A DNA stretch of 64,000 bases. It comes from Cytophagaceae bacterium (GTDB lineage: Bacteria; Bacteroidota; Bacteroidia; Cytophagales; JAIYAX01). Under the pieces are notes generated by a model that saw only the letters and a list, made by a program, of their open reading frames with translations, was not told where the DNA came from and made no database searches. The position numbers were made by a program, and so were the translations under genes. Below, one piece after another: positions 1 to 64,000 of the stretch (positions are counted from its first letter, which is position 1; each line of letters begins with the position of its first letter). The stretch covers positions 15,812 through 79,811 of the forward strand of contig JAIYAX010000026.1 in the NCBI GenBank assembly GCA_027488815.1, read 5' to 3'.

Positions 1-327
1 TCTGGCATCAATTTTCAAACGGTTCCCATGGCTCTGAAAGACAAGTAACTTTTCAAGATTGGGCAGTGGAGGCAGCCTGTAGTTCATCTGTTGAAGCTCT
101 TCCCCACTGAAGGCCAGCTGCCGCACGCTATCAGCAGATCGGCTATTCAATTCATTCACGAACACATAGCCACTTCTTTTTAGAGTTTGTAAATAATAAG
201 TCTGATCTTTAGATTGGGCAAAAAGCAGCCCTGAAAAAGCCGTTTGAGTACCCAAAAGCAGAACAAGTATCCAATGGGCAGGCTTTGTTTTTTTGTTTTT
301 CAGGTGTGGATAAATGCTCAGGGACAT
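1..327 (-). CDS. Partial CDS (N-terminal 109 aa, runs off the window edge): putative secreted protein of unknown function
   Basis: Manual minus-strand translation from the ATG at 327 gives MSLSIYPHLKNKKTKPAHWILVLLLGTQTAFSGLLFAQSKDQ... and stays open to position 1 (327 nt = 109 codons). The basic n-region plus hydrophobic core resembles a signal peptide. It is absent from the ORF track because there is no stop inside the window. Confidence 0.4.
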   Translation of the reverse strand, partial: MSLSIYPHLKNKKTKPAHWILVLLLGTQTAFSGLLFAQSKDQTYYLQTLKRSGYVFVNELNSRSADSVRQLAFSGEELQQMNYRLPPLPNLEKLLVFQSHGNRLKIDAR

Positions 328-377
328 AGGGGCGGCGCTTCGTATTTTGTACCAATGATAGGCATAAATTATGCTAA

Positions 378-2360
<1,983 letters not shown>

Positions 2361-2386
2361 TTGGCAAGTGATTTGAAGTCAGAGGG

Positions 2387-2411
2387 AGGGTTCATTTCAG
2401 AACCCTTTTTC
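2387..2411 (+). terminator. Intrinsic terminator after gyrB
   Basis: Hairpin AGGGTTC-ATTTCA-GAACCCT followed by a T-run (TTTTT), 27 nt after the gyrB stop. Confidence 0.6.
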
Positions 2412-2419
2412 ATTGAAAT

Positions 2420-4558
2420 ATGAGGCCTATGTCGCAATCTACCGAAACACCTGTGCTCGACAAAACAGAACAACAGATCTTCAAAAGCAAGTTCTTGTCA
2501 AGAGACCTGAGCTGGATACAGTTTAACCGCAGGGTGCTTGATCAGGTGAACAACGAGAACAGAAGCATCTTTGAAAAACTGATGTTTCTCACAATCACCT
2601 CTTCCAATATGGATGAGTTTTTTACCATCAGGCTAGGCAGTTTGTACAATTACATTGATTTCGACAAAGAGCGCATTGACTACTCCGGCCTTAGAGAAAT
2701 TCCATTCAAGAAGAAGCTTTTAGGAGACGTTCAACAGTTTTTTGCTGACCAGCAACAGGTATTTTGGGATAAACTGGAGCCTGAGTTTAAGGCACAGGGC
2801 TTCAGCATTGCAGTGATAGACCAACTGACGGAAAAGGAAAAACTGAGTGTTTCCAATTACTTCATGAAAACTGTTTTTCCCATGCTTACCCCGATGGTGT
2901 ATGACAGTTATCATTCCTTCCCGATGCTGATGAACAAGCTGCTCATATTTGGGGTTGTGACCCGAAGCAGTGAAGATATAAAGCAGCAGAAGAAGCTTTC
3001 CTTTGTCCAAATACCTCAGAATTTACCCCGTTTTTTTGAAGTGGAGCGTTCGGACACTCTGCTCTTTGTTCCCATCGAGCAAATCATCCGTTGGCAGATA
3101 GCCAAGTTGTTCAGGAACATTGAGATACTGTCGGTAAACCTGTTTCGCATCACCCGTAACGGAGACTTTACGCTGGAAGAGAGTGACGATCTGGAAGCGG
3201 ATTTTATTGAAGAATTGAGACGAAAGCTGAAGACCCGCAAAACGGGAAGGGTCGTGCGCATCGAGACTGACGCCAATCCCTCCAACTGGATGCTGAAAAT
3301 TCTCAAGCAGCGATGGGAGCTCAACGACGATAACATTTTCAGCTCTTCTGCCCCGCTCGATTTCACGGGCCTCAGCCAGATCATACGTCACCCGGCGTTC
3401 AAGTCGAAAATGAAGCCAAGACCCAGTCAGGTGCCACCTATTGGGCACAGTGAGCAGCTCAAGGATGATATTTTTGAGTTTCTGAAGCAGAAGGACATTC
3501 TGCTCCATCATCCTTACAATAGCGTTCAGCCGGTCATTGATCTGATCGAGCGCTCGGCAGAAGACTCGGGGGTATTGGCCATTAAAATCACCATTTACCG
3601 CTTGGCAAAGAGCTCCCGGGTGACCGCAGCCTTGTTAAAGGCGGCTGAAAATGGGAAGCACGTCTCGGTATTGTTTGAACTCAAAGCTCGTTTTGACGAA
3701 GAAAACAACATCAGAGAAGCCCAGAGACTGCAAAAGGCAGGTTGTTTTGTCATCTTCGGCTTTGGCTCGCTGAAGACCCACACCAAATTGATGCTCATAG
3801 TTCGGAAAGAAGAGGAGAAAGTTACCCGATATGTGCATTTGTCATCTGGTAACTACAATGAAGACACCTCTAAACTTTATACAGATGTAAGCTTGCTGAC
3901 GACCAATGAGGTCTATGCGCAGGATGTATCAGAGTTTTTCAATGTTATTACCGGGCATAGCAGCCCAAGTTTCTATCAGAACCTGATCACTGCGCCAAGG
4001 GATATGCGCAACAAAATGATTGATTTGATCAGACAAGAAGAAAGCAATGCGAAGAAAGGGCTGGCCTCGGGTATCGTGATCAAAATCAATTCACTGGAAG
4101 ACAGGCAGGTGATTGATGCATTGTACAAAGCAAGTCAGGCGGGAGTAAGGGTCCAATTGATCGTTAGGGGTATCTGTTGCCTTCGACCGGGACGCAAGGG
4201 GCTCAGTGAAAACATTAGCGTTAAATCCATAGTAGGCGATTTTCTGGAGCATGCCAGACTGTTCTATTTTCACAACAATGGCAACCCATTGGTTTATGGA
4301 GGCAGTGCTGATGTGATGGTAAGAAGCTTTGAACGAAGGGTGGAGTCTATGTTTATGCTGTTAGACCCTTCCACTAAGTTACAGGCCATCACCATCCTGC
4401 AGTTTAACCTGCGAGATAATTACAACTCGTATGTGTTGCTTGAAAGTGGCAATTACCTGAAGATGATCCCAGATGAAGGTGAAGAAACCTTCAACATTCA
4501 TCAGGAGTTTTTCAATTTAAACAAATCCAGACTGGTCGAGCAGCCGGTATTGGTTTAG
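2420..4558 (+). CDS. ppk1: Polyphosphate kinase 1
   Basis: 712-aa ORF with the PPK1 N-terminal motif (FLSRDLSWIQFNRRVL), the autophosphorylation His context (SLKTHTKLMLIVR) and a C-terminal PLD-like domain (GSADVMVRSFERRVE). Confidence 0.95.
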   Translation: MRPMSQSTETPVLDKTEQQIFKSKFLSRDLSWIQFNRRVLDQVNNENRSIFEKLMFLTITSSNMDEFFTIRLGSLYNYIDFDKERIDYSGLREIPFKKKLLGDVQQFFADQQQVFWDKLEPEFKAQGFSIAVIDQLTEKEKLSVSNYFMKTVFPMLTPMVYDSYHSFPMLMNKLLIFGVVTRSSEDIKQQKKLSFVQIPQNLPRFFEVERSDTLLFVPIEQIIRWQIAKLFRNIEILSVNLFRITRNGDFTLEESDDLEADFIEELRRKLKTRKTGRVVRIETDANPSNWMLKILKQRWELNDDNIFSSSAPLDFTGLSQIIRHPAFKSKMKPRPSQVPPIGHSEQLKDDIFEFLKQKDILLHHPYNSVQPVIDLIERSAEDSGVLAIKITIYRLAKSSRVTAALLKAAENGKHVSVLFELKARFDEENNIREAQRLQKAGCFVIFGFGSLKTHTKLMLIVRKEEEKVTRYVHLSSGNYNEDTSKLYTDVSLLTTNEVYAQDVSEFFNVITGHSSPSFYQNLITAPRDMRNKMIDLIRQEESNAKKGLASGIVIKINSLEDRQVIDALYKASQAGVRVQLIVRGICCLRPGRKGLSENISVKSIVGDFLEHARLFYFHNNGNPLVYGGSADVMVRSFERRVESMFMLLDPSTKLQAITILQFNLRDNYNSYVLLESGNYLKMIPDEGEETFNIHQEFFNLNKSRLVEQPVLV

Positions 4559-5409
4559 GGGACCAGTTTTATCTTCCTTGCTTGCAGGATTTCCCTGTTG
4601 CTGCTGGTGTTGATAGCAACCATCGGTATGAAATGCACATGCCGGTGGTTGATGAAAGCAGGTAAAGTGAAGTTGAACGTCTTTGCAATGGTCTGACCTA
4701 CAGATGCAGAGCTAACAGTTAAGGCCTCTCCCCAGGTCCCGTTAAGCGAACCCCTTAGCATATAGCTGTGATAATAGTTTTGAACCGTTCCCAATGGTGG
4801 CTTATGTAGCTGTGGACTGAGCACACTATCTTCAGTGTAATAAACCATAAGATTAAAGGGGCCACTGCCGGGATTACTTTCAACCTTTATTTTTACGGTT
4901 AGATTGAGTACTCTGGTGCTGGTATCGTAGTCCAGGGTATCTGTCATGGAAAACGGGCTTTCCAGGCTAACCAGTCGTTGTACTTCTGTTGGCCAATTAG
5001 GGTAGCTTACTTTCCAGAAATTATTGACTCGACGTCGGTTAACTGTGCCAGCGGGTAAGACTCCGTTGATGCCAAAAAACTGATCAATTTCATTCCCGAC
5101 TGACGTTTTAAAATTAGCAGGGAAATCAGGCGGGTTTGGATCCGCAAAAAAGCCTACATGAGGTGCAATCACGATCAGCCTTGAGCCGTAAAGTTTCTCC
5201 AGATTTTTTGCAGTCTTGGTAGCATCAGGACAGTTGGAACAGGTTTGGCCGGTATAATCCTCCAGCACAATTGCTCTTTTCCCAACGATAGTGACCGTAT
5301 CTTCTGGGTTTAAGTTATTCGATTGAATAGGGTTTGCGACTTCATCACAGCCTATGAGGCTCAATGCAAATGCAACTAAGAGGGTGAATTGAAGCTCGTA
5401 TCTCATCAT
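4555..5409 (-). CDS. Omp28-related thioredoxin-like outer-membrane lipoprotein with a CxxC motif
   Basis: The ORF-track ORF runs to 5481, but the plausible start is the ATG at 5409 (MMRYELQFTLLVAFALSLIGC, lipobox LIGC). That start overlaps the upstream gene's stop (TGATG). It carries the motif AIVLEDYTGQTCSNCP, shared with the two T9SS proteins at 7678 and 10029. Confidence 0.7.
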   Translation of the reverse strand: MMRYELQFTLLVAFALSLIGCDEVANPIQSNNLNPEDTVTIVGKRAIVLEDYTGQTCSNCPDATKTAKNLEKLYGSRLIVIAPHVGFFADPNPPDFPANFKTSVGNEIDQFFGINGVLPAGTVNRRRVNNFWKVSYPNWPTEVQRLVSLESPFSMTDTLDYDTSTRVLNLTVKIKVESNPGSGPFNLMVYYTEDSVLSPQLHKPPLGTVQNYYHSYMLRGSLNGTWGEALTVSSASVGQTIAKTFNFTLPAFINHRHVHFIPMVAINTSSNREILQARKIKLVP

Positions 5410-7094
5410 CAAAACGTTTTGGTGATTTGTATCGTTGCACCATTGGTGGCAGGTACTACACGGCAAATTCCGCCAACACAAAGCACTCCTTGCCGCTGCC
5501 GACCATAGGAAAACTGTATGCGCATGCCCTCTTTGGTGTAACCGAAAGAACCTAGCAAATAATGTACCCTTCGGCTTTCATTAGGGTTTCCATAATTGTA
5601 TTGGTCCAAAACAGCAAAAAACCAATGCGGTGAAACGGTGTATTCGACTAAACCCATGCCCCAGCTTCCCTGATCCTGAGCGGTCTCAAGCACTTGTCCT
5701 TCAAATCGAATGGCATGACTGCTATTGATTTTATAGGTGAAATCTGCTACAATGATATTGGCTTTCACAAGTGTGCCTCTGGCATCACCTAGAGTAAGTC
5801 TCGTATCGTTTTCGGTGTACATAAACATCAAATTCATTTTCAACTTACTGCTGAGCTTCTTTCTGAACTCAATGTTATAATCTCTGAAAATGGTCTGTTT
5901 TCCCGGTCTGAAAAGAGAATTGTTGTAAGATATCTTTTTCTGTTCCGCAGTAATTGAGTCTGTAGGTGTACGATATGGTGTATTTACCGCAGACATATTG
6001 ATGACAAAGTCAGCACCGTATCGACCTCCTAAAAATGTGTTTTTGGGGATGCGGTAACTAAGCTCATATTGTCCGCCAATTTCACCCAAGGGTTGCACAG
6101 CGTAGGGGTAGATACTTGCTGCCAGGTTGTACGTATGCTGCTTCACCAAGGCAGGTAGGAAGTTGATAAAGAGGATATTGGGATCTTGAGCTCCCCTGTC
6201 GGAGCGAAACTCCATATTATCAGCACTCTTAAAGCCTAGGCTGATGCCCAAGCCGGAAACAGAATAGCTGCCCTGGAGCAAAAGAACCCGCCCACGGTTG
6301 TAAATGAATTTGTTGGTGCCTGAGGGGTCATTGTTTTTTACAGCGTATTCCCCGCTAAACTGTGCCGCACCTTTTTGAACAGTAAGCCTTCCTGCTCCCG
6401 TAGCGACATTCAATGGGAAATTAAAGGTAGGATCCTGATCTTCCTGGTATCGGCTGACGAAACTTCCTCCGGTGGTGATCATCCATCCTGCCTCAGCAAG
6501 AGGCTCATACAGCTCATGTACAGCTACTTCTCCGTCCCCACCTCTCACAATTCCGGGCCCAAGTGACCAGTAAAACCGCTGTTTGCCAAATAAGCCTTTG
6601 AGATATATTCCTTTCATTGGAGCATATCGTACCCTAAATCCTTCCAGAGAATTGTCTAGGCCTAGATTTCGATCTTCAAAAACCCGCAGGGTAAGACCAT
6701 TACCAAATTGCTCATAAAAATTCCCCAGCGTAATTTCCATGTTGTCATCCATATAACTAGCGAATTTATAGGGGATACCACTTCTACCTCCGCCGTCGTT
6801 AAAACCCTGATCAATCCCTAGCAAGGCTTTTTCATAGCTTTCAAAACGTACCCCTCCTGTGAATTTGCCTCGAGTGTAAATCAGATTTCCAACACCCATA
6901 AACCTCATACGTTCATCCACTTTTACAGCCCCTATGGTAGAGTCCTGACGGTAATACTGGGCATCAATGGTGAAATTTCCACGAATTTCACCTCCCAAAA
7001 GGTTGGAGTCATTGGATTGGGCAAATGCTCTGGTGCAGAGAAAATAAAAAAATAACAGGCCGGAAAGCCTGATGAAAAAAATAGGCATGTTCAA
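5409..7094 (-). CDS. Outer-membrane beta-barrel protein (DUF6029-like), unknown function
   Basis: 561 aa with a signal peptide ending AFAQ, alternating [14 protein letters not shown] sequence throughout and a C-terminal aromatic residue (..IQITKTF). A Cys pair (CVGGIC) sits about 20 aa from the C-terminus. The family name is recalled from memory, not searched. Confidence 0.6.
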   Translation of the reverse strand: MNMPIFFIRLSGLLFFYFLCTRAFAQSNDSNLLGGEIRGNFTIDAQYYRQDSTIGAVKVDERMRFMGVGNLIYTRGKFTGGVRFESYEKALLGIDQGFNDGGGRSGIPYKFASYMDDNMEITLGNFYEQFGNGLTLRVFEDRNLGLDNSLEGFRVRYAPMKGIYLKGLFGKQRFYWSLGPGIVRGGDGEVAVHELYEPLAEAGWMITTGGSFVSRYQEDQDPTFNFPLNVATGAGRLTVQKGAAQFSGEYAVKNNDPSGTNKFIYNRGRVLLLQGSYSVSGLGISLGFKSADNMEFRSDRGAQDPNILFINFLPALVKQHTYNLAASIYPYAVQPLGEIGGQYELSYRIPKNTFLGGRYGADFVINMSAVNTPYRTPTDSITAEQKKISYNNSLFRPGKQTIFRDYNIEFRKKLSSKLKMNLMFMYTENDTRLTLGDARGTLVKANIIVADFTYKINSSHAIRFEGQVLETAQDQGSWGMGLVEYTVSPHWFFAVLDQYNYGNPNESRRVHYLLGSFGYTKEGMRIQFSYGRQRQGVLCVGGICRVVPATNGATIQITKTF

Positions 7095-7096
7095 AT

Positions 7097-7627
7097 TTAC
7101 TCCTTGGGCTGTTCAGTCAGTTTTTTGATTTTTTCATATAGTTTCATTTCATCGCCCTCGGTATAAGAGTTATGCTGATGAACCATATTTCCTTTGCCAT
7201 CGAAAAGAAAAGTGTGCGGGATGTTATTTACGTTCATGGCCCTTTTCAAGTCCTGATTTTGATCGATATACACTTCATAACTCCAGCCTTTCCCATTCAC
7301 AAGCGGGGCAACTTTGGCAATATTACGACTATCATCAATGGACACGGCGATGATTTTAACGCCTGTTTCTTTCACCCAATCCTCATAAACATCTGAGATG
7401 TTGATCAACTCATTGATGCAGGGTTTACACCAGGTCGCCCAAAAATTAAGCACATAAGGCTTACCATCGTTTCCAAAGCTGGCGCTATTTACATTGGCCC
7501 CTTTAAGGTCTTTGACAATAGCAGCAGGAAGTCTTTTAATATCGGGCTCAGCTTGCGCTAAAACAATGGAATTAGCCGTGCCAAGGATAATGATCAACAG
7601 AATTAGAGCGAGAGCAGATTTCTTCAT
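7097..7627 (-). CDS. TlpA-family periplasmic thiol:disulfide oxidoreductase
   Basis: 176 aa with signal peptide MKKSALALILLIIILGTANSIVLAQA and a thioredoxin-fold active site (FWATWCKPC). It ends 2 nt before the next gene. Confidence 0.9.
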   Translation of the reverse strand: MKKSALALILLIIILGTANSIVLAQAEPDIKRLPAAIVKDLKGANVNSASFGNDGKPYVLNFWATWCKPCINELINISDVYEDWVKETGVKIIAVSIDDSRNIAKVAPLVNGKGWSYEVYIDQNQDLKRAMNVNNIPHTFLFDGKGNMVHQHNSYTEGDEMKLYEKIKKLTEQPKE

Positions 7628-7633
7628 AGGGCA

Positions 7634-7668
7634 TAAAAAACCCGGGAAGGGTTGTGCACTTCCCGGGT
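7634..7668 (-). terminator. Intrinsic terminator (minus strand) after the 7678-9375 gene
   Basis: Stem ACCCGGGAAG / CTTCCCGGGT with a 9-nt loop. Read on the minus strand it is followed by TTTTTT. Confidence 0.6.
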
Positions 7669-7677
7669 GAGGTTGAT

Positions 7678-9375
7678 TTATTTACTTAATTCGATTTTTC
7701 TAACTACTTGCTTTCCATCTTGACTGAGGCGTATCAGATACATGCCTCCAGCCAATTGGCTCAGGTCAAGCTCTCTTACGAATAACTCGCCATTTACTTG
7801 TCCGTCCTGAACATTCATCACTTCCTGACCCATCAGATTGTAGACCTGAAGAGCGATTTGAGCAGTACCATTTAAGGGTAATTCAATTCGAACTAAGCCG
7901 CTTGAAGGGTTTGGATAAACCGCTAGTTTGCCACCGCCAAGCTCATTTTCCAGTCCTGAAACACCATTTATTTGGAAAAATTTACGATCAGCGGACGTGA
8001 AACTTCCACCTGTGTAAACATTAACTCCGTTATGCCTCAAACGATAATATCCTGCCCCAAATCCGCAGCAAATGCCATCGCCATAAGAATCCAGAATAGT
8101 GAAATTGATACACTGACCTTGTGGCAATGTCCATGTTTGCGTGGGTTGAACCTGAATGGTATTAGAGGCCAAATTAGTATAAGGACCACCACTATAAAGC
8201 ACCGTTGCAGTATTGTCAGTAAGGCTCCAGGTGGTTTCTGAACCATAACGATCAGTAGCTAATTCAAACGTAAAGGTGCTGCTGGACAAAGTCAATTGGT
8301 CAATCACAGGAGCTGTGTAGTTGTAGGTGATGGCCATCGTATCGTTAGCCTGATTAAGATCAACGACATTGTTGACATTTGATAAATAGGCCAGGTAATT
8401 GTTTGCTCCATTTACCATAGATAGGGTGGGCAATACAATATTAGCTGATGCACCTGGAGCAAGAAAGCCAGCCCAGGGCTGTGAAGCCACAGTTGCACCG
8501 TTTACAGCATAATTGATAGTAGCTGATGTCAAATTGGTGCTTCCATTGTTACGAATTCTCAGTCTCTGTGTAAAGTTGCCTGAACAGCTGCTTGATGGCT
8601 GATCAACGATACGTGTTAAACTTGCTTCTGTGCCTGTGATAGTTGCCAGGCCGGTATATCCTCCTTGGATGATTTCCTTGGTAGCATTATTCTGAATAAA
8701 GCCAACTACTTCAATGTTTGCCCTATTGTACACATTCGTCATGTTCCAGCTGGCACTTACAGACATGGAGTCGTTTACTGCCATTGTACCCGGTACTGTG
8801 GTACCTAACTGAGTTGGAAGCATTTGCTTCATCACATTATGGAAGCCTAATTCACCATTGCTGCCTGGAGGCGTTTGAAAGATGATCTCTTTTTCAACAA
8901 CAAGCAATTGCAGGACAGCATTTACTGAGCTGGCACCCACTTTCTTGATTTTAGCATTGACTTCAATGCTGTTGCCGTTAATGGTTTTGGTAACCGTCAG
9001 TTCATATGGACTGGTAACAGCGTGTCTGTTGTTGATATTGGTTTGGTTAATGGATCCTGGAGAACCGGATACTACATTACCATCCATTCTGACACTAGGA
9101 ACTCCGCTAACGTTGTAATAGGTCACTCTGTTAGCTACCTGAGTAGGGTTGTGGGCATTCATCGGATCGACACCAGGCCAAGAAGTCTGGTATTTGATGG
9201 GAACGACTTTGGTCGTATTTTGATCTAACAAGGCCTTTAAGGCAGGATTTTGAACAGCACATGGGCCACAGGAAGCCTGAGTAAAGTGCTCGACAACAAT
9301 TAAGCGTGGGGCTTGAGCGTAGGAAAACGACAATACTCCAGCCATTGCACAGAGGGTAAGTAGAATTTTCTTCAT
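7678..9375 (-). CDS. T9SS-sorted secreted protein with an N-terminal Omp28-like CxxC thioredoxin-like domain
   Basis: 565 aa with a signal peptide. It has the motif LIVVEHFTQASCGPC, a CARDB-like middle segment and a Cys-rich module (TDRYGSETTW...DSYGDGICCGFGAGYY). The C-terminal sorting-domain-like tail reads LAVYPNPSSGLVRIEL...GMYLIRL...RKIELSK. Confidence 0.75.
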   Translation of the reverse strand: MKKILLTLCAMAGVLSFSYAQAPRLIVVEHFTQASCGPCAVQNPALKALLDQNTTKVVPIKYQTSWPGVDPMNAHNPTQVANRVTYYNVSGVPSVRMDGNVVSGSPGSINQTNINNRHAVTSPYELTVTKTINGNSIEVNAKIKKVGASSVNAVLQLLVVEKEIIFQTPPGSNGELGFHNVMKQMLPTQLGTTVPGTMAVNDSMSVSASWNMTNVYNRANIEVVGFIQNNATKEIIQGGYTGLATITGTEASLTRIVDQPSSSCSGNFTQRLRIRNNGSTNLTSATINYAVNGATVASQPWAGFLAPGASANIVLPTLSMVNGANNYLAYLSNVNNVVDLNQANDTMAITYNYTAPVIDQLTLSSSTFTFELATDRYGSETTWSLTDNTATVLYSGGPYTNLASNTIQVQPTQTWTLPQGQCINFTILDSYGDGICCGFGAGYYRLRHNGVNVYTGGSFTSADRKFFQINGVSGLENELGGGKLAVYPNPSSGLVRIELPLNGTAQIALQVYNLMGQEVMNVQDGQVNGELFVRELDLSQLAGGMYLIRLSQDGKQVVRKIELSK

Positions 9376-9478
9376 TCGGATTTGTTGTTTTGTTTAAATG
9401 GAAACAAACACAAACGTACACATTATTCAGCTTTCAAAAAAAAATCTCATCTTTGTGGCCTACCTATTGTAACATCAC

Positions 9479-9964
9479 ATGAATTCTGCCCTTTTTGCCA
9501 AATTTAATTCCGTTGCTCTTTTAGTGCTTTCAGCCATTTTCTTTACTGCTTGCGGTGGAGATGACCCCAAAATAGAAGATGTTACGCCGACTTCTTCCAA
9601 ATCCATTAAATTGGAAAATATACAAGACAGCATCGCAGCTCCTGCGTCAAGATCACTGATAGAAGCCAGATTGAATGTTCGCAACACCTCTACGGTAAGC
9701 AAGTCAATCAAAGTAAAGCGATATGAAATATCCGTGATTGAAGGTACTGACAACAGCATTTGCTGGGGGGCTTTTTGCTATCCTCCAAACATAACCGAAA
9801 CGCCCGATTACCAGACCATTTCTCCAAATGGTATTGATACCACCTTTAAGGCTGATTATATTCCTAAAGGAATTACCGGAGTTTCAAAATACATGTATGT
9901 GTTTTTTGACAAAGACAGTCCAAAAGACTCTTCTTATGTGGTGATTACCTTTAATGGTCAATAG
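9479..9964 (+). CDS. Small lipoprotein, unknown function
   Basis: 161 aa with lipobox FFTAC followed by GGDD, beta-rich sequence and a single Cys pair (ICWGAFC). It is divergent from the 7678 gene and convergent with the 10029 gene. Confidence 0.55.
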   Translation: MNSALFAKFNSVALLVLSAIFFTACGGDDPKIEDVTPTSSKSIKLENIQDSIAAPASRSLIEARLNVRNTSTVSKSIKVKRYEISVIEGTDNSICWGAFCYPPNITETPDYQTISPNGIDTTFKADYIPKGITGVSKYMYVFFDKDSPKDSSYVVITFNGQ

Positions 9965-9983
9965 TGAAAAGATTATCAAAAAT

Positions 9984-10009
9984 AAAAAAGGGGCTTTAGG
10001 CCCCTTTTT
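9984..10009. terminator. Bidirectional intrinsic terminator
   Basis: AAAAAAGGGGC-TTTAG-GCCCCTTTTT lies between convergent genes, with an A-run on one side and a T-run on the other. Confidence 0.65.
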
Positions 10010-10028
10010 CGTTAATGATACGATCAGA

Positions 10029-12086
10029 TTATTCGCTGATCATTATTTTTCGGGTAACCTGACTGTTTCCATCATTAAGCCTGATGAGGTAGAGACCTGG
10101 TGTCAGACCTAGGGTAGTCAATTCGGTTTGCTGATTTCCTGCAGCCAATGCACCCAAGTTCACCTGTTTTACCAATGATCCTTTGAGGTCAGTGAAGGTC
10201 ACGATGGTCTCACTTGGCTCTGAAAGGGTGAACTGAACCTGCACTCTGTCGGTGGCAGGATTGGGGAATACTTCAAATCCATTGAAAGTAGAGGGCTCAG
10301 CGGAAACTCCTGAAACGGTAGAAATGGGCTGCCAGTGAGATTGAAGTACCTCTTTTGTGCCTACGTTTTGCACCCATACTACTAAGGACAGATTGCCCAT
10401 GTTGCTGAAGATGTTTCCTGAATTTTGAGTTACATTACCTACTACAAAGGTGTGGCTCAAATTGAGGCTTATGGATTGATTAGGCTCAACACTAGAAATC
10501 AGTACTCCATTTCTGTCAGGCAACATTTTTCTTAAAACTTTAAAGAAGGTCGATTCTGAGGTGCTTCCACCCACAGTATTGGTGTATTGGTTTTCAAGCA
10601 CAGCGGCAAATATTCTTATCTGATCAGATCCAAAGCCAACCAAAGAGGTGACTCCGCCACTTACAGTCACGGTATTACCAGTATATGTTGAATTTAGATT
10701 AAATGCGAAAGCTGATTTTACAGCTTGTCGGTTGGTCACAATAGTTGTACTGCTAATTAAGGTGCTGGGACTACCATTGAATATGATACCATCTACCAAT
10801 GTACGTGGAATGCTATTGACCCCGTACCAATTGTGCCTGAAAACGGCCTCCTGAGTAGCAGCAAGGTCAGTGCCGGGAGCAGGGTAAGTTTGCTGAAGCT
10901 TCATCACGGTAAGGTTGCCACTCGTCGTGTTAGCATTGTTGTTTGTAAGATAAGTGTTCCAACTGGGAGCAACTGAGGCACATGGGCCGCAAGTTGAGCT
11001 GGTAAAGCTTTCAATAAAGACTTTACGATTGGTCAGCATACTATCATTGGCAACAGTAAAGCCTGTGAATAAGGTATCATTGGCTGCGTTTTGGTCTCCG
11101 CTTACACCACTGAGCCAGATTTTCATTTTACGGTAGCCTACAGTATTTGCAGGAATAGAAATATTGGGATTGATGGTAACAGTATTCAAATAGGTGATCC
11201 CCTGATTTGTTTGAGGAAAACTGTTGACAGATCCATTGTTAATGGTGTAGTTGACCGTAAATGAGTCGATCACAATGGCACCGTTGTTTCTGACGTTCAC
11301 CGTAAGGCTTTGACTCGAAGTTGGGCTAATAAATGGAGCAGGCAAATTGGTGCCTGTGAGGCTCAGGTCTCTCTGGATGGGATTTGTACCAGGGATGAAT
11401 TCATAATAGCTGTTGTCTGATTGATCGGAAGCATTTGTAGTCAAAGAGTTGATACTTGGCGAACCGGCTACCTGGATAGCTGTAGAGTTATTGATTTGTA
11501 TACCTAATGTAAGGCTGAGTGTTTGAGGATTGTTGGTACGCTGATCTACCAAATAGATTTTGTTGCTGCTTTCTTCTAAAACGATACTCCAATAGGTCCA
11601 AGCAGTAGTAGGGATACCTACTGCTGAATAGGAAGTGAAAAAGACCCAATGTTGGCGATTAGGGGCAGTTCCAAATGTTTTGCTCGCCACAACATCATTT
11701 GTACCTGAGCTGGCTAGTCCCCAAATCAAGACGCTATTGTTGGGAATTAAAGAAGAAGGAATGGTGGTATTTGCGCCTCCCGGTACAGCCGTTGCTGTGA
11801 GGTCAAAAGTAAGCACGCCGCTGGCCGAAATTTTGTACCCGGTTACAGCGCTTCCATTAAATTGGAAAGCAAAAGGAATGGTTTGGTTGACGGACCATGC
11901 TGTAGAAAATGCAGGTAGTATAGTTGTCCAGCCGGTAGTAAGTCCTCCGCCTACAGGGAATTCTGCATCTACATTGAGTCCATTGGGATTTGTACCAGCA
12001 TTAATAAAAGGAACGTAGTAATACTGGGCATTTGAAGATAGCACCCAATAAAACATGCAAAAGGATAAGAGTAATGTTTTTTTCAT
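10029..12086 (-). CDS. T9SS-sorted secreted protein with an internal Omp28-like CxxC thioredoxin-like domain
   Basis: 685 aa with a signal peptide (..SSNAQ). After about 340 aa of unknown N-terminal region and a CARDB-like segment comes KVFIESFTSSTCGPC. FFKVLRKMLP parallels HNVMKQMLP in the 7678 protein. The C-terminal sorting-domain-like tail reads FEVFPNPATDRVQVQF...GLYLIRL...RKIMISE. Confidence 0.75.
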   Translation of the reverse strand: MKKTLLLSFCMFYWVLSSNAQYYYVPFINAGTNPNGLNVDAEFPVGGGLTTGWTTILPAFSTAWSVNQTIPFAFQFNGSAVTGYKISASGVLTFDLTATAVPGGANTTIPSSLIPNNSVLIWGLASSGTNDVVASKTFGTAPNRQHWVFFTSYSAVGIPTTAWTYWSIVLEESSNKIYLVDQRTNNPQTLSLTLGIQINNSTAIQVAGSPSINSLTTNASDQSDNSYYEFIPGTNPIQRDLSLTGTNLPAPFISPTSSQSLTVNVRNNGAIVIDSFTVNYTINNGSVNSFPQTNQGITYLNTVTINPNISIPANTVGYRKMKIWLSGVSGDQNAANDTLFTGFTVANDSMLTNRKVFIESFTSSTCGPCASVAPSWNTYLTNNNANTTSGNLTVMKLQQTYPAPGTDLAATQEAVFRHNWYGVNSIPRTLVDGIIFNGSPSTLISSTTIVTNRQAVKSAFAFNLNSTYTGNTVTVSGGVTSLVGFGSDQIRIFAAVLENQYTNTVGGSTSESTFFKVLRKMLPDRNGVLISSVEPNQSISLNLSHTFVVGNVTQNSGNIFSNMGNLSLVVWVQNVGTKEVLQSHWQPISTVSGVSAEPSTFNGFEVFPNPATDRVQVQFTLSEPSETIVTFTDLKGSLVKQVNLGALAAGNQQTELTTLGLTPGLYLIRLNDGNSQVTRKIMISE

Positions 12087-12410
12087 TTTTCTCAGAGTTA
12101 GGGTTGGTTACAATGCGAAATATAAAGCAAGCTATTGGTATTTAAAAGGTTAATTCTTTGAAGGGTAGACTGTCCATCATTCAATTAAGCTTTTCAACGT
12201 TAATCAAATTTGTTCAAAAACCTTGATTTCTGCTTCTATTTCCAAACTTTTAGTACACATATGACGTATCCAAGCAAAGAAATTTTTCGAATCTGATTGC
12301 TCATCCTCTAAAACGCTGATATTTATTCGGAAATTTAACAGTTTAGCCCGACCTTTGCGTGCATTTTATAAATCTGACCTTCAACATACCACTACCAGGA
12401 GCATTATACT

Positions 12411-13472
12411 ATGAATGAAATTGTTTTTTTCTCCTGTTTTATCCTTTTCATCCTTACCATTCTTATTCTTGACTTAGGGGTATTCAGTAAAGGGAATCAT
12501 GAAGTTACTTTCAAACAGGCCACCATTTGGAGTGTTATTTGGATCGGCCTCTCCATAGCTTTTTTCTTTTTCCTTAGATCGCATGGAGACCTTGTTCACG
12601 GAGTAGACAATTTTGATGAGCTACATCACATCGAGCAGAAATATGCTGAGCATGTAGACATTGACCCAGCAAATTTTGAGCAGAGCAAGGCCAATTACAA
12701 CAAAAACATGGCTCTCGAATTTATTACCGGCTATGTGATCGAGTATGCCCTTTCTGCTGACAATATTTTTGTTATCATTTTGATATTCACCTCTTTTAGT
12801 GTGCCCAAGCGCTATTACAAAAGAGTTCTTTTTTGGGGAATTTTAGGCGCTTTGGTCATGCGCTTCATCTTTATTTTCGCAGGTAGTGCCCTAATCCATC
12901 GTTTTGAATGGATATTGTATGTCTTCGGTACCTTTTTACTTTATACAGGCTTAAAATTGTTTTTTAAGAAAGATGATGATGAGAATATCGATACTCAAAA
13001 CCATCCGGTAGTTCGTTTTACATCAAAGTACTTCCCCGTATATCCACGTTTTGTTCTGGAACGTTTCTTTGTGCGCAGGGAGGGCCGATTGATGATTACA
13101 CCTCTTTTTGTGGTTTTATTGATCATCGAATTCACTGATTTGATTTTTGCTGTTGACTCAGTTCCTGCAGTGTTTTCAGTTACCAAAGACCCATACGTTG
13201 TGTTTTTCTCCAACATCTTCGCCATTTTAGGCTTACGAAGCATGTTTTTCTTTTTGGCTGCTGTAATGGATAAGCTCAAGTACTTGAAGCTTGGCCTGGC
13301 CTTTTTACTTTCCTTTATCGGCCTTAAAATGTTGTTTATTCATTGGCTTAAGATGCTAGGATTCAAACCTCATCATTCTCTATTTGTTATTCTGATAATC
13401 CTGGGTACCAGTATCATTGCCTCGCTCATCAGCAACTACCGGATCGAGCAAAAGAGAAAAAGTTTGACTTAG
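12411..13472 (+). CDS. TerC/Alx-family integral membrane protein
   Basis: 353 aa and multi-pass hydrophobic, with TerC-type motifs (EYALSADNIFVI, FAVDSVPAVFSVT). Confidence 0.88.
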   Translation: MNEIVFFSCFILFILTILILDLGVFSKGNHEVTFKQATIWSVIWIGLSIAFFFFLRSHGDLVHGVDNFDELHHIEQKYAEHVDIDPANFEQSKANYNKNMALEFITGYVIEYALSADNIFVIILIFTSFSVPKRYYKRVLFWGILGALVMRFIFIFAGSALIHRFEWILYVFGTFLLYTGLKLFFKKDDDENIDTQNHPVVRFTSKYFPVYPRFVLERFFVRREGRLMITPLFVVLLIIEFTDLIFAVDSVPAVFSVTKDPYVVFFSNIFAILGLRSMFFFLAAVMDKLKYLKLGLAFLLSFIGLKMLFIHWLKMLGFKPHHSLFVILIILGTSIIASLISNYRIEQKRKSLT

Positions 13473-14392
13473 CGATCTGCAGTAAAGTTTTTAACTTCTC
13501 CGGCATGTTTTTCAAACAGCATGCGGATCATGCCATCCTTAAGACCCAAAACCGGCACCTCGATCTGTTCGATTCCGGCCCATTTCATTACGGATAAGTA
13601 AATATCAGCCGCCGGCACAATCACATCAGCACGGTCAGGGTTAAGCATAAACTCATTCACCCTTTGCTCGATGGTCATCTTCTTTAACTTGTTGACCACT
13701 GCTTGTATTTTTTTGATATCCAGAGCTTTATTACCACGATGTCCGGCAAGCTCAGCTATTTTATTGATGTTTCCGCCGGTTCCTACAGCCATTCGTTGCT
13801 TACTGAAATCGGAGGTATTTTTCTGGATCCATTTTTCCATCTCTTTCCATACCTCAGGGCTGTCCTGTCCATCTAGCCTGCGAACGGAGCCTAAAGTAAA
13901 AGAGATAGATTTTTGTTTCACCCCGTTCAAAAACGTGGTAATTTCAGTACTGCCTCCCCCTACGTCGATGTGTAAATAAGAGCCAACTCCCATATGCTCT
14001 TGCACCACCCGATTGATGATTTCAGCTTCTTTCAATCCATCAATCAGCTTGATCTTAATGCCGGTATGCTCTTCAACCAGTTTGATTACCTCCTGCCCGT
14101 TGCTAGCCTCCCGTAGGGCTGAAGTAGCGTACACGAGATAATGGTCAATTTCATACAAGTCAATCAACAAGGAAAAAGCTTTGAATAGCTTAACCATCTT
14201 TTCCATCTTCCATGTACTGATGGTGCCTTTGATAAAGACCTCCTCCCCAAGACGGATAGGAAATCGAATGTACTCTACCTTTTTAAAGGTATAAGATTGC
14301 TGGTATCTGTGAACACTCGTGATTTGAAAGCGAATGGCATTGGAGCCTATATCAATAGCGGCTAGTTTCAAGGGGTGGTTTAGTAGCTCCAA
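13469..14392 (-). CDS. ppx: Ppx/GppA-family exopolyphosphatase / phosphatase
   Basis: 307 aa with ASKHA-fold motifs (AAIDIGSNAIRFQI, HIDVGGGSTEIT, AVGTGGN). Confidence 0.88.
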   Translation of the reverse strand: MELLNHPLKLAAIDIGSNAIRFQITSVHRYQQSYTFKKVEYIRFPIRLGEEVFIKGTISTWKMEKMVKLFKAFSLLIDLYEIDHYLVYATSALREASNGQEVIKLVEEHTGIKIKLIDGLKEAEIINRVVQEHMGVGSYLHIDVGGGSTEITTFLNGVKQKSISFTLGSVRRLDGQDSPEVWKEMEKWIQKNTSDFSKQRMAVGTGGNINKIAELAGHRGNKALDIKKIQAVVNKLKKMTIEQRVNEFMLNPDRADVIVPAADIYLSVMKWAGIEQIEVPVLGLKDGMIRMLFEKHAGEVKNFTADR

Positions 14393-14480
14393 AGTTAGGC
14401 AAAGTTTTCAGCGGCTAAGGCTTTGGATGAATTCTTGACCACAGTTTTGCATATCCGTTTTTTGTACTGTTACTTTGCAG

Positions 14481-14591
14481 CTCTTATCAGGAAAGACTGA
14501 GGGATTGGGCCCGTCGACGTCTTAGCAACCCTGGCTGCAGGGTGCTAACTCCCACTCCGATAGTTTCCGCTATCAGGAGACAGATAAGGTG
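14481..14591 (+). promoter_or_regulatory. SAM-I (S-box) riboswitch
   Basis: The sequence CTCTTATCAGGAAAGACTGAGGGATTGGGCCC...TAGCAACCCTGGC...GGTGCTAACTCC...GGAGACAGATAAGG matches the SAM-I conserved core (P1 CTTATC/GATAAG, GAGGGA, GGCCC, GCAACC, GGTGCTAA.TCC). It lies directly upstream of the methionine synthase genes. Confidence 0.9.
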
Positions 14592-15668
14592 TCTGAGATT
14601 CAACAGCGCTTTCCGGTAAGAATTAAATTAGACCAAAGCATGACTGTGTACATCAGAGAAATACTGGAGAAGCGAATTCTTGTGCTCGATGGTGCAATGG
14701 GCACCATGATCCAGAAACATCCATTAACTGAAGAAGACTTTAGAAACGAAGCCTTAAAGTCTCATCCCCATCCCTTGAAGGGAGATAACGATTTGCTTTC
14801 CATCACTCGTCCTGAAATCATTAAAGACATCCATCGCCAATATTTTGAAGCAGGAGCAGATATAGCGGAGACCAATACGTTCAACAGCACCACCATTGCT
14901 CAGGCAGATTATCATTTGGAGCATCTGGTATATGATCTGAATTTCCAGTCGGCAAAAATCGCCAGAGAAGTAGCTGATGAATTTACCCGCATGAACCCCG
15001 ATAAACCAAGGTTTGTGGCAGGAGCAATGGGTCCTACCAATCGTACGGCTTCTCTTTCGCCTGACGTGAACGACCCGGGCTACAGGGCTGTGAGTTTTGA
15101 TCAGCTGAAGCAAGCTTACCGTGAACAAGCCATCGCTCTGCTCGACGGTGGGGTGGACCTGCTCATCGTAGAGACCATTTTTGATACGCTCAATGCAAAA
15201 GCCGCATTGTTTGCTATTGACGAGCTACGAGAAGAGTTGAACCGTGACATCCCAATCATGGTTTCAGGAACCATCACAGATGCAAGCGGTCGTACGCTTT
15301 CAGGACAAACGACGGAGGCATTTATGATTTCCATCTCGCACATCCCCATGATCAGCATAGGGCTTAACTGTGCGTTGGGGGCCTCTGCCCTTCGCCCTTA
15401 CCTTAAGACCATGGCCGACAAGTCTGCTAATTTTGTAAGTGCTCATCCCAATGCCGGGCTGCCCAATGAGTTTGGACAGTACGATGAAAGCCCGGAGCAA
15501 ATGGGCGCTCAAATCGAAGTATTTCTTAAAGAAAACCTGGTGAATATCATCGGGGGATGCTGTGGAACCACTCCGGCACACATTAAAGTGATCGCCGAAA
15601 TTGCTTCTAAGTATGCCCCTCGCAAGCCAAAGGACGAGCTTGCCTGGATTTCTGCTGAAATGAACTAA
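14589..15668 (+). CDS. metH: Methionine synthase, homocysteine-binding (S-methyltransferase) module, encoded as a separate ORF
   Basis: 359 aa starting at GTG. Motifs are LVLDGAMGTMIQ, ADIAETNTFN, GLNCALG and the zinc-ligand GGCCGTTP. It corresponds to MetH residues about 1-350. Confidence 0.9.
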   Translation: MSEIQQRFPVRIKLDQSMTVYIREILEKRILVLDGAMGTMIQKHPLTEEDFRNEALKSHPHPLKGDNDLLSITRPEIIKDIHRQYFEAGADIAETNTFNSTTIAQADYHLEHLVYDLNFQSAKIAREVADEFTRMNPDKPRFVAGAMGPTNRTASLSPDVNDPGYRAVSFDQLKQAYREQAIALLDGGVDLLIVETIFDTLNAKAALFAIDELREELNRDIPIMVSGTITDASGRTLSGQTTEAFMISISHIPMISIGLNCALGASALRPYLKTMADKSANFVSAHPNAGLPNEFGQYDESPEQMGAQIEVFLKENLVNIIGGCCGTTPAHIKVIAEIASKYAPRKPKDELAWISAEMN

Positions 15669-15692
15669 TTTCCATTAAAGACAACTCTTATA

Positions 15693-18398
15693 GTGAGTAA
15701 CCAAGAAACGCATATACTGCCACCGCTGACTCTTAGCGGACTAGAACCCTTGATCATAACCAAGGCTTCCAATTTTGTGAATGTGGGTGAACGAACGAAT
15801 GTGACCGGTTCTGCCAAATTTTTAAAACTAATCAAGGATAACAAGTACGAAGATGCACTTGAAGTTGCTTTGGATCAGGTGAGGGGAGGGGCGCAGGTTC
15901 TTGATGTCAATATGGATGAAGGCATGCTTGATGGGGAAGCTGCGATGGTCCGCTTTCTCAATTTGCTGGCTGCAGAGCCTGAAATCGCCAGAATTCCAGT
16001 AATGATTGACAGCTCAAAGTGGAACATTATTGAAGCTGGCCTTAAATGCGTTCAGGGTAAAGCCATCGTAAACTCCATCAGTTTGAAAGGCGGTGAAGAA
16101 GAGTTTATCAAACAAGCCAAAACCATTAAGCGATTTGGAGCGGCTGTGATTGTGATGGCTTTTGATGAAAAAGGACAGGCCGATACCTATGAACGAAGGA
16201 TACAGATTTGTGAGCGATCCTACCGAATGCTGGTGGATCGGGTCAAATTCCCAGCGCAGGACATCATTTTTGACCCTAATATTTTCCCGGTGGCAACTGG
16301 TATCGAGGAGCACCGAAACAATGCAATTGACTTTTTCAGGGCTACCCGTTGGATACGTGAGCATTTACCCGGAGCACATGTAAGCGGTGGAGTCAGCAAT
16401 GTCTCCTTCTCCTTCAGGGGAAACAACACGGTAAGAGAGGCCATGCACTCCGCCTTCCTGTACCATGCGATCAAAGAAGGAATGGACATGGGAATTGTCA
16501 ACCCTACTATGCTAGAAGTGTACAGTGATATTCCTCCTGATTTGCTCGAACGAGTGGAAGATGTGCTGCTTAATCGGCGTGATGATGCAACAGAGCGATT
16601 ACTTGATTTTGCCGAAAATGTAAAGCAAAAAGGCAAGGCTAAAGTCGATGAGGAAGCCTGGCGAAGTGGATCCGTAGAAGAGCGGTTAAGCTATGCACTT
16701 GTGAAAGGTTTGATTGAATACATCGACGCTGATACAGAAGAAGCCAGACAAAAGTATGATAAGCCACTGAAAGTAATCGAAGGGCCACTGATGGCCGGAA
16801 TGAATGTGGTTGGGGATCTTTTTGGAGAAGGGAAGATGTTTCTACCTCAAGTAGTTAAAAGCGCCAGGGTGATGAAAAAAGCGGTTGCTTATTTATTACC
16901 ATATCTTGAAGCTGAAAAACTGGCAACAGGCAATACCGCAAAAAATGCCGGTAAAATTTTATTGGCTACGGTCAAAGGAGATGTTCATGATATAGGGAAG
17001 AACATCGTCGGTGTCGTATTGGCATGCAACAATTTTGAAATTCTGGATTTAGGGGTAATGGTTCCGGCTGAAAAAATATTAGAGGCTGCGCAACGGGAAC
17101 AGGTCGATATCATAGGTCTAAGTGGATTGATCACGCCCTCATTGGATGAGATGGTGAATGTGGCCAAAGAGATGGAGAGGCTAGGAATGAGAGTTCCTTT
17201 GTTGATAGGCGGTGCAACCACTTCACGAATTCATACTGCAGTGAAAATTGACCCATGTTACTCCGGTCCGGTAATTCATGTGCTGGATGCCTCCAAAGGG
17301 GTGCCGGTAGCAAGTTCATTGCTAAGCAAAGAACAGCAACTCGACTTTGGGATACAGGTAAAGGCCGAATATGCCCAGCTCAGGGTTGAGCATGCAGGAC
17401 GGCAAGAGGAAAAAAACTACGTCAGTTACACTTCAGCCGTTCAAAATGCCATGCCAATTGACTGGAGAAGCACTCCACCTGAAAAACCCAGTTTGGTCGG
17501 TGTAAAAGTACTCAAAGATGTTCCACTCACTTTGCTGCGGGAGTACATTGATTGGACTCCTTTCTTCCAGACCTGGATGCTTCAGGGCAGATTTCCCAAA
17601 ATATTTGATCATCCGGAGGTAGGCCAGGAAGCAAAGCAGTTGTATACGGATGCCAACCGGATGCTGGATGAGCTGATTGAGCAAAACCAGCTTAAGGCTG
17701 CAGGTGTTTTTGGGCTGTTCCCTTCGGCACGCACCGGGCCAGATACCCTTACGGTTTACGCTGATGAAAGCAGAAGCCAAATCATAGAGACTTTTGAATT
17801 TCTGAGGCAGCAGGGAAAGAAAGGTTCCGGGGTTCCCAACCTTTCACTAGCTGATTTTGTTGCAACTCCTGAAAGCGGCCTTAAGGATTATTTAGGTTGT
17901 TTTGCCGTTACTGCTGGTCTTGGCATAGAGCATCTGTTGGATAAATATGCAGCCGATCATGACGACTACAAGAGCATCATGCTCAAAGCCGTAGCTGATC
18001 GTTTGGCAGAAGCAATGGCTGAATGGTTACATGCTGAAGTGAGACGTCACTATTGGGGATATGCTCCGGAAGAAGGATTGAGCAATGAAGATTTGATCAA
18101 AGAGGCCTATCGTGGAATACGCCCAGCACCCGGTTATCCGGCTTGTCCTGACCACACCGAAAAGAAAAAGCTTTTCAAATTGATACATGCCACCGAAGAA
18201 GTGGGTATTCAGCTTACAGAAAGTATGGCCATGTATCCTGCATCTTCAGTTAGTGGTTTTTACTTCGCTCACCCAGAGTCACGCTACTTTGGCTTAGGCA
18301 AAATCGGCAAAGACCAGGTAACTGAATATGCAGGTCGAAAAGGTATGGCCTTGCAGGAAGTAGAACGATGGCTGGCACCGGTACTCAACTATCAATAA
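15693..18398 (+). CDS. metH: Methionine synthase (pterin-binding, cobalamin-binding and AdoMet-activation modules)
   Basis: 901 aa starting at GTG. It contains [21 protein letters not shown], the B12 DxHxxG motif ([12 protein letters not shown]) and the activation domain ([12 protein letters not shown]). Confidence 0.95.
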
Positions 18399-18428
18399 TA
18401 ATAAATTGCCCCTGAGGAAATATCGCAA

Positions 18429-19382
18429 ATGAAAGTAACAGAACATATTGCCAATGCAACCGAAACCCTCTTTACGATTGAGGTTTTGCCCCCGCTGAAA
18501 GGTGAAAGTATACAAACCTTGTTTAAGGCAATTGAGCCTCTGATGGAGTTTAAACCGCCATTTATTGATGTTACGTATCATCGGGAGGAGTATGCCTATA
18601 AAAAGCGGGAGAATGGGCTCCTAGAACGGGTAGCCACCAGAAAACGCCCCGGAACTGTAGGGATTTGCGCCGCCATCATCAATCGTTTCAAGGTAGATGC
18701 CGTGCCTCATATTATTTGCGGTGGTTTTACCAAAGAAGAAACAGAAAACGCTTTGATTGACTTGCATTTTCTTGGAATTGACAACGTGCTCGTGCTACGG
18801 GGTGATGCCATCAAAAGCGAAGGAAAGTTTGTGTCTGAAGAAGGAGGACATGCTTTTGCAACCGATTTGCTCGGACAGGTAAAGCAAATGAATCAAGGAT
18901 TATACCTCGATGAAGAGCTTCAGAACGCTGTACCTACTGACTTTTGCATAGGAGTAGCCGGCTATCCTGAAAAGCATTTTGAGGCCCCCAACATGAAAAC
19001 CGATATCAAGTGGCTCAAGAAGAAAATAGACATGGGTGCAGATTATATCGTCACGCAGATGTTCTTTGACAACCAAAAGTACTTTGACTTTGTAGAGATC
19101 TGCCGTAAAAATGGCATCCTGGTTCCCATCATTCCCGGGCTGAAGCCCATAACGGCAAAGAGCCAGATCAACCTGCTTCCCAGCATATTTCATATCGATA
19201 TTCCTGAAGACCTGGCAGATGATGTAGAAAGCTGTAAATCTTCCGAAGCCGTAAAAGAGGCTGGTGTGAAGTGGGCAATCAAACAAAGCAAGGAATTGAA
19301 GAATGCAGGTGTGCCAGTGCTGCATTATTATAGCATGGGTAAGTCAGAAGCCGTTTTCAAAATTGCCTCAGCCGTTTTTTAA
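18429..19382 (+). CDS. metF: Methylenetetrahydrofolate reductase
   Basis: 317 aa with an MTHFR-family pattern (FTIEVLPP, VLRGD, GVAGYPEKH, DYIVTQMFFD). Confidence 0.92.
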   Translation: MKVTEHIANATETLFTIEVLPPLKGESIQTLFKAIEPLMEFKPPFIDVTYHREEYAYKKRENGLLERVATRKRPGTVGICAAIINRFKVDAVPHIICGGFTKEETENALIDLHFLGIDNVLVLRGDAIKSEGKFVSEEGGHAFATDLLGQVKQMNQGLYLDEELQNAVPTDFCIGVAGYPEKHFEAPNMKTDIKWLKKKIDMGADYIVTQMFFDNQKYFDFVEICRKNGILVPIIPGLKPITAKSQINLLPSIFHIDIPEDLADDVESCKSSEAVKEAGVKWAIKQSKELKNAGVPVLHYYSMGKSEAVFKIASAVF

Positions 19383-19407
19383 TCTTTAATTTCAATAGGT
19401 TTGCACC

Positions 19408-20259
19408 ATGATGCCCCTTACGTTGGTTGAGTGCCCTCGAGATGCCATGCAAGGAGTTGAGGAGTGGATTCCGACCGCTACAAAGATCGAGTATCTTAAT
19501 TCCTTACTCAAAGTAGGCTTCGATGTGCTTGATTTCGGGAGTTTCGTGTCTCCTAAGGTAATTCCACAACTTAAAGATACTGCTGAAGTTCTGGAGCAAT
19601 TGCAACCCAGCGAGACCCAACTACTGGCTATTGTTGCCAATACCAAAGGTGCTGAAATGGCTTGTTCCCATCGTCCAGTAAATGTCTTAGGCTTTCCACT
19701 TTCATTGTCAGAAACTTTTCAGCAAAGGAATACCAATAAAAGCATAAAAGAGGCTTTGGTTACCATTGATGAAATCATGGAACTCTGTACCAGGTCAGGG
19801 AAGGAACTGGTGGTATACTTATCGATGGGCTTTGGCAATCCTTATGGTGACCCATATGACCGGGATACTGTAATCCGCTTTGTAGACCAACTGATCAGTA
19901 AGGAGGTAAGCACCATTTCTTTGGCCGATACAGTAGGTCAGGCTAAAGAAGATGATATTCGGTTCCTGTTCAATACACTTATTCCCACATTCCCAAAGGT
20001 GAGTTTCGGTGCTCATCTACATGCCAGAGCAGATCATGCCATGAGCAAGTTGCAAGCTGCCTGGGAAAGTGGCTGCCGCAGGTTTGACACAGCGATGCTG
20101 GGTTATGGTGGATGTCCAATGGCTGGGGATCAGCTTACAGGCAATATTGATACCCGGACTCTTCTTACTTTTCTGAAGCAACAAGAGGTGCAGCCAAAGC
20201 TTGACTTTCTGGCTCTGCTGGAAGCTCAAAAAAAAGCATCTGAAGTATTTCATTCCTGA
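19408..20259 (+). CDS. HMG-CoA lyase-family (DRE-TIM metallolyase) protein
   Basis: 283 aa with motifs ECPRDAMQ, LADTVG, GAHLHA and GGCPMAG. Confidence 0.8.
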   Translation: MMPLTLVECPRDAMQGVEEWIPTATKIEYLNSLLKVGFDVLDFGSFVSPKVIPQLKDTAEVLEQLQPSETQLLAIVANTKGAEMACSHRPVNVLGFPLSLSETFQQRNTNKSIKEALVTIDEIMELCTRSGKELVVYLSMGFGNPYGDPYDRDTVIRFVDQLISKEVSTISLADTVGQAKEDDIRFLFNTLIPTFPKVSFGAHLHARADHAMSKLQAAWESGCRRFDTAMLGYGGCPMAGDQLTGNIDTRTLLTFLKQQEVQPKLDFLALLEAQKKASEVFHS

Positions 20260-20265
20260 ATTGAC

Positions 20266-21006
20266 ATGAGTTCAAAGCTAAAAGTTGACCTTTTTGTGCC
20301 CTGTTTTATGGATCAGGTATTTCCACAAACAGCCATGAACATGGTTAAGATTTTGGAAAAGCTGGGTTGCGAAGTGCATTACAACCCCGAACAAACCTGT
20401 TGTGGTCAACCTGCTTACAATGCCGGTTTTTTTCAGGAAGCACAGGAAGTGGCTCTTAAGTTTATTCAGGATTTCAGTCATCCTACCGCCCGCTATGTGG
20501 TTTGTCCAAGTGCTTCCTGCACAGGCATGGTGAGAAACAGCTACAACGACCTGCTTGAAAATACGTCAAATCATCTGGAGCTCAAGCAGATTCAAAAAAA
20601 CATCTTTGAACTGAGCGAGTTCATCACACAGGTTCTGATGATTGAAAAAGTAGAGGGCGCACATTTTCCACATAAAGTGACCTACCATGACTCATGCAGT
20701 GCTCTTCGGGAACTTTCGATCAAGGAAGGTCCAAGAAACTTGCTGCGACAGGTGGCAGGGCTTGAATTGATAGAAATGAATCATACCGAGACCTGCTGTG
20801 GTTTTGGAGGCACCTTTGCCGTAAAGTATGAAAGTATTTCAGTTGGCATGGCCGAGCAGAAAGTGCAACATGCCTTGCAAACCAAAGCTGAATTCATTGT
20901 CTCAACCGACATATCCTGTTTGATGCATCTGGATGGCTACATTGGTAAAAACAATTTACCGATTCAAACCATGCATCTGGCTGATGTGCTGGTACAAGGC
21001 TGGTGA
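20266..21006 (+). CDS. CCG-domain (Fe-S)-binding oxidoreductase subunit, LutA/GlcF/HdrB-like
   Basis: 246 aa with two cysteine-rich CCG motifs (EQTCCGQPAYN, HTETCCGFGGTF). Confidence 0.8.
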   Translation: MSSKLKVDLFVPCFMDQVFPQTAMNMVKILEKLGCEVHYNPEQTCCGQPAYNAGFFQEAQEVALKFIQDFSHPTARYVVCPSASCTGMVRNSYNDLLENTSNHLELKQIQKNIFELSEFITQVLMIEKVEGAHFPHKVTYHDSCSALRELSIKEGPRNLLRQVAGLELIEMNHTETCCGFGGTFAVKYESISVGMAEQKVQHALQTKAEFIVSTDISCLMHLDGYIGKNNLPIQTMHLADVLVQGW

Positions 21007-21075
21007 TATCAAGAATTGTAGACTGATTTTTTGGCAGAAGGATTCACTTTTGCATTTTTGTGCACATCATTTACC

Positions 21076-21498
21076 ATGGACCAACGCAAACTGGAGCAAT
21101 CCCTGCTCGATCTGACCAACATTAGGTACGAACTCTCAAAGCTGAAGTACGATGAACCGGCTTATGATGATTTGGAGGAAGAGCTACACGATCTTGAAGA
21201 CAAGTTTCTTGAAGAGTACGGCACCTTTTTAGATCAGATCATCACAGAAGTACATGATGAGTATTGCCCTGACAGTGAAGTGTTGGAACCTATAGCCTAT
21301 TTGGTAAAAGCTCCCCAACTGATCGGGATGGCATCAGAAGGCAAGCCATTTTTCCAACCCGGTAAAACCGACGGCGTATTGGTGGATGCCGAAGATTTCC
21401 CTAAGAAACAAGTCAGGCTGGTGCTGTTGCCCAATCCAACCCGGTTGGTGTTTAACGTGTCAGGTACAGTGCAAAAAGAGCTTTGGAAACTTAGTTAA
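21076..21498 (+). CDS. Hypothetical acidic protein
   Basis: The ORF track starts at TTG 21031; the ATG at 21076 (MDQRKLEQS...) is more plausible. I recognise no motif. The 3' end overlaps the trpS 3' end by 8 nt. Confidence 0.45.
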   Translation: MDQRKLEQSLLDLTNIRYELSKLKYDEPAYDDLEEELHDLEDKFLEEYGTFLDQIITEVHDEYCPDSEVLEPIAYLVKAPQLIGMASEGKPFFQPGKTDGVLVDAEDFPKKQVRLVLLPNPTRLVFNVSGTVQKELWKLS

Positions 21499-22462
21499 AG
21501 CCTATCCGTTTTCTGGCTTCCTGAAGTGTTGGTACCGCAATACTTCGGGCCTTTTCAGCCCCATTTTTTAGTGCATTTTCCAATTGTAAAGGCTCTTTCA
21601 TGAGCTCATCATAGTGCGATCTCTCCGTTTTGAATCGATCCAGAATCACATCCAGGAGTGCTTTCTTGGCATGTCCATAGCCAAAATTACCCCCCAAATA
21701 CTGTTTGCGCAATTCCGCAATCGGTTCTTTTTCAGCTAGTAAAGAATAAAGTTTGAAAACTGTACAGGTATCCGGGTTTTTGGGTTCTTCCAATGGCGTG
21801 CTGTCGGTGATGATGGACATTACTTGTTTCTTCAACTGATTTTCCGGTAAGAACACATCAATGGTATTCTGATATGATTTGGACATTTTTTGGCCATCCG
21901 TTCCGGGAATAGTCATCACCTGCTCATCAATTTGGGCTTCGGGAAGAGTAAACAAGTCCCCATACCTTAGATTAAAAGCCGTGGCAATATCACGAGCCAT
22001 TTCGATATGTTGTTTCTGGTCTTTGCCTACGGGCACCAGCTCCGCCTGATAAAGGAGAATATCCGCTGCCATTAAAACCGGATAGGTAAACAGCCCTGCA
22101 TTGACATCCGAAAGTCGATCAGACTTATCTTTAAAGGAATGAGCATTTGCCAACATGGGAAAAGGAGTGACACAGGAGAGATACCAGGTGAGTTCGCATA
22201 CTTCAGGTATGGCACTTTGGCGGTAAAACGTATGTTTTTCGGTATCAAAGCCACAGGCCATCCATGCTGCTGCCACAGCAAGCGTATTTTCTTTCATTAA
22301 CTGAGCCTCCTTTACGGTGGTGAGTGCGTGCATATCAGCTATGAAAAGAAAGGAGTCATTTCCGGTTTTGTTGGACTGGGCAATGGCGGGCATAATGGCT
22401 CCGAGCAGGTTGCCCAAATGGGGGCGACCTGAGCTTTGGATACCTGTTAATATTCGGGGCAT
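21491..22462 (-). CDS. trpS: Tryptophan--tRNA ligase
   Basis: 323 aa, class I aaRS, with an N-terminal GIQSSGRPHLGN (HIGH region) and KMSKS. Confidence 0.95.
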   Translation of the reverse strand: MPRILTGIQSSGRPHLGNLLGAIMPAIAQSNKTGNDSFLFIADMHALTTVKEAQLMKENTLAVAAAWMACGFDTEKHTFYRQSAIPEVCELTWYLSCVTPFPMLANAHSFKDKSDRLSDVNAGLFTYPVLMAADILLYQAELVPVGKDQKQHIEMARDIATAFNLRYGDLFTLPEAQIDEQVMTIPGTDGQKMSKSYQNTIDVFLPENQLKKQVMSIITDSTPLEEPKNPDTCTVFKLYSLLAEKEPIAELRKQYLGGNFGYGHAKKALLDVILDRFKTERSHYDELMKEPLQLENALKNGAEKARSIAVPTLQEARKRIGFN

Positions 22463-22479
22463 GGCAGTTCGTTAGTCTA

Positions 22480-22487
22480 CAAAAGTA
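22480..22487 (-). promoter_or_regulatory. Candidate Bacteroidota -7 promoter box (TACTTTTG) for trpS
   Basis: Perfect match to TAnnTTTG on the minus strand, 17 nt upstream of the trpS ATG. Confidence 0.35.
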
Positions 22488-22495
22488 TATGTTTG
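22488..22495 (+). promoter_or_regulatory. Candidate Bacteroidota -7 promoter box (TATGTTTG) for the DUF1573 gene
   Basis: Perfect match to TAnnTTTG on the plus strand, about 45 nt upstream of the ORF start. Confidence 0.35.
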
Positions 22496-22539
22496 CACGA
22501 TTTTCGCTTCACCTTGCCTTGTTTTAATCCGGTCGCACA

Positions 22540-23637
22540 TTGGACATGCCCATGAAATTGAATCCTCATCAAACCCTAATTACTTTATTGCTTCTTTATT
22601 CTTTCAGCTTTTCTCAGGCTCAACAGATTTTGTTTGAGAAAACGGTACATGATTTTGGTGCCATCATCGAGGAAAAGGGGCCGGTAACCTATGATTTCAA
22701 ATTCACCAATACCGGTTCTTCCCCCTTGATCGTCAACAATGTAGTTGCCTCCTGCGGCTGCACAACCCCAGGTTGGTCAGGACAACCTATTCCTCCGGGT
22801 AAATCAGGCTATGTCAAGGCAGAGTTTAATCCGATCAACAGACCGGGATCCTTCAGCAAAACACTTCAGGTAGAAAGCAATTCGACCCAAAATCCAGTAC
22901 TCACCTTGTACATCAAAGGAAATGTTAACCCTAAGCCAAGAACTATTAAAGATGATTTTCCCGAGAAAATTGGAGCCATCCGTTTTAAAACCAAGTTCAT
23001 GAGCATGGGGGTAGTAAAAACCAACCAACCCTTTAGCTATTCCTATCCCATTGCCAATGAAAGTGATAAGCCTGTCACATTCAAGGATCAGGTAGCTGCT
23101 CCACCTCATATCAAAGTCACTGTTACACCAAAAACCATAGCCGCCGGGCAAAAAGCTATGCTAAGTCTGGAATACAATGCTAAGCTGAAGAATGATTATG
23201 GCTATATTCAGGATCAAATCCAATTGTTTACCGATGAAGTAGATCAGCCCAAAAAGGACTTGGTTGTAGTCGCTACCATAGAAGACTATTTCCCACCCAT
23301 GACTGCCGAACAACTGGCCTTGGCACCTAAGCTGGTCTTGTCAAAAACTACCCACGATTTTGGAAAATTGAAAGAAGGTGAACAAGCCTCTGTGGAAATA
23401 GAATACCGTAATTCCGGAAAGGAAGAATTACAGATCAGAAAAATAAAAGCCGACTGTGGATGTACAGTAGTGAGTGCGGATAAATACTTTTTAAAGCCGG
23501 GAGAGGTGGGTAAATTCAAAGTGAATTTCAACAGCAAAGGCAGATTTGGAAAGAGTAACAAGAATGTGACTGTGTTCAGTAATGACCCTAAGTATTCAAG
23601 ACAGGTGATTACATTGTTTTCCGAAGTCAATCCATAA
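22540..23637 (+). CDS. DUF1573 domain-containing secreted protein (two modules)
   Basis: 365 aa with a signal peptide (..FSQAQ) and two beta-sandwich modules, each with the C-G-C motif (VVASCGCTTPGW, IKADCGCTVV). The true start may be the ATG at 22546 or 22552. Confidence 0.85.
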   Translation: MDMPMKLNPHQTLITLLLLYSFSFSQAQQILFEKTVHDFGAIIEEKGPVTYDFKFTNTGSSPLIVNNVVASCGCTTPGWSGQPIPPGKSGYVKAEFNPINRPGSFSKTLQVESNSTQNPVLTLYIKGNVNPKPRTIKDDFPEKIGAIRFKTKFMSMGVVKTNQPFSYSYPIANESDKPVTFKDQVAAPPHIKVTVTPKTIAAGQKAMLSLEYNAKLKNDYGYIQDQIQLFTDEVDQPKKDLVVVATIEDYFPPMTAEQLALAPKLVLSKTTHDFGKLKEGEQASVEIEYRNSGKEELQIRKIKADCGCTVVSADKYFLKPGEVGKFKVNFNSKGRFGKSNKNVTVFSNDPKYSRQVITLFSEVNP

Positions 23638-23683
23638 GCGATTTAAATAGGGCTTAAGGGCCTTTCACATTTTGGCCATAAAC

Positions 23684-23722
23684 AAGCAAGCCACTCCAAA
23701 ATGGAGTGGCTTGCTTCTTTTT
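23684..23722 (+). terminator. Intrinsic terminator after the DUF1573 gene
   Basis: A 15-bp stem (AAGCAAGCCACTCCA / TGGAGTGGCTTGCTT) with a 4-nt loop (AAAA), followed by CTTTTT. Confidence 0.7.
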
Positions 23723-23903
23723 AATGAATGAAGGTTTAGTCTGTTCGTTACCGTTGTACGCAAGCAAGGTAGAATCAGTTTCGTAAACGGCAAAAAACTT
23801 ACACCATTTTTTTAGAGGTTGAAGGGCTTTTTGTCTTCAACTGGCTGAAAAACAAGCTAAAAAATATTCAATTTTTAGTCAATTCTTACCTATTACTAAG
23901 TCA

Positions 23904-25205
23904 TTATTGGATTATTACGGGATGAAAACCATTCAAGTTTACCGATAAAAGGTACATGCCTGGAGGTAGATCTGAAACATATATTCGACCTTCTGAGTCG
24001 GTTTGATTGCTTCTGACCTGCCTGCCCTGAAGGTTTAAAATCCGGTAAGGTGCATCCGGCTTGTTTGTCCAAATGACATCTTTAGCAGGCTGTGGGTATA
24101 GCTTGATTTTTTGGTTTTGGGCACTTAGGCTTTCCACGCTTGTCGATGTTACCGTGCAGGGCAAACTCATAATTCTTGCCCATACCTCGTTGTCAAAATC
24201 GGAGAGTGCCAAAGGACTTAGCCCACTTGCATCTCCCAATCGGATGACCACTATCTTTTCAGAAGGCCAGATATAAATCCTTTGATCGTTCTTGCCCAAA
24301 GCTGATATTACGTCATCAGGGGCGGAAGGAATCAAATCTCCAGGAAACAAAAACTGAGATTGGGGAAGGCGATAGCTCCCTTTACCATTCAGCCACCATA
24401 AAAAACCATAAGAGAGGTTGATGGACTGTGAAGTATTCACAGAACGAAACAAATAGGTGGTGTCTTTTAAAACAGTATCCTGATTCCAAATGCCTTTGTT
24501 CATGATAAGCAACCCAAACCTGGCCATGCTGCGGGCACTTGAGTAGTACACATTGTTATCTCCAGTCTGTAGCCATAGACCTGTCATTCCAATTTTTTGC
24601 CTGATACGGGTTTGGGTGTAGGAATTAATGTTAACGGCGGTAGCATTTTCTATTACATCCTTCAGCAAGGTGTAGGGTGCGTTATGATAAGCCCAGCGAG
24701 TACCTGTATCAGCCAAGTAGAGAAGGCAGGAGGGCAGTGTGCAGTCAGGATTTGTCACCAGATCACTTAAGCCGGTGGTCATGCTGAGTTGATGCCTGAT
24801 CTTGATCTTCCTTTCCTGCTGAGTTGTAAGGCTGGTCCAGCCAGTTCCAAGAAACCTCGAACTGCTGTCCTCAATACTTAAATGTCCTTCCGTCTGAGCA
24901 ATGCCTACAAGTGCTGCTGTTAGAGTCTTGCCGGCTGAGGCCCAATACCAAACACTGTCTCGGGTAAAACTGCCATAATAGGTTTCCAGAACGATGCGTC
25001 CATTTTTTAAGATGATAAATGCTTTGGTGTTTTTGGACGCCAGGTAGTTTTCCAGAGTATCTATACGGTCCGGGCACCAGTTGAGACTTGAGGGGCTCAG
25101 GGTATCCCAGGCCGGCCCAATCAAAGGTGGGAAGTAGGTTCCTTGAGAAAACGACTTTTGACTTAGTCCATAAATCAACAAAAAAGTCAGGCTGAGATAT
25201 TTCAT
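23904..25205 (-). CDS. Beta-lactamase-family serine hydrolase with a T9SS C-terminal sorting domain
   Basis: 433 aa with a signal peptide and an SxxK motif (ASAGKT). The C-terminal tail reads KLYPQPAKDVIW...GMYLLSVNL. Confidence 0.78.
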   Translation of the reverse strand: MKYLSLTFLLIYGLSQKSFSQGTYFPPLIGPAWDTLSPSSLNWCPDRIDTLENYLASKNTKAFIILKNGRIVLETYYGSFTRDSVWYWASAGKTLTAALVGIAQTEGHLSIEDSSSRFLGTGWTSLTTQQERKIKIRHQLSMTTGLSDLVTNPDCTLPSCLLYLADTGTRWAYHNAPYTLLKDVIENATAVNINSYTQTRIRQKIGMTGLWLQTGDNNVYYSSARSMARFGLLIMNKGIWNQDTVLKDTTYLFRSVNTSQSINLSYGFLWWLNGKGSYRLPQSQFLFPGDLIPSAPDDVISALGKNDQRIYIWPSEKIVVIRLGDASGLSPLALSDFDNEVWARIMSLPCTVTSTSVESLSAQNQKIKLYPQPAKDVIWTNKPDAPYRILNLQGRQVRSNQTDSEGRIYVSDLPPGMYLLSVNLNGFHPVIIQ

Positions 25206-25243
25206 AGTGCAGCAGGAAATTACCTGCCTATGACGAACTTGAC

Positions 25244-25531
25244 TCAGGATGGTTTAGATGCTGAAAACAATTTTCCTGTTCTGTTAGAACTAATTTCACG
25301 CTGTCTGGAGCATTTATGTCTGCCAATAACAAATTCTCGTTTTTTTAAATGCTTGGTACTTCTCCCTCCGGTTCTTTTTCTCCACCTTTTGAATGAGGTT
25401 TCTTTTAGCTCTGAACGCATCAATCGGATCACATCCTGCTGATCAAGACCAAACTGTACCTTGATAGCTTCAAAGGGCGTTCTGTCTTCCCAAGCCATTT
25501 CAATAATTCTTGAAAGTTCTTCAGTACTCAT
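25244..25531 (-). CDS. Small conserved protein, DUF2805/TIGR03643-like
   Basis: 95 aa with IEMAWEDRTPFEAIKVQFGL...SFKRWRKR, matching my recollection of that family. Confidence 0.65.
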   Translation of the reverse strand: MSTEELSRIIEMAWEDRTPFEAIKVQFGLDQQDVIRLMRSELKETSFKRWRKRTGGRSTKHLKKREFVIGRHKCSRQREISSNRTGKLFSASKPS

Positions 25532-25593
25532 AGCTTCGGAACACCTTAAACAAAGAGGAAGTTTTAGTTAATTGCTCAAAATCATTAAAACAC

Positions 25594-27342
25594 ATGACGG
25601 CCGACAAGAAAGTAAAAAGAGTAACCATAGCACATGTATTCAAAACGATCATTTGGCCCAGGAGACGCTATTTGATCATCGGCTTGGTGCTTATCATTAT
25701 CAGCAGGCTTTCAGGATTGGTATTGCCGGGGGCGACCAAATATCTGCTCGATGATGTCATACCGAATAAAGACATGCAATTGCTCCTCTGGCTGATTGGA
25801 GCGGTGGTTGGATCCTTGATCATTCAGTCGGTTACCTCTTTCATTCTCACTCAAATACTCAGTGTTGAAGCTCAGCACCTGATTGCTCAGCTAAGAGTAA
25901 AAGTACAGAAACACATTATGCAGCTGCCTGTCAGCTATTTTGACAATACAAAGACCGGAGAGTTGGTTTCCCGTATCATGACAGACGTTGAAGGTGTCAG
26001 AAATCTGGTTGGTACCGGCTTTGCGCAATTGATCGGGGGTAGCCTGGCAGCCATTGTTTGTTTGGTCATCATGATCAATATCAGCCCTTTGCTGACAGGA
26101 ATTGTCTTACTGCCTGTTGCAGTTTTTGGACTGATCTCCATACGAGCTTTTGGCAAGATCAGGCCAATTTTCAGAGAGAGAGGAGTACTTACAGCTCAAG
26201 TCACAGGCCGGCTGACCGAGACCTTGGGCGGAATCAGGGTAATCAAGGGGTTTAATGCTGAAGCTCAGGAGATCAAAACCTTTGAAAACGGGGCGATGAA
26301 ACTTTTTAACAACATCAAAAGCTCCTTGCTCACGACAAGTTTGGTGACAAGTGCAGCCACTCTCTTACTCGGATTGGCGAGTGCAGGGATCATGGGCGTC
26401 GGAGGTTGGTTTATCATGACCGGTAAACTCACTTTTGGTGAATTTTTGTCGTTTACCCTGTACCTGGGTTTTATGATTGCTCCAATTGTACAGATGAGTA
26501 ACATTGGCAGTCAGCTTACAGAGGCTTTTGCAGGCCTTGACAGGATGGAAGAAATCATGAATGTGCCCATCGAGTCTAATGAAGAGGAAAGAGTTATTGC
26601 ACTTGATTCCCTTAAGGGTGACCTGAAGTTTAATAAGGTGTCTTTCGCCTATGAAGCAGGAAAGGAAGTCTTGCACGAAATCAGTTTTGAAGCACCTCCT
26701 GGGTCTGTGACAGCACTTGTAGGCACGAGTGGTTCTGGCAAAAGCACAATTGCCGGAATGGTAGCATCTTTTTTAAAGCCGTTGCAAGGCGAAATTCTGA
26801 TCGATGGAAAGGATATCACCAAAGTGATGCTGGAAAACTATCGTTCACAGCTTGGGGTGGTTTTGCAAGATGATTTCTTGTTTGAAGGGACAATTCGGGA
26901 GAACATACTATTTCCCAGACCACACGCCGGCAGCAAAGAGCTGTTGCATGCCGTTCATGCCGCCCATGTTCATGAATTCACCGATCGGTTTCCGGAAGGC
27001 CTCGATACCCTGATAGGGGAGAGGGGGATCAAATTGTCAGGTGGGCAAAGGCAAAGGGTTGCTATTGCCAGGGCCATACTTGCTGATCCCAAAGTGCTTA
27101 TTCTGGATGAAGCTACATCAAATCTGGACACTGAAAGTGAGTCATACATTCAGGCCAGTCTCAAAGAACTTATGAAAGGAAGAACTACGATCGTAATTGC
27201 ACATAGGCTTAGCACCATTCGTCAGGCGGATCAGATTTTGGTCGTTGAACAGGGTGAGATTGTCGAACGAGGCACCCATGATCAACTGATTTCAGCTCAA
27301 GGGCGATACTTCCAGTTGTACACGTATCAGGCCAGGATTTGA
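25594..27342 (+). CDS. ABC exporter, fused permease/ATPase (MsbA-like half-transporter)
   Basis: 582 aa with a six-TM exporter domain plus a nucleotide-binding domain. Motifs are Walker A (GTSGSGKST), signature (LSGGQRQR) and Walker B (ILILDEATS). Confidence 0.92.
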   Translation: MTADKKVKRVTIAHVFKTIIWPRRRYLIIGLVLIIISRLSGLVLPGATKYLLDDVIPNKDMQLLLWLIGAVVGSLIIQSVTSFILTQILSVEAQHLIAQLRVKVQKHIMQLPVSYFDNTKTGELVSRIMTDVEGVRNLVGTGFAQLIGGSLAAIVCLVIMINISPLLTGIVLLPVAVFGLISIRAFGKIRPIFRERGVLTAQVTGRLTETLGGIRVIKGFNAEAQEIKTFENGAMKLFNNIKSSLLTTSLVTSAATLLLGLASAGIMGVGGWFIMTGKLTFGEFLSFTLYLGFMIAPIVQMSNIGSQLTEAFAGLDRMEEIMNVPIESNEEERVIALDSLKGDLKFNKVSFAYEAGKEVLHEISFEAPPGSVTALVGTSGSGKSTIAGMVASFLKPLQGEILIDGKDITKVMLENYRSQLGVVLQDDFLFEGTIRENILFPRPHAGSKELLHAVHAAHVHEFTDRFPEGLDTLIGERGIKLSGGQRQRVAIARAILADPKVLILDEATSNLDTESESYIQASLKELMKGRTTIVIAHRLSTIRQADQILVVEQGEIVERGTHDQLISAQGRYFQLYTYQARI

Positions 27343-27410
27343 TGTGCTGTTTTAAGAAAAGAGTTGGACGTAAACTGATAGTCAATTAAGCTCCCAAAAG
27401 CCAAAAAATA

Positions 27411-27438
27411 AACCTCTCCTGCAAACGGAGAGGTTTTT
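27411..27438. terminator. Bidirectional intrinsic terminator between the ABC exporter and the tRNA cluster
   Basis: Stem AACCTCTCC / GGAGAGGTT with loop TGCAAAC, an A-run upstream and a T-run downstream. Confidence 0.7.
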
Positions 27439-27448
27439 CATGATGGTG

Positions 27449-27522
<74 letters not shown>

Positions 27523-27553
27523 AATAAGATGGCCTACAATAAATCTACCGGCC

Positions 27554-27586
27554 AAAAAAAGCCCGCTGAACTTGGTAGGACAGCGG
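27554..27586 (-). terminator. Possible weak intrinsic terminator between tRNA-Pro and tRNA-Arg
   Basis: Read on the minus strand, a 6-bp stem (CCGCTG / CAGCGG) with a 12-nt loop is followed by GCTTTTTTT. Confidence 0.35.
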
Positions 27587-27620
27587 ACTTCAATTGAGAT
27601 TCTCGGCTCACCGAGAGGAG

Positions 27621-27695
27621 TCGGGGTGGCAAGATTCGAACTTGCGACCTCCTGGTCCCAAACCAGGCGCGATGACCGGGCTACGCTACACCCCG
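27621..27695 (-). tRNA. tRNA-Pro (anticodon TGG)
   Basis: Manual cloverleaf: CGGGGTG TA GCGT AGCCCGGTCA TCGC G CCTGG TTTGGGA CCAGG AGGTC GCAAG TTCGAAT CTTGC CACCCCG A. No CCA is encoded. Confidence 0.9.
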
Positions 27696-27775
27696 ATTTT
27701 CATTTAGCCGGGAAGACTCTACTTGCTTAGAGGTATCGTCATCCCATCACAGAGAGCTTAGGTCACTTAGCCCTC

Positions 27776-27864
<89 letters not shown>

Positions 27865-27877
27865 GAAAAATGGAGTG

Positions 27878-27885
27878 CAAATATA
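27878..27885 (-). promoter_or_regulatory. Candidate -7 promoter box (TATATTTG) for the tRNA cluster
   Basis: Perfect TAnnTTTG on the minus strand, 13 nt upstream of the tRNA-Ser 5' end. TTG motifs lie 15 and 20 nt further upstream. Confidence 0.4.
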
Positions 27886-27925
27886 GAGGATTGAAAACGT
27901 CAAGCCAATAGTTTCAAAAAAATCA

Positions 27926-29707
27926 TTGAAGCGGCTGATCATTACACTCAATAAGGGTAATTTTCCTTTTTTTTGGGCTATGCGACTTTACTACTTTAGT
28001 TATGCGTTACTGTTTCTGCTCTTTTCCTGTGGTACCAGGGTGGCAGATCAAACTCAGGAAAAGAGTATTGTATTGCTTCACATGGGAAATCCGCCCAGCC
28101 AGCTTCATCCTTACCGATCAACCGGAGAGCATGAGCTTTTTATTAACCAGCACATCTTTCAGCCATTACTTCGCATTGACTTGAGTAGTGGGCAACTTTT
28201 CCCTGTGCTCGCCAAAGAAAGGCCTGAAAAGAAGATTCAGGACAGCCTTACATTTTTTAAATACCGCCTACGACCTGAGGCAAAGTGGCCTGATGGTCGG
28301 TCTGTTACAGTACGTGACGTGGCCTTTTCATTAAAAGTGATCAAAAATCCTTTTGTATCAGCTGAATCTTTGCGGGGTTACCTGAGCTATATCGAAGACA
28401 TCATCATGAAAGAGGGAGACAGCCTTTCATTTGTTCTGCGATGTGGCCCTGATTTTATACTGTCTGAAAGCACTTCTGGTGATTTTGATGTTTTACCTGA
28501 ACATCTTTATGACCCGGAAGGCTTGCTAAAGGCATATCGGATTGATCAACTGAGTTTGCTCAAAGAGGACTCGGCAGGTGCAAAAGCTTTGGCCTTTGCA
28601 AAAAGGTTTAATTCAATGGACTATAAGGAGTTTCCCGCATCTCTGGCAGGTTCTGGCCCTTACGAGCTACAGGAGTGGAGAACAGCTGAAGTAGCTCTCA
28701 AAAAGAGGATGAACTGGTGGGGTGATCGACTGGCATCTTCAGGCCTTTCATTTACTGCTTATCCGGAGATGTTGGTATTCAGACATATAGCTGATTTGGA
28801 TGCTTCCATCTATGCCATGAAAACTAACCAGTTGGATGTGATGCGTTCAGTCCCTGCAAGCCGGTTTGAGCGGATCATGGCCGACAGTCTCATTCGGTCC
28901 AAGTTCAAGACAAGCTCTCCGATAGTACTGGCTTTTTTTTACCTGGGTTGCAACAGTCAGTTACCCAAGCTCAGCAGTGTGAAAACAAGGCAGGCCATTG
29001 CGCACATGATCAACCGGAAAAAGATTGTTGATTTTGTTCATAGAGGCTATGCCATTGAAGCAAGGGGCCCTGTTCTTCCAGGATCCATATATTTCAATGC
29101 TGAAATCAAACCCTATGTGTATGACACGGCCATTGCGATGAAGTTGTTATATGAGGACGGCTGGCGTGACCTGAATAAAGATGGAACATTAGAGAAAACC
29201 ATCAGAGGCAAGGAATACGCCCTGGAGTTCAGCTATTTGTTTCCTGCGGGTAACGAAGAACGTAAAACTATCGGATTGCTTCTACAGGAAAGTTTAGCTA
29301 CCTGTGGGATCAAATGTGAATTGGAAGGAGTTGACTTTGCAACATTTACCCAAAGGCTAAAACGCAAAGAATTTGAATTAATGGTAGCTGGCAGGTCCAT
29401 ACATCCGCTGGCAGATGATCCTGAAGGCACTTTTCATACCCAAAGCATTTTAAGTGGAGGAAACTACGTGTCATTTGGTGACCAACAAAGCGACACCTGG
29501 ATCGAAAAAATGAAGCTTTCTCCTGAAAAAGAACGCATAAAATTGAGCAAACAACTGCAGGCAAAGTTGCATCAGGATGCCTCCTTTATCTTTCTGTATC
29601 ACCCCAAAGACCGGATTATTGTCAACAATAAGTTTGAAGGGGTTGTTACCTCCTCCGTATTTCCCAGACTTTGGGTGGGATCCCTACGCATACCCTCTAA
29701 AAAGTGA
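27926..29707 (+). CDS. ABC transporter substrate-binding lipoprotein, family 5 (peptide/nickel, DppA/OppA-like)
   Basis: 593-aa ORF from TTG. The ATG at 27980 gives MRLYYFSYALLFLLFSCG (lipobox). Length and overall pattern fit SBP family 5, and it is followed by cognate permease genes. Confidence 0.85.
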   Translation: MKRLIITLNKGNFPFFWAMRLYYFSYALLFLLFSCGTRVADQTQEKSIVLLHMGNPPSQLHPYRSTGEHELFINQHIFQPLLRIDLSSGQLFPVLAKERPEKKIQDSLTFFKYRLRPEAKWPDGRSVTVRDVAFSLKVIKNPFVSAESLRGYLSYIEDIIMKEGDSLSFVLRCGPDFILSESTSGDFDVLPEHLYDPEGLLKAYRIDQLSLLKEDSAGAKALAFAKRFNSMDYKEFPASLAGSGPYELQEWRTAEVALKKRMNWWGDRLASSGLSFTAYPEMLVFRHIADLDASIYAMKTNQLDVMRSVPASRFERIMADSLIRSKFKTSSPIVLAFFYLGCNSQLPKLSSVKTRQAIAHMINRKKIVDFVHRGYAIEARGPVLPGSIYFNAEIKPYVYDTAIAMKLLYEDGWRDLNKDGTLEKTIRGKEYALEFSYLFPAGNEERKTIGLLLQESLATCGIKCELEGVDFATFTQRLKRKEFELMVAGRSIHPLADDPEGTFHTQSILSGGNYVSFGDQQSDTWIEKMKLSPEKERIKLSKQLQAKLHQDASFIFLYHPKDRIIVNNKFEGVVTSSVFPRLWVGSLRIPSKK

Positions 29708-30972
29708 AGCACTTTATTATCAGGCGATTAGTTCAGATGGTACTATTCGTATCCCTGACCTATATTATGTGTTTCATTGCTTTACAGCTTAGCCCCATTA
29801 CACAAAGCTCTTTCGTCTCAAATTCTTCCGGGTCTCAGCGAATGGACTGGGAAGAGAGTGACCATCCTAGCCTTAAACTACCCTGGTTTTATGTTGAAAT
29901 CGGTAGCTTTTCCCTTCCTGTGGTCGCTACTGATGCTGATGCATTAAGCAGGAACAGCAGTCAGATTTTGGCACTGCATTGGGGCAACCGGCACTTGGTT
30001 GATGACTGGTTCCATCATCTCCAATCCCTTAGGTCTTCATGGGCTGAAAATCAATCCAGACGGTCTGCCTATTTTAAAGCATTGAAAAGCCAAAATCCTG
30101 ATGATCTGCTGGAGTGCTTCTGCAAACCCGAGCTGAAAGATGTAGTTCTGAATGGCCTTTGCAATAAGCTGATGCAACATCAGCAGCAATCTTCTTTGGA
30201 TCGATTTTTACCCAAGTTCAGTTGGTATGGTGCTTCATGCAGGTTCCATGAGTGGCTTTTTGTGAGTGGTTTATCCAGTTTCCCAAGTACCGATATGGTG
30301 CTTTGGTCGATGGCACTTGGTGCCGCTACTTTTCTATTTAGTCTGGTGCTTGGTACAGCGTTAGGCTTGCTATTGGTTTGGTTTCCAGCCCCGTTTTTAT
30401 TTAGGCTGTTGAGTGCCTTTTCTTACAGTCTTCCTTCATTTGCCATCGTGGTAATGGTATTTAGCTTGTTTTTGCTACTGGCGCCGGGGGTGGCTTTGCC
30501 TGTGGCTCCAGCTCCTGACTTTAGGTATTTGCTTTATTATTCTCCCATTCAAATTGCAGAAAAGCTATGGCTTCCAGCTTTCGCCTCTGGCCTGGCACCA
30601 GCCTGTTACCTCGCCGCAATTTGGGAGCAATCGATCAGCAAAGAGATGGGACAAGACTATGTGCGAACCCTGCGGGCTAAAGGCATGTCAAAAGGGCTTG
30701 GCATGGCTCGTCATGTACTCAGAAATGCACTTTTTGCCCCCATGGGCGTGATGGTGGTTTATTTACCGGCTTTGTTATCGGGCTCTTTGGTTATGGAAAA
30801 CCTGTTTAGCATACCTGGAATGGGAAGAGAGTTAATGATCCTCTGGCAACAAAAGGATTTTGCAGCTTTGCTGTCTTTGTTTTGTTTTCAAGCCAGCATA
30901 GCTGTTTTGGTCTGGAGCATGTTGGATATCCTTTTGGCCTGGGCTGACCCCAGAATTCGTCTGGAAAAATGA
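29704..30972 (+). CDS. ABC transporter permease (DppB/OppB-like) with an enlarged extracytoplasmic loop
   Basis: 422 aa with a GTG start overlapping the SBP stop (GTGA). The EAA-loop region reads YVRTLRAKGMSKGLGMARHVLRNAL. About 170 aa lie between TM1 and TM2. Confidence 0.85.
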   Translation: MKHFIIRRLVQMVLFVSLTYIMCFIALQLSPITQSSFVSNSSGSQRMDWEESDHPSLKLPWFYVEIGSFSLPVVATDADALSRNSSQILALHWGNRHLVDDWFHHLQSLRSSWAENQSRRSAYFKALKSQNPDDLLECFCKPELKDVVLNGLCNKLMQHQQQSSLDRFLPKFSWYGASCRFHEWLFVSGLSSFPSTDMVLWSMALGAATFLFSLVLGTALGLLLVWFPAPFLFRLLSAFSYSLPSFAIVVMVFSLFLLLAPGVALPVAPAPDFRYLLYYSPIQIAEKLWLPAFASGLAPACYLAAIWEQSISKEMGQDYVRTLRAKGMSKGLGMARHVLRNALFAPMGVMVVYLPALLSGSLVMENLFSIPGMGRELMILWQQKDFAALLSLFCFQASIAVLVWSMLDILLAWADPRIRLEK

Positions 30973-31970
30973 GGGGAAAAAAGAGCTGGCTTAGGCTGTA
31001 TGCAGGTATTCTCCTGATTTTCCTGTTGACAGGGCTGATCGCCATCATCTGGCCACCAGAGATGAAAATGGGGGATAATTCTGAGCGTTTGCTACCTCCG
31101 GGAACCACTGGGCATTTGCTAGGCACCGATGCTTTAGGTAGGGATGTACTTGCAATGCTATTTCAGGGAACCGGACTTAGCCTGCAAGTGGCTTTACCTT
31201 CTTGCCTTATGATTTGGTTACTAGGGATCAGTTTTGGTCTGTTGGCCGGCCTGCCGGGCTACGCCCGGCTACACCTGCCCAGGCAGGTGCCGGCAGCAGC
31301 CTTGGCCGCTGCCGGGCCGGCCGCCTATTACCTCCTCTATATGCCATTTCAAATCCCTTCAACACTCATTGCATTCATTCTTATCGTACTCTTGTTTTTA
31401 CTTATATGGCATTTCTTGCCTCGCCCACAGGCTAAAGTCACCATTCATATTGCTCTATGGGCCCGGAGTGTAATTGAGTTTTTGTCTGTGTTTCCAAGGC
31501 TATTGTTTGTGTTTGTGTTTACCTCAATGTTTTCCAATCACACCCTTAGCCTGATCTTTCTGTTGGGCCTGAGTGGCTGGGCAGGCCTTGCAAGGGTGGT
31601 TTGGACTGAAACCCGCAAAGTGTATGCTCAACCCTATATGGATGCAGCCATTGCGATGGGTTTTACTGAAAGCTACCGGCTGTTGAAGTATGCTTTCCCA
31701 GCAATCTTTCCACTTACGTTAGTGGTACTGAGCTATTCGTTTTCAAGCATCATCATGGCAGAAGCTTCTTTAAGCTTTTTGGAGGTAGGCTTGCCTCCTC
31801 AGGCAGCAACCTGGGGAAGGATGATTTTATCTGCTAAAGCCAATCCGGAGGCATGGTGGCTGTTACTTTTCCCTGTACTGCTTATTTTTGCCATTACATT
31901 TTGTCTTCACCGTTTCACATGGTTAATTACAGCAAAGTATTACAGGAATGGATTTGAGTTGGTATCGTGA
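30969..31970 (+). CDS. ABC transporter permease (DppC/OppC-like)
   Basis: 333 aa with an ATGA overlap to the upstream gene, an N-terminal LLGTDALGRDVL motif and the EAA-loop region YMDAAIAMGFTESYRLLKYAFPAI. Confidence 0.85.
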   Translation: MRGKKSWLRLYAGILLIFLLTGLIAIIWPPEMKMGDNSERLLPPGTTGHLLGTDALGRDVLAMLFQGTGLSLQVALPSCLMIWLLGISFGLLAGLPGYARLHLPRQVPAAALAAAGPAAYYLLYMPFQIPSTLIAFILIVLLFLLIWHFLPRPQAKVTIHIALWARSVIEFLSVFPRLLFVFVFTSMFSNHTLSLIFLLGLSGWAGLARVVWTETRKVYAQPYMDAAIAMGFTESYRLLKYAFPAIFPLTLVVLSYSFSSIIMAEASLSFLEVGLPPQAATWGRMILSAKANPEAWWLLLFPVLLIFAITFCLHRFTWLITAKYYRNGFELVS

Positions 31971-32928
31971 GTTTTCCAGGCCTGAATGGGTATTGGTCAC
32001 CGTTTTTGGACTGTTTTCATTGGTGTTTATTGCAAAGAACATCTTCATAGCGGCTACACTCAAAGTCAATACCGCAGCCATTGTTATCAAATTGCTGATC
32101 CGTAGCCTTTATTTAAGTCTGATCATCCTTGCGTTAATGGGGCCTTTGTTTGGGGAAGTGCAGAAAGAGGTCAAGGCTGTTGGAAGAGATATCTTCATTT
32201 GTGTGGACTTGAGTGAGTCCATGAATGCAAACGACATCAGCCCCTCCAGGCTGTCAAGACTGAAGTACGCATTAAAGACACTCAGTTCCTCATTAAAAGG
32301 AGACCGGATCGGTTTGATCATTTTCTCCAATGAAGCCTTTATGCAATGCCCGCTCACTTTTGATCAGGGTGCACTTCAGCTTTTTATAGAAACGATGAAT
32401 ACGGATCTGTTGCCCTCATCCGGAACAGATTTTGGCCCTCCATTGGATTTGGCCATGAAGAAGTTGATGAATGAAGATGGTGGTACACCCGGTAAGAAAC
32501 TTGCCAGGTTGATATTACTAATAAGCGATGGAGAAGATTTTGGTGAAGAGACGGAGCAGGCTATGGAAAAGGTCAAGGAGAACGGTATTCGGCTTCTTAC
32601 ACTTGGTATCGGTACCCAAGCAGGAGGAAAAATACCGTCAAGTCAGGGAGGCTATTTGAACGATGAAGAAGGAAACGTGGTGATCAGTAAGCTTGAAGAT
32701 GCCTCATTGCGCAAACTTGCTGATGATACAGGTGGCGGTTATTTTGAAATTACCGATGATAAAAGCGAGCTGGATGCACTCATCAACTCAATTAAAAAGT
32801 TCGAAGGAACGGTGAGAGAGAGTCGTACTTTTGATGTTTCTACCAATAAATACATGTACCCTTTGCTTTTAGCTATGGTCTTGATATTGTTTGACTTACT
32901 TATCAAAATCAGAATTATAAGATTATGA
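31948..32928 (+). CDS. Membrane-anchored VWA-domain protein, BatA/BatB-like
   Basis: 326 aa with N- and C-terminal TM segments, a MIDAS motif (DLSESM) and LISDGED. It overlaps the permease gene by 23 nt. Confidence 0.85.
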   Translation: MDLSWYREFSRPEWVLVTVFGLFSLVFIAKNIFIAATLKVNTAAIVIKLLIRSLYLSLIILALMGPLFGEVQKEVKAVGRDIFICVDLSESMNANDISPSRLSRLKYALKTLSSSLKGDRIGLIIFSNEAFMQCPLTFDQGALQLFIETMNTDLLPSSGTDFGPPLDLAMKKLMNEDGGTPGKKLARLILLISDGEDFGEETEQAMEKVKENGIRLLTLGIGTQAGGKIPSSQGGYLNDEEGNVVISKLEDASLRKLADDTGGGYFEITDDKSELDALINSIKKFEGTVRESRTFDVSTNKYMYPLLLAMVLILFDLLIKIRIIRL

Positions 32929-33677
32929 AAATCTTTCTTTTGATCACCTGGCTGGTGGCAGGGGGGGATAGTACTGCGACCAAGTCCAAATTTGATGTTC
33001 ATTCGATCGCCCGCATCAATAAACTTAGCCAGGAAGCTGAGCAGGCGTATCAGAAGAAATCCTATGAGCAGGCTTATCTGCTATATTCAAAGCTGACCGA
33101 TACCCTCAGGTACAGCACGTCATCCATTCATCTCAACAAAGCTCTGAGTGCATTTATGGCCGGGAAGTGGAAAGAAAGTCAGACCGCCTACCAGCAAGTG
33201 CTCAAAGGAAAAGACAAGAAACATAAATCAATAGCCTATCAGCAACTGGGATTGCTTTCATTGAAGGACAATAAAAAAGAGGAAGCACTTGAACAGTTTA
33301 AAAACGCACTATTGAATGATCCTCGTAATGAGCAGGCCAGGTACGACTATGAGTTAGCCCTGAAGCAAAAACAGCAACAACAAAAGCAGGATAAGTCTTC
33401 GAAGCAGGATAAGAAAGAGGAGAAAAAAGAAGAGCAAAAAAAGGAACAGCAACAGAAAAAAGAAGAGCAAAAGGAACAAGAACAACAGGCCTCAGAACAA
33501 GAAAATGAAGAGGAAAAGCAGTCTCAGGCCAGAAAGGAACAGTTTGAAAAGATAAAGATATCAGAAGAGAAAGCGAAGATGTTGCTGGAGGCAATGAAGA
33601 ATAACGAAAAGCAATACCTTCAGCAAATGAAGAAGAAACCAAAGAAGCCAACCAATAAAAATCAAAAAGGCTGGTAA
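32925..33677 (+). CDS. TPR-repeat protein with a K/E/Q-rich tail, BatC-like
   Basis: 250 aa with an ATGA overlap to the VWA gene, TPR-like helices (AYQKKSYEQAYLLYSKL.., ALEQFKNALLNDPRNEQARYDYELA) and then a charged low-complexity tail. Confidence 0.72.
   Translation: MKIFLLITWLVAGGDSTATKSKFDVHSIARINKLSQEAEQAYQKKSYEQAYLLYSKLTDTLRYSTSSIHLNKALSAFMAGKWKESQTAYQQVLKGKDKKHKSIAYQQLGLLSLKDNKKEEALEQFKNALLNDPRNEQARYDYELALKQKQQQQKQDKSSKQDKKEEKKEEQKKEQQQKKEEQKEQEQQASEQENEEEKQSQARKEQFEKIKISEEKAKMLLEAMKNNEKQYLQQMKKKPKKPTNKNQKGW
33360..33540 (+). repeat. Low-complexity A/G-rich coding repeat (K/E/Q-rich)
   Basis: It encodes KQKQQQQKQDKSSKQDKKEEKKEEQKKEQQQKKEEQKEQEQQASEQENEEEKQ and generates the antisense shadow ORF at 33298-33744. 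Confidence 0.7.
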
Positions 33678-33726
33678 TTGTCAGTTTTTGACTCAGATTG
33701 TTCCTGAACATCTGAAGGAGATTGGT

Positions 33727-33734
33727 TATGTTTG
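33727..33734 (+). promoter_or_regulatory. Candidate -7 promoter box (TATGTTTG) upstream of the thiolase operon
   Basis: Perfect TAnnTTTG, 86 nt upstream of the 33820 ATG. Confidence 0.3.
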
Positions 33735-33819
33735 CAATGGCCATTTAATAGATTAGGATGCTTCAACAAGCTCAAAATCAGGTTATTGTTTAGTTCGTTC
33801 GTTAACACATGTAAACATC

Positions 33820-34998
33820 ATGAGAGAAGTATTCATCGTAGCAAGTTCAAGAACACCATTGGGAAGTTATGGAGGAGCCTTGTCAGGCTTTTCTGCTGTT
33901 CAATTAGGTAGCCATGCTATTAAGGGAGCACTTGAGAAAGCAGGAGTGCCGGCCGCTGAGGTACAAGAGGTATTTTTTGGGAATGTAATCGCCTCTAACT
34001 TAGGTCAGGCTCCTGCCCGTCAGGCTGCATTGGGAGCAGGATTAAATAAATCTGTTCCTTGCACTACTGTTAATAAAGTTTGCGCTTCCGGAACCAAATC
34101 AACCATGTTCGGTGCCATCCAGATCATGCTGGGACTGGCGGATGTCGTAGTTACCGGTGGAATGGAAAGCATGAGCAACACTCCCTTTTATCTGGATAAA
34201 GCCCGCTTTGGCTATGGCTACGGCAATGGACAAATCATTGACGGTTTAGCTAAAGATGGCCTTGTAGACGCTTATGGAAATATGGCAATGGGCGTATGCT
34301 CTGACGCTACAGCCGTAAAGCACAACATCAGCAGAGAGCAGCAGGATGAATTTGCCATCAACTCCTATAAAAGATCAGCAGAAGCAACACAGAAAGGCTA
34401 TCTGGCGAATGAAATCAGTCCGATTTCGATCCCTCAAAAGAAAGGGGATGCCCTTTTGATGACTGAGGATGAAGAATACAAAAAAGTGTTTTTTGATAAA
34501 ATTCCGGGCCTCAAGCCTGCATTTACCAAGGACGGTACCACCACTGCTGCCAATGCCTCAACCATGAATGACGGTGCAGTCGCTTTGGTGTTGGCAAGTG
34601 GAGAGAAGGTTAAGCAGTTAGGCCTTAAGCCAATTGCCCGAATTGTATCATTTGCTGATGCTGCGCAGGAGCCTGAGTGGTTCACCACAGCCCCTGTGTT
34701 GGCTGCCCCCATTGCCCTGAAAAGAGCAGGTCTTGACATTAAGGATATTGATGTTTTTGAAGTGAATGAAGCTTTTGCAACAGTCGTACTTGCCTTTGTC
34801 AAGTATTTTAACCTTGACCTTGCGAAGGTGAATCAGTTTGGTGGTGCCATTTCCATCGGCCACCCACTAGGAGCTTCCGGTGCGAGAATCATTGGTGCTG
34901 CTGCTAATGTTCTTCAGACCAAAGGCGGCAAATACGGCCTTGTGGCCATCTGCAATGGTGGTGGCGGTGCTGCTGCTATGGTGATCGAAAAAGTATAA
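33820..34998 (+). CDS. Acetyl-CoA C-acetyltransferase (thiolase II)
   Basis: 392 aa with the active-site Cys context (VNKVCASGTKS), GHPLGASG and C-terminal CNGGGGAAAMVIE. Confidence 0.95.
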   Translation: MREVFIVASSRTPLGSYGGALSGFSAVQLGSHAIKGALEKAGVPAAEVQEVFFGNVIASNLGQAPARQAALGAGLNKSVPCTTVNKVCASGTKSTMFGAIQIMLGLADVVVTGGMESMSNTPFYLDKARFGYGYGNGQIIDGLAKDGLVDAYGNMAMGVCSDATAVKHNISREQQDEFAINSYKRSAEATQKGYLANEISPISIPQKKGDALLMTEDEEYKKVFFDKIPGLKPAFTKDGTTTAANASTMNDGAVALVLASGEKVKQLGLKPIARIVSFADAAQEPEWFTTAPVLAAPIALKRAGLDIKDIDVFEVNEAFATVVLAFVKYFNLDLAKVNQFGGAISIGHPLGASGARIIGAAANVLQTKGGKYGLVAICNGGGGAAAMVIEKV

Positions 34999-35007
34999 TC
35001 ACCAACT

Positions 35008-36348
35008 ATGCTGCGTGTTTTAATGAAAACATGCCTGCTGCTGGGTAGCTTCTGGGGCTACTCGGCAGTTTTTGCACAAACCAAAGTGCAAACCTATTTT
35101 GACTCCGCCAGAACTCAGATTTATGAGGAGTTCCAAGTGCTGGTTGAAGATGGGGAAACGTATCACGGTCCCTACAAAAGATACTATGCTGATGGTAAAC
35201 TGGCTGCCATCATGACTTTTGACAGAGGTAAAAAACAAAACCTATATGAAGAGTATCATCCTAATGGAAAGCTAAAACTCCAGGCCAACTTTAAAGATGA
35301 CCTAAAGGATGGACCCATTCGGATTTTTAGTGAAAGCGGTGTTATTCTTCAAGAGGGGATGTATACCGGGGATCAGCTGGCAGAGGTTTTTAAGACCTAC
35401 TATGAGTCAGGTTCTATTCGCACAGAAGGCAGTTTCGTGGCTGGTAAACCCGAGGGATTGATCAAAGAGTATTATCCCAACGGAAAATTAGCTAAAGAAA
35501 TCACCTACAAAAACAACCAGCCCAACGGTCTTACCCGCACTTTTTACCCCACCGGCGTACTCAAAACAGAAGAAATGTATGTTAAAGGAGACCTGGATGG
35601 TTTCTTCCGTACCTACCACCCTAATGGACAATTGGATACTGAGGCATTCAATCAAAAAGGATCGAAGAACGGTAGTTTTACATCTTTCAATGCTACAGGT
35701 CAGAAAATGATGGAGGGCAGCTTCAAGGAGAATTTTTTAAATGGAGATAACAAAGCCTGGTTTGAAGATGGCAGCCCCCGCCATGAGTTTTTTTATCTGA
35801 TGGGGAGAAAGGAGGGGACAAACAAAAGTTATTACCCCGGCAACAAACTCAAAGAGGTGATGAAATGCAGCAATCAGGAGCGAAACATCGACCAGGTAAG
35901 TTATTTCGAAACAGGTGTAGTATCATCCAGAAGGTCATGGCAGGACAGTTTGCCTGTCGGTGAATGGAACTGGTACCATCCGAATGGAAGTTTGGCACAA
36001 AACGAAAGCTATCGTGGGGGTAAGTTGGAGGGGAAAAAGACTGTTTATTACGAAACCGGCCAACAAAAAAGCAGCGAAAGCTATGAAGAAGGAAAGAAAT
36101 CAGGGCCTTTTCTTGAGTACCATGAAGACGGCTCAAAAAAGGAAGAAGGTCAGTTTCAGCAGGGTAGAAAGCAGGGCTTATTCAAGTTTTATTTGCCTGG
36201 GGGTGTTTTAAGCCATGAAGGGACTTTTCTTAACAATACCCGAAACGGAGAATGGAAGTATTATGACGCAAACAAGAAGCTAATCAAAACAGAAACGTAT
36301 CGATACGATAAACTGATGCAAACGAAAACAGCGGAGCGCAAGAAGTAG
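35008..36348 (+). CDS. MORN-variant repeat protein (YwqK-family-like), secreted
   Basis: 446 aa with a signal peptide, then more than 12 tandem units of about 23 aa of the type Y(Y/H)PNGKL..E..Y..G...G. Confidence 0.8.
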
Positions 36349-36349
36349 C

Positions 36350-37291
36350 ATGAGACCAGTACTCACGTCCACCCATTTTGAATTACCGGGTCAGTTGGCC
36401 TGCTACAAAGGCAAAGTAAGGGATGTTTATCACCTGGGAGAGCGGCTCGTCATGGTGGCAACAGATAGAATCTCTGCATTTGATGTCATCCTGCCCCGTG
36501 CGATCCCCGACAAAGGCCGCATTCTCAATACCATTGCTGCGAAAAACCTTCTAGCCACGGCAGACCTGGTTCCCAACTGGTTATTGCAAGTGCCGGACCC
36601 AAATGTCAGCATTGGCCTTGCCTGTGAGCCAATTAAAATTGAAATGGTGGTGAGAGGTTATCTGGCTGGCCATGCCTGGAGGCAATATGCAGCCGGCCAT
36701 CGTAAATTATGCGGAGCGTATCTTCCAGAGGGCCTAAAGGAAAACGATCCATTTCCGAAACCATTGATCACCCCAAGCACCAAAGCCGATGAGGGTCATG
36801 ATGAAGATACTACCCCCTCGGAACTGACTAAAAGAGGCATTGTAAATCCGGAGGAGTGGGATCAGTTGAGCAGTTATTCGCTTGCTCTTTTCCAAAGAGG
36901 TACCGAGATGGCCGCCCAGAGAGGATTGATACTGGTCGATACCAAATATGAGTTTGGCCGCCATGAGGGTGGCATTTACCTCATAGACGAAGTACATACT
37001 CCCGACTCATCAAGATACTTTTATGCCGAGGGATATGAGCAAAGGCAGCAAAAGGGAGAGAAGCAAAAACAACTATCCAAGGAGTTTGTCAGGGAATGGC
37101 TCATGGACCATGGCTTTAGCGGCAAGGAAGGTCAGCAAATCCCGGAAATGACGGATGAAGTCGTAGAAAGTATCTCCTCAAGATACCATGAACTGTACCA
37201 GCAACTCACCGGAGAGGAGCTTCCAGAGATCGATTTATCACAAGCCATTGATCAAAGGATATTGCACCGCTTAAAGCCCTTATTGGATTAA
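36350..37291 (+). CDS. purC: Phosphoribosylaminoimidazole-succinocarboxamide (SAICAR) synthase
   Basis: 313 aa with motifs [16 protein letters not shown] and [11 protein letters not shown]. Confidence 0.93.
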
Positions 37292-37318
37292 ATCACTATA
37301 TTTGAAAAAAAACCGGAC

Positions 37319-37702
37319 ATGAAATTCTCATTGGATAAGCGTGAAAAGCTTACCATCCTCAGGCTGGAAGAAGAAAAAGTGGAGTCGCTCACAGCACCCA
37401 AACTGAAGTCGGAGCTGGTGAAACTTAGTGCAGAAGGATTTCCCAATTTAGTACTTGATCTTTCAGCAGTTAAATACATAGATTCCTCAGGCTTAAGTGC
37501 CTTGTTGGTTGGCCATAGAGTGTGCAAAGAAAACGAAGGGCTGTTCGTTATCACCGGCGTAAATGATCATGTATTCAAGCTGATCCGTATATCTCAGTTG
37601 GACAGTGTGTTTGAACTGCTTCCAACCAATGAAGAGGCTGTCGATGCTATCTTTATGAACGAGATTGAAAAGCAATTAAACGAGAACAGCCCGGAAAGTT
37701 AA
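37319..37702 (+). CDS. STAS-domain protein (anti-sigma-factor antagonist-like)
   Basis: 127 aa with a SpoIIAA-like layout and the conserved Ser context YIDSSGLSALL. Confidence 0.85.
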   Translation: MKFSLDKREKLTILRLEEEKVESLTAPKLKSELVKLSAEGFPNLVLDLSAVKYIDSSGLSALLVGHRVCKENEGLFVITGVNDHVFKLIRISQLDSVFELLPTNEEAVDAIFMNEIEKQLNENSPES

Positions 37703-37706
37703 TCTT

Positions 37707-38642
37707 TTGGATTTTCAGCTATTGGTGTTGGGGAGCGGCTCAGCTGCACCCCGTCTCGACAGACGATCTCCGGCTCAATTAATCACCTATCATGATCAGG
37801 CTTTCCTGATTGATTGTGGGGAAGGTACACAATATGAGTTATTGAGACATGGGATTAAAGTCTCCCGGATCAGCAGAATATTGATTTCACATCTGCATGC
37901 AGATCACTGTTTGGGCCTTTTTGGCTTACTTTCTACCTTCAATCTTCACGACCGTAAGCAAGCCTTAACCATTCATGGTCCCACCGGACTTTCAGAATGG
38001 CTTTATACCCTTGCTAAACTCACCCAAACGTTTTGGAAATACCCGCTTGAAGTGATTGAGCATGACACCTCTCATCCAAGCCTGATTGTTGATGAGCCAG
38101 ATCTGGAAATCATGACCATACCGCTACACCATAAGCTTCCATGTGCTGGCTTTTTGATCAAAGAGAGACGATCCAGAGTTAAACTCGACCGGGATAAATT
38201 ACCTTCCTTCCTGTCAGATCAACAAAAAGCTGCCCTGGCAAGGTCTGAGTCCGTGAAAGGGCCAGAAGGACAGTGGATTCACCCTGCCGATGTTGAAGCA
38301 GAAACTCCCGGTCTGAGGTCCTTTGCCTATTGCAGCGATACCAACTTTAAGCCTGACCTTTGCGAATGGATCGAAGGAGTGGGTACGCTTTATCATGAGG
38401 CTACTTTTGCGTCAGATCTGGTAGAAAGGGCCCGGCTTACACTTCACAGCACGGGTCAGGAAGCGGCAACAATTGCGTATATGGCAAAGGTCAAAGAGTT
38501 GCTGATTGGGCATTTTTCAAGCCGATATGAGAGCCCGGAACGAATTTTAGCGGAAGCAAAAGAAATATTTTCTGCAACCTTCGCAGTTTATGATGGGTTT
38601 TACCATTCAATAGCTGCGCATCAATCGTTTGAAAGACCGTAA
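37707..38642 (+). CDS. rnz: Ribonuclease Z (MBL-fold)
   Basis: 311 aa with a TTG start, N-terminal LGSGSAAP and the HxHxDH motif (SHLHADH). Confidence 0.85.
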   Translation: MDFQLLVLGSGSAAPRLDRRSPAQLITYHDQAFLIDCGEGTQYELLRHGIKVSRISRILISHLHADHCLGLFGLLSTFNLHDRKQALTIHGPTGLSEWLYTLAKLTQTFWKYPLEVIEHDTSHPSLIVDEPDLEIMTIPLHHKLPCAGFLIKERRSRVKLDRDKLPSFLSDQQKAALARSESVKGPEGQWIHPADVEAETPGLRSFAYCSDTNFKPDLCEWIEGVGTLYHEATFASDLVERARLTLHSTGQEAATIAYMAKVKELLIGHFSSRYESPERILAEAKEIFSATFAVYDGFYHSIAAHQSFERP

Positions 38643-39411
38643 ACAAATCCTTTTTCTACTCCTCGCAGGAGTTTTTATCAGCAATGCGCTTCTGGCAGAA
38701 CTCGTTGGTGTTAAAATTTTTTCACTCGAAAAAACCTTTGGGCTCCTTCCACTTGATTGGACCCTATTCGGGCTGGAGTCATTGGACATGAACCTGACGG
38801 CAGGAGTGATCCTTTGGCCAGTGGTATTTATCACTACTGATCTTATCAATGAGTATTTTGGAAAGTCAGGTGTAAAACTCATCAGTTTTCTGACTGCCGG
38901 GCTTATTGCTTATGCTTTTATCATCCTGTTGTTTGTCAATAGACTGGCACCTGCGGATTTTTGGCTTCAAGTGAATGGCCTAGACTCTTCAGGAAAGACA
39001 TTTGATATCAACTATGCTTTCAATACGATTTTCAGTCAGGGTATGGGTATTATTGTCGCCTCACTCTTTGCATTTCTTGTTGGGCAGCTCTTGGATGTTT
39101 ATGTGTTCCATCGCCTTCGAATGCTAAGCGGTTCACGATGGATTTGGTTAAGAGCTACAGGCAGTACTCTGGTTTCTCAATTCATCGATAGCTTTTTGGT
39201 TCTTGGAATCGCATTTTACTTGCTGGGCAATTGGTCGATCCAAATGGTGTTGGCTGTAGGCCTGATCAACTACCTCTATAAATTTACAGTAGCCTTATTA
39301 CTTACCCCTTTGCTTTATCTTGTGCATACCAGAATCGAGGCGTACCTGGGTAAACAGGCAGCAGAAGAGCTTTCTGAGCAGGCCAGTAAGGAAAGTAAGG
39401 GCTTTTTTTAA
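38629..39411 (+). CDS. yhhQ: Queuosine-precursor transporter (YhhQ/VUT family)
   Basis: 260 aa, multi-TM, with WLRATGSTLVSQFIDSFLV typical of YhhQ-type proteins. Confidence 0.82.
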   Translation: MKDRKQILFLLLAGVFISNALLAELVGVKIFSLEKTFGLLPLDWTLFGLESLDMNLTAGVILWPVVFITTDLINEYFGKSGVKLISFLTAGLIAYAFIILLFVNRLAPADFWLQVNGLDSSGKTFDINYAFNTIFSQGMGIIVASLFAFLVGQLLDVYVFHRLRMLSGSRWIWLRATGSTLVSQFIDSFLVLGIAFYLLGNWSIQMVLAVGLINYLYKFTVALLLTPLLYLVHTRIEAYLGKQAAEELSEQASKESKGFF

Positions 39412-40151
39412 GTCTTGGGTCTTCGTAAAATGTCCATGAGAATTGCCCCGGCCATGGCCGCATTCAGCGAATCAGCCTGTCCAAAGCGGGGGATCGTTAC
39501 CGGGTGGCTCAGGTAGGGGAGTAAATCTGGCCTTATCCCATGAGATTCATTTCCAATCACCAGGCAGCCATGTTGAACAGCGGGTTGTTGATGAGCATTT
39601 TTACCCTCCATGACAGCGCCTATGACCGGTATGCTACATTTGGAAAGAACCGATTTCAAATCTTCATAAACTACCGGTATGCGAATAAAGGAACCCTTGC
39701 TTGCTGCAACCACTTTGGGGTTAAAGCAGTCGACCGTATCAGCACTACAGATCACTTGCTCAAATCCGTACCAATCCGCCAATCGTATCAATGTGCCCAG
39801 ATTTCCGGGGTCATTAATTCCATCAAGTACCAAATGCAGCCCTTTGTCAACAGGTATTAGCGGATGAGTTGGCATCACAACCACCGCCAATGCCATATCA
39901 TTCTGCTGATAAGTACCCATTTTTGCAAGCTCATCCAAACTGGCAGAGAGCAGATTAGTGTCAAGATCAATCAATAACTCCTTGTGCTTCAGCGCAAATG
40001 CACCTGTCACATATAGACTTTCCAATTCCATGCCCGATTGAATCAGCTCTACCACTGCTTTCTCCCCCTCTACAATGAATAGACCGGTTTCAAGGCGGTT
40101 TTTCTTATTTTGCAAAGATTTAACGGCTTTTATCCGGTTGGCACCTACCAT
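39408..40151 (-). CDS. TrmH/SpoU-family RNA 2'-O-methyltransferase
   Basis: 247 aa with SPOUT motifs (NDPGNLGTLIRLADWYG, IGNESHGI, SLNAAMAGAILM). Confidence 0.88.
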   Translation of the reverse strand: MVGANRIKAVKSLQNKKNRLETGLFIVEGEKAVVELIQSGMELESLYVTGAFALKHKELLIDLDTNLLSASLDELAKMGTYQQNDMALAVVVMPTHPLIPVDKGLHLVLDGINDPGNLGTLIRLADWYGFEQVICSADTVDCFNPKVVAASKGSFIRIPVVYEDLKSVLSKCSIPVIGAVMEGKNAHQQPAVQHGCLVIGNESHGIRPDLLPYLSHPVTIPRFGQADSLNAAMAGAILMDILRRPKT

Positions 40152-42618
40152 ATCTTCCTTTCATTTTTCACGGGGGCAAGTTTATCTATTTTTAGTGGCA
40201 TTCATTTTTTTATTGGGCTCGTGTGCTCGTATTTCAAAGCGCATTGACCCTGATAAACGATTGCTCAGAAGCCAAAAGATAAGCGGTGCAAAAGTTTTAT
40301 CGCCGGAAGTTTATAGGGAAGTACTGGATGAGCAGCCTAACCGTAGAATTTTTGGAACCACGCCCTATCTATCGGCCTATTTAAGCGGAAAAAAAAGGTT
40401 TAAACCTGACGCTGTTGCCCGTAAAAAAGCGGAAGTCTTAAGCCGATATGACCAGAAAATCAGTCTGGAAACCGACAGCTTAAAAAGGCGTAGTCTTGAA
40501 AATCAAAAAATCAGTAAAGCTGATCACTATGACATGGTCCTCAGAGAAGGAAACACCTTAATGAGGGTAATAGGTGAGCCACCGGTATACCTGGATACCC
40601 TAAAAGCCGAGGCTAACCGAATGAGAATTCTGAACAAAGCTTACCGCAAAGGACTTTTTCATGCCCAAGCAAAAACCAGCACAACTTCAATTGGAAAAAG
40701 TTGGGTGAAGGTAAAATACCAAATCGATGAAGGAAGGCGTTCGGTGGTAGATGCGATCGTTTTCGAAAGTGGGCAGGCTAGCTTGGATAGTGTTTTGTTA
40801 TCTCTTAAGTCTGGACTAGCCTTACAGCAAGGCATGTTTTACGATGAGGACTTACTTCTTGCTGACAGAGACTATATCGAAAAGACTTTGAAAAATTCGG
40901 GCTATTTCAGGTTTAGAAAGCAATACATCAAGGTTACCTTAGACACCTTCAACACAGAACCCTTTTTACTGGATATTTATTACCGCATCGAAACTCCCGA
41001 TCAGGATAGCCTTCACAGAAAATTTGACATCAGGAATGTATACTTCACTACTGATTTTGATCCCCAACGCCCTGCTTTACGTCGAACTATAAAACAGGAG
41101 TCTGGAATTCTTTACCAATATGAGAAAAGAAGGTATTCAGAAAAGCTGTTGAGTACCAAAGTACCTATCAGACCCGGGCAACTTTACAGTTTAGACCGTG
41201 TGCAAGCCACACAACGAAACTTGAATAATCTGGATGCATTTAGGTTTGTCAATGTGTTTTACAACGATACCGCTTCCCAAGGCCTCCTCAGCTACATCCA
41301 AACCTCCTCTTTGCCCAGATTTGAGACTTCAGAAGAGGTTGGAATCGGCGTGAGCCAGGGCTTGCCCGGTCCATTTGGTTCACTGGGTTTCAAAGCCCGA
41401 AACCTGTTCAGGGGCTTCGAAGTATTGGACATGAACATCAGGGCATCAGTCGAAGGTCAGGCTGCGTTTACCAGCGATTTACAGAGCTATGCAAACTATT
41501 CTACTGAGGTTATCGGCACATTGGGGCTTACCTTTCCTCACCTTGTTTTACCTGGTCCTTTGCGGTATAAGTTAAGTAGGTACAATGCCAAAACGAGGAT
41601 GTTGGTGTCATATAATTACAACATCCGTCCTGAGTTTCAGCGCTCAAACCTTAAAGCTGCGATGGTGTACACCATACAGCCGACTCCAAGATCGGTACTC
41701 AATTTTTCTATTCTGGATCTCACTCTGGTAAATACCACCCGGAAAACAGAAGCTTTCAGGGACTTTCTCGATACACTTCAAGAGCGTGGCAACCCTTTGA
41801 TATTCAGTTTTAACAGGTCGATTATTTCAAGTATCAAACTGGATTTTGTTTACAATACCTTCAACCCTATGCTGTACCGCAAAGGAGTATATGTTCGGGT
41901 ATTTGCAGAGTCAGGAGGAACGATGCTCAACTTGCTTAGTGATGAGTTTTTGAGTTCCAACGACACCATTTTCGGATTGGAATTTTATAGGTTTTACAAA
42001 CTTCAGGCAGATGCAAGGTATTACCAACCCATTACCCGAAGTTCTCTTTTGGCCATGCGTATCTGTGGTGGCTATGCTTCACCATATGGGCAAGATCGAC
42101 TATTGGCCGATGGAACAGTAAGGCCTAATGTACTGCCCTATGAGAAGTTCTTTTTCACTGGTGGAAGTGCCAGTAACCGGGCTTGGAGGCCTAGGAGGCT
42201 TGGCCCAGGAGGCTTCACTCCTGAGCAGCTTTCTGATGGCTCCTTTAATTACAATTTTGAGCAACCGGGAGAGGTACTTCTTGAAGCCAATGCCGAGCTG
42301 AGAGTTAAGGTGTTTCGGCTGATTGCATTGGCATTTTTTGTAGATGCCTCCAATGTGTGGATGATCAGAGCAGACCGCAGCAGACCCAGAGCCAGGTTTC
42401 AGCCAGACTTATTCTTAGATCAAATGGCGATAGGTGCCGGATTGGGCTTGCGACTGGACTTTTCCTTCCTGCTCTTCAGGATCGATATCGGAACCAAAGT
42501 GAAAGACCCTGCTCTACCAGCTGGGGAGCGATGGATTGGAGATCAGGTAAATTGGCGTAGGCCTTTTGGAGTAAGAGGCCAAAGCAATGTGAACATTGGA
42601 ATTGGTTATCCTTTTTGA
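40075..42618 (+). CDS. BamA/TamA-family (surface antigen D15) outer-membrane protein
   Basis: 847-aa ORF with a C-terminal beta-barrel ending NIGIGYPF and the lipobox-like LLGSC at residues 46-50. The only in-frame ATG (40075) overlaps the divergent trmH-like gene by 77 nt. A TTG at 40138 would give a more normal 29-aa signal peptide. Confidence 0.78.
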   Translation: MNRPVSRRFFLFCKDLTAFIRLAPTISSFHFSRGQVYLFLVAFIFLLGSCARISKRIDPDKRLLRSQKISGAKVLSPEVYREVLDEQPNRRIFGTTPYLSAYLSGKKRFKPDAVARKKAEVLSRYDQKISLETDSLKRRSLENQKISKADHYDMVLREGNTLMRVIGEPPVYLDTLKAEANRMRILNKAYRKGLFHAQAKTSTTSIGKSWVKVKYQIDEGRRSVVDAIVFESGQASLDSVLLSLKSGLALQQGMFYDEDLLLADRDYIEKTLKNSGYFRFRKQYIKVTLDTFNTEPFLLDIYYRIETPDQDSLHRKFDIRNVYFTTDFDPQRPALRRTIKQESGILYQYEKRRYSEKLLSTKVPIRPGQLYSLDRVQATQRNLNNLDAFRFVNVFYNDTASQGLLSYIQTSSLPRFETSEEVGIGVSQGLPGPFGSLGFKARNLFRGFEVLDMNIRASVEGQAAFTSDLQSYANYSTEVIGTLGLTFPHLVLPGPLRYKLSRYNAKTRMLVSYNYNIRPEFQRSNLKAAMVYTIQPTPRSVLNFSILDLTLVNTTRKTEAFRDFLDTLQERGNPLIFSFNRSIISSIKLDFVYNTFNPMLYRKGVYVRVFAESGGTMLNLLSDEFLSSNDTIFGLEFYRFYKLQADARYYQPITRSSLLAMRICGGYASPYGQDRLLADGTVRPNVLPYEKFFFTGGSASNRAWRPRRLGPGGFTPEQLSDGSFNYNFEQPGEVLLEANAELRVKVFRLIALAFFVDASNVWMIRADRSRPRARFQPDLFLDQMAIGAGLGLRLDFSFLLFRIDIGTKVKDPALPAGERWIGDQVNWRRPFGVRGQSNVNIGIGYPF

Positions 42619-42623
42619 GAAGA

Positions 42624-44726
42624 TCAATACCTGATCAGATCTTCCAGCTTTGCCCTCACTCCTTCAACCCCGGGCAACATGGCTTTTTCAAGTTCGCTGT
42701 TTAATGGTACAGCTGGTAATGGCAATGATCCAACACACATCACAGGCGCATCCAGCACTTGAAAACATTGTGCAGAAATACGACCAGCTAGTGATTCGGC
42801 AAAACTGTTAAGCAATGGTTCTTCGGTCACCATCAGCAATTTACCATGTCGATGAGCCAAAGCAATTATACCATCCCAATCTATTGGATTAAGACTTCTC
42901 AAATCAAAAATTTCCACCTGACCAGGGAAGCTTTTTGAAGCGGCTTTGGACCAATAAACACCCATCCCGTACGTCACAATTCCAACGCTTTCGCCTTCTT
43001 TTACCTTTGTATCTTCCGCTGTTTGTACGCTTCTGCCTTTGCCTAAAGGAATCACATACCCACTTTGTGGCTCCAGGGTTTTGGCATCTTCTGTTCCAGA
43101 AACTTTGGACCAATAAAGACCTTTATGTTCAAGCATAACCACCGGGTTAGGGTCAAGAAATGAAGCACGCATCAGCCCTTTCATGTCAGCCGCATTACTT
43201 GGATACACAACCTTAATTCCCCTGATGGTACATAAAGCCGACTCTATACTGCCTGAATGGTATGGTCCTCCGCTGCCATAAGCACCAATGGGGACTCTGA
43301 TTAAGGCTTGAATCGGGAATTTTCCCATAGACAAGTAGCAGGATTTTGATAGCTCGGTGACCAATTGATTGATGCCCGGCCATATATAATCTGCAAACTG
43401 GATTTCAACAATAGGCTTACATCCAACAGCAGTCATGCCGGCTGTGGATCCGATGATGTAAGCCTCTTGAATAGGAGTATTGAATACCCTATGGTCACCG
43501 TATTTTTTCGCAAGCAATGCTGCTTCTCTAAAGACACCTCCCAATTCCCCTCCAACATCCTGACCATAAAACAAGGCCTCTGGAAACTCCTTTAATAAAT
43601 CATCAACAGCATGCAAAGCAGCATCCACCATGATCACTTTTTCAGCTCCTACCGGCTCTCGCTCCCCGCTTTCTTTAGTGACGGCTGCTGGCGCAAATTC
43701 ATATAAAACAACTGACTCAGGGGCTGGATCAGCAGAGGCATGAGCCTCCCAAAAACTGTTTTTCACGAGATTTTTTGCCTCTTCAGCAATGGACTGCAAC
43801 TCTGCTTCTCTGACTTCCCTCTCGATCAGTTTCTTTTCAAGTTTAGGTAAAGGGTCGTCATTTAAATGTTTTTTAAGGTCTTCCTCTCCACGGTACCATT
43901 CCTTTCTGACACCGGAGGTGTGGTGACCCAATAAAGGGCATCTTGCATGTACTACTACTGGTCCTCGACGGTCACGACAATAGCTGAATACCTCGTTCAT
44001 CCTAAGGTAAGAGTCGATAAAATCGGAGCCATCGACTCTGATTCTTGCCATTCCCTTAAAGCCTGCTGCATATTCGTAGGCATCCATTGCCCGCATTTCT
44101 TTGCCTGTAGCAGAGATACCCCACTCATTATCCTGCACCAAAAACACGATCGGCATGGACTTCAAAACGGCCATTTGAAAGGCCTCAGCGACTTCGCCTT
44201 CGGTTACTGATCCATCACCCAAAGAGCATAGAACGATAGGCTTTTCTTTACTGTTTGTTAGCAATCCGGTTTGTTCAAGATAGGTAATGCCATGTGCCAT
44301 TCCTGTGGCAGGGATTGCTTGCATACCTGTTGCAGAGCTTTGGTGTGGGATCAGAGGGAAACCTTCTCTTCTTACCGATGGATGACCATAGTAGGTTCTC
44401 CCTCCAGAAAAAGGATCATCGGCTTTGGCCATAAGTTGAAGCATAAGCTCAAATGGCTTAAAACCTAGCCCCAATAAGAATGACTCATCACGGTAATATA
44501 AGGAGGCAAAATCACTGGCTTTGATCTGTAATGCAGCAGCCAATTGAATGGCCTCATGGCCTCTGCTTGTACTGTGCACATATTTGCTGGAAATCACCTT
44601 TTCTTCATCATACAACTTCGCCATTTCCCTTGCAGTATGCATGAGGCGATATGCTTTCTGCAAGATTTCTGTATCTACCGTACTGATATTTCTATAGCTA
44701 CGTTTTTCTTTAGGGGCTGCATTCAT
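42624..44726 (-). CDS. 2-oxoacid (branched-chain type) dehydrogenase E1 component, fused alpha/beta subunits
   Basis: 700 aa. The N-terminal half is a TPP-binding E1-alpha type (GDGSVTEGE), and the C-terminal half is a transketolase-like E1-beta type (FNTPIQEAYIIG). Confidence 0.9.
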   Translation of the reverse strand: MNAAPKEKRSYRNISTVDTEILQKAYRLMHTAREMAKLYDEEKVISSKYVHSTSRGHEAIQLAAALQIKASDFASLYYRDESFLLGLGFKPFELMLQLMAKADDPFSGGRTYYGHPSVRREGFPLIPHQSSATGMQAIPATGMAHGITYLEQTGLLTNSKEKPIVLCSLGDGSVTEGEVAEAFQMAVLKSMPIVFLVQDNEWGISATGKEMRAMDAYEYAAGFKGMARIRVDGSDFIDSYLRMNEVFSYCRDRRGPVVVHARCPLLGHHTSGVRKEWYRGEEDLKKHLNDDPLPKLEKKLIEREVREAELQSIAEEAKNLVKNSFWEAHASADPAPESVVLYEFAPAAVTKESGEREPVGAEKVIMVDAALHAVDDLLKEFPEALFYGQDVGGELGGVFREAALLAKKYGDHRVFNTPIQEAYIIGSTAGMTAVGCKPIVEIQFADYIWPGINQLVTELSKSCYLSMGKFPIQALIRVPIGAYGSGGPYHSGSIESALCTIRGIKVVYPSNAADMKGLMRASFLDPNPVVMLEHKGLYWSKVSGTEDAKTLEPQSGYVIPLGKGRSVQTAEDTKVKEGESVGIVTYGMGVYWSKAASKSFPGQVEIFDLRSLNPIDWDGIIALAHRHGKLLMVTEEPLLNSFAESLAGRISAQCFQVLDAPVMCVGSLPLPAVPLNSELEKAMLPGVEGVRAKLEDLIRY

Positions 44727-44736
44727 GTGATAGATT

Positions 44737-45339
44737 TCACATTAAAGTTTTGTAATGGAGGAAATATTGAGCCATGTATTTTCCCAGAATGTCGAATTCA
44801 AGGTTTACATAGTCTCCCTTTTTAAGAGTAGAAAAATTGGTGTGTCCGTATGTATAAGGGATAATCGCCACTGAAAAACGCTGTGGGTTGCTATCAACCA
44901 CTGTGAGGCTTACACCATTCACACAGATGCTTCCTTTTGGTACTGTGATGTGTTTGATCAGTTCCGGATAACTAAAGGCAAACAGCCAGCTTTCTCCAAA
45001 TTGATCAGCCTGCTCACATAGACCCATTCCATCCACATGGCCTTGAACCAGGTGCCCATCAATTCTGGCACCAAGCACCATGCTGCGCTCCAAGTTTACA
45101 AGATCACCAGGTTTAAGCTGACCTAAATTAGATTTTTGTAAGGTTTCAGGAATGGCTGTGACCTTGTATTTTAATCCATTTATTTCTTCAACTGTAAGGC
45201 ATACACCATTGTGAGCCACACTTTGATCTACTTTAAGTTCCGGACTTAAGCAGCTTTCTATCCAAAAGGAAATATTCCCAGAGCTTGACCTGTCTGCTGA
45301 TTGAACAGTACCTAATGTTTCGATAATGCCTGTAAACAC
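44737..45339 (-). CDS. ribE: Riboflavin synthase
   Basis: 200 aa with N-terminal MFTGIIE and two lumazine-binding repeats (GVCLTV / GVSLTV). Confidence 0.93.
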   Translation of the reverse strand: MFTGIIETLGTVQSADRSSSGNISFWIESCLSPELKVDQSVAHNGVCLTVEEINGLKYKVTAIPETLQKSNLGQLKPGDLVNLERSMVLGARIDGHLVQGHVDGMGLCEQADQFGESWLFAFSYPELIKHITVPKGSICVNGVSLTVVDSNPQRFSVAIIPYTYGHTNFSTLKKGDYVNLEFDILGKYMAQYFLHYKTLM

Positions 45340-45348
45340 GCCGGGAAT

Positions 45349-46218
45349 TTAGTCGTTGAACAAAAGCCTCATGTTATCAAGATAGATGGTGGCGGTTTGA
45401 TTGGCTGGTTTTACTGCTCTGATATAGATCCGGTATTTGCCATTTACCACAGCCCCTACTTCTTCAGTTAGGTTTACATAGATCTTTTTCCATGTGGTAG
45501 AGGGCAAAAGTGTCAAATCAGAAAAATCATTCACCCTCCCGAATGAACTTGCATAAAGTCCTATCCTAAGGGGAAGATTGCTTTTAAAAGAAAGCTCGAG
45601 ATAGACAGCCCTACCTGAAATGATGGTTCGTTCACTCACATCTGTTAACTCTATTCTTACAGCAGTACTGCTGTCAGAAAATACTTTTCCAGCAAAATTA
45701 CCTCCGGATAGCGGAATTAGATCCTCCGATGATCTGCTAAGGCTAAACCGGCCACTGTCGCTCCCTGATTTAACTAATTCCAGCAGGGTTTCATTTTCAA
45801 AATCAGCATAAAAGGTATTGCTTTTACTAACGATACTGCTTGTAAATCGAAAGATAGGCGTAACTTTTACTGTTTTTCCAGGAATTAGATTTACCGATAA
45901 CATCGGACTTCTGTAAAATGGATATGCCACACGAAGCGACCGTATGCCATCAGTTACCACTCCTGCATCAATAGTCATATTGACGGCACCTGAGTTAAGC
46001 ACAGGTATCCGGGCAGGCAAGGGGAAAACACCATTAAACTCAATACCGTTATACACCCAAACGTCAAGAATCTCTTGTTGAGAAAAACCTCCAAAACCGG
46101 CACTATCAAACCGTACAGAGTCTATCTCTACAAACGCAGGTATCTTCTCGACAGGATTAATCAATTGACAGGCAGTAGTCGATAAGAATATAACAAGAAT
46201 CCCAATAGCCCTCCTCAT
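45349..46218 (-). CDS. Hypothetical lipoprotein
   Basis: 289 aa with an N-terminal MRRAIGILVIFLSTTAC lipobox and beta-rich sequence. I recognise no motif. Confidence 0.5.
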   Translation of the reverse strand: MRRAIGILVIFLSTTACQLINPVEKIPAFVEIDSVRFDSAGFGGFSQQEILDVWVYNGIEFNGVFPLPARIPVLNSGAVNMTIDAGVVTDGIRSLRVAYPFYRSPMLSVNLIPGKTVKVTPIFRFTSSIVSKSNTFYADFENETLLELVKSGSDSGRFSLSRSSEDLIPLSGGNFAGKVFSDSSTAVRIELTDVSERTIISGRAVYLELSFKSNLPLRIGLYASSFGRVNDFSDLTLLPSTTWKKIYVNLTEEVGAVVNGKYRIYIRAVKPANQTATIYLDNMRLLFND

Positions 46219-46271
46219 AGACGCAAATAAAGCATATTTTGCGCTTCAATCCGAAGGCAGCCCATCTATCC

Positions 46272-46919
46272 ATGATCGACGACTACAGGGCCAAAGGCCT
46301 GCGCAAGAAGCTGGTGCGCACTCTTCAAGAAAAGGGAATTAAAGATGAGGCCGTACTCAAAGCCATCCTGGATATTCCCCGCCACTTTTTTTTCGACGAT
46401 ATCTTCTTGGATCATGCCTATGAAGACAAGGCATTTCCCATAGGCAATGAACAAACTATTTCACAGCCCTATACAGTTGCCGTGCAAAGCTCGTTGTTGA
46501 GTATAAAACCCGGAGATAAAGTACTCGAGATTGGCACTGGCTCTGGGTATCAGGCAGCTATTTTGAGCAAGTTGGGGGCGGAAGTATATTCCGTTGAGGT
46601 GATCAAGCCGCTGTTCATGAAAGCACGTATGTTGCTAACAGATATGCGCTTACATGCAAAAATGTTTTTAGGAGATGGCTCTAAAGGCCTTCCAAATTTA
46701 GCACCCTTTGATAAGATCATCGTAACCGCAGGTGGTCCAAAAGTTCCGGAATTACTGATTGACCAACTCAAGACAGGAGGAATATTGGTGATCCCGGTTG
46801 GAGACAAGCAAGTACAAAGAATGCTTAGAATTATTAAAAAGTCTGACAAAGAGTTGATTACCGAAGATCATGGTACTTTTCGCTTTGTGCCATTGACGGG
46901 GGGGGATGGTTGGCGTTGA
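46272..46919 (+). CDS. pcm: Protein-L-isoaspartate O-methyltransferase
   Basis: The ORF track starts at TTG 46239; the ATG at 46272 (MIDDYRAKG) is more likely. It has a PIMT pattern with the SAM-binding motif VLEIGTGSGYQAA. Confidence 0.9.
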   Translation: MIDDYRAKGLRKKLVRTLQEKGIKDEAVLKAILDIPRHFFFDDIFLDHAYEDKAFPIGNEQTISQPYTVAVQSSLLSIKPGDKVLEIGTGSGYQAAILSKLGAEVYSVEVIKPLFMKARMLLTDMRLHAKMFLGDGSKGLPNLAPFDKIIVTAGGPKVPELLIDQLKTGGILVIPVGDKQVQRMLRIIKKSDKELITEDHGTFRFVPLTGGDGWR

Positions 46920-46942
46920 TTTGTTAACTCAGTCTATTTTAT

Positions 46943-46950
46943 TATTTTTG
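46943..46950 (+). promoter_or_regulatory. Candidate -7 promoter box (TATTTTTG)
   Basis: Perfect TAnnTTTG, 26 nt upstream of the 46976 ATG. Confidence 0.35.
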
Positions 46951-46975
46951 ACCCATTACAAACCAAGCAACAAAA

Positions 46976-47869
46976 ATGGCTGCCAGAAAACAGCTTGTAT
47001 TTCACTCTTTGAAGCATTCCTTAGCTATAGCATTGCTTTTGATGTTTGCAGGAATTGCTGGAGTACAAGCACAACCAGGTAAAAGGCTTAGAAATAACCC
47101 CTTGTATTCAGGTTACAACTCTATTGGAGAGCTATCTTATCATTTTGGGATAGGAGCCAGTCACTATTTTGGGGATGTGTCTTACGACTTTACACAATAT
47201 AGTAGAGTGCTTTACACCAGACCATATATGCAGTTCGGCCTTGCCTATCGATTTCATGAGCGATTTGCTGCACGTCTACAAACAGCCATCTTTCAGTTAA
47301 GAGGAGGAGATCAGCCGGAAACGCCAAATGCAGGAAGAGGTATCAACTTTACCTCAGAAAATACCGAAGTAACATTGCTCGGATTTTATGATATTATCCC
47401 ACAAAACAAGGGCACAAGGATCAAATTCAGCCCTTATCTAATGGCGGGTATCGGTTTCAATTATTTCCGAGTGCGTACTCAAGACAAACTTGGCAATTGG
47501 TATTCAGTTCGCTCACTGGAACTGGAAGGCATCGCCTATAGACCTATCACACCGGTATTCCCGATTGGTGGTGGAGTAAGGTACCGAATCAGGCGTGAAC
47601 TTTCGATTGGTATTGAAGCGTCTTACAGGTTTACGCTCACCGACTATTTGGATGGAGTGAGCTCAAGCTATGATGTAGGAAACGTAACCCCTGAGCTGAG
47701 AGAATTTATTGACAACAGCAATGAAGGCAGGAGAGTACTTACAGGTGGACAAAGAGGTAACAGCGGAAGCAGAGATGGCTATTTCTCCGGACAGGTGTTT
47801 GTTGAGATAAAGCCATTTAGAAAGACCCCGGCAACTAAAAAATACCGAAGCCGGAGAAGACCAAGATGA
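46976..47869 (+). CDS. Putative outer-membrane beta-barrel protein, unknown function
   Basis: 297 aa with a signal peptide (..GVQAQ), alternating aromatic/Gly [10 protein letters not shown] pattern and a basic C-terminal tail (KKYRSRRRPR). Confidence 0.55.
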   Translation: MAARKQLVFHSLKHSLAIALLLMFAGIAGVQAQPGKRLRNNPLYSGYNSIGELSYHFGIGASHYFGDVSYDFTQYSRVLYTRPYMQFGLAYRFHERFAARLQTAIFQLRGGDQPETPNAGRGINFTSENTEVTLLGFYDIIPQNKGTRIKFSPYLMAGIGFNYFRVRTQDKLGNWYSVRSLELEGIAYRPITPVFPIGGGVRYRIRRELSIGIEASYRFTLTDYLDGVSSSYDVGNVTPELREFIDNSNEGRRVLTGGQRGNSGSRDGYFSGQVFVEIKPFRKTPATKKYRSRRRPR

Positions 47870-47880
47870 TCATTCAATCG

Positions 47881-47902
47881 AGCCGGTAAAACGGCTTTTT
47901 TT
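47881..47902 (+). terminator. Possible intrinsic terminator
   Basis: Short stem AGCCG / CGGCT with loop GTAAAA, followed by TTTTTTT. It abuts the next start codon. Confidence 0.45.
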
Positions 47903-48418
47903 ATGCTAAAGAAATTTGCCAGGGAGTCTTATGCTTCCATGACAGAGTTTGTGCTACCAAACGATACCAATACCCTCAATAACTTAATGGGAGGGAGGCT
48001 TATGCACCTGATGGACATCGTTGCGGCCATTTCCGCTCAGCGGCATTCCAACTCTACTGTCGTGACTGCAAGTGTGGACAATGTCTCTTTTGCTACTCCC
48101 ATTAAACTGGGCAATGTGGTTACTCTGGAAGCTAAAGTGACCCGTTCCTTTCGGTCCTCTATGGAAGTAAGGATAACGGTATATGCAGAAGATATTCCGA
48201 ACCGCTACCGGTACAAGTCGAACGAAGCTTATTTCACTTTTGTTGCAATCTACCCTGATGGTAAACCAAGAGAAGTTCCGGAATTAGTTCCCGAGTCGGA
48301 GGAAGAGTTTAATTTGTATGCAAGCGCCCTCAGGCGTAGGCAGTTAAGGCTGGTGCTTGCAGGGCGAATGAAGCCAGAAGAGGCAACTGAATTAAGATCT
48401 CTTTTTCAAACTGTCTGA
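47903..48418 (+). CDS. Acyl-CoA thioesterase (hotdog fold)
   Basis: 171 aa with VLPNDTNTLNNLMGGRLMHLMD and VVTASVDNVSF, typical of YciA/BFIT-type thioesterases. Confidence 0.87.
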   Translation: MLKKFARESYASMTEFVLPNDTNTLNNLMGGRLMHLMDIVAAISAQRHSNSTVVTASVDNVSFATPIKLGNVVTLEAKVTRSFRSSMEVRITVYAEDIPNRYRYKSNEAYFTFVAIYPDGKPREVPELVPESEEEFNLYASALRRRQLRLVLAGRMKPEEATELRSLFQTV

Positions 48419-48795
48419 TGGAAAAATTGAATGATACAGCTGTACAACTATTGTTTAGCAAGAAACTTTATTTGATCGAATCCAAACTAAAGCCGGTTGT
48501 AGTGGTCGATCAAAACTACGAAGCAGATGCCCCTGAACGACTCTTTTTTGAACGATTAATCGCTTATCTCGGGCAAGGAGGCGGTTTCCGGGAGCTGATC
48601 AGTGTGGAGAGTGAAGAAGAGCTTGAACAGAAGTTTGCATCAGAAACATTGGTCTTATGCTTTTTACCAACAGCAACACAAGTGAAGGAGAAAAGACCCG
48701 GATTGGTGATTTGCCCACCTGCCTCCGTTATGCATCAAAACATTCCGCTCAAAAAAGAGTTGCAGAAATTGGTAGAACCCTACCGGAATAAATAA
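48418..48795 (+). CDS. Hypothetical protein
   Basis: 125 aa with its start overlapping the thioesterase stop (TGATG). I can assign no confident motif. Confidence 0.5.
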   Translation: MEKLNDTAVQLLFSKKLYLIESKLKPVVVVDQNYEADAPERLFFERLIAYLGQGGGFRELISVESEEELEQKFASETLVLCFLPTATQVKEKRPGLVICPPASVMHQNIPLKKELQKLVEPYRNK

Positions 48796-48799
48796 AAAA

Positions 48800-48820
48800 T
48801 ACCCCGACATGATCGGGGTA
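48800..48820. terminator. Bidirectional hairpin between convergent genes
   Basis: Stem TACCCCGA / TCGGGGTA with loop CATGA, flanked by an A-run upstream and CTTTC downstream. Confidence 0.6.
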
Positions 48821-48845
48821 CTTTCAATTCAAAAACTAAACGACA

Positions 48846-50138
48846 TTATTGGTAAAACTGCGCCACTTCGGTGGAGCCATTCATAGCGGTCGTAGAGGAA
48901 TTCCCACTCTGGATGATGTTTTGAACCTCATCAAAATAACCAGTACCTACGAATGACTGGTGTTTTACAGCTTTGAAACCTTTGGCCTGTAAGGCAAACT
49001 CTTTTTCCTGTAGGGCAGAGAAACCTGCCATGCCTTTCTCCTTGTAAGCCAGGGAGAGCTCAAACATGGAGGTGTTGAGGGCATGGAAACCAGCAAGCGT
49101 GATAAACTGAAAGCGATAGCCCATTTCGGCTAGATTCTCTCTGAAGCTTTCCATTTCGGCATAGCTCAGGCTGGCGGCCCAGTTAAAACTTGGTGAGCAA
49201 TTATAGGCCAGCATTTTGCCAGGGAATTTGGCATGGATGGCTTGAGCAAACTCTCTGGCATAGCCCAGATCAGGATTGGAGGTCTCCATCCAGATCAGAT
49301 CTGCAAAAGGTGCATAGGACAAACCTCTGTTGATTCCTTGCTCTATTCCACTTTTTACCATGTAAAAACCCTCACTTGTGCGCTTTCCTGTCAGGAAGGG
49401 GCAGTCTCTTTCGTCAATATCAGAGGTAATCAGACTTGCTGCATCAGCATCGGTGCGGGCAATCAAAATCGTTGAAACACCCATCACATCACTGGCCAGC
49501 CTTGCAGCAACAAGTTTATCAATGGCCTCACGTGTTGGAACGAGCACTTTTCCTCCTAGGTGACCGCACTTCTTAGCAGATGAAAGCTGGTCTTCAAAAT
49601 GCACTCCGGCAGCACCTGCCTCGATCATCATTTTCATCAACTCGAACGCATTGAGGTTGCCACCAAAACCAGCCTCAGCGTCAGCTACGATGGGTACCAG
49701 CCAATGAATAGAGGGCTCCCCGCTTAGGCTTTCAATCTGATCTCTTCGAAGAAGGGCATGATTGATACGACGAACCACAGCAGGCACCGAATCAGCTGGA
49801 TACAGAGACTGGTCAGGATACATTTGCCCTGCCAGGTTAGCATCGGCAGCAACCTGCCAGCCGCTCAGGTAGATGGCTTCAAGGCCAGCGGAGACTTCCT
49901 GAATCGCCTGATTGCCTGTAAGTGCTCCCAAACCTGCCACGAAGGGCTGATGGTTTAGCTTATGCCACAGGCGGTCAGCACCTTGCTTTGCTATACTATA
50001 CTCAATGGGGTAAGAACCACTAATCCGTACCACTTGCTCGGCAGTGTATGGACGTAGTATACCTTTCCAGCGTGCATCGGTACTCCAAGATGTTTCTAAT
50101 TGTGTGATGCGTGCGGCTTTTTGCTTGAATGAATTCAT
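48846..50138 (-). CDS. aceA: Isocitrate lyase
   Basis: 430 aa with the ICL signature KKCGHLGGK. Confidence 0.96.
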
Positions 50139-50170
50139 TTGTTCGTTTTTAAGGGGGGTGTATGGTTGGA

Positions 50171-51778
50171 TTAAAGTAAATCGTAAGCGGGAAGGGTGAG
50201 AAAATCTGCTGGTGTTTCAGCGAATACAAGACTTTCAAAAACAGTTACAGCTTCTTGCAGTCGGTTGAACTGAATTCCCTGCTGAAGGAGGTAGGCCTCA
50301 GCTTTGGTTTGTTCTTCGACCATGAGTTGTCGTACCAGATCTTCATTTACCTTTCTGCCATCTTTGAGATTAGTGCCATATCGAACCCACTGCCAAACCT
50401 GCATGCGTGAGATTTCTGCAGTTGCTGCATCTTCCATGAGGTTGTACAAAGCAGCTGCCCCAACTCCTCGTAGCCATGACTCAATGTAAAGGAAGGCGAT
50501 GTTGATATTGCTGCTTAATCCTTCTAAGGTGACTTCCCCTTGAGGAACCTGCAGCAGATCAAGGGGAGTAAATGTCCTGTTTTCCAAGGGCTTGTGAATT
50601 TGGTTTGCCTCTGGCATAGCGGTATTGAACACTTCCAAAGCAGTTGAAACCAATCCGGGGTGAGCAACCCAGGTGCCATCGTGCCCTTTTTGGGCTTCCA
50701 GGGTTTTATCAGCCCTTACTTTGGCAAAAGCAGCCTCGTTGGCCTCTTCATTGCCTTTGATGGGAATGAAAGCAGACATGCCACCCATTGCATGAGCCCC
50801 ACGTCGGTGACAGGTTTGAATCACAAGCCTTGAGTAGGCATCCATGCAAGGCACACTCATCGTGACATGAGCACGATCAGGAAGTATGCAGCCCGGCTGG
50901 TTGCGGAGTTTTTTGATATAGGAGAAAATGTAGTCCCATCTTCCACAGTTAAGGCCTGCAGAATGTTCCCTTAGCTCATATAGAATTTCATGGAGCTCAA
51001 ATGCTGCAGGCAAGGTTTCAATCAAAACGGTTGCCTTGATACTGCCCGTTGGAATGCCGAGGTAGTTTTGTGAAAACAAAAAGATATCGTTCCATAGGCG
51101 AGCCTCCAGATAACTTTCCAACTTTGGCAAATAGAAATAGGGTGCTGATCCCTTGTCGACCAGGTAGTTGGCATTATGAAAAAAGTACAATCCAAAGTCA
51201 ATCAGGCTGCCAGATGCATCTTCATCATCTATTCGAATATGTTTTTCAGGAAGGTGTAATCCCCTTGGTCTAACAAAAAGTATGGCCGGCTGATCCACCA
51301 ATCGATATTCTTTACCGGTTTCCGGTTGGCGATAGGAGATACTGCCTCTTACAGCGTCGATCAGATTTTGTTGACCCTCCATCAGATTTGCCCAAGTAGG
51401 GGAGGTCGAGTCTTCAAAATCTGCCATAAACACTTTCGCTCCTGAGTTGAGAGCATTAATGATCATCTTTCTATCCACAGGGCCGGTGATTTCTACCCTT
51501 CTGTCTTGAAGTTCAGTAGGAATAGGCGCTATTTTCCACTCGTTTGCTCTAGTTGAAGCTGTTTCCGGAAGAAAATCAGGCCATTGACCAAGGTCTAGTT
51601 TTCGTTGCCTGTCGTTTCTTTTTTGAAGAAGGATGAGCCTCTTGTCGTTGAACCTTTCATGAAGCGCTCTTATAAATGCCAGAGCGTCAGTACTTAATAC
51701 CTCAGTATATAACTGAGAATTCAAAGGAAGCTGTAGTCTGATTCCTGAAACTGATGAAGAAGTTAGGGTACCTGTCAT
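50171..51778 (-). CDS. aceB: Malate synthase A
   Basis: 535 aa with a malate synthase A pattern ([29 protein letters not shown]). Confidence 0.96.
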
Positions 51779-51814
51779 ATGTTAAATTTACGCCAAAGAT
51801 ATAAAATATTCAAA

Positions 51815-51830
51815 TAGCGAATATTCGCTA
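51815..51830. promoter_or_regulatory. Perfect 16-bp palindrome TAGCGAATATTCGCTA, a candidate operator
   Basis: Verified self-complementary by hand. Its centre lies 44.5 nt from the aceB ATG and 46.5 nt from the regulator ATG within the 90-bp divergent intergenic region. Confidence 0.5.
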
Positions 51831-51868
51831 CGAGATTTTTTTTTCGTAAATCGATAACTTGCCATCAA

Positions 51869-53359
51869 ATGTTGACAGGTAACCAAACCGTAAAATTTGT
51901 TTTTGGCTTAAAGGTCAGGGCATTAAGAATCAAAAAGGGTCTATCCTTTGCCTCGCTGGCCGAGAAGACAGGGCTTTCGATTTCATTTCTAAACGAAATT
52001 GAAAAAGGAAAGAAATACCCGAAGGCGGATAAGATATTGCTTTTGGCAGAAAATCTGGGGGTTGAGTACGACGATCTGGTCTCGCTGAAACTTGATCCGG
52101 AACGAGAGGGTTTGGTTTTGTTACTTAATTCTACCTTTTTCAGGGAGTTCCCTCTTGAATTTTTTGGACTTGATGCACAGAAGCTTCTGGAAATCGTCTC
52201 TGAGGCACCGGATAAGGTCAATGCTTTTATACATGCTATTCTGGAGATTGTAAGAAACTACGACATCACCCGTGAGCGCTTTTACTTTGCCGCCCTACAG
52301 GCCTATCAGGAACTCAGAAACAACTATTTTGAAGAAGTTGAGCAACAAGTTGTCGCTTTCAGAAAAGCCTTTCACATCCACAATACCATACCGGTAGACC
52401 GAAAGCAGTGGTATGATATTTTGGAGACACATTTTCAGGTTAGGATCGACAAGAAAGCCATGCCCGGAAAGCAGGCACTTAGAGATCTGCGTTCTTATTA
52501 CCACCCGGAGAGCAGTACTTTCTATCTTAACAAAGGACTTAATGCTTCTCAGGTAGGTTTTCTACAGGGTCGTGAGCTCGCATTTCAGTACATGTCTTTG
52601 AAAGACAGGCCACTTCAAACGCCTTTAGTGGAAACCGATAGCTTTGAAATGGCCTTGAGTAATTTTCAGGCATCATACTTCTCTGTAGCTCTTCTTATGG
52701 ATGAACAGGAAATGGTCAGAGACATCAAGGATTTGTTCAAACAGAAACAATGGACTCCTGGAAGCATTGCCTCTCTGCTTCGTAAATATGAAGCCACTCC
52801 GGAGATGCTTATGCAGCGGCTCACCAACCTGTTGCCCAGGCATTTCGGAGTTAAACAATTGTTTTTTCTTCGATTTGAGGGGAGGCCAGAATTAAATCTT
52901 TACCACCTCACAAAGGAGCTGCATCTGGCAGGGAATCATCACCCGCATGCAAATTTCTTAAGTGAACACTATTGCCGCAGGTGGGTGGCGATACAAGCCA
53001 TTGAAAAGCTTTATAAACAGCCACAACCCGAAGAAGTACAGGTGTCAGCTCAACTTTCATCTTATCATGAAACCCCAAACAGGTACCTGTGTATATCTCT
53101 TGCCTGGAGAAACAATTCCTCTCCAGAAGTTTTCATTTCGGTAACGATTGGCTTTTTAGCAGATGAAGAATTGCTTACCAAGCTGAAGTTTGCCAATGAT
53201 CCTCAAATACCACAGCGCCTGGTTCATACCACTTGTGAGCGTTGTTCTATTGCTGATTGCAGAGAACGTGCAGCAGCACCAGCCTTGCTCGAAGAACAAA
53301 AACAGGCTGATGGTATTGAAGAGGCTTTACGAGAATTGGTCTCTGCTGAAATCAAATAA
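51869..53359 (+). CDS. RamB/PrpR-type (short-chain fatty acyl-CoA regulator family) XRE-HTH transcriptional regulator
   Basis: 496 aa with an N-terminal XRE HTH (GLKVRALRIKKGLSFASLAEKTGLSISFLNEIEKGKKYP), a central ImmA/IrrE-like region and C-terminal cysteines (HYCRRW ... CERCSIADCRERA). These parallel the C...CxxCxxxxCxxRA pattern of RamB/PrpR. Confidence 0.8.
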   Translation: MLTGNQTVKFVFGLKVRALRIKKGLSFASLAEKTGLSISFLNEIEKGKKYPKADKILLLAENLGVEYDDLVSLKLDPEREGLVLLLNSTFFREFPLEFFGLDAQKLLEIVSEAPDKVNAFIHAILEIVRNYDITRERFYFAALQAYQELRNNYFEEVEQQVVAFRKAFHIHNTIPVDRKQWYDILETHFQVRIDKKAMPGKQALRDLRSYYHPESSTFYLNKGLNASQVGFLQGRELAFQYMSLKDRPLQTPLVETDSFEMALSNFQASYFSVALLMDEQEMVRDIKDLFKQKQWTPGSIASLLRKYEATPEMLMQRLTNLLPRHFGVKQLFFLRFEGRPELNLYHLTKELHLAGNHHPHANFLSEHYCRRWVAIQAIEKLYKQPQPEEVQVSAQLSSYHETPNRYLCISLAWRNNSSPEVFISVTIGFLADEELLTKLKFANDPQIPQRLVHTTCERCSIADCRERAAAPALLEEQKQADGIEEALRELVSAEIK

Positions 53360-55225
53360 TAAGTCTGCCACTTGTTCCAACTTTTTTACATAGTGGAACT
53401 CCTCTGAACGTTCTCCTATTTTTTTTAAAATTTGCTCTTCGCTTAGTCCCTTCCATTGATAAAAACTCATCAATCTTTCGGTACGGAGCGGCTCCGAAAG
53501 ATGGCAATACACTTTAGTAGAGTTAAAAACCTGTTGTATGGCTTCATCAAGTGCAAGTACTCCATCAATTAGCAGGATTTGTTCGGAGTTGTATTGGTAA
53601 CTCACAGTTCGGGTGGATCTTTCCATGCTTAGGGTGTGGTAAGGCTGAAATTCGATCATCTCCCCTTTGAACAGACTTTCCAGATCCTTGCCGATTTTTT
53701 CCAGCCGGTAGCGCTGCTTTACTGACATTCCTGCTTGCCGCTCACTTGCCGGCAGAAGCCAGTCGTCGAGATGAATATGAAGTAGGCTTAGCCTTTTGCT
53801 TTTGCAGGCAAATGCAAATCTGGAAGCCAGTGTGCTTTTCCCACTACGGGAAAGACCGCCAACACATATCACTTGAGTACCTTTCCTGGTTTCTTGTTCG
53901 CCTATCTTTTTGAAAATTGTATCGCATGCAGCAGCAAGTGGATCATCGATGATAAAATGTACTGCCTGTTCAAGATTGTCAAAGAAATAGTCAGGCCTTT
54001 GTTGTGCATCCTTCAAGCCCTTGCCAGTGCGTACAGCAACCGTTTGCACACCAGCAGCCTTGCCAGCCTGAATGTCCCGGTCTGCATCGCCTATAAACCA
54101 GGATTGAGTTAAGTTAATATTAAAATCACGGGCTGCATCCAGCAACATGCCGGGTTTTGGCTTGCGGCAGTGGCAATCGATTTTATAAGCTTTGTTTTCA
54201 CCTTCAAAGCCTCCATGCGGATGGTGTGGGCAGTAGTAAATGGCGTCCAGATAAGCCCGGTCTCTCCCCAGGTCTGTTTCCATTTTGTTAAAAATGGTTC
54301 TCAGGCCTTTTATGTCAATCAGATTACGTGCCACTACCGACTGGTTGGTGGCCAGCACAGCCAGATAGGACGATCTGTTGATCTTTTGTAAAGCATTCGA
54401 AGTACCGGGTAATAATCGCAAGTCATTCGGATCAGAAATGAGATCGACTTCCTCATTGATCACTCCGTCACGATCAATAAAAATCGCTTTTTGCTCTCGC
54501 TCAAGGTTGGATTGGGTGATTTTTCCGGAGATAAAATCTTTGTTGACCTTTTCTAAACGGTCTGGTGTTCCCATGTCCTTGAGGTATTCAGGTGTGCTAT
54601 AGGCGTAGATAGGTAATTTGCCTGCCCACTGTCCAAAAAGGTCTTTCCCGAAATCAGCAGCTCCCTTAATTGGAATATGCTGAAGCAATTCTTTTTCAAA
54701 GACATACAAACCGGCATTGACCAGATTCCTATACCAACCTTCCTGATGTGGCTTGGGGAACCAATGGGTGACTTGCCCATTCTCATCGATTTCGCTTAGG
54801 TCGCTGTCATAGGGATGATCATTGGGGTGAACGACCAAGGTGGCAATCGCTTGTTTTAAATAATGGTAGCGGGCTAATCTTCTTAAATCCATCTCGAGCA
54901 TCACATCTCCATAAAGCACATAAAAGGAATTCGGAAGAAGGTGCTCGATCAATTTCAGGCCCCCGGCAGTACCCAAAGGCTCCGGCTCAATGCACAGATG
55001 CAGTTTGGCGATCCCTTTTCGTTCTTCAATGAATTGCTTGATTTTAGAATGCAGGTGGTTAGCAAGTAAGAAAACCTCTTTCACCCCATATCGTTCTAGC
55101 AGGCAAATTTGATGTTCCAACAGCGGAATCCCGGCGATAGGCAATAATGGTTTGGGTACATCTTGGGTGAGTGAACCAAGCCTGGTTCCTTTTCCCCCTA
55201 CCAATATCGCCGCTGCTGCTATCAT
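53327..55225 (-). CDS. Three-domain fusion: sugar-phosphate nucleotidyltransferase / HAD-IIIA GmhB-like phosphatase / P-loop uridine-kinase(PRK)-like kinase
   Basis: 632 aa. The N-terminal domain has LVGGKGTRLG..PKPLLPI. The middle domain has FIDRDGVINEE, CPHHP...CHCRKPKPGML and FIGDADRDIQAGKAAG. The C-terminal domain has a Walker A (GGLSRSGKSTLA) and LLIDGVLAL. Confidence 0.8.
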   Translation of the reverse strand: MIAAAAILVGGKGTRLGSLTQDVPKPLLPIAGIPLLEHQICLLERYGVKEVFLLANHLHSKIKQFIEERKGIAKLHLCIEPEPLGTAGGLKLIEHLLPNSFYVLYGDVMLEMDLRRLARYHYLKQAIATLVVHPNDHPYDSDLSEIDENGQVTHWFPKPHQEGWYRNLVNAGLYVFEKELLQHIPIKGAADFGKDLFGQWAGKLPIYAYSTPEYLKDMGTPDRLEKVNKDFISGKITQSNLEREQKAIFIDRDGVINEEVDLISDPNDLRLLPGTSNALQKINRSSYLAVLATNQSVVARNLIDIKGLRTIFNKMETDLGRDRAYLDAIYYCPHHPHGGFEGENKAYKIDCHCRKPKPGMLLDAARDFNINLTQSWFIGDADRDIQAGKAAGVQTVAVRTGKGLKDAQQRPDYFFDNLEQAVHFIIDDPLAAACDTIFKKIGEQETRKGTQVICVGGLSRSGKSTLASRFAFACKSKRLSLLHIHLDDWLLPASERQAGMSVKQRYRLEKIGKDLESLFKGEMIEFQPYHTLSMERSTRTVSYQYNSEQILLIDGVLALDEAIQQVFNSTKVYCHLSEPLRTERLMSFYQWKGLSEEQILKKIGERSEEFHYVKKLEQVADLLFDFSRDQFS

Positions 55226-56022
55226 GGCTTATCCACTCTATAAATGGTTTCCTTCAAATCCAGTGCATACCTTTTTACCTCTTCTTCAGGCAGATTTCTG
55301 ACAAAATCATCTTCCGTTACTTTAAATCCTGCTTTCTCGAGCCTGCGGCCATAGTCCAACCCATACACCCGGGCATGATCATTCTGGCCAAACAAACGTT
55401 CCCTTTCCGCAGGGTCTGTGATTGTGGGATCTTCATAAGTAGCAGTTCTTTTGTCATCAAGCGGTACCTGAATGATTCCCCAACCACCCGGCTTTAGCAC
55501 ACGCAGCATTTCCTTCATGGCTTTGTGATCGTCATCAACATGCTCCAACACATGGTTACAAAAAACGATATCAAACGAATTTTCAGGGAAAGGAATTTGA
55601 TGGATGTCCATTTTGACCTTTGCCAGAGGGGATTCAAGGTCTGCAGTTATATATTCCAGATGACTTAAGGCCTCAAACCGGTGAATAAAGCAAAGCTCAG
55701 GAGCAATGTGTAGCAGCTTAGCCGGTTGGGTAAAGAATTGTGTTTTTCTCTGTAGGTATAGCCACATGAGGCGATGGCGCTCAAGAGAGAGGCTGTCCGG
55801 ACAAAGGGCATTTTCCCTGGGCTGTAGGCGGCCATAGGGCAAAAACTTACGATACCAGCGACCGGAAATAGGACATTGAACCTGATGTCCACGATAGAAA
55901 ATCGCCACTACCCTTAGTCCGATGTGGGCTACTCGTTGAAGCAAGGGTCTTGGCACCCTTCTAAGCAGAAATGAGATGATTTTTTTCACAGGTGCAAACC
56001 TAGTGCAATAGATGAATTCCAA
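55222..56022 (-). CDS. Class I SAM-dependent methyltransferase
   Basis: 266 aa with a Methyltransf_11-like core (FDIVFCNHVLEHV, LKPGGWGIIQVP). Its stop overlaps the downstream fusion gene's start by 4 nt. The true start may be internal. Confidence 0.82.
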   Translation of the reverse strand: MEFIYCTRFAPVKKIISFLLRRVPRPLLQRVAHIGLRVVAIFYRGHQVQCPISGRWYRKFLPYGRLQPRENALCPDSLSLERHRLMWLYLQRKTQFFTQPAKLLHIAPELCFIHRFEALSHLEYITADLESPLAKVKMDIHQIPFPENSFDIVFCNHVLEHVDDDHKAMKEMLRVLKPGGWGIIQVPLDDKRTATYEDPTITDPAERERLFGQNDHARVYGLDYGRRLEKAGFKVTEDDFVRNLPEEEVKRYALDLKETIYRVDKP

Positions 56023-56130
56023 AAAGAAACAAAACAGTACATTGCAGACTATGCTGGTATTTTAGGGTTAGTTTTTTTAAGTTGTGATCTCCATCTTGCC
56101 ACATTGTCTTGAGGAAAGAAACTATCGGAA

Positions 56131-58632
56131 TTGAATAAAGAAACCATACTTGCTGCTGCAAATAAGACTCTGGAAGCCCTGATTTCAGGTGACCTTAATG
56201 ACAGAGTTTTATTTGATCAGTTGCTTCAGCATTTCTTGCACACCACTTCCAGCGAGTTTGGCTTTATTGGCAAAGTTCAGGAACGCAACGGCATAAGGGT
56301 TTTAGTGACGAATGCGATCTCAAATATTACATGGGATGATTACTCACGTGAGCTCTATGAAGCCACTCAGGCTGCAGGAATGGTATTTGATCCCCATTCC
56401 CTTTTTGGTGCTGTAATTGAGTCAGGTGAAGCTCTCATCAGCAACGACCCTGCCCAGGACCCCAGACGTGGTGGTCTTCCGAAAGAACATCCACCTCTGC
56501 TTAGTTTTTTAGGATTGCCCGTTAAATATGATGGTAAGTTCATCGGTATGGTAGGCATTGCCAATCGTGCAGGAGGGTATTCAGAGGAGCATATTCACCT
56601 GTTAGGTCCTTTACTAAATACTTGTTCTATCCTGTACCAAGGGCTTCAGGAGCGTGATCTTAGGCGCAACCTATTTGATCAGCAAGAGCGCATGCTAGCC
56701 AAAGAGCTTGAAATGAATCAGGATTTGCAGGCTTCTGAGCAGGAGTTGAAAAACAATCTGGATCGGGAACGCCGCCTAATGGATTTGCTTGGCGCCAGCG
56801 AGCGGAGGTTCAGGGCGATGATCGAGAAAGCAAGCGATGGAATTGTGCTTTATGATGCAAAGGGCTGTGTCATTTTCGGATCTGGCTCAGCTGAGAAAAT
56901 TGCCGGCTATAAACTGTATGAACACACCGGTAGGGACGGAGGTTTTTTTATTCATCCGGATGACCGTGCAGAAGCCTCTTTCATTTACCGACATTTGCTT
57001 CAAAGGCCAAAAGAAAGTGTGAGCTTTCAGCAGCGTATCATTCATGCAAAAGGTCATGTCATCTGGATTGATGTAACCCTTACCAATTTGCTTGAGGATC
57101 CAGATGTTCGGGCGGTAGTCTCCAATTTCAGGGACATCTCCGAGCGCAAGAAGAACGAAGTAGAGCTCATGAAAAGTGAGGAACTGTACAGAGGCCTTTT
57201 TGACCATAACCCAACCCCACTTTGGATTTTCTCTAACTCGACTAAACGGTTTTTGGAAGTAAATGATGCCGCACTCAACCTGTATGGATTTTCAAGGAAT
57301 GAATTTTTAAAAATGACCATCTACGATGTCAGGCCAATAGATGAAAAGATCAAGCTCAAAGAGAAAATTTTAACTGAGAACCAGCAGTTTGGATGCATTC
57401 CCAGATCTCTGCACCATAAGAAATCGGGCGAATTGATTTGGGTTGATGTATTTTACACAGCGATTGAGTACGATGGAGAGAGTTGTTACCTCTCTCAATG
57501 CATTAACGTAACCGAAGCCCATCGAAACGAGCAAAAGGTTCAACAGGTCTTACACGAACTGGAAGGTTTCAGGCAGGCTGTCGACAAGGGTGCTATGATC
57601 GCATTGATCGACACGGAAGGAAAGTTTGTGAGCGTGAGCCATGCCATTGAGAAGATAACAGGCATCAAAGCAGCAGATTTCCTCGGGAAGGATTTTCTTG
57701 CGCTCAAATCACGTTTTCATGACCTTCGCTATTACAGGAGCATGTATAGTGCCATTCGCAGAGGGCAAAGCTGGAGAGGAGAGTACAAAGGGCTTTCTGC
57801 CAATGAAACCATATTTTGGCTAGATGTCATTCTCACCCCGATCAAGGATAGCATTGGCATTGTGCAGCAGTATATCGCAGTTTGTATCCCCATTACAGAC
57901 AGAAAACAGGCCGAAGAGGAGCGGGATATGCTGATTACTGATTTGCTTAAAAAGAATCAAAGTCTCGAAGAATTCGCCTTTATTACCTCACACAACCTGA
58001 GAGCTCCCGTAGCGCAATTCCTGGGCTTAAGTCAACTCTTTAACAGGGAACAACTTGAGGATCCTTTCAATTCAACTGTGATGGACAATATCCAATCGGC
58101 GGCTACTAATCTTGATGGGGTCATTCGTGACCTTACCCAGATATTGGCCATAAAAAAGGATATCAAGGAAAACAAAGAATTGGTCGATGCAGGGGAGGTG
58201 TTTTCACAAGTGCAGGAAAGTGTTCAAATGCAGGTCAAGGAATTGGGTGTGCAGGTAGACTGTGACTTTAAAGGCAATCTGCAGATACACTCGGTGAAAA
58301 GTTACCTGTATTCGATCTTTATCAATCTGCTAACCAATGCCATCAAGTACAGATCACCGGATAGGGCCTTGAAGATTAAAATCAAAATGCAACCAAAGGC
58401 TGATATGCTGGTGATCCTGTTTAGCGACAATGGCCTGGGTATCGACCTGGAAAGCCAAAAAGGGAAGATTTTCGGGCTTTACAAACGTTTTCACAACCAT
58501 GTAGAAGGCAAGGGTTTGGGCTTATATCTTGTCAAAAATCAATCAGAAGCTCTGGGTGGTGGCATAGAGGTCAGAAGCAAAGTTGGGCATGGAACAACGT
58601 TCACAGTCCGATTGGCTCGTAAGCTTGTTTAA
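56131..58632 (+). CDS. Sensor histidine kinase (GAF-like + multiple PAS + HisKA + HATPase_c)
   Basis: 833 aa with a TTG start and three PAS/PAC-like segments. It has an H-box (FAFITSHNLRAP), an N-box (LLTNAIKY) and G-boxes (DNGLGID, GKGLGLY). There is no adjacent response regulator. Confidence 0.9.
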   Translation: MNKETILAAANKTLEALISGDLNDRVLFDQLLQHFLHTTSSEFGFIGKVQERNGIRVLVTNAISNITWDDYSRELYEATQAAGMVFDPHSLFGAVIESGEALISNDPAQDPRRGGLPKEHPPLLSFLGLPVKYDGKFIGMVGIANRAGGYSEEHIHLLGPLLNTCSILYQGLQERDLRRNLFDQQERMLAKELEMNQDLQASEQELKNNLDRERRLMDLLGASERRFRAMIEKASDGIVLYDAKGCVIFGSGSAEKIAGYKLYEHTGRDGGFFIHPDDRAEASFIYRHLLQRPKESVSFQQRIIHAKGHVIWIDVTLTNLLEDPDVRAVVSNFRDISERKKNEVELMKSEELYRGLFDHNPTPLWIFSNSTKRFLEVNDAALNLYGFSRNEFLKMTIYDVRPIDEKIKLKEKILTENQQFGCIPRSLHHKKSGELIWVDVFYTAIEYDGESCYLSQCINVTEAHRNEQKVQQVLHELEGFRQAVDKGAMIALIDTEGKFVSVSHAIEKITGIKAADFLGKDFLALKSRFHDLRYYRSMYSAIRRGQSWRGEYKGLSANETIFWLDVILTPIKDSIGIVQQYIAVCIPITDRKQAEEERDMLITDLLKKNQSLEEFAFITSHNLRAPVAQFLGLSQLFNREQLEDPFNSTVMDNIQSAATNLDGVIRDLTQILAIKKDIKENKELVDAGEVFSQVQESVQMQVKELGVQVDCDFKGNLQIHSVKSYLYSIFINLLTNAIKYRSPDRALKIKIKMQPKADMLVILFSDNGLGIDLESQKGKIFGLYKRFHNHVEGKGLGLYLVKNQSEALGGGIEVRSKVGHGTTFTVRLARKLV

Positions 58633-58666
58633 GTAAATTCCGTTTCAATGCTTACCTTCGTGATCG

Positions 58667-59095
58667 ATGAAGGCGGCAGTTTATTTCGTATTGTATTTTT
58701 CATTCTGTATTTCTCTGCATAGCCAGGCACAGCCCAAGACAAAAAAGGAAGACTATGCAAGAGGCACTTCAACGACAACTTCCCGAAGCAGAGATCGATA
58801 CGTAAAGGATCGTTACACCAACCGGTTTAAGTCTTTGCCAGTGATCGTAAAATACTCCAGCAAAGGCCTGATGTACGGGAATTTGTGTGTAAAAGAGGTA
58901 TCTGTAAAAATGGGATTTGAGTACATGGTTTCTCCTGAACAGAATCTAAGTTCAGATGAGCGCATTTCAAACGGCTGGAATAACTTTAAGACCAAAACAA
59001 GGATGTTTTTTCGGCATGGGCCCTGGTGGAAGCTCAAGTTCAATCACCGACTTAGAAAATGCCGGAAACTTACTATGGATCACAACATTCGTTAG
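58667..59095 (+). CDS. Hypothetical small basic secreted protein
   Basis: 142 aa with a signal peptide (..LHSQAQ) and no recognisable motif. Its 3' end shares a 4-nt stop overlap with purB. Confidence 0.45.
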   Translation: MKAAVYFVLYFSFCISLHSQAQPKTKKEDYARGTSTTTSRSRDRYVKDRYTNRFKSLPVIVKYSSKGLMYGNLCVKEVSVKMGFEYMVSPEQNLSSDERISNGWNNFKTKTRMFFRHGPWWKLKFNHRLRKCRKLTMDHNIR

Positions 59096-60423
59096 ATCCC
59101 AGTATAGTTCAAAGGGCTGATAGAGAGCAATCTTGCTTTGAGCTCTTCGGAAATATCCAGCGAATGAATGAACAACTCTAGGTCCTGTTGACTCAAAGCC
59201 GCCTGCCCACGAGTAAAATCCCGAAGTTTTTCATACGGATTTGGGTAGCCTTCCGCCCTCAAGATGGTTTGAATAGCCTCTGCAACGACCATTGGATTAT
59301 CCAAAAGGTCTTTTTCGATTGCATGAACATTCAGTTTAAGTTTACTTAGACCTACCGTAAGGGATTTGAGAGCCAACAAGGTATGCGCAAAAGGAACACC
59401 TACGTTTCTGATCACAGTGCTATCAGTAAGATCACGCTGCAATCTGGAAATGGGCAGTTTACGGGCCAGATGATCAAAGAAGGCATTGGCAAGGCCTAAA
59501 TTTCCCTCTGCATTTTCAAAGTCAATCGGATTTACCTTGTGAGGCATAGCAGAAGAGCCCACTTCTCCGGCTTTGATTTGCTGGCTGAAGTAGTCCATGC
59601 TGATGTATTGCCAAAGGTCTCTGCAAAGGTCAAGTAAGATACAATTGATACGCTGAAACAGATCAAACAGGGCAGCTAGCTGATCGTAGTGTTCAATCTG
59701 TGTGGTGTATTGCTGCCGATGCAGGTCGAGTCGTTCCTCCATAAAGCGGTCTGCAAATGCCTTCCACTCTACCTGTGGAAAAGCAACTGCGTGCGCATTG
59801 AAATTTCCGGTAGCTCCTCCAAATTTTCCACTGAAACGATACGAGGCAAGTTGGGCCAGTTGTGCATTGAGCCGCTCCACAAAAACCATCATTTCTTTCC
59901 CCAAGCGGGTAGGAGAGGCCGGTTGTCCATGTGTTCGGGCAAGCATAGGAATATCTGCCCACTCCTCTGCCATCATTTGCAATCTATCAAGTACGAGCAT
60001 CAGTTCAGGCTGAATAACCTCCTGAATGGAGTCACGAATCATCATTGGCAAGGCCGTGTTGTTGATGTCCTGTGAGGTAAGCCCAAAATGAACCCATTCC
60101 TTTGCTGCACCGAGACCCTCCTCTTCTACCCAGGATTTTACCAGGTATTCCATGGCTTTCACATCATGGTTTGTCTCTTTTTCTTTTTGCTTAACGAGCT
60201 GGGCATCGGCCTCCGAAAACTGCTCCAATCTTTGCTGAAGGTTTATTTCCTGCTCTCTGCTAAGGCTGAAAAAGCCTGCATCAGCTAAGGCATTAAAATA
60301 AGCCAGCTCCACTTCAATGCGGTATCTAATCAGGGCATATTCAGAGAAATAAGCAGACAACTCACGCAACTTGCTGTGGTACCGACCGTCGATCGGTGAA
60401 ATTGCCAGAAGGGGTTCAGCCAT
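59092..60423 (-). CDS. purB: Adenylosuccinate lyase
   Basis: 443 aa, fumarate-lyase superfamily, with the signature GSSAMPHKVNP. Confidence 0.95.
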   Translation of the reverse strand: MAEPLLAISPIDGRYHSKLRELSAYFSEYALIRYRIEVELAYFNALADAGFFSLSREQEINLQQRLEQFSEADAQLVKQKEKETNHDVKAMEYLVKSWVEEEGLGAAKEWVHFGLTSQDINNTALPMMIRDSIQEVIQPELMLVLDRLQMMAEEWADIPMLARTHGQPASPTRLGKEMMVFVERLNAQLAQLASYRFSGKFGGATGNFNAHAVAFPQVEWKAFADRFMEERLDLHRQQYTTQIEHYDQLAALFDLFQRINCILLDLCRDLWQYISMDYFSQQIKAGEVGSSAMPHKVNPIDFENAEGNLGLANAFFDHLARKLPISRLQRDLTDSTVIRNVGVPFAHTLLALKSLTVGLSKLKLNVHAIEKDLLDNPMVVAEAIQTILRAEGYPNPYEKLRDFTRGQAALSQQDLELFIHSLDISEELKARLLSISPLNYTGI

Positions 60424-60630
60424 AGGGGGATTACTAAAATGCGAAGATAACAGCCTGTAGTCGATTGAGCTTGTTTTTTACACTTGAATGCAACCGTAGC
60501 CTGGTGAGCCTGTTTTCTTTGATTTAGTTTGGTCCATTTTAATAGTGTACATCGCCAATTTACGGCTCATTTTTTTCCTCATTCTGCCTGATTTGGGTTC
60601 ATCATCTGTACCAAATGTGCAACTTGCAGC

Positions 60631-62322
60631 ATGAAATACGGATTGATCCTGTTCCTCTTTTTTAGCTTCAGTCTTGCACAGGCTCAGTCGATCCGATGCC
60701 ATACTTCACTGCTTGCCTTTGATACCCTGTTGGAGACGCAAACGGATAGTCTCTCTTTTTTTCTAAGCAATGTTTCTCAACAAGGGATTACAGTCAACCA
60801 GTTTTACCTAATGCCCATTTATGGTGCTCCGGCATTTTTTTTAAAAGACTCTGTGTTTTTCGTTCCTGCGCTGGACAGTGTGAGGGTTTGGGTGTATTTC
60901 AAACCCAGACACAACATCTACCACAACAGCGAACTCATCATGACATTTTGCCCTACAGGTCAGTGTCTGGCAGGAACGCACCGGATCAATCTGACCGGCC
61001 AGGGGAGGTACAGCATAACCTATTATCAGACAACAGAAAACCTGATTGAACAAAGCCTCAGGACAGCCTTAAAAACGAAGATAAGTAGCCCATTCACTTC
61101 TCTGGGGTACAATAGTGCAAGGGATCAGATGTTTATGTTGATTGATAACAAGGCCACCAACGGGCAAGGAGCAACGGTCAATACCTTAGAGTGCATTTAC
61201 ACCGGGCGGGTCATCACTGGCTACACCAGCCGAACCCAGGCGCAAAATTCTCCCATGAACTTCAATACAGAACACACTTTCCCGCAAGGGTTTTTTAGCG
61301 AGAACGAGCCCATGCGTTCAGATCTTTTTCATTTGTTCCCCACGGATGCACCGGCAAACAACAGCAGGGCAAACTTTGCATTTGGCATTGCAAGCACGCC
61401 TTTTCAAAGTGTCGCCATCAACAATCCTCTCAATCTGGCTGATGCCTCAAAATTAGGTGCGAACAACTTGTATGAGCCACGCAACCTTCAAAAAGGAAGG
61501 ACCGCAAGAGGGATGATGTATTTTGTGCTGCGCTATCAGGATTACAGCAATTTCATGTCAGGTCAGGAAAGCATACTACGCACCTGGCATAGCCTTTACC
61601 CTCCATTGACAGAAGAACGAACCCGCAATCAGGCCATTGCTCTTCAACAACAAAATCGAAATCCCTTCATTGACTATCCTCAGTTTGCAGAACGTATCAG
61701 CAGCCTGACCGCAGCGACTACAAACGCTCCGGTAGTTTGGGGCATCAGGCCTGCCCTGAACAGCATTCATTTGGGTCCGGTCGGTGTAGATAGCCTCTAC
61801 CGCTATGTTTTTCATTTGACCAATACCGGAAACCAAACCATTCAGATTTCAAACCCCACCATCTCAGGAGCTGGTCTTGCGATCACTTCGGGATCATCCG
61901 GATTTACCATAGCAATAGGGGAGTCTACACCAGTTTCCTTGAGTTTTACCCAATCCGGTAACCTGAGCCCTTCAGGAACGTTGTCCTTTCAAACCAATGT
62001 GCCAGGCTTTGGAAGTGTAAACATCCCAATAACGGGCGCAAACCAGCTTTCACTGGAGCAAACGGAGTTTCGTTTTGTCGCACCTGAGCTTTTCCCATTA
62101 CCTGCTGACGAAGAGGTTTACATCGGTTTTAAAGAAAAGCTATATCAGCCTCTGTATCTCCGGTTGATCAATGAACGAGGGCAGGTTGTTTTAGACCAAA
62201 TAGAAGCTCCCAATGAGGAGTCTTTTATCATTGAAACCCGCCATTTGCCTGAGGGGCTCTATTTCCTTGGTTTAGCTTACGGAAGCTTTCACCAATTCTA
62301 CAAAGTGCCTGTAAGGCATTAA
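60631..62322 (+). CDS. Extracellular endonuclease I-family nuclease with a T9SS C-terminal sorting domain
   Basis: 563 aa with a signal peptide (..LAQAQ) and an endonuclease I core (NTEHTFPQGFF, DLFHLFPTD..NNSRAN, NRNPFIDYP). Ig-like segments flank the core, and the C-terminal tail reads LFPLPADEEVYI...GLYFLGL. Confidence 0.82.
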   Translation: MKYGLILFLFFSFSLAQAQSIRCHTSLLAFDTLLETQTDSLSFFLSNVSQQGITVNQFYLMPIYGAPAFFLKDSVFFVPALDSVRVWVYFKPRHNIYHNSELIMTFCPTGQCLAGTHRINLTGQGRYSITYYQTTENLIEQSLRTALKTKISSPFTSLGYNSARDQMFMLIDNKATNGQGATVNTLECIYTGRVITGYTSRTQAQNSPMNFNTEHTFPQGFFSENEPMRSDLFHLFPTDAPANNSRANFAFGIASTPFQSVAINNPLNLADASKLGANNLYEPRNLQKGRTARGMMYFVLRYQDYSNFMSGQESILRTWHSLYPPLTEERTRNQAIALQQQNRNPFIDYPQFAERISSLTAATTNAPVVWGIRPALNSIHLGPVGVDSLYRYVFHLTNTGNQTIQISNPTISGAGLAITSGSSGFTIAIGESTPVSLSFTQSGNLSPSGTLSFQTNVPGFGSVNIPITGANQLSLEQTEFRFVAPELFPLPADEEVYIGFKEKLYQPLYLRLINERGQVVLDQIEAPNEESFIIETRHLPEGLYFLGLAYGSFHQFYKVPVRH

Positions 62323-62754
62323 TTGTATTTTTGCCTCATGAGACTACTCGTGTCTATAGCCATCGTTTTGGTCATTTTCATTGCTATTGCCTCCTGTAAC
62401 AGCGGAAATAACAATGAACAGGTCAATCCAAATACGCAGAATATCATCCTGAATGACTCCTCTTCAACAACGGGCAGTCTTGAGGTAAGGGTAATCAATA
62501 ATTTTGGTAATCCGGAGAGCAATGTAGCAGTATGGTTGTATGCGACTTATCAGGATTATCAAAGCAACTTGTTTTTATTTCAACTCTTCACCAATCAAAG
62601 CGGATTGGCCAACTTTGGTTTTATCAATTTCGGGAATTACTACATCAGGGCTGAAAAGCAATCCGGGGCAATTATTTTGAACAACCAGCCGGGAGATATT
62701 GTTCAAGTACAAGCCCGAAAGAGTATCCGGGCAACTGTTGTGATCAGGAATTAA
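62323..62754 (+). CDS. Hypothetical lipoprotein (possible carboxypeptidase-regulatory-like beta-sandwich)
   Basis: 143 aa with lipobox IASC. LEVRVINNFGNPESNVAVWLY and the later GNYYIRAEK (separated by an intervening stretch) resemble CarboxypepD_reg-type domains, but the match is weak. Confidence 0.45.
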   Translation: MYFCLMRLLVSIAIVLVIFIAIASCNSGNNNEQVNPNTQNIILNDSSSTTGSLEVRVINNFGNPESNVAVWLYATYQDYQSNLFLFQLFTNQSGLANFGFINFGNYYIRAEKQSGAIILNNQPGDIVQVQARKSIRATVVIRN

Positions 62755-62816
62755 ACTAAGCTGAGTTTCTGAACTTAGTTGTAAGAAGTTAAAGCGGCCT
62801 TTCGTTAATTAATCAA

Positions 62817-63881
62817 ATGAGCAGTTCACTCAAATTAACCGTCAAAAAAGTCATCAGAGAAACTTCTGATGCCATCAGCATACACTTTGATCCACCGCCA
62901 CAGGCCGCACCTTATTTATCAGGGCAATTTCTGACTCTTATTTCCAGTGTAAATGGCAAAAGTGTTCGAAGGGCTTACTCACTTTGCAGCTCACCGGTTA
63001 CGGATGCCGACTGGGCTGTGGCTGTAAAGCGGGTAGAGGGAGGCTTAATGTCCAATTTCCTGAATGAGCAACTCAAGGAAGGGGCTCAGATCGAGCTCTT
63101 ACCTCCTATGGGAAATTTTGTGGTAAAAACAGAGCCCTCCAAATCAAGACATTTTGTATTGTTTGGTGGTGGAAGTGGCATTACACCACTTTATTCAATC
63201 GCTAAAACAGTTTTAAAATCAGAGCCGGGCAGCTTTGTCTCTCTGATCTATGGGAACAGAGACAGCGACTCCATCATTTTCAAAACTGGCTTGGATCAAC
63301 TCGGGCAGGAGTATAAAGATCGCTTTGCCCTCATTCATGTATTGGAAAAACCTCCCGGTGACTGGTCCGGACTTACCGGTTATATCACGGTTGAGGTTGT
63401 TAAAAACTCTCTCCGGCTATTTCCACAACTTCCTATAACGGATACCTTTTACTACATGTGTGGCCCACTGCCGATGATGGATAGTGTTCGCCAGTCACTT
63501 GATCTTTTGGGGATACCGGCAGCTCATATCTTCAGGGAAAGTTTTTTCAGTGACCAAAGCAAATCTGCCGATGAGAAAGCTGTTGTAGTCAACAGCAACA
63601 AACAGGGCATACAGACGGTAACCATTTTACTTGAGGGCAAAGAGTATAAAGTTGAGGTGGCTCCAGAGGAAAGTATCTTACAGGCAGCGCTCGATGATGA
63701 TATTGACATGCCCTACTCCTGCCAAAGTGGACTTTGTACGGCTTGCAGAGGAAAGTGCCTGAGCGGTAGTGTCCATCTGGACGAGCGGGAAGGATTATCT
63801 GACTCAGAGCTTAAGGAAGGCTATGTTCTCACCTGCGTAGGTCATCCCATCACTCCCGGAGTTATCATTGAAATAGGCTGA
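62817..63881 (+). CDS. Ferredoxin-NAD(P)+ reductase-type flavoprotein with a C-terminal 2Fe-2S ferredoxin domain (PaaE-like)
   Basis: 354 aa with FAD-binding RAYSLCS, NAD-binding LFGGGSGITP and plant-type 2Fe-2S cysteines (CQSGLCTACRGKC). Confidence 0.88.
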   Translation: MSSSLKLTVKKVIRETSDAISIHFDPPPQAAPYLSGQFLTLISSVNGKSVRRAYSLCSSPVTDADWAVAVKRVEGGLMSNFLNEQLKEGAQIELLPPMGNFVVKTEPSKSRHFVLFGGGSGITPLYSIAKTVLKSEPGSFVSLIYGNRDSDSIIFKTGLDQLGQEYKDRFALIHVLEKPPGDWSGLTGYITVEVVKNSLRLFPQLPITDTFYYMCGPLPMMDSVRQSLDLLGIPAAHIFRESFFSDQSKSADEKAVVVNSNKQGIQTVTILLEGKEYKVEVAPEESILQAALDDDIDMPYSCQSGLCTACRGKCLSGSVHLDEREGLSDSELKEGYVLTCVGHPITPGVIIEIG

Positions 63882-64000
63882 TGAATACAGCCCAGTTTCA
63901 GAAAGAGCAGGTTAAGGCCAAAAGGACCTTCTTGCCCAAAGACTTAGAAATCACAGGCTGGGATAGCCTGGCTCCTTATTTTGATCAATTGCTTTCTGCA
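63881..64000 (+). CDS. Partial CDS (N-terminus): probable M3-family oligoendopeptidase (PepF-like)
   Basis: The ATG overlaps the preceding stop (TGATG). MNTAQFQKEQVKAKRTFLPKDLEITGWDSLAPYFDQLLSA resembles the N-termini of Bacteroidota M3 oligoendopeptidases as I recall them. Only 40 aa are visible. Confidence 0.45.
   Translation, partial: MNTAQFQKEQVKAKRTFLPKDLEITGWDSLAPYFDQLLSA

Follow-up and report, generated by a model that had tools for sequence, protein, structure and literature searches.

HBP35 of P. gingivalis is located at the cell surface via the T9SS, binds hemin, and displays in vitro an insulin-reductase activity dependent on C48 and C51 (PMC2907840). The same species produces Omp28 (PG2173, PDB 2r2c), a lipoprotein of around 28 kDa which is present in OMVs and supernatant; in one study it appeared only in OMVs of H2O2-treated cells. 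Omp28-related 00502 of Paraprevotella clara, a protein displayed at the cell surface through the T9SS, is involved in trypsin recruitment and autodegradation (PMC9477747). TlpA, ResA, CcmG (DsbE), and StoA are membrane-anchored exported proteins with a Trx fold, a WCxPC motif, and a cis-Pro loop, whose genes lie beside those of their presumed substrates. A large barrel is associated with a lipoprotein in LptD-LptE, and MtrCAB (PDB 6r2q) combines a very large barrel with a periplasmic redox protein and a redox-active lipoprotein, all of them co-encoded.

The window, that is, the whole 64-kb stretch of DNA analyzed here, contains on its minus strand a trio of closely spaced genes (7627-4555) coding for a TlpA-like thioredoxin, a DUF6029 barrel, and an Omp28-family lipoprotein. 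The features of the locus are the following:

4555 to 5409, minus strand: Omp28-family lipoprotein (284 aa, PF11551)
5409 to 7094, minus strand: DUF6029 outer-membrane beta-barrel (PF19494)
7097 to 7627, minus strand: TlpA-like thiol:disulfide oxidoreductase, soluble, periplasmic (176 aa, TlpA/ResA-like)
7635 to 7669, minus strand: intrinsic-terminator-like hairpin between the upstream T9SS gene and tlpA
7678 to 9375, minus strand: T9SS-secreted surface protein (565 aa)
9479 to 9964, plus strand: small exported Cys-pair protein, divergent (161 aa, lipobox FFTAC)
10029 to 12086, minus strand: second T9SS surface protein (685 aa)

The gap between tlpA and the barrel gene is 2 nt if the latter starts at TTG 7094 (561 aa) or 8 nt if it starts at ATG 7088 (559 aa, as in database protein P0001), and the barrel stop overlaps the lipoprotein start in TGATG (5411-5407). 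The packing of the three genes had been described in an earlier note on this DNA, and all the features given there are present, the 2-nt gap holding for the TTG start. One Cys pair per exported product had also been claimed; direct reading, extended likewise to the orthologues, confirmed WCKPC, CVGGIC, and CSNC as the sole pairs of the mature proteins, the lipidated Cys aside. The trio had been considered insulated by a terminator. A hairpin does occur at 7669-7635 (10-bp GC-rich stem ACCCGGGAAG/CTTCCCGGGT, 8-nt loop, and T6 run) in a 58-nt intergenic stretch with a computed folding energy of -18 kcal/mol, and a similar hairpin and T-run are found at the equivalent position in most related loci. 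The insulation itself is doubtful: the hairpin may attenuate rather than isolate, because no Bacteroidetes -7 box (TAnnTTTG) was found in the 280 nt 5' of tlpA, whereas the upstream T9SS gene is preceded by one (TACGTTTG).

The TlpA-like protein carries a cleavable signal peptide (ending in ...VLAQA before EP), the WCKPC motif encoded at 7429-7418 (Cys codons 7429-7427 and 7420-7418), and NIPHTF as cis-Pro loop. It matched the Pfam families AhpC-TSA (70 bits), Redoxin (60 bits), and Thioredoxin_8 (51 bits), as well as the sequences of ResA structures (E 1e-17 to 1e-11). In contrast to TlpA, ResA, CcmG, and StoA it is soluble, scores under every equivalog cut-off (NCBIfam ResA, TlpA, and DsbE models), and has no cytochrome c or Cu-centre context, its presumed substrates being the barrel and the lipoprotein. 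It shares 52% identity with PDB 2m72 ("uncharacterized thioredoxin-like protein"), which may be PG_2175 of P. gingivalis; if so, PG2173 might belong to the same trio, as PG2175-PG2174-PG2173. The 71 orthologues encoded upstream of the barrel are soluble, periplasmic, and strongly conserved (around 40 alignment columns at 90% or more); all possess an SPase-I-type signal peptide, and 7 also fit a loose N-terminal lipobox pattern. Since Bacteroidota have very many TlpA-like genes, this protein might also serve a general housekeeping function.

The barrel protein has a signal peptide ending in ...AFA before Q, a C-terminus ...TKTF with terminal Phe, and the motif CVGGIC (Cys codons 5480-5478 and 5465-5463). 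The proposed DUF6029 assignment was corroborated by profile search (PF19494, 557 bits, E 7e-167). The AF2 model (pLDDT 87.9) contains about 24 strands, and its best Foldseek matches, the FimD usher (TM 0.49), MtrB (rank 11, TM 0.34), AlgE, and LptD, were all generic; no characterised porin was matched. CVGGIC is placed by the model in a short hairpin (534-538/541-545) just before the last strand, on the extracellular rim, and not between periplasm and surface; from this position the pair of the assembled barrel would be out of reach of the periplasmic TlpA-like protein, entry into the lumen aside. Conservation scores reached 0.90, 0.86, and 0.80 in predicted extracellular loops L12, L3, and L7, respectively, vs. 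0.66 in strands; in the model, the barrel is most conserved in its predicted extracellular loops and especially in the Cys hairpin. LptD has functionally essential Cys near its barrel C-terminus which are handled by periplasmic oxidoreductases. The window barrel differs from it by lacking the N-terminal jellyroll and by having a local C-x4-C hairpin staple instead of long-range disulfides, and LptE, unlike the window lipoprotein, is not a Trx-fold protein.

In the lipoprotein, the lipidated Cys (lipobox LIGC, codon 5349-5347) is followed by around 24 disordered residues forming a tether, by a thioredoxin-like domain in which EDYTGQTCSNCP supplies the CSNC pair (codons 5241-5239 and 5232-5230) and P119 the cis-Pro, and by a C-terminal beta-sandwich. 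Its assignment to Omp28 was upheld by PF11551 (62 bits, above the gathering score), and the profile matched the 2r2c chain with E 2e-27; with NCBIfam lipoprot_Omp28 it remained under the cut-off (133 vs. 150 bits). The AF2 model (pLDDT 91) matched HBP35 (5y1a, E 7e-12, TM 0.64), DUF1223 (2axo), and Omp28 (2r2c) in Foldseek; the predicted fold is that of HBP35/Omp28, and its active site combines a canonical CxxC with a cis-Pro. HBP35, its best structural match (profile match weak, E 1e-3), has the same order of a thioredoxin-like CxxC domain and a beta-sandwich, whereas it is anchored by a T9SS C-terminal domain and carries CGYC (CGNC being the consensus of the window family). The family had been thought to have no established function; because the model matches HBP35, with its Cys-dependent thioredoxin activity in vitro and its hemin binding, the fold should not be regarded as functionless. 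Residues E50, D51, G54, C57, C60, P61, H84, P119, G121, R125, W139, and Q200 were invariant (n = 47, ~30% identity). The mature N-terminus of the family, C-D-K-[IV]-[DE]-x-P, is similar to the export signal of Bacteroidetes lipoproteins, C-X-K-(D/E)2, but that of the window protein, CDEVANP, lacks the export-signal Lys, which counts against surface exposure.

Conservation of the neighbourhood was analyzed in 81 related loci, spread over several classes of Bacteroidota. On the same strand, tlpA lay immediately 5' of the barrel gene in 71 loci and Omp28 immediately 3' in 70, the trio genes co-occurring in around 88% of loci; the barrel-Omp28 gap was mostly -1 to 25 nt and the outer flanks were unrelated between loci. 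Such synteny exceeds chance by far. Some loci lacked TlpA (L018, L020) or Omp28 (L045, L060), or contained the barrel alone (L022, L040). Among three distant Omp28 lipoproteins (~30% identity), two were again within a trio. The three Cys motifs hardly vary in the sequences compared: the barrel pair is present in 120/120 database homologues and 82/82 loci, CxxC of Omp28 proteins in 76/76 loci and 146/147 representatives, and, for TlpA orthologues, WCxPC in 70/71 and CxxC in 71/71. No published description of the trio was found in the literature. The interpretation of the earlier note, reducing equivalents being passed outward, was partly supported; none of the three observations that it had named as contrary (Cys pairs not conserved, trio genes not co-occurring above background, a barrel from a characterised porin family with structural cysteines) was made.

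The trio is real, but as a unit it is too narrow, the module extending upstream past 7627 to T9SS thioredoxin-fold genes. The gene preceding tlpA generally codes for a thioredoxin-fold protein anchored through the T9SS: long T9SS proteins with a thioredoxin-type CxxC were encoded 2-4 genes upstream of the barrel in ~40/82 loci, mostly directly 5' of tlpA and on the same strand. In the window, the 565-aa protein carries CGPC (VEHFTQASCGPCA) in an N-terminal thioredoxin-fold domain that is HBP35/Omp28-like, and its C-terminus is a sorting domain of type A; Omp28 (49 bits) and Por_Secre_tail (47 bits) exceeded their cut-offs, whereas a weak CARDB-like match (17.5 vs. 22.7 bits) and NCBIfam Omp28_seleno-like (50 vs. 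200 bits) stayed below theirs. The 685-aa protein also ends in a sorting domain and has, internally, a thioredoxin-fold region weakly resembling Omp28 (ESFTSSTCGPCA); Por_Secre_tail (45 bits) exceeded its cut-off, while Omp28 (29 vs. 34.9 bits) and Thioredoxin (16 vs. 23.5 bits) did not. Both are closer architectural analogues of HBP35 than the lipoprotein is, and resemble 00502 in the display of an Omp28-related domain. The T9SS sites belong to three different Trx subtypes, which argues for selection of a Trx-type site at the surface. The 161-aa exported protein, with the Cys pair SICWGAFCY, had no Pfam match; other loci have as its counterpart a T9SS-CTD protein (~240 aa) carrying FCWxxCY, and homologues lie on the opposite strand, mostly at position -3, the C-x3-4-C pair being kept in ~36 loci.

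The probable role of the cluster is to assemble or maintain a redox-active protein complex on the cell surface. We tentatively regard the trio as the centre of an envelope module, conserved in Bacteroidota, by which thioredoxin-fold CxxC proteins are brought to the outer membrane and surface. Its products might constitute a surface complex of barrel and lipoprotein, with a dedicated reductase in the periplasm servicing the Cys pairs of both. Barrel and lipoprotein would form a 1:1 outer-membrane complex, the Trx domain of the latter, presumably surface-exposed in view of the LES-like N-terminus and of paralogues exported by the T9SS, sitting on the conserved outer barrel face beside the cross-strand disulfide C539-C544. 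The TlpA-like protein, recharged by CcdA/DsbD encoded elsewhere, would be a reductase dedicated to its operon partners, and probably also to neighbouring T9SS cargo, keeping or resetting their Cys pairs as thiols during transit and assembly, as ResA/CcmG serve apocytochrome c, TlpA ScoI/CoxB, and StoA spore proteins. Extracellular partners, among them the small FCWxxCY protein and the hairpin of the barrel, would then undergo thiol-disulfide exchange with the surface Trx-fold sites or be bound by them in a Cys-dependent manner, and no continuous electron delivery across the membrane would be needed. Several points count against this reading: no CcdA/DsbD gene was found within the window, and 00502 on beads captures trypsin without added reductant and without its neighbours 00503-00508 (PMC9477747). 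In addition, the disulfide of the barrel might have no more than a structural role, like those that large barrels such as FhuA and FepA carry in loops.

A continuous thiol-disulfide relay from DsbD/CcdA through TlpA and the barrel to the surface lipoprotein and T9SS-anchored thioredoxins, passing via the barrel Cys pair or through entry of TlpA or the lipoprotein into the lumen of the 24 strands, would provide the cell with extracellular disulfide-reductase activity. It is consistent with the MtrCAB-like cast in one compact conserved operon, the invariant pairs, the unusually conserved extracellular face of the barrel, and the adjacent surface proteins with CGPC or WCGPC, which would require reductant for turnover. 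The barrel pair is moreover placed cross-strand, flanking a GG turn, and strained cross-strand geometry is often linked to redox-labile disulfides. Nevertheless we consider this relay rather unlikely, since the pair lies on the extracellular rim, 00502 is active without reductant, none of the three pairs had a selenocysteine variant in the related loci, and we know of no precedent for a thiol relay via an outer-membrane protein. Mtr works through heme wires, whereas thiol-disulfide exchange needs direct contact, and insertion of TlpA into the barrel is hypothetical. A dedicated maturation reductase accounts for the same data.

It seems quite improbable that the trio acts in ligand relay or uptake, a thiophilic metal or heme being captured at the surface, bound by the Cys pairs along with invariant His84, Tyr212, and acidic residues of the lipoprotein, and handed through the barrel to the periplasm, as in MerP-MerT Cys-pair hand-over, the TlpA-ScoI copper route, or BtuG-BtuB surface-lipoprotein/barrel pairs. 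The C-terminal half of HBP35 binds hemin, hbp35 mutants grow poorly at limiting hemin, and the lipoprotein retains the invariant His and conserved beta-sandwich residues; in favor too, a barrel with a surface lipoprotein is the standard Bacteroidota uptake architecture and rhizobial TlpA reduces the Trx-fold copper chaperone ScoI. However, TonB box, plug domain, and ABC/permease partner are all absent from the conserved neighbourhood, free-living lineages that carry the trio (Hymenobacter, Adhaeribacter, Flavobacteriales) are presumably heme-prototrophic, and three Trx subtypes suit catalysis better than one specific ligand site. Very improbable, finally, is the lack of any joint redox function, with the barrel as a channel or Wzi-like polysaccharide-associated protein, its Cys pair as a purely structural loop staple, and TlpA and Omp28 as neighbours with no connection to it or only a loose one. 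Extracellular loops of large barrels can hold structural disulfides, solo barrels exist, and one paper reported HHpred likeness of DUF6029 to Wzi-barrel-only proteins near OPX genes (PMC9603273). Against this, Wzi was absent from the top 50 Foldseek PDB matches, polysaccharide-export genes were not found among recurrent neighbours, a structural disulfide would be an odd partner for a reductase, and the strict adjacency of the trio, with compact spacing, was maintained across several classes despite variable flanks.

The three minus-strand genes form a selected operon; its products are all exported, and every one of them has one invariant Cys pair. All three ORFs were read in the sequence at the positions and with the junctions, export signals, and Cys pairs that the earlier note had reported. 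Apart from the lipidated residue of the lipoprotein, no further Cys occurs in the mature proteins of the trio.

Features of the redox locus (window coordinates)
7627-7097, minus strand: TlpA-like ORF, 176 aa, cleavable signal peptide ending in VLAQA with cleavage before EP, WCKPC (direct reading)
7094 (TTG) or 7088 (ATG) to 5409, minus strand: barrel ORF, about 560 aa, signal peptide, C-terminal end TKTF
5409-4555, minus strand: lipoprotein ORF, 284 aa, lipobox LIGC, carrying EDYTGQTCSNCP
7669-7635, minus strand: terminator-like hairpin, 10-bp GC-rich stem plus T6, between the upstream stop (7680-7678) and the tlpA start
9375-7678, minus strand: T9SS Trx-fold protein, 565 aa, ASCGPCA, Por_Secre_tail 47 bits, Omp28/HBP35-like region
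12086-10029, minus strand: T9SS Trx-fold protein, 685 aa, STCGPCA, Por_Secre_tail 45 bits, Omp28/HBP35-like region
9479-9964, plus strand: small lipoprotein-like ORF, 161 aa, Cys pair SICWGAFCY, no Pfam match

The ATG at 7088 is the start in an identical database protein (P0001). The gap between tlpA and the barrel gene measured 2 nt with the TTG start and 8 nt with the ATG start, and the barrel stop overlapped the lipoprotein start in TGATG (5411-5407). The CVGGIC of the barrel was located 18-23 residues before its C-terminus.

The hairpin and T6 regarded in the earlier note as an insulating terminator are present, and most related loci likewise had a terminator-like hairpin separating the T9SS gene from tlpA, with no Rfam match for the tlpA-upstream hairpins of these loci. 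A caveat applies to insulation: no Bacteroidetes -7 box (TAnnTTTG) was found within 280 nt 5' of tlpA in the window (7621-7900 region, minus strand), whereas one, TACGTTTG, lies about 40 nt ahead of the 565-aa T9SS gene (9376-9480 region, minus strand). Given this distribution, the terminator at 7669-7635 may serve as an attenuator within a longer transcript and not as an insulator of the trio, which may be expressed through read-through. A sigma-54-like -24/-12 motif (TGG-N8-TTG[CT]) was present 5' of tlpA in 16 of 71 loci vs. 1.9 expected (L035, L057, L015, L076, L050, L078, L064, L075, and L056 among them). It fell within the loop of the terminator-like hairpin in several Flavobacteriales-type loci, e.g., ATCAGTAGTG-TGGCACTATATTTGC-CTTTCCACTACTGAT-T-run; the motif gave no Rfam match and is absent from the window itself.

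More than 3,700 database homologues of the barrel were obtained, and a scan of one genome per species gave at least 591 confirmed barrel loci, a set biased towards the Cys pair because the scan used two patterns and the Cys motif was one of them; the protein search was free of this bias. ORFs were called in the best 80 of these at least 591 loci, in one extra locus and in the window, and were then searched with the window proteins. The TlpA-like gene was found immediately upstream of the barrel gene on the same strand in 71/81 loci and the Omp28 lipoprotein gene immediately downstream in 70/81, mostly with barrel-to-Omp28 gaps of -1 to 25 nt, so that the trio is conserved as a neighbourhood across Bacteroidota. 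Since the trio loci came from Cytophagia-, Flavobacteriia-, Bacteroidia-, Chitinophagia-, and Sphingobacteriia-type genomes and their outer flanks were unrelated, the linkage has been selected and not inherited by recency. Chance adjacency of the genes was ruled out by the repeated gene order across related loci. Genuine departures from this order comprised solo barrels (L022 and L040), barrels with Omp28 and no TlpA (L018 and L020), and a locus with Omp28 missing (L045); in L060 the place of Omp28 was taken by a 481-aa exported protein (6835-8280) having a C-terminal TlpA-type domain with WDHGCGHC. In 22 related loci, position +2, after Omp28, was taken on the same strand by a gene for a small protein of about 207 aa, predicted to be an OM beta-barrel, and often UbiX came next; the small barrel is absent from the window, which has a convergent polyphosphate-kinase-like gene there instead.

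The three Cys pairs were likewise conserved in orthologues. The barrel motif C[VIA]GG[VI]C was present in 82/82 loci, the TlpA-like motif WCxPC in 70/71 (CxxC in 71/71), and the lipoprotein CxxC, mostly as CxNC, in 76/76. In an alignment of 120 barrel homologues (46-84% identity), C537, C542, both intervening glycines, R543, and P546 were invariant (559-aa numbering), and 47 lipoprotein homologues (about 30% identity) kept E50, D51, G54, C57, C60, P61, H84, P119, G121, R125, W139, and Q200. A profile search with the lipoprotein in 1.84 billion representatives returned 13,145 relatives; CxxC was kept in 146 of the 147 best-scoring readable representatives among them and, where the contig of a distant lipoprotein was inspected, two out of three lay inside a trio and one was solo. 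A six-frame scan of all loci for selenocysteine variants, in which TGA was translated as U within each of the four motifs with a Cys pair, gave off-frame noise only, and the sole selenoprotein-linked redox hint was a weak match to the NCBIfam 'Omp28-related selenoprotein'. The locus shares one feature with multi-step relays (DsbD-type cascade), namely successive conserved Cys pairs on separate co-encoded exported proteins.

The conserved module extends beyond the trio to upstream genes for T9SS proteins of thioredoxin type. In most loci the gene 5' of tlpA encoded a T9SS-sorted (Por_Secre_tail) protein with a thioredoxin-type CxxC, and in about 40 loci a long T9SS CxxC protein was encoded two to four genes ahead of the barrel gene, for the most part at -2 and in the same orientation. 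The Trx sites were of three subtypes: FTxxxC[GP]PCA (HBP35/Omp28-like), EEFTGxxCxYCPDG (near the lipoprotein motif), and the classical WCGPCW. The counterpart of the 161-aa ORF in about 36 related loci was a T9SS-CTD protein of about 240 aa, usually divergent, whose conserved FCWxxCY is reminiscent of the FCVGGVCR hairpin of the barrel. The sorting domain of the 565-aa protein showed a weak match to the chain 'Endonuclease I' of PDB 8glk.

The TlpA-like protein matched Pfam AhpC-TSA (70.2 bits), Redoxin (60.2 bits), and Thioredoxin_8 (51.4 bits), each above the cut-off, and features of the thioredoxin fold, namely the WCKPC active site and a cis-Pro loop (NIPHTF), were read directly. ResA structures matched it with an E-value of 1e-17. 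NCBIfam scores were below the cut-off for ResA (85.6 vs. 170 bits), TlpA (49 vs. 230 bits), DsbE (50.2 vs. 123 bits), and StoA (67 vs. 210 bits); on these scores the window protein is TlpA-like and not TlpA, ResA, or CcmG. It is soluble, and the signal peptides of the window protein and of 71/71 orthologues are of the SPase-I type (a loose lipobox pattern also occurred in the N-terminal region of 7/71), and about 40 alignment columns were conserved at ≥90%. The NMR structure PDB 2m72, which is annotated only as 'uncharacterized thioredoxin-like protein', shares 52% identity with the window protein and 55-58% with Bacteroidales TlpA-like orthologues, and has NCKPC where the window has WCKPC. 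We take 2m72 to be P. gingivalis PG_2175, adjoining PG_2174, an uncharacterised OMV protein, and PG2173, which is Omp28; the P. gingivalis trio is probably PG2175-PG2173, an assignment resting partly on this presumed identity. No CcdA or DsbD was found among the 40 annotated ORFs or the ORFs of at least 150 aa of the 64-kb window.

The barrel matched Pfam DUF6029 (PF19494) with 556.8 bits against a cut-off of 27 (residues 15-561, model positions 7-538 of 538), in agreement with the DUF6029-like assignment made from the sequence. It presented the signal peptide and terminal Phe of outer-membrane beta-barrels and, in an AF2 model with pLDDT 87.9, about 24 strands. Foldseek related the model to OM barrels with probability 1.0, the matches being only generic large barrels (FimD usher, TM 0.49, MtrB, AlgE, and LptD), and no solved relatives were found by sequence. 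In the AF2 model the Cys pair belongs to a short hairpin (534-538/541-545) with a GG turn, which kinks of two residues connect to the penultimate strand and to the last one. Because the C-terminal Phe that closes the last strand is periplasmic, the hairpin is predicted to project from the extracellular rim (or to fold back into the lumen from there), irrespective of how many strands there are exactly. Judging from the DSSP string, the two Cys would occupy the pair position beside the turn-flanking pair, the usual site of a cross-strand disulfide.

This placement weakens the relay proposed earlier, as the barrel pair is then not positioned between periplasm and surface; on the barrel model alone, TlpA could reach the pair only via the lumen or before assembly. 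Conservation mapped on the predicted topology was higher in extracellular loops (0.73) than in strands (0.66) and periplasmic turns (0.66), and reached 0.90 in the Cys hairpin, 0.86 in L3, and 0.80 in the 45-residue L7. Ordinary porins show the opposite pattern. The higher conservation of the extracellular loops points to a face, outer or luminal, that has a function and is covered by a partner which is itself conserved. The literature search for DUF6029 returned one paper only, where it appears as a possible Wzi-like barrel (PMC9603273), and none linking DUF6029 to TlpA or Omp28. A polysaccharide-export context was rejected for these loci, whose recurrent neighbours are of other kinds (T9SS Trx proteins, small OM barrel, UbiX, QueG, sirtuin, mannose-6-phosphate isomerase, RuvA, and malic enzyme).

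The lipoprotein scored above the cut-off of Pfam Omp28 (PF11551; 62.4 vs. 34.9 bits) but below that of NCBIfam lipoprot_Omp28 (NF033782; 133.3 vs. 150 bits), so that its assignment to Omp28 stands by the former and falls short by the latter. Besides the lipobox LIGC, it presented the Omp28 C-terminal fold (2r2c profile match, E-value 2e-27; Foldseek, E-value 6e-6). In its model (pLDDT 91) a tether of about 24 disordered residues leads into a thioredoxin-like domain, which is followed by a beta-sandwich; the CxxC stands where helix 1 begins and P119 is the cis-Pro, both of them invariant. The best solved match of the model was the P. gingivalis surface protein HBP35 (5y1a; E-value 7e-12, TM 0.64 over 261 columns), followed by the DUF1223 protein Atu2684 (2axo) and the Omp28 domain (2r2c). 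The combination of a Trx-like CxxC domain with an Ig-like/beta-sandwich domain is shared with HBP35, whereas the T9SS C-terminal sorting domain of HBP35 is lacking in the window lipoprotein and present in both neighbouring T9SS genes.

HBP35 is a T9SS-anchored surface protein. As a recombinant protein it outpaces E. coli thioredoxin in reducing insulin and loses this activity in C48S/C51S, and it binds hemin with its C-terminal half (PMC2907840). Within the HBP35-like group, disulfide-reductase activity and hemin binding are known for HBP35 alone. P. clara 00502, an 'Omp28-related' T9SS protein, recruits trypsin to the surface and triggers trypsin autodegradation, acting on beads too and without reductant (PMC9477747). 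With these reductase and trypsin roles known, the view of the Omp28-like family as lacking any established function holds only in part. Across the lipoprotein family the mature N-terminus (C-D-K-[IV]-[DE]-x-P-[YF]) is similar to C-X-K-(D/E)2, the signal for lipoprotein export in Bacteroidetes (PMC5080379), yet it is more rigidly conserved than the generic signal; that of the window lipoprotein, CDEVANP, has no lysine. On sequence grounds, surface exposure of the lipoprotein appears likely. Tandem double-Omp28 proteins of about 510-550 aa, with two modules, were also seen in the representative search (P0190-P0195, P0197, and P0200); of two tandem proteins inspected, P0190 had two CxxC sites and P0129 one.

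Two of the three trio proteins are Trx folds with intact active-site geometry. The reading we prefer, with somewhat less than even confidence, is a surface barrel-lipoprotein complex together with a dedicated periplasmic TlpA-like reductase. Barrel and lipoprotein would form an outer-membrane complex presenting a Trx-type site at the surface beside the hairpin disulfide, and the TlpA-like protein, fed by a CcdA/DsbD encoded outside the window, would be the dedicated reductase of both, and probably of T9SS cargo, during transit. ResA/CcmG, TlpA, and StoA have this same role towards their own clients. The earlier note had instead proposed a continuous relay, and a trans-outer-membrane thiol-disulfide conduit made of the trio and the adjacent T9SS Trx-fold proteins seems unlikely to us. 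In it, reducing equivalents of cytoplasmic origin would pass from Trx via DsbD/CcdA onto the soluble TlpA-like protein, cross the outer membrane by way of the 24-strand barrel, either through it or inside it, and arrive at the surface lipoprotein and T9SS thioredoxins. In its set of parts the conduit resembles MtrA/MtrB/MtrC, and thioredoxins at the surface could turn over only if supplied with a reductant. The barrel Cys pair, however, is not placed between compartments and thiol exchange requires contact, so that the relay would demand entry of TlpA or of the lipoprotein into the lumen. We regard as quite improbable that the locus is a hand-over system for heme or metal ligands, and as very improbable that the barrel has a merely structural disulfide and the three proteins no joint function.

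The components of the trio belong to known folds, and dedicated extracytoplasmic thiol-disulfide pathways are the known kind to which it belongs; it would be categorically new only if electrons cross the outer membrane. The association of a TlpA-type reductase with an OM barrel-lipoprotein pair and T9SS surface thioredoxins appears to be undescribed, and the literature search gave no paper combining Omp28 with TlpA or the barrel. Surface thioredoxin-fold proteins are many in Bacteroidota, a phylum important in gut, oral, and environmental biology (HBP35, Paraprevotella 00502, and the two T9SS proteins of the window are examples), and the cluster, with at least 591 species-level genomes matched, ties surface Trx domains to a dedicated periplasmic reductase and a giant barrel. 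DUF6029 thereby gains a concrete context and specific candidate residues, and the cluster offers a test case for redox power crossing the outer membrane by thiol chemistry. If the relay were true, Bacteroidota would possess an energised extracellular disulfide reductase, a thiol analogue of the heme-based conduit MtrCAB, possibly used for unlocking disulfide-rich proteins (trypsin) for degradation or for repairing oxidised surface proteins. If the more conservative reading that we prefer is right, the locus would provide a new TlpA-type client set (OM barrel and lipoprotein) and a new barrel-lipoprotein complex.

Rfam gave only matches unrelated to the trio over the window. A SAM riboswitch (RF00162, 62 bits) at 14481-14590 (plus strand) precedes a methionine operon (14589-19382) with a homocysteine S-methyltransferase domain, B12-dependent methionine synthase, and MTHFR, and a three-tRNA cluster lies at 27449-27864 (minus strand). 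The redox locus is bracketed by a polyphosphate-kinase-like ORF (2420-4558, plus strand, by eye) and a Ppx/GppA phosphatase (13469-14392, minus strand, Pfam); a TerC-family membrane protein (12411-13472) and a gyrB-like ORF (402-2360, by eye) were also found. Beta-lactamase-family T9SS cargo with Por_Secre_tail, plus an Endonuclease I family protein, is encoded at 23904-25205 (minus strand) and 60631-62322 (plus strand).
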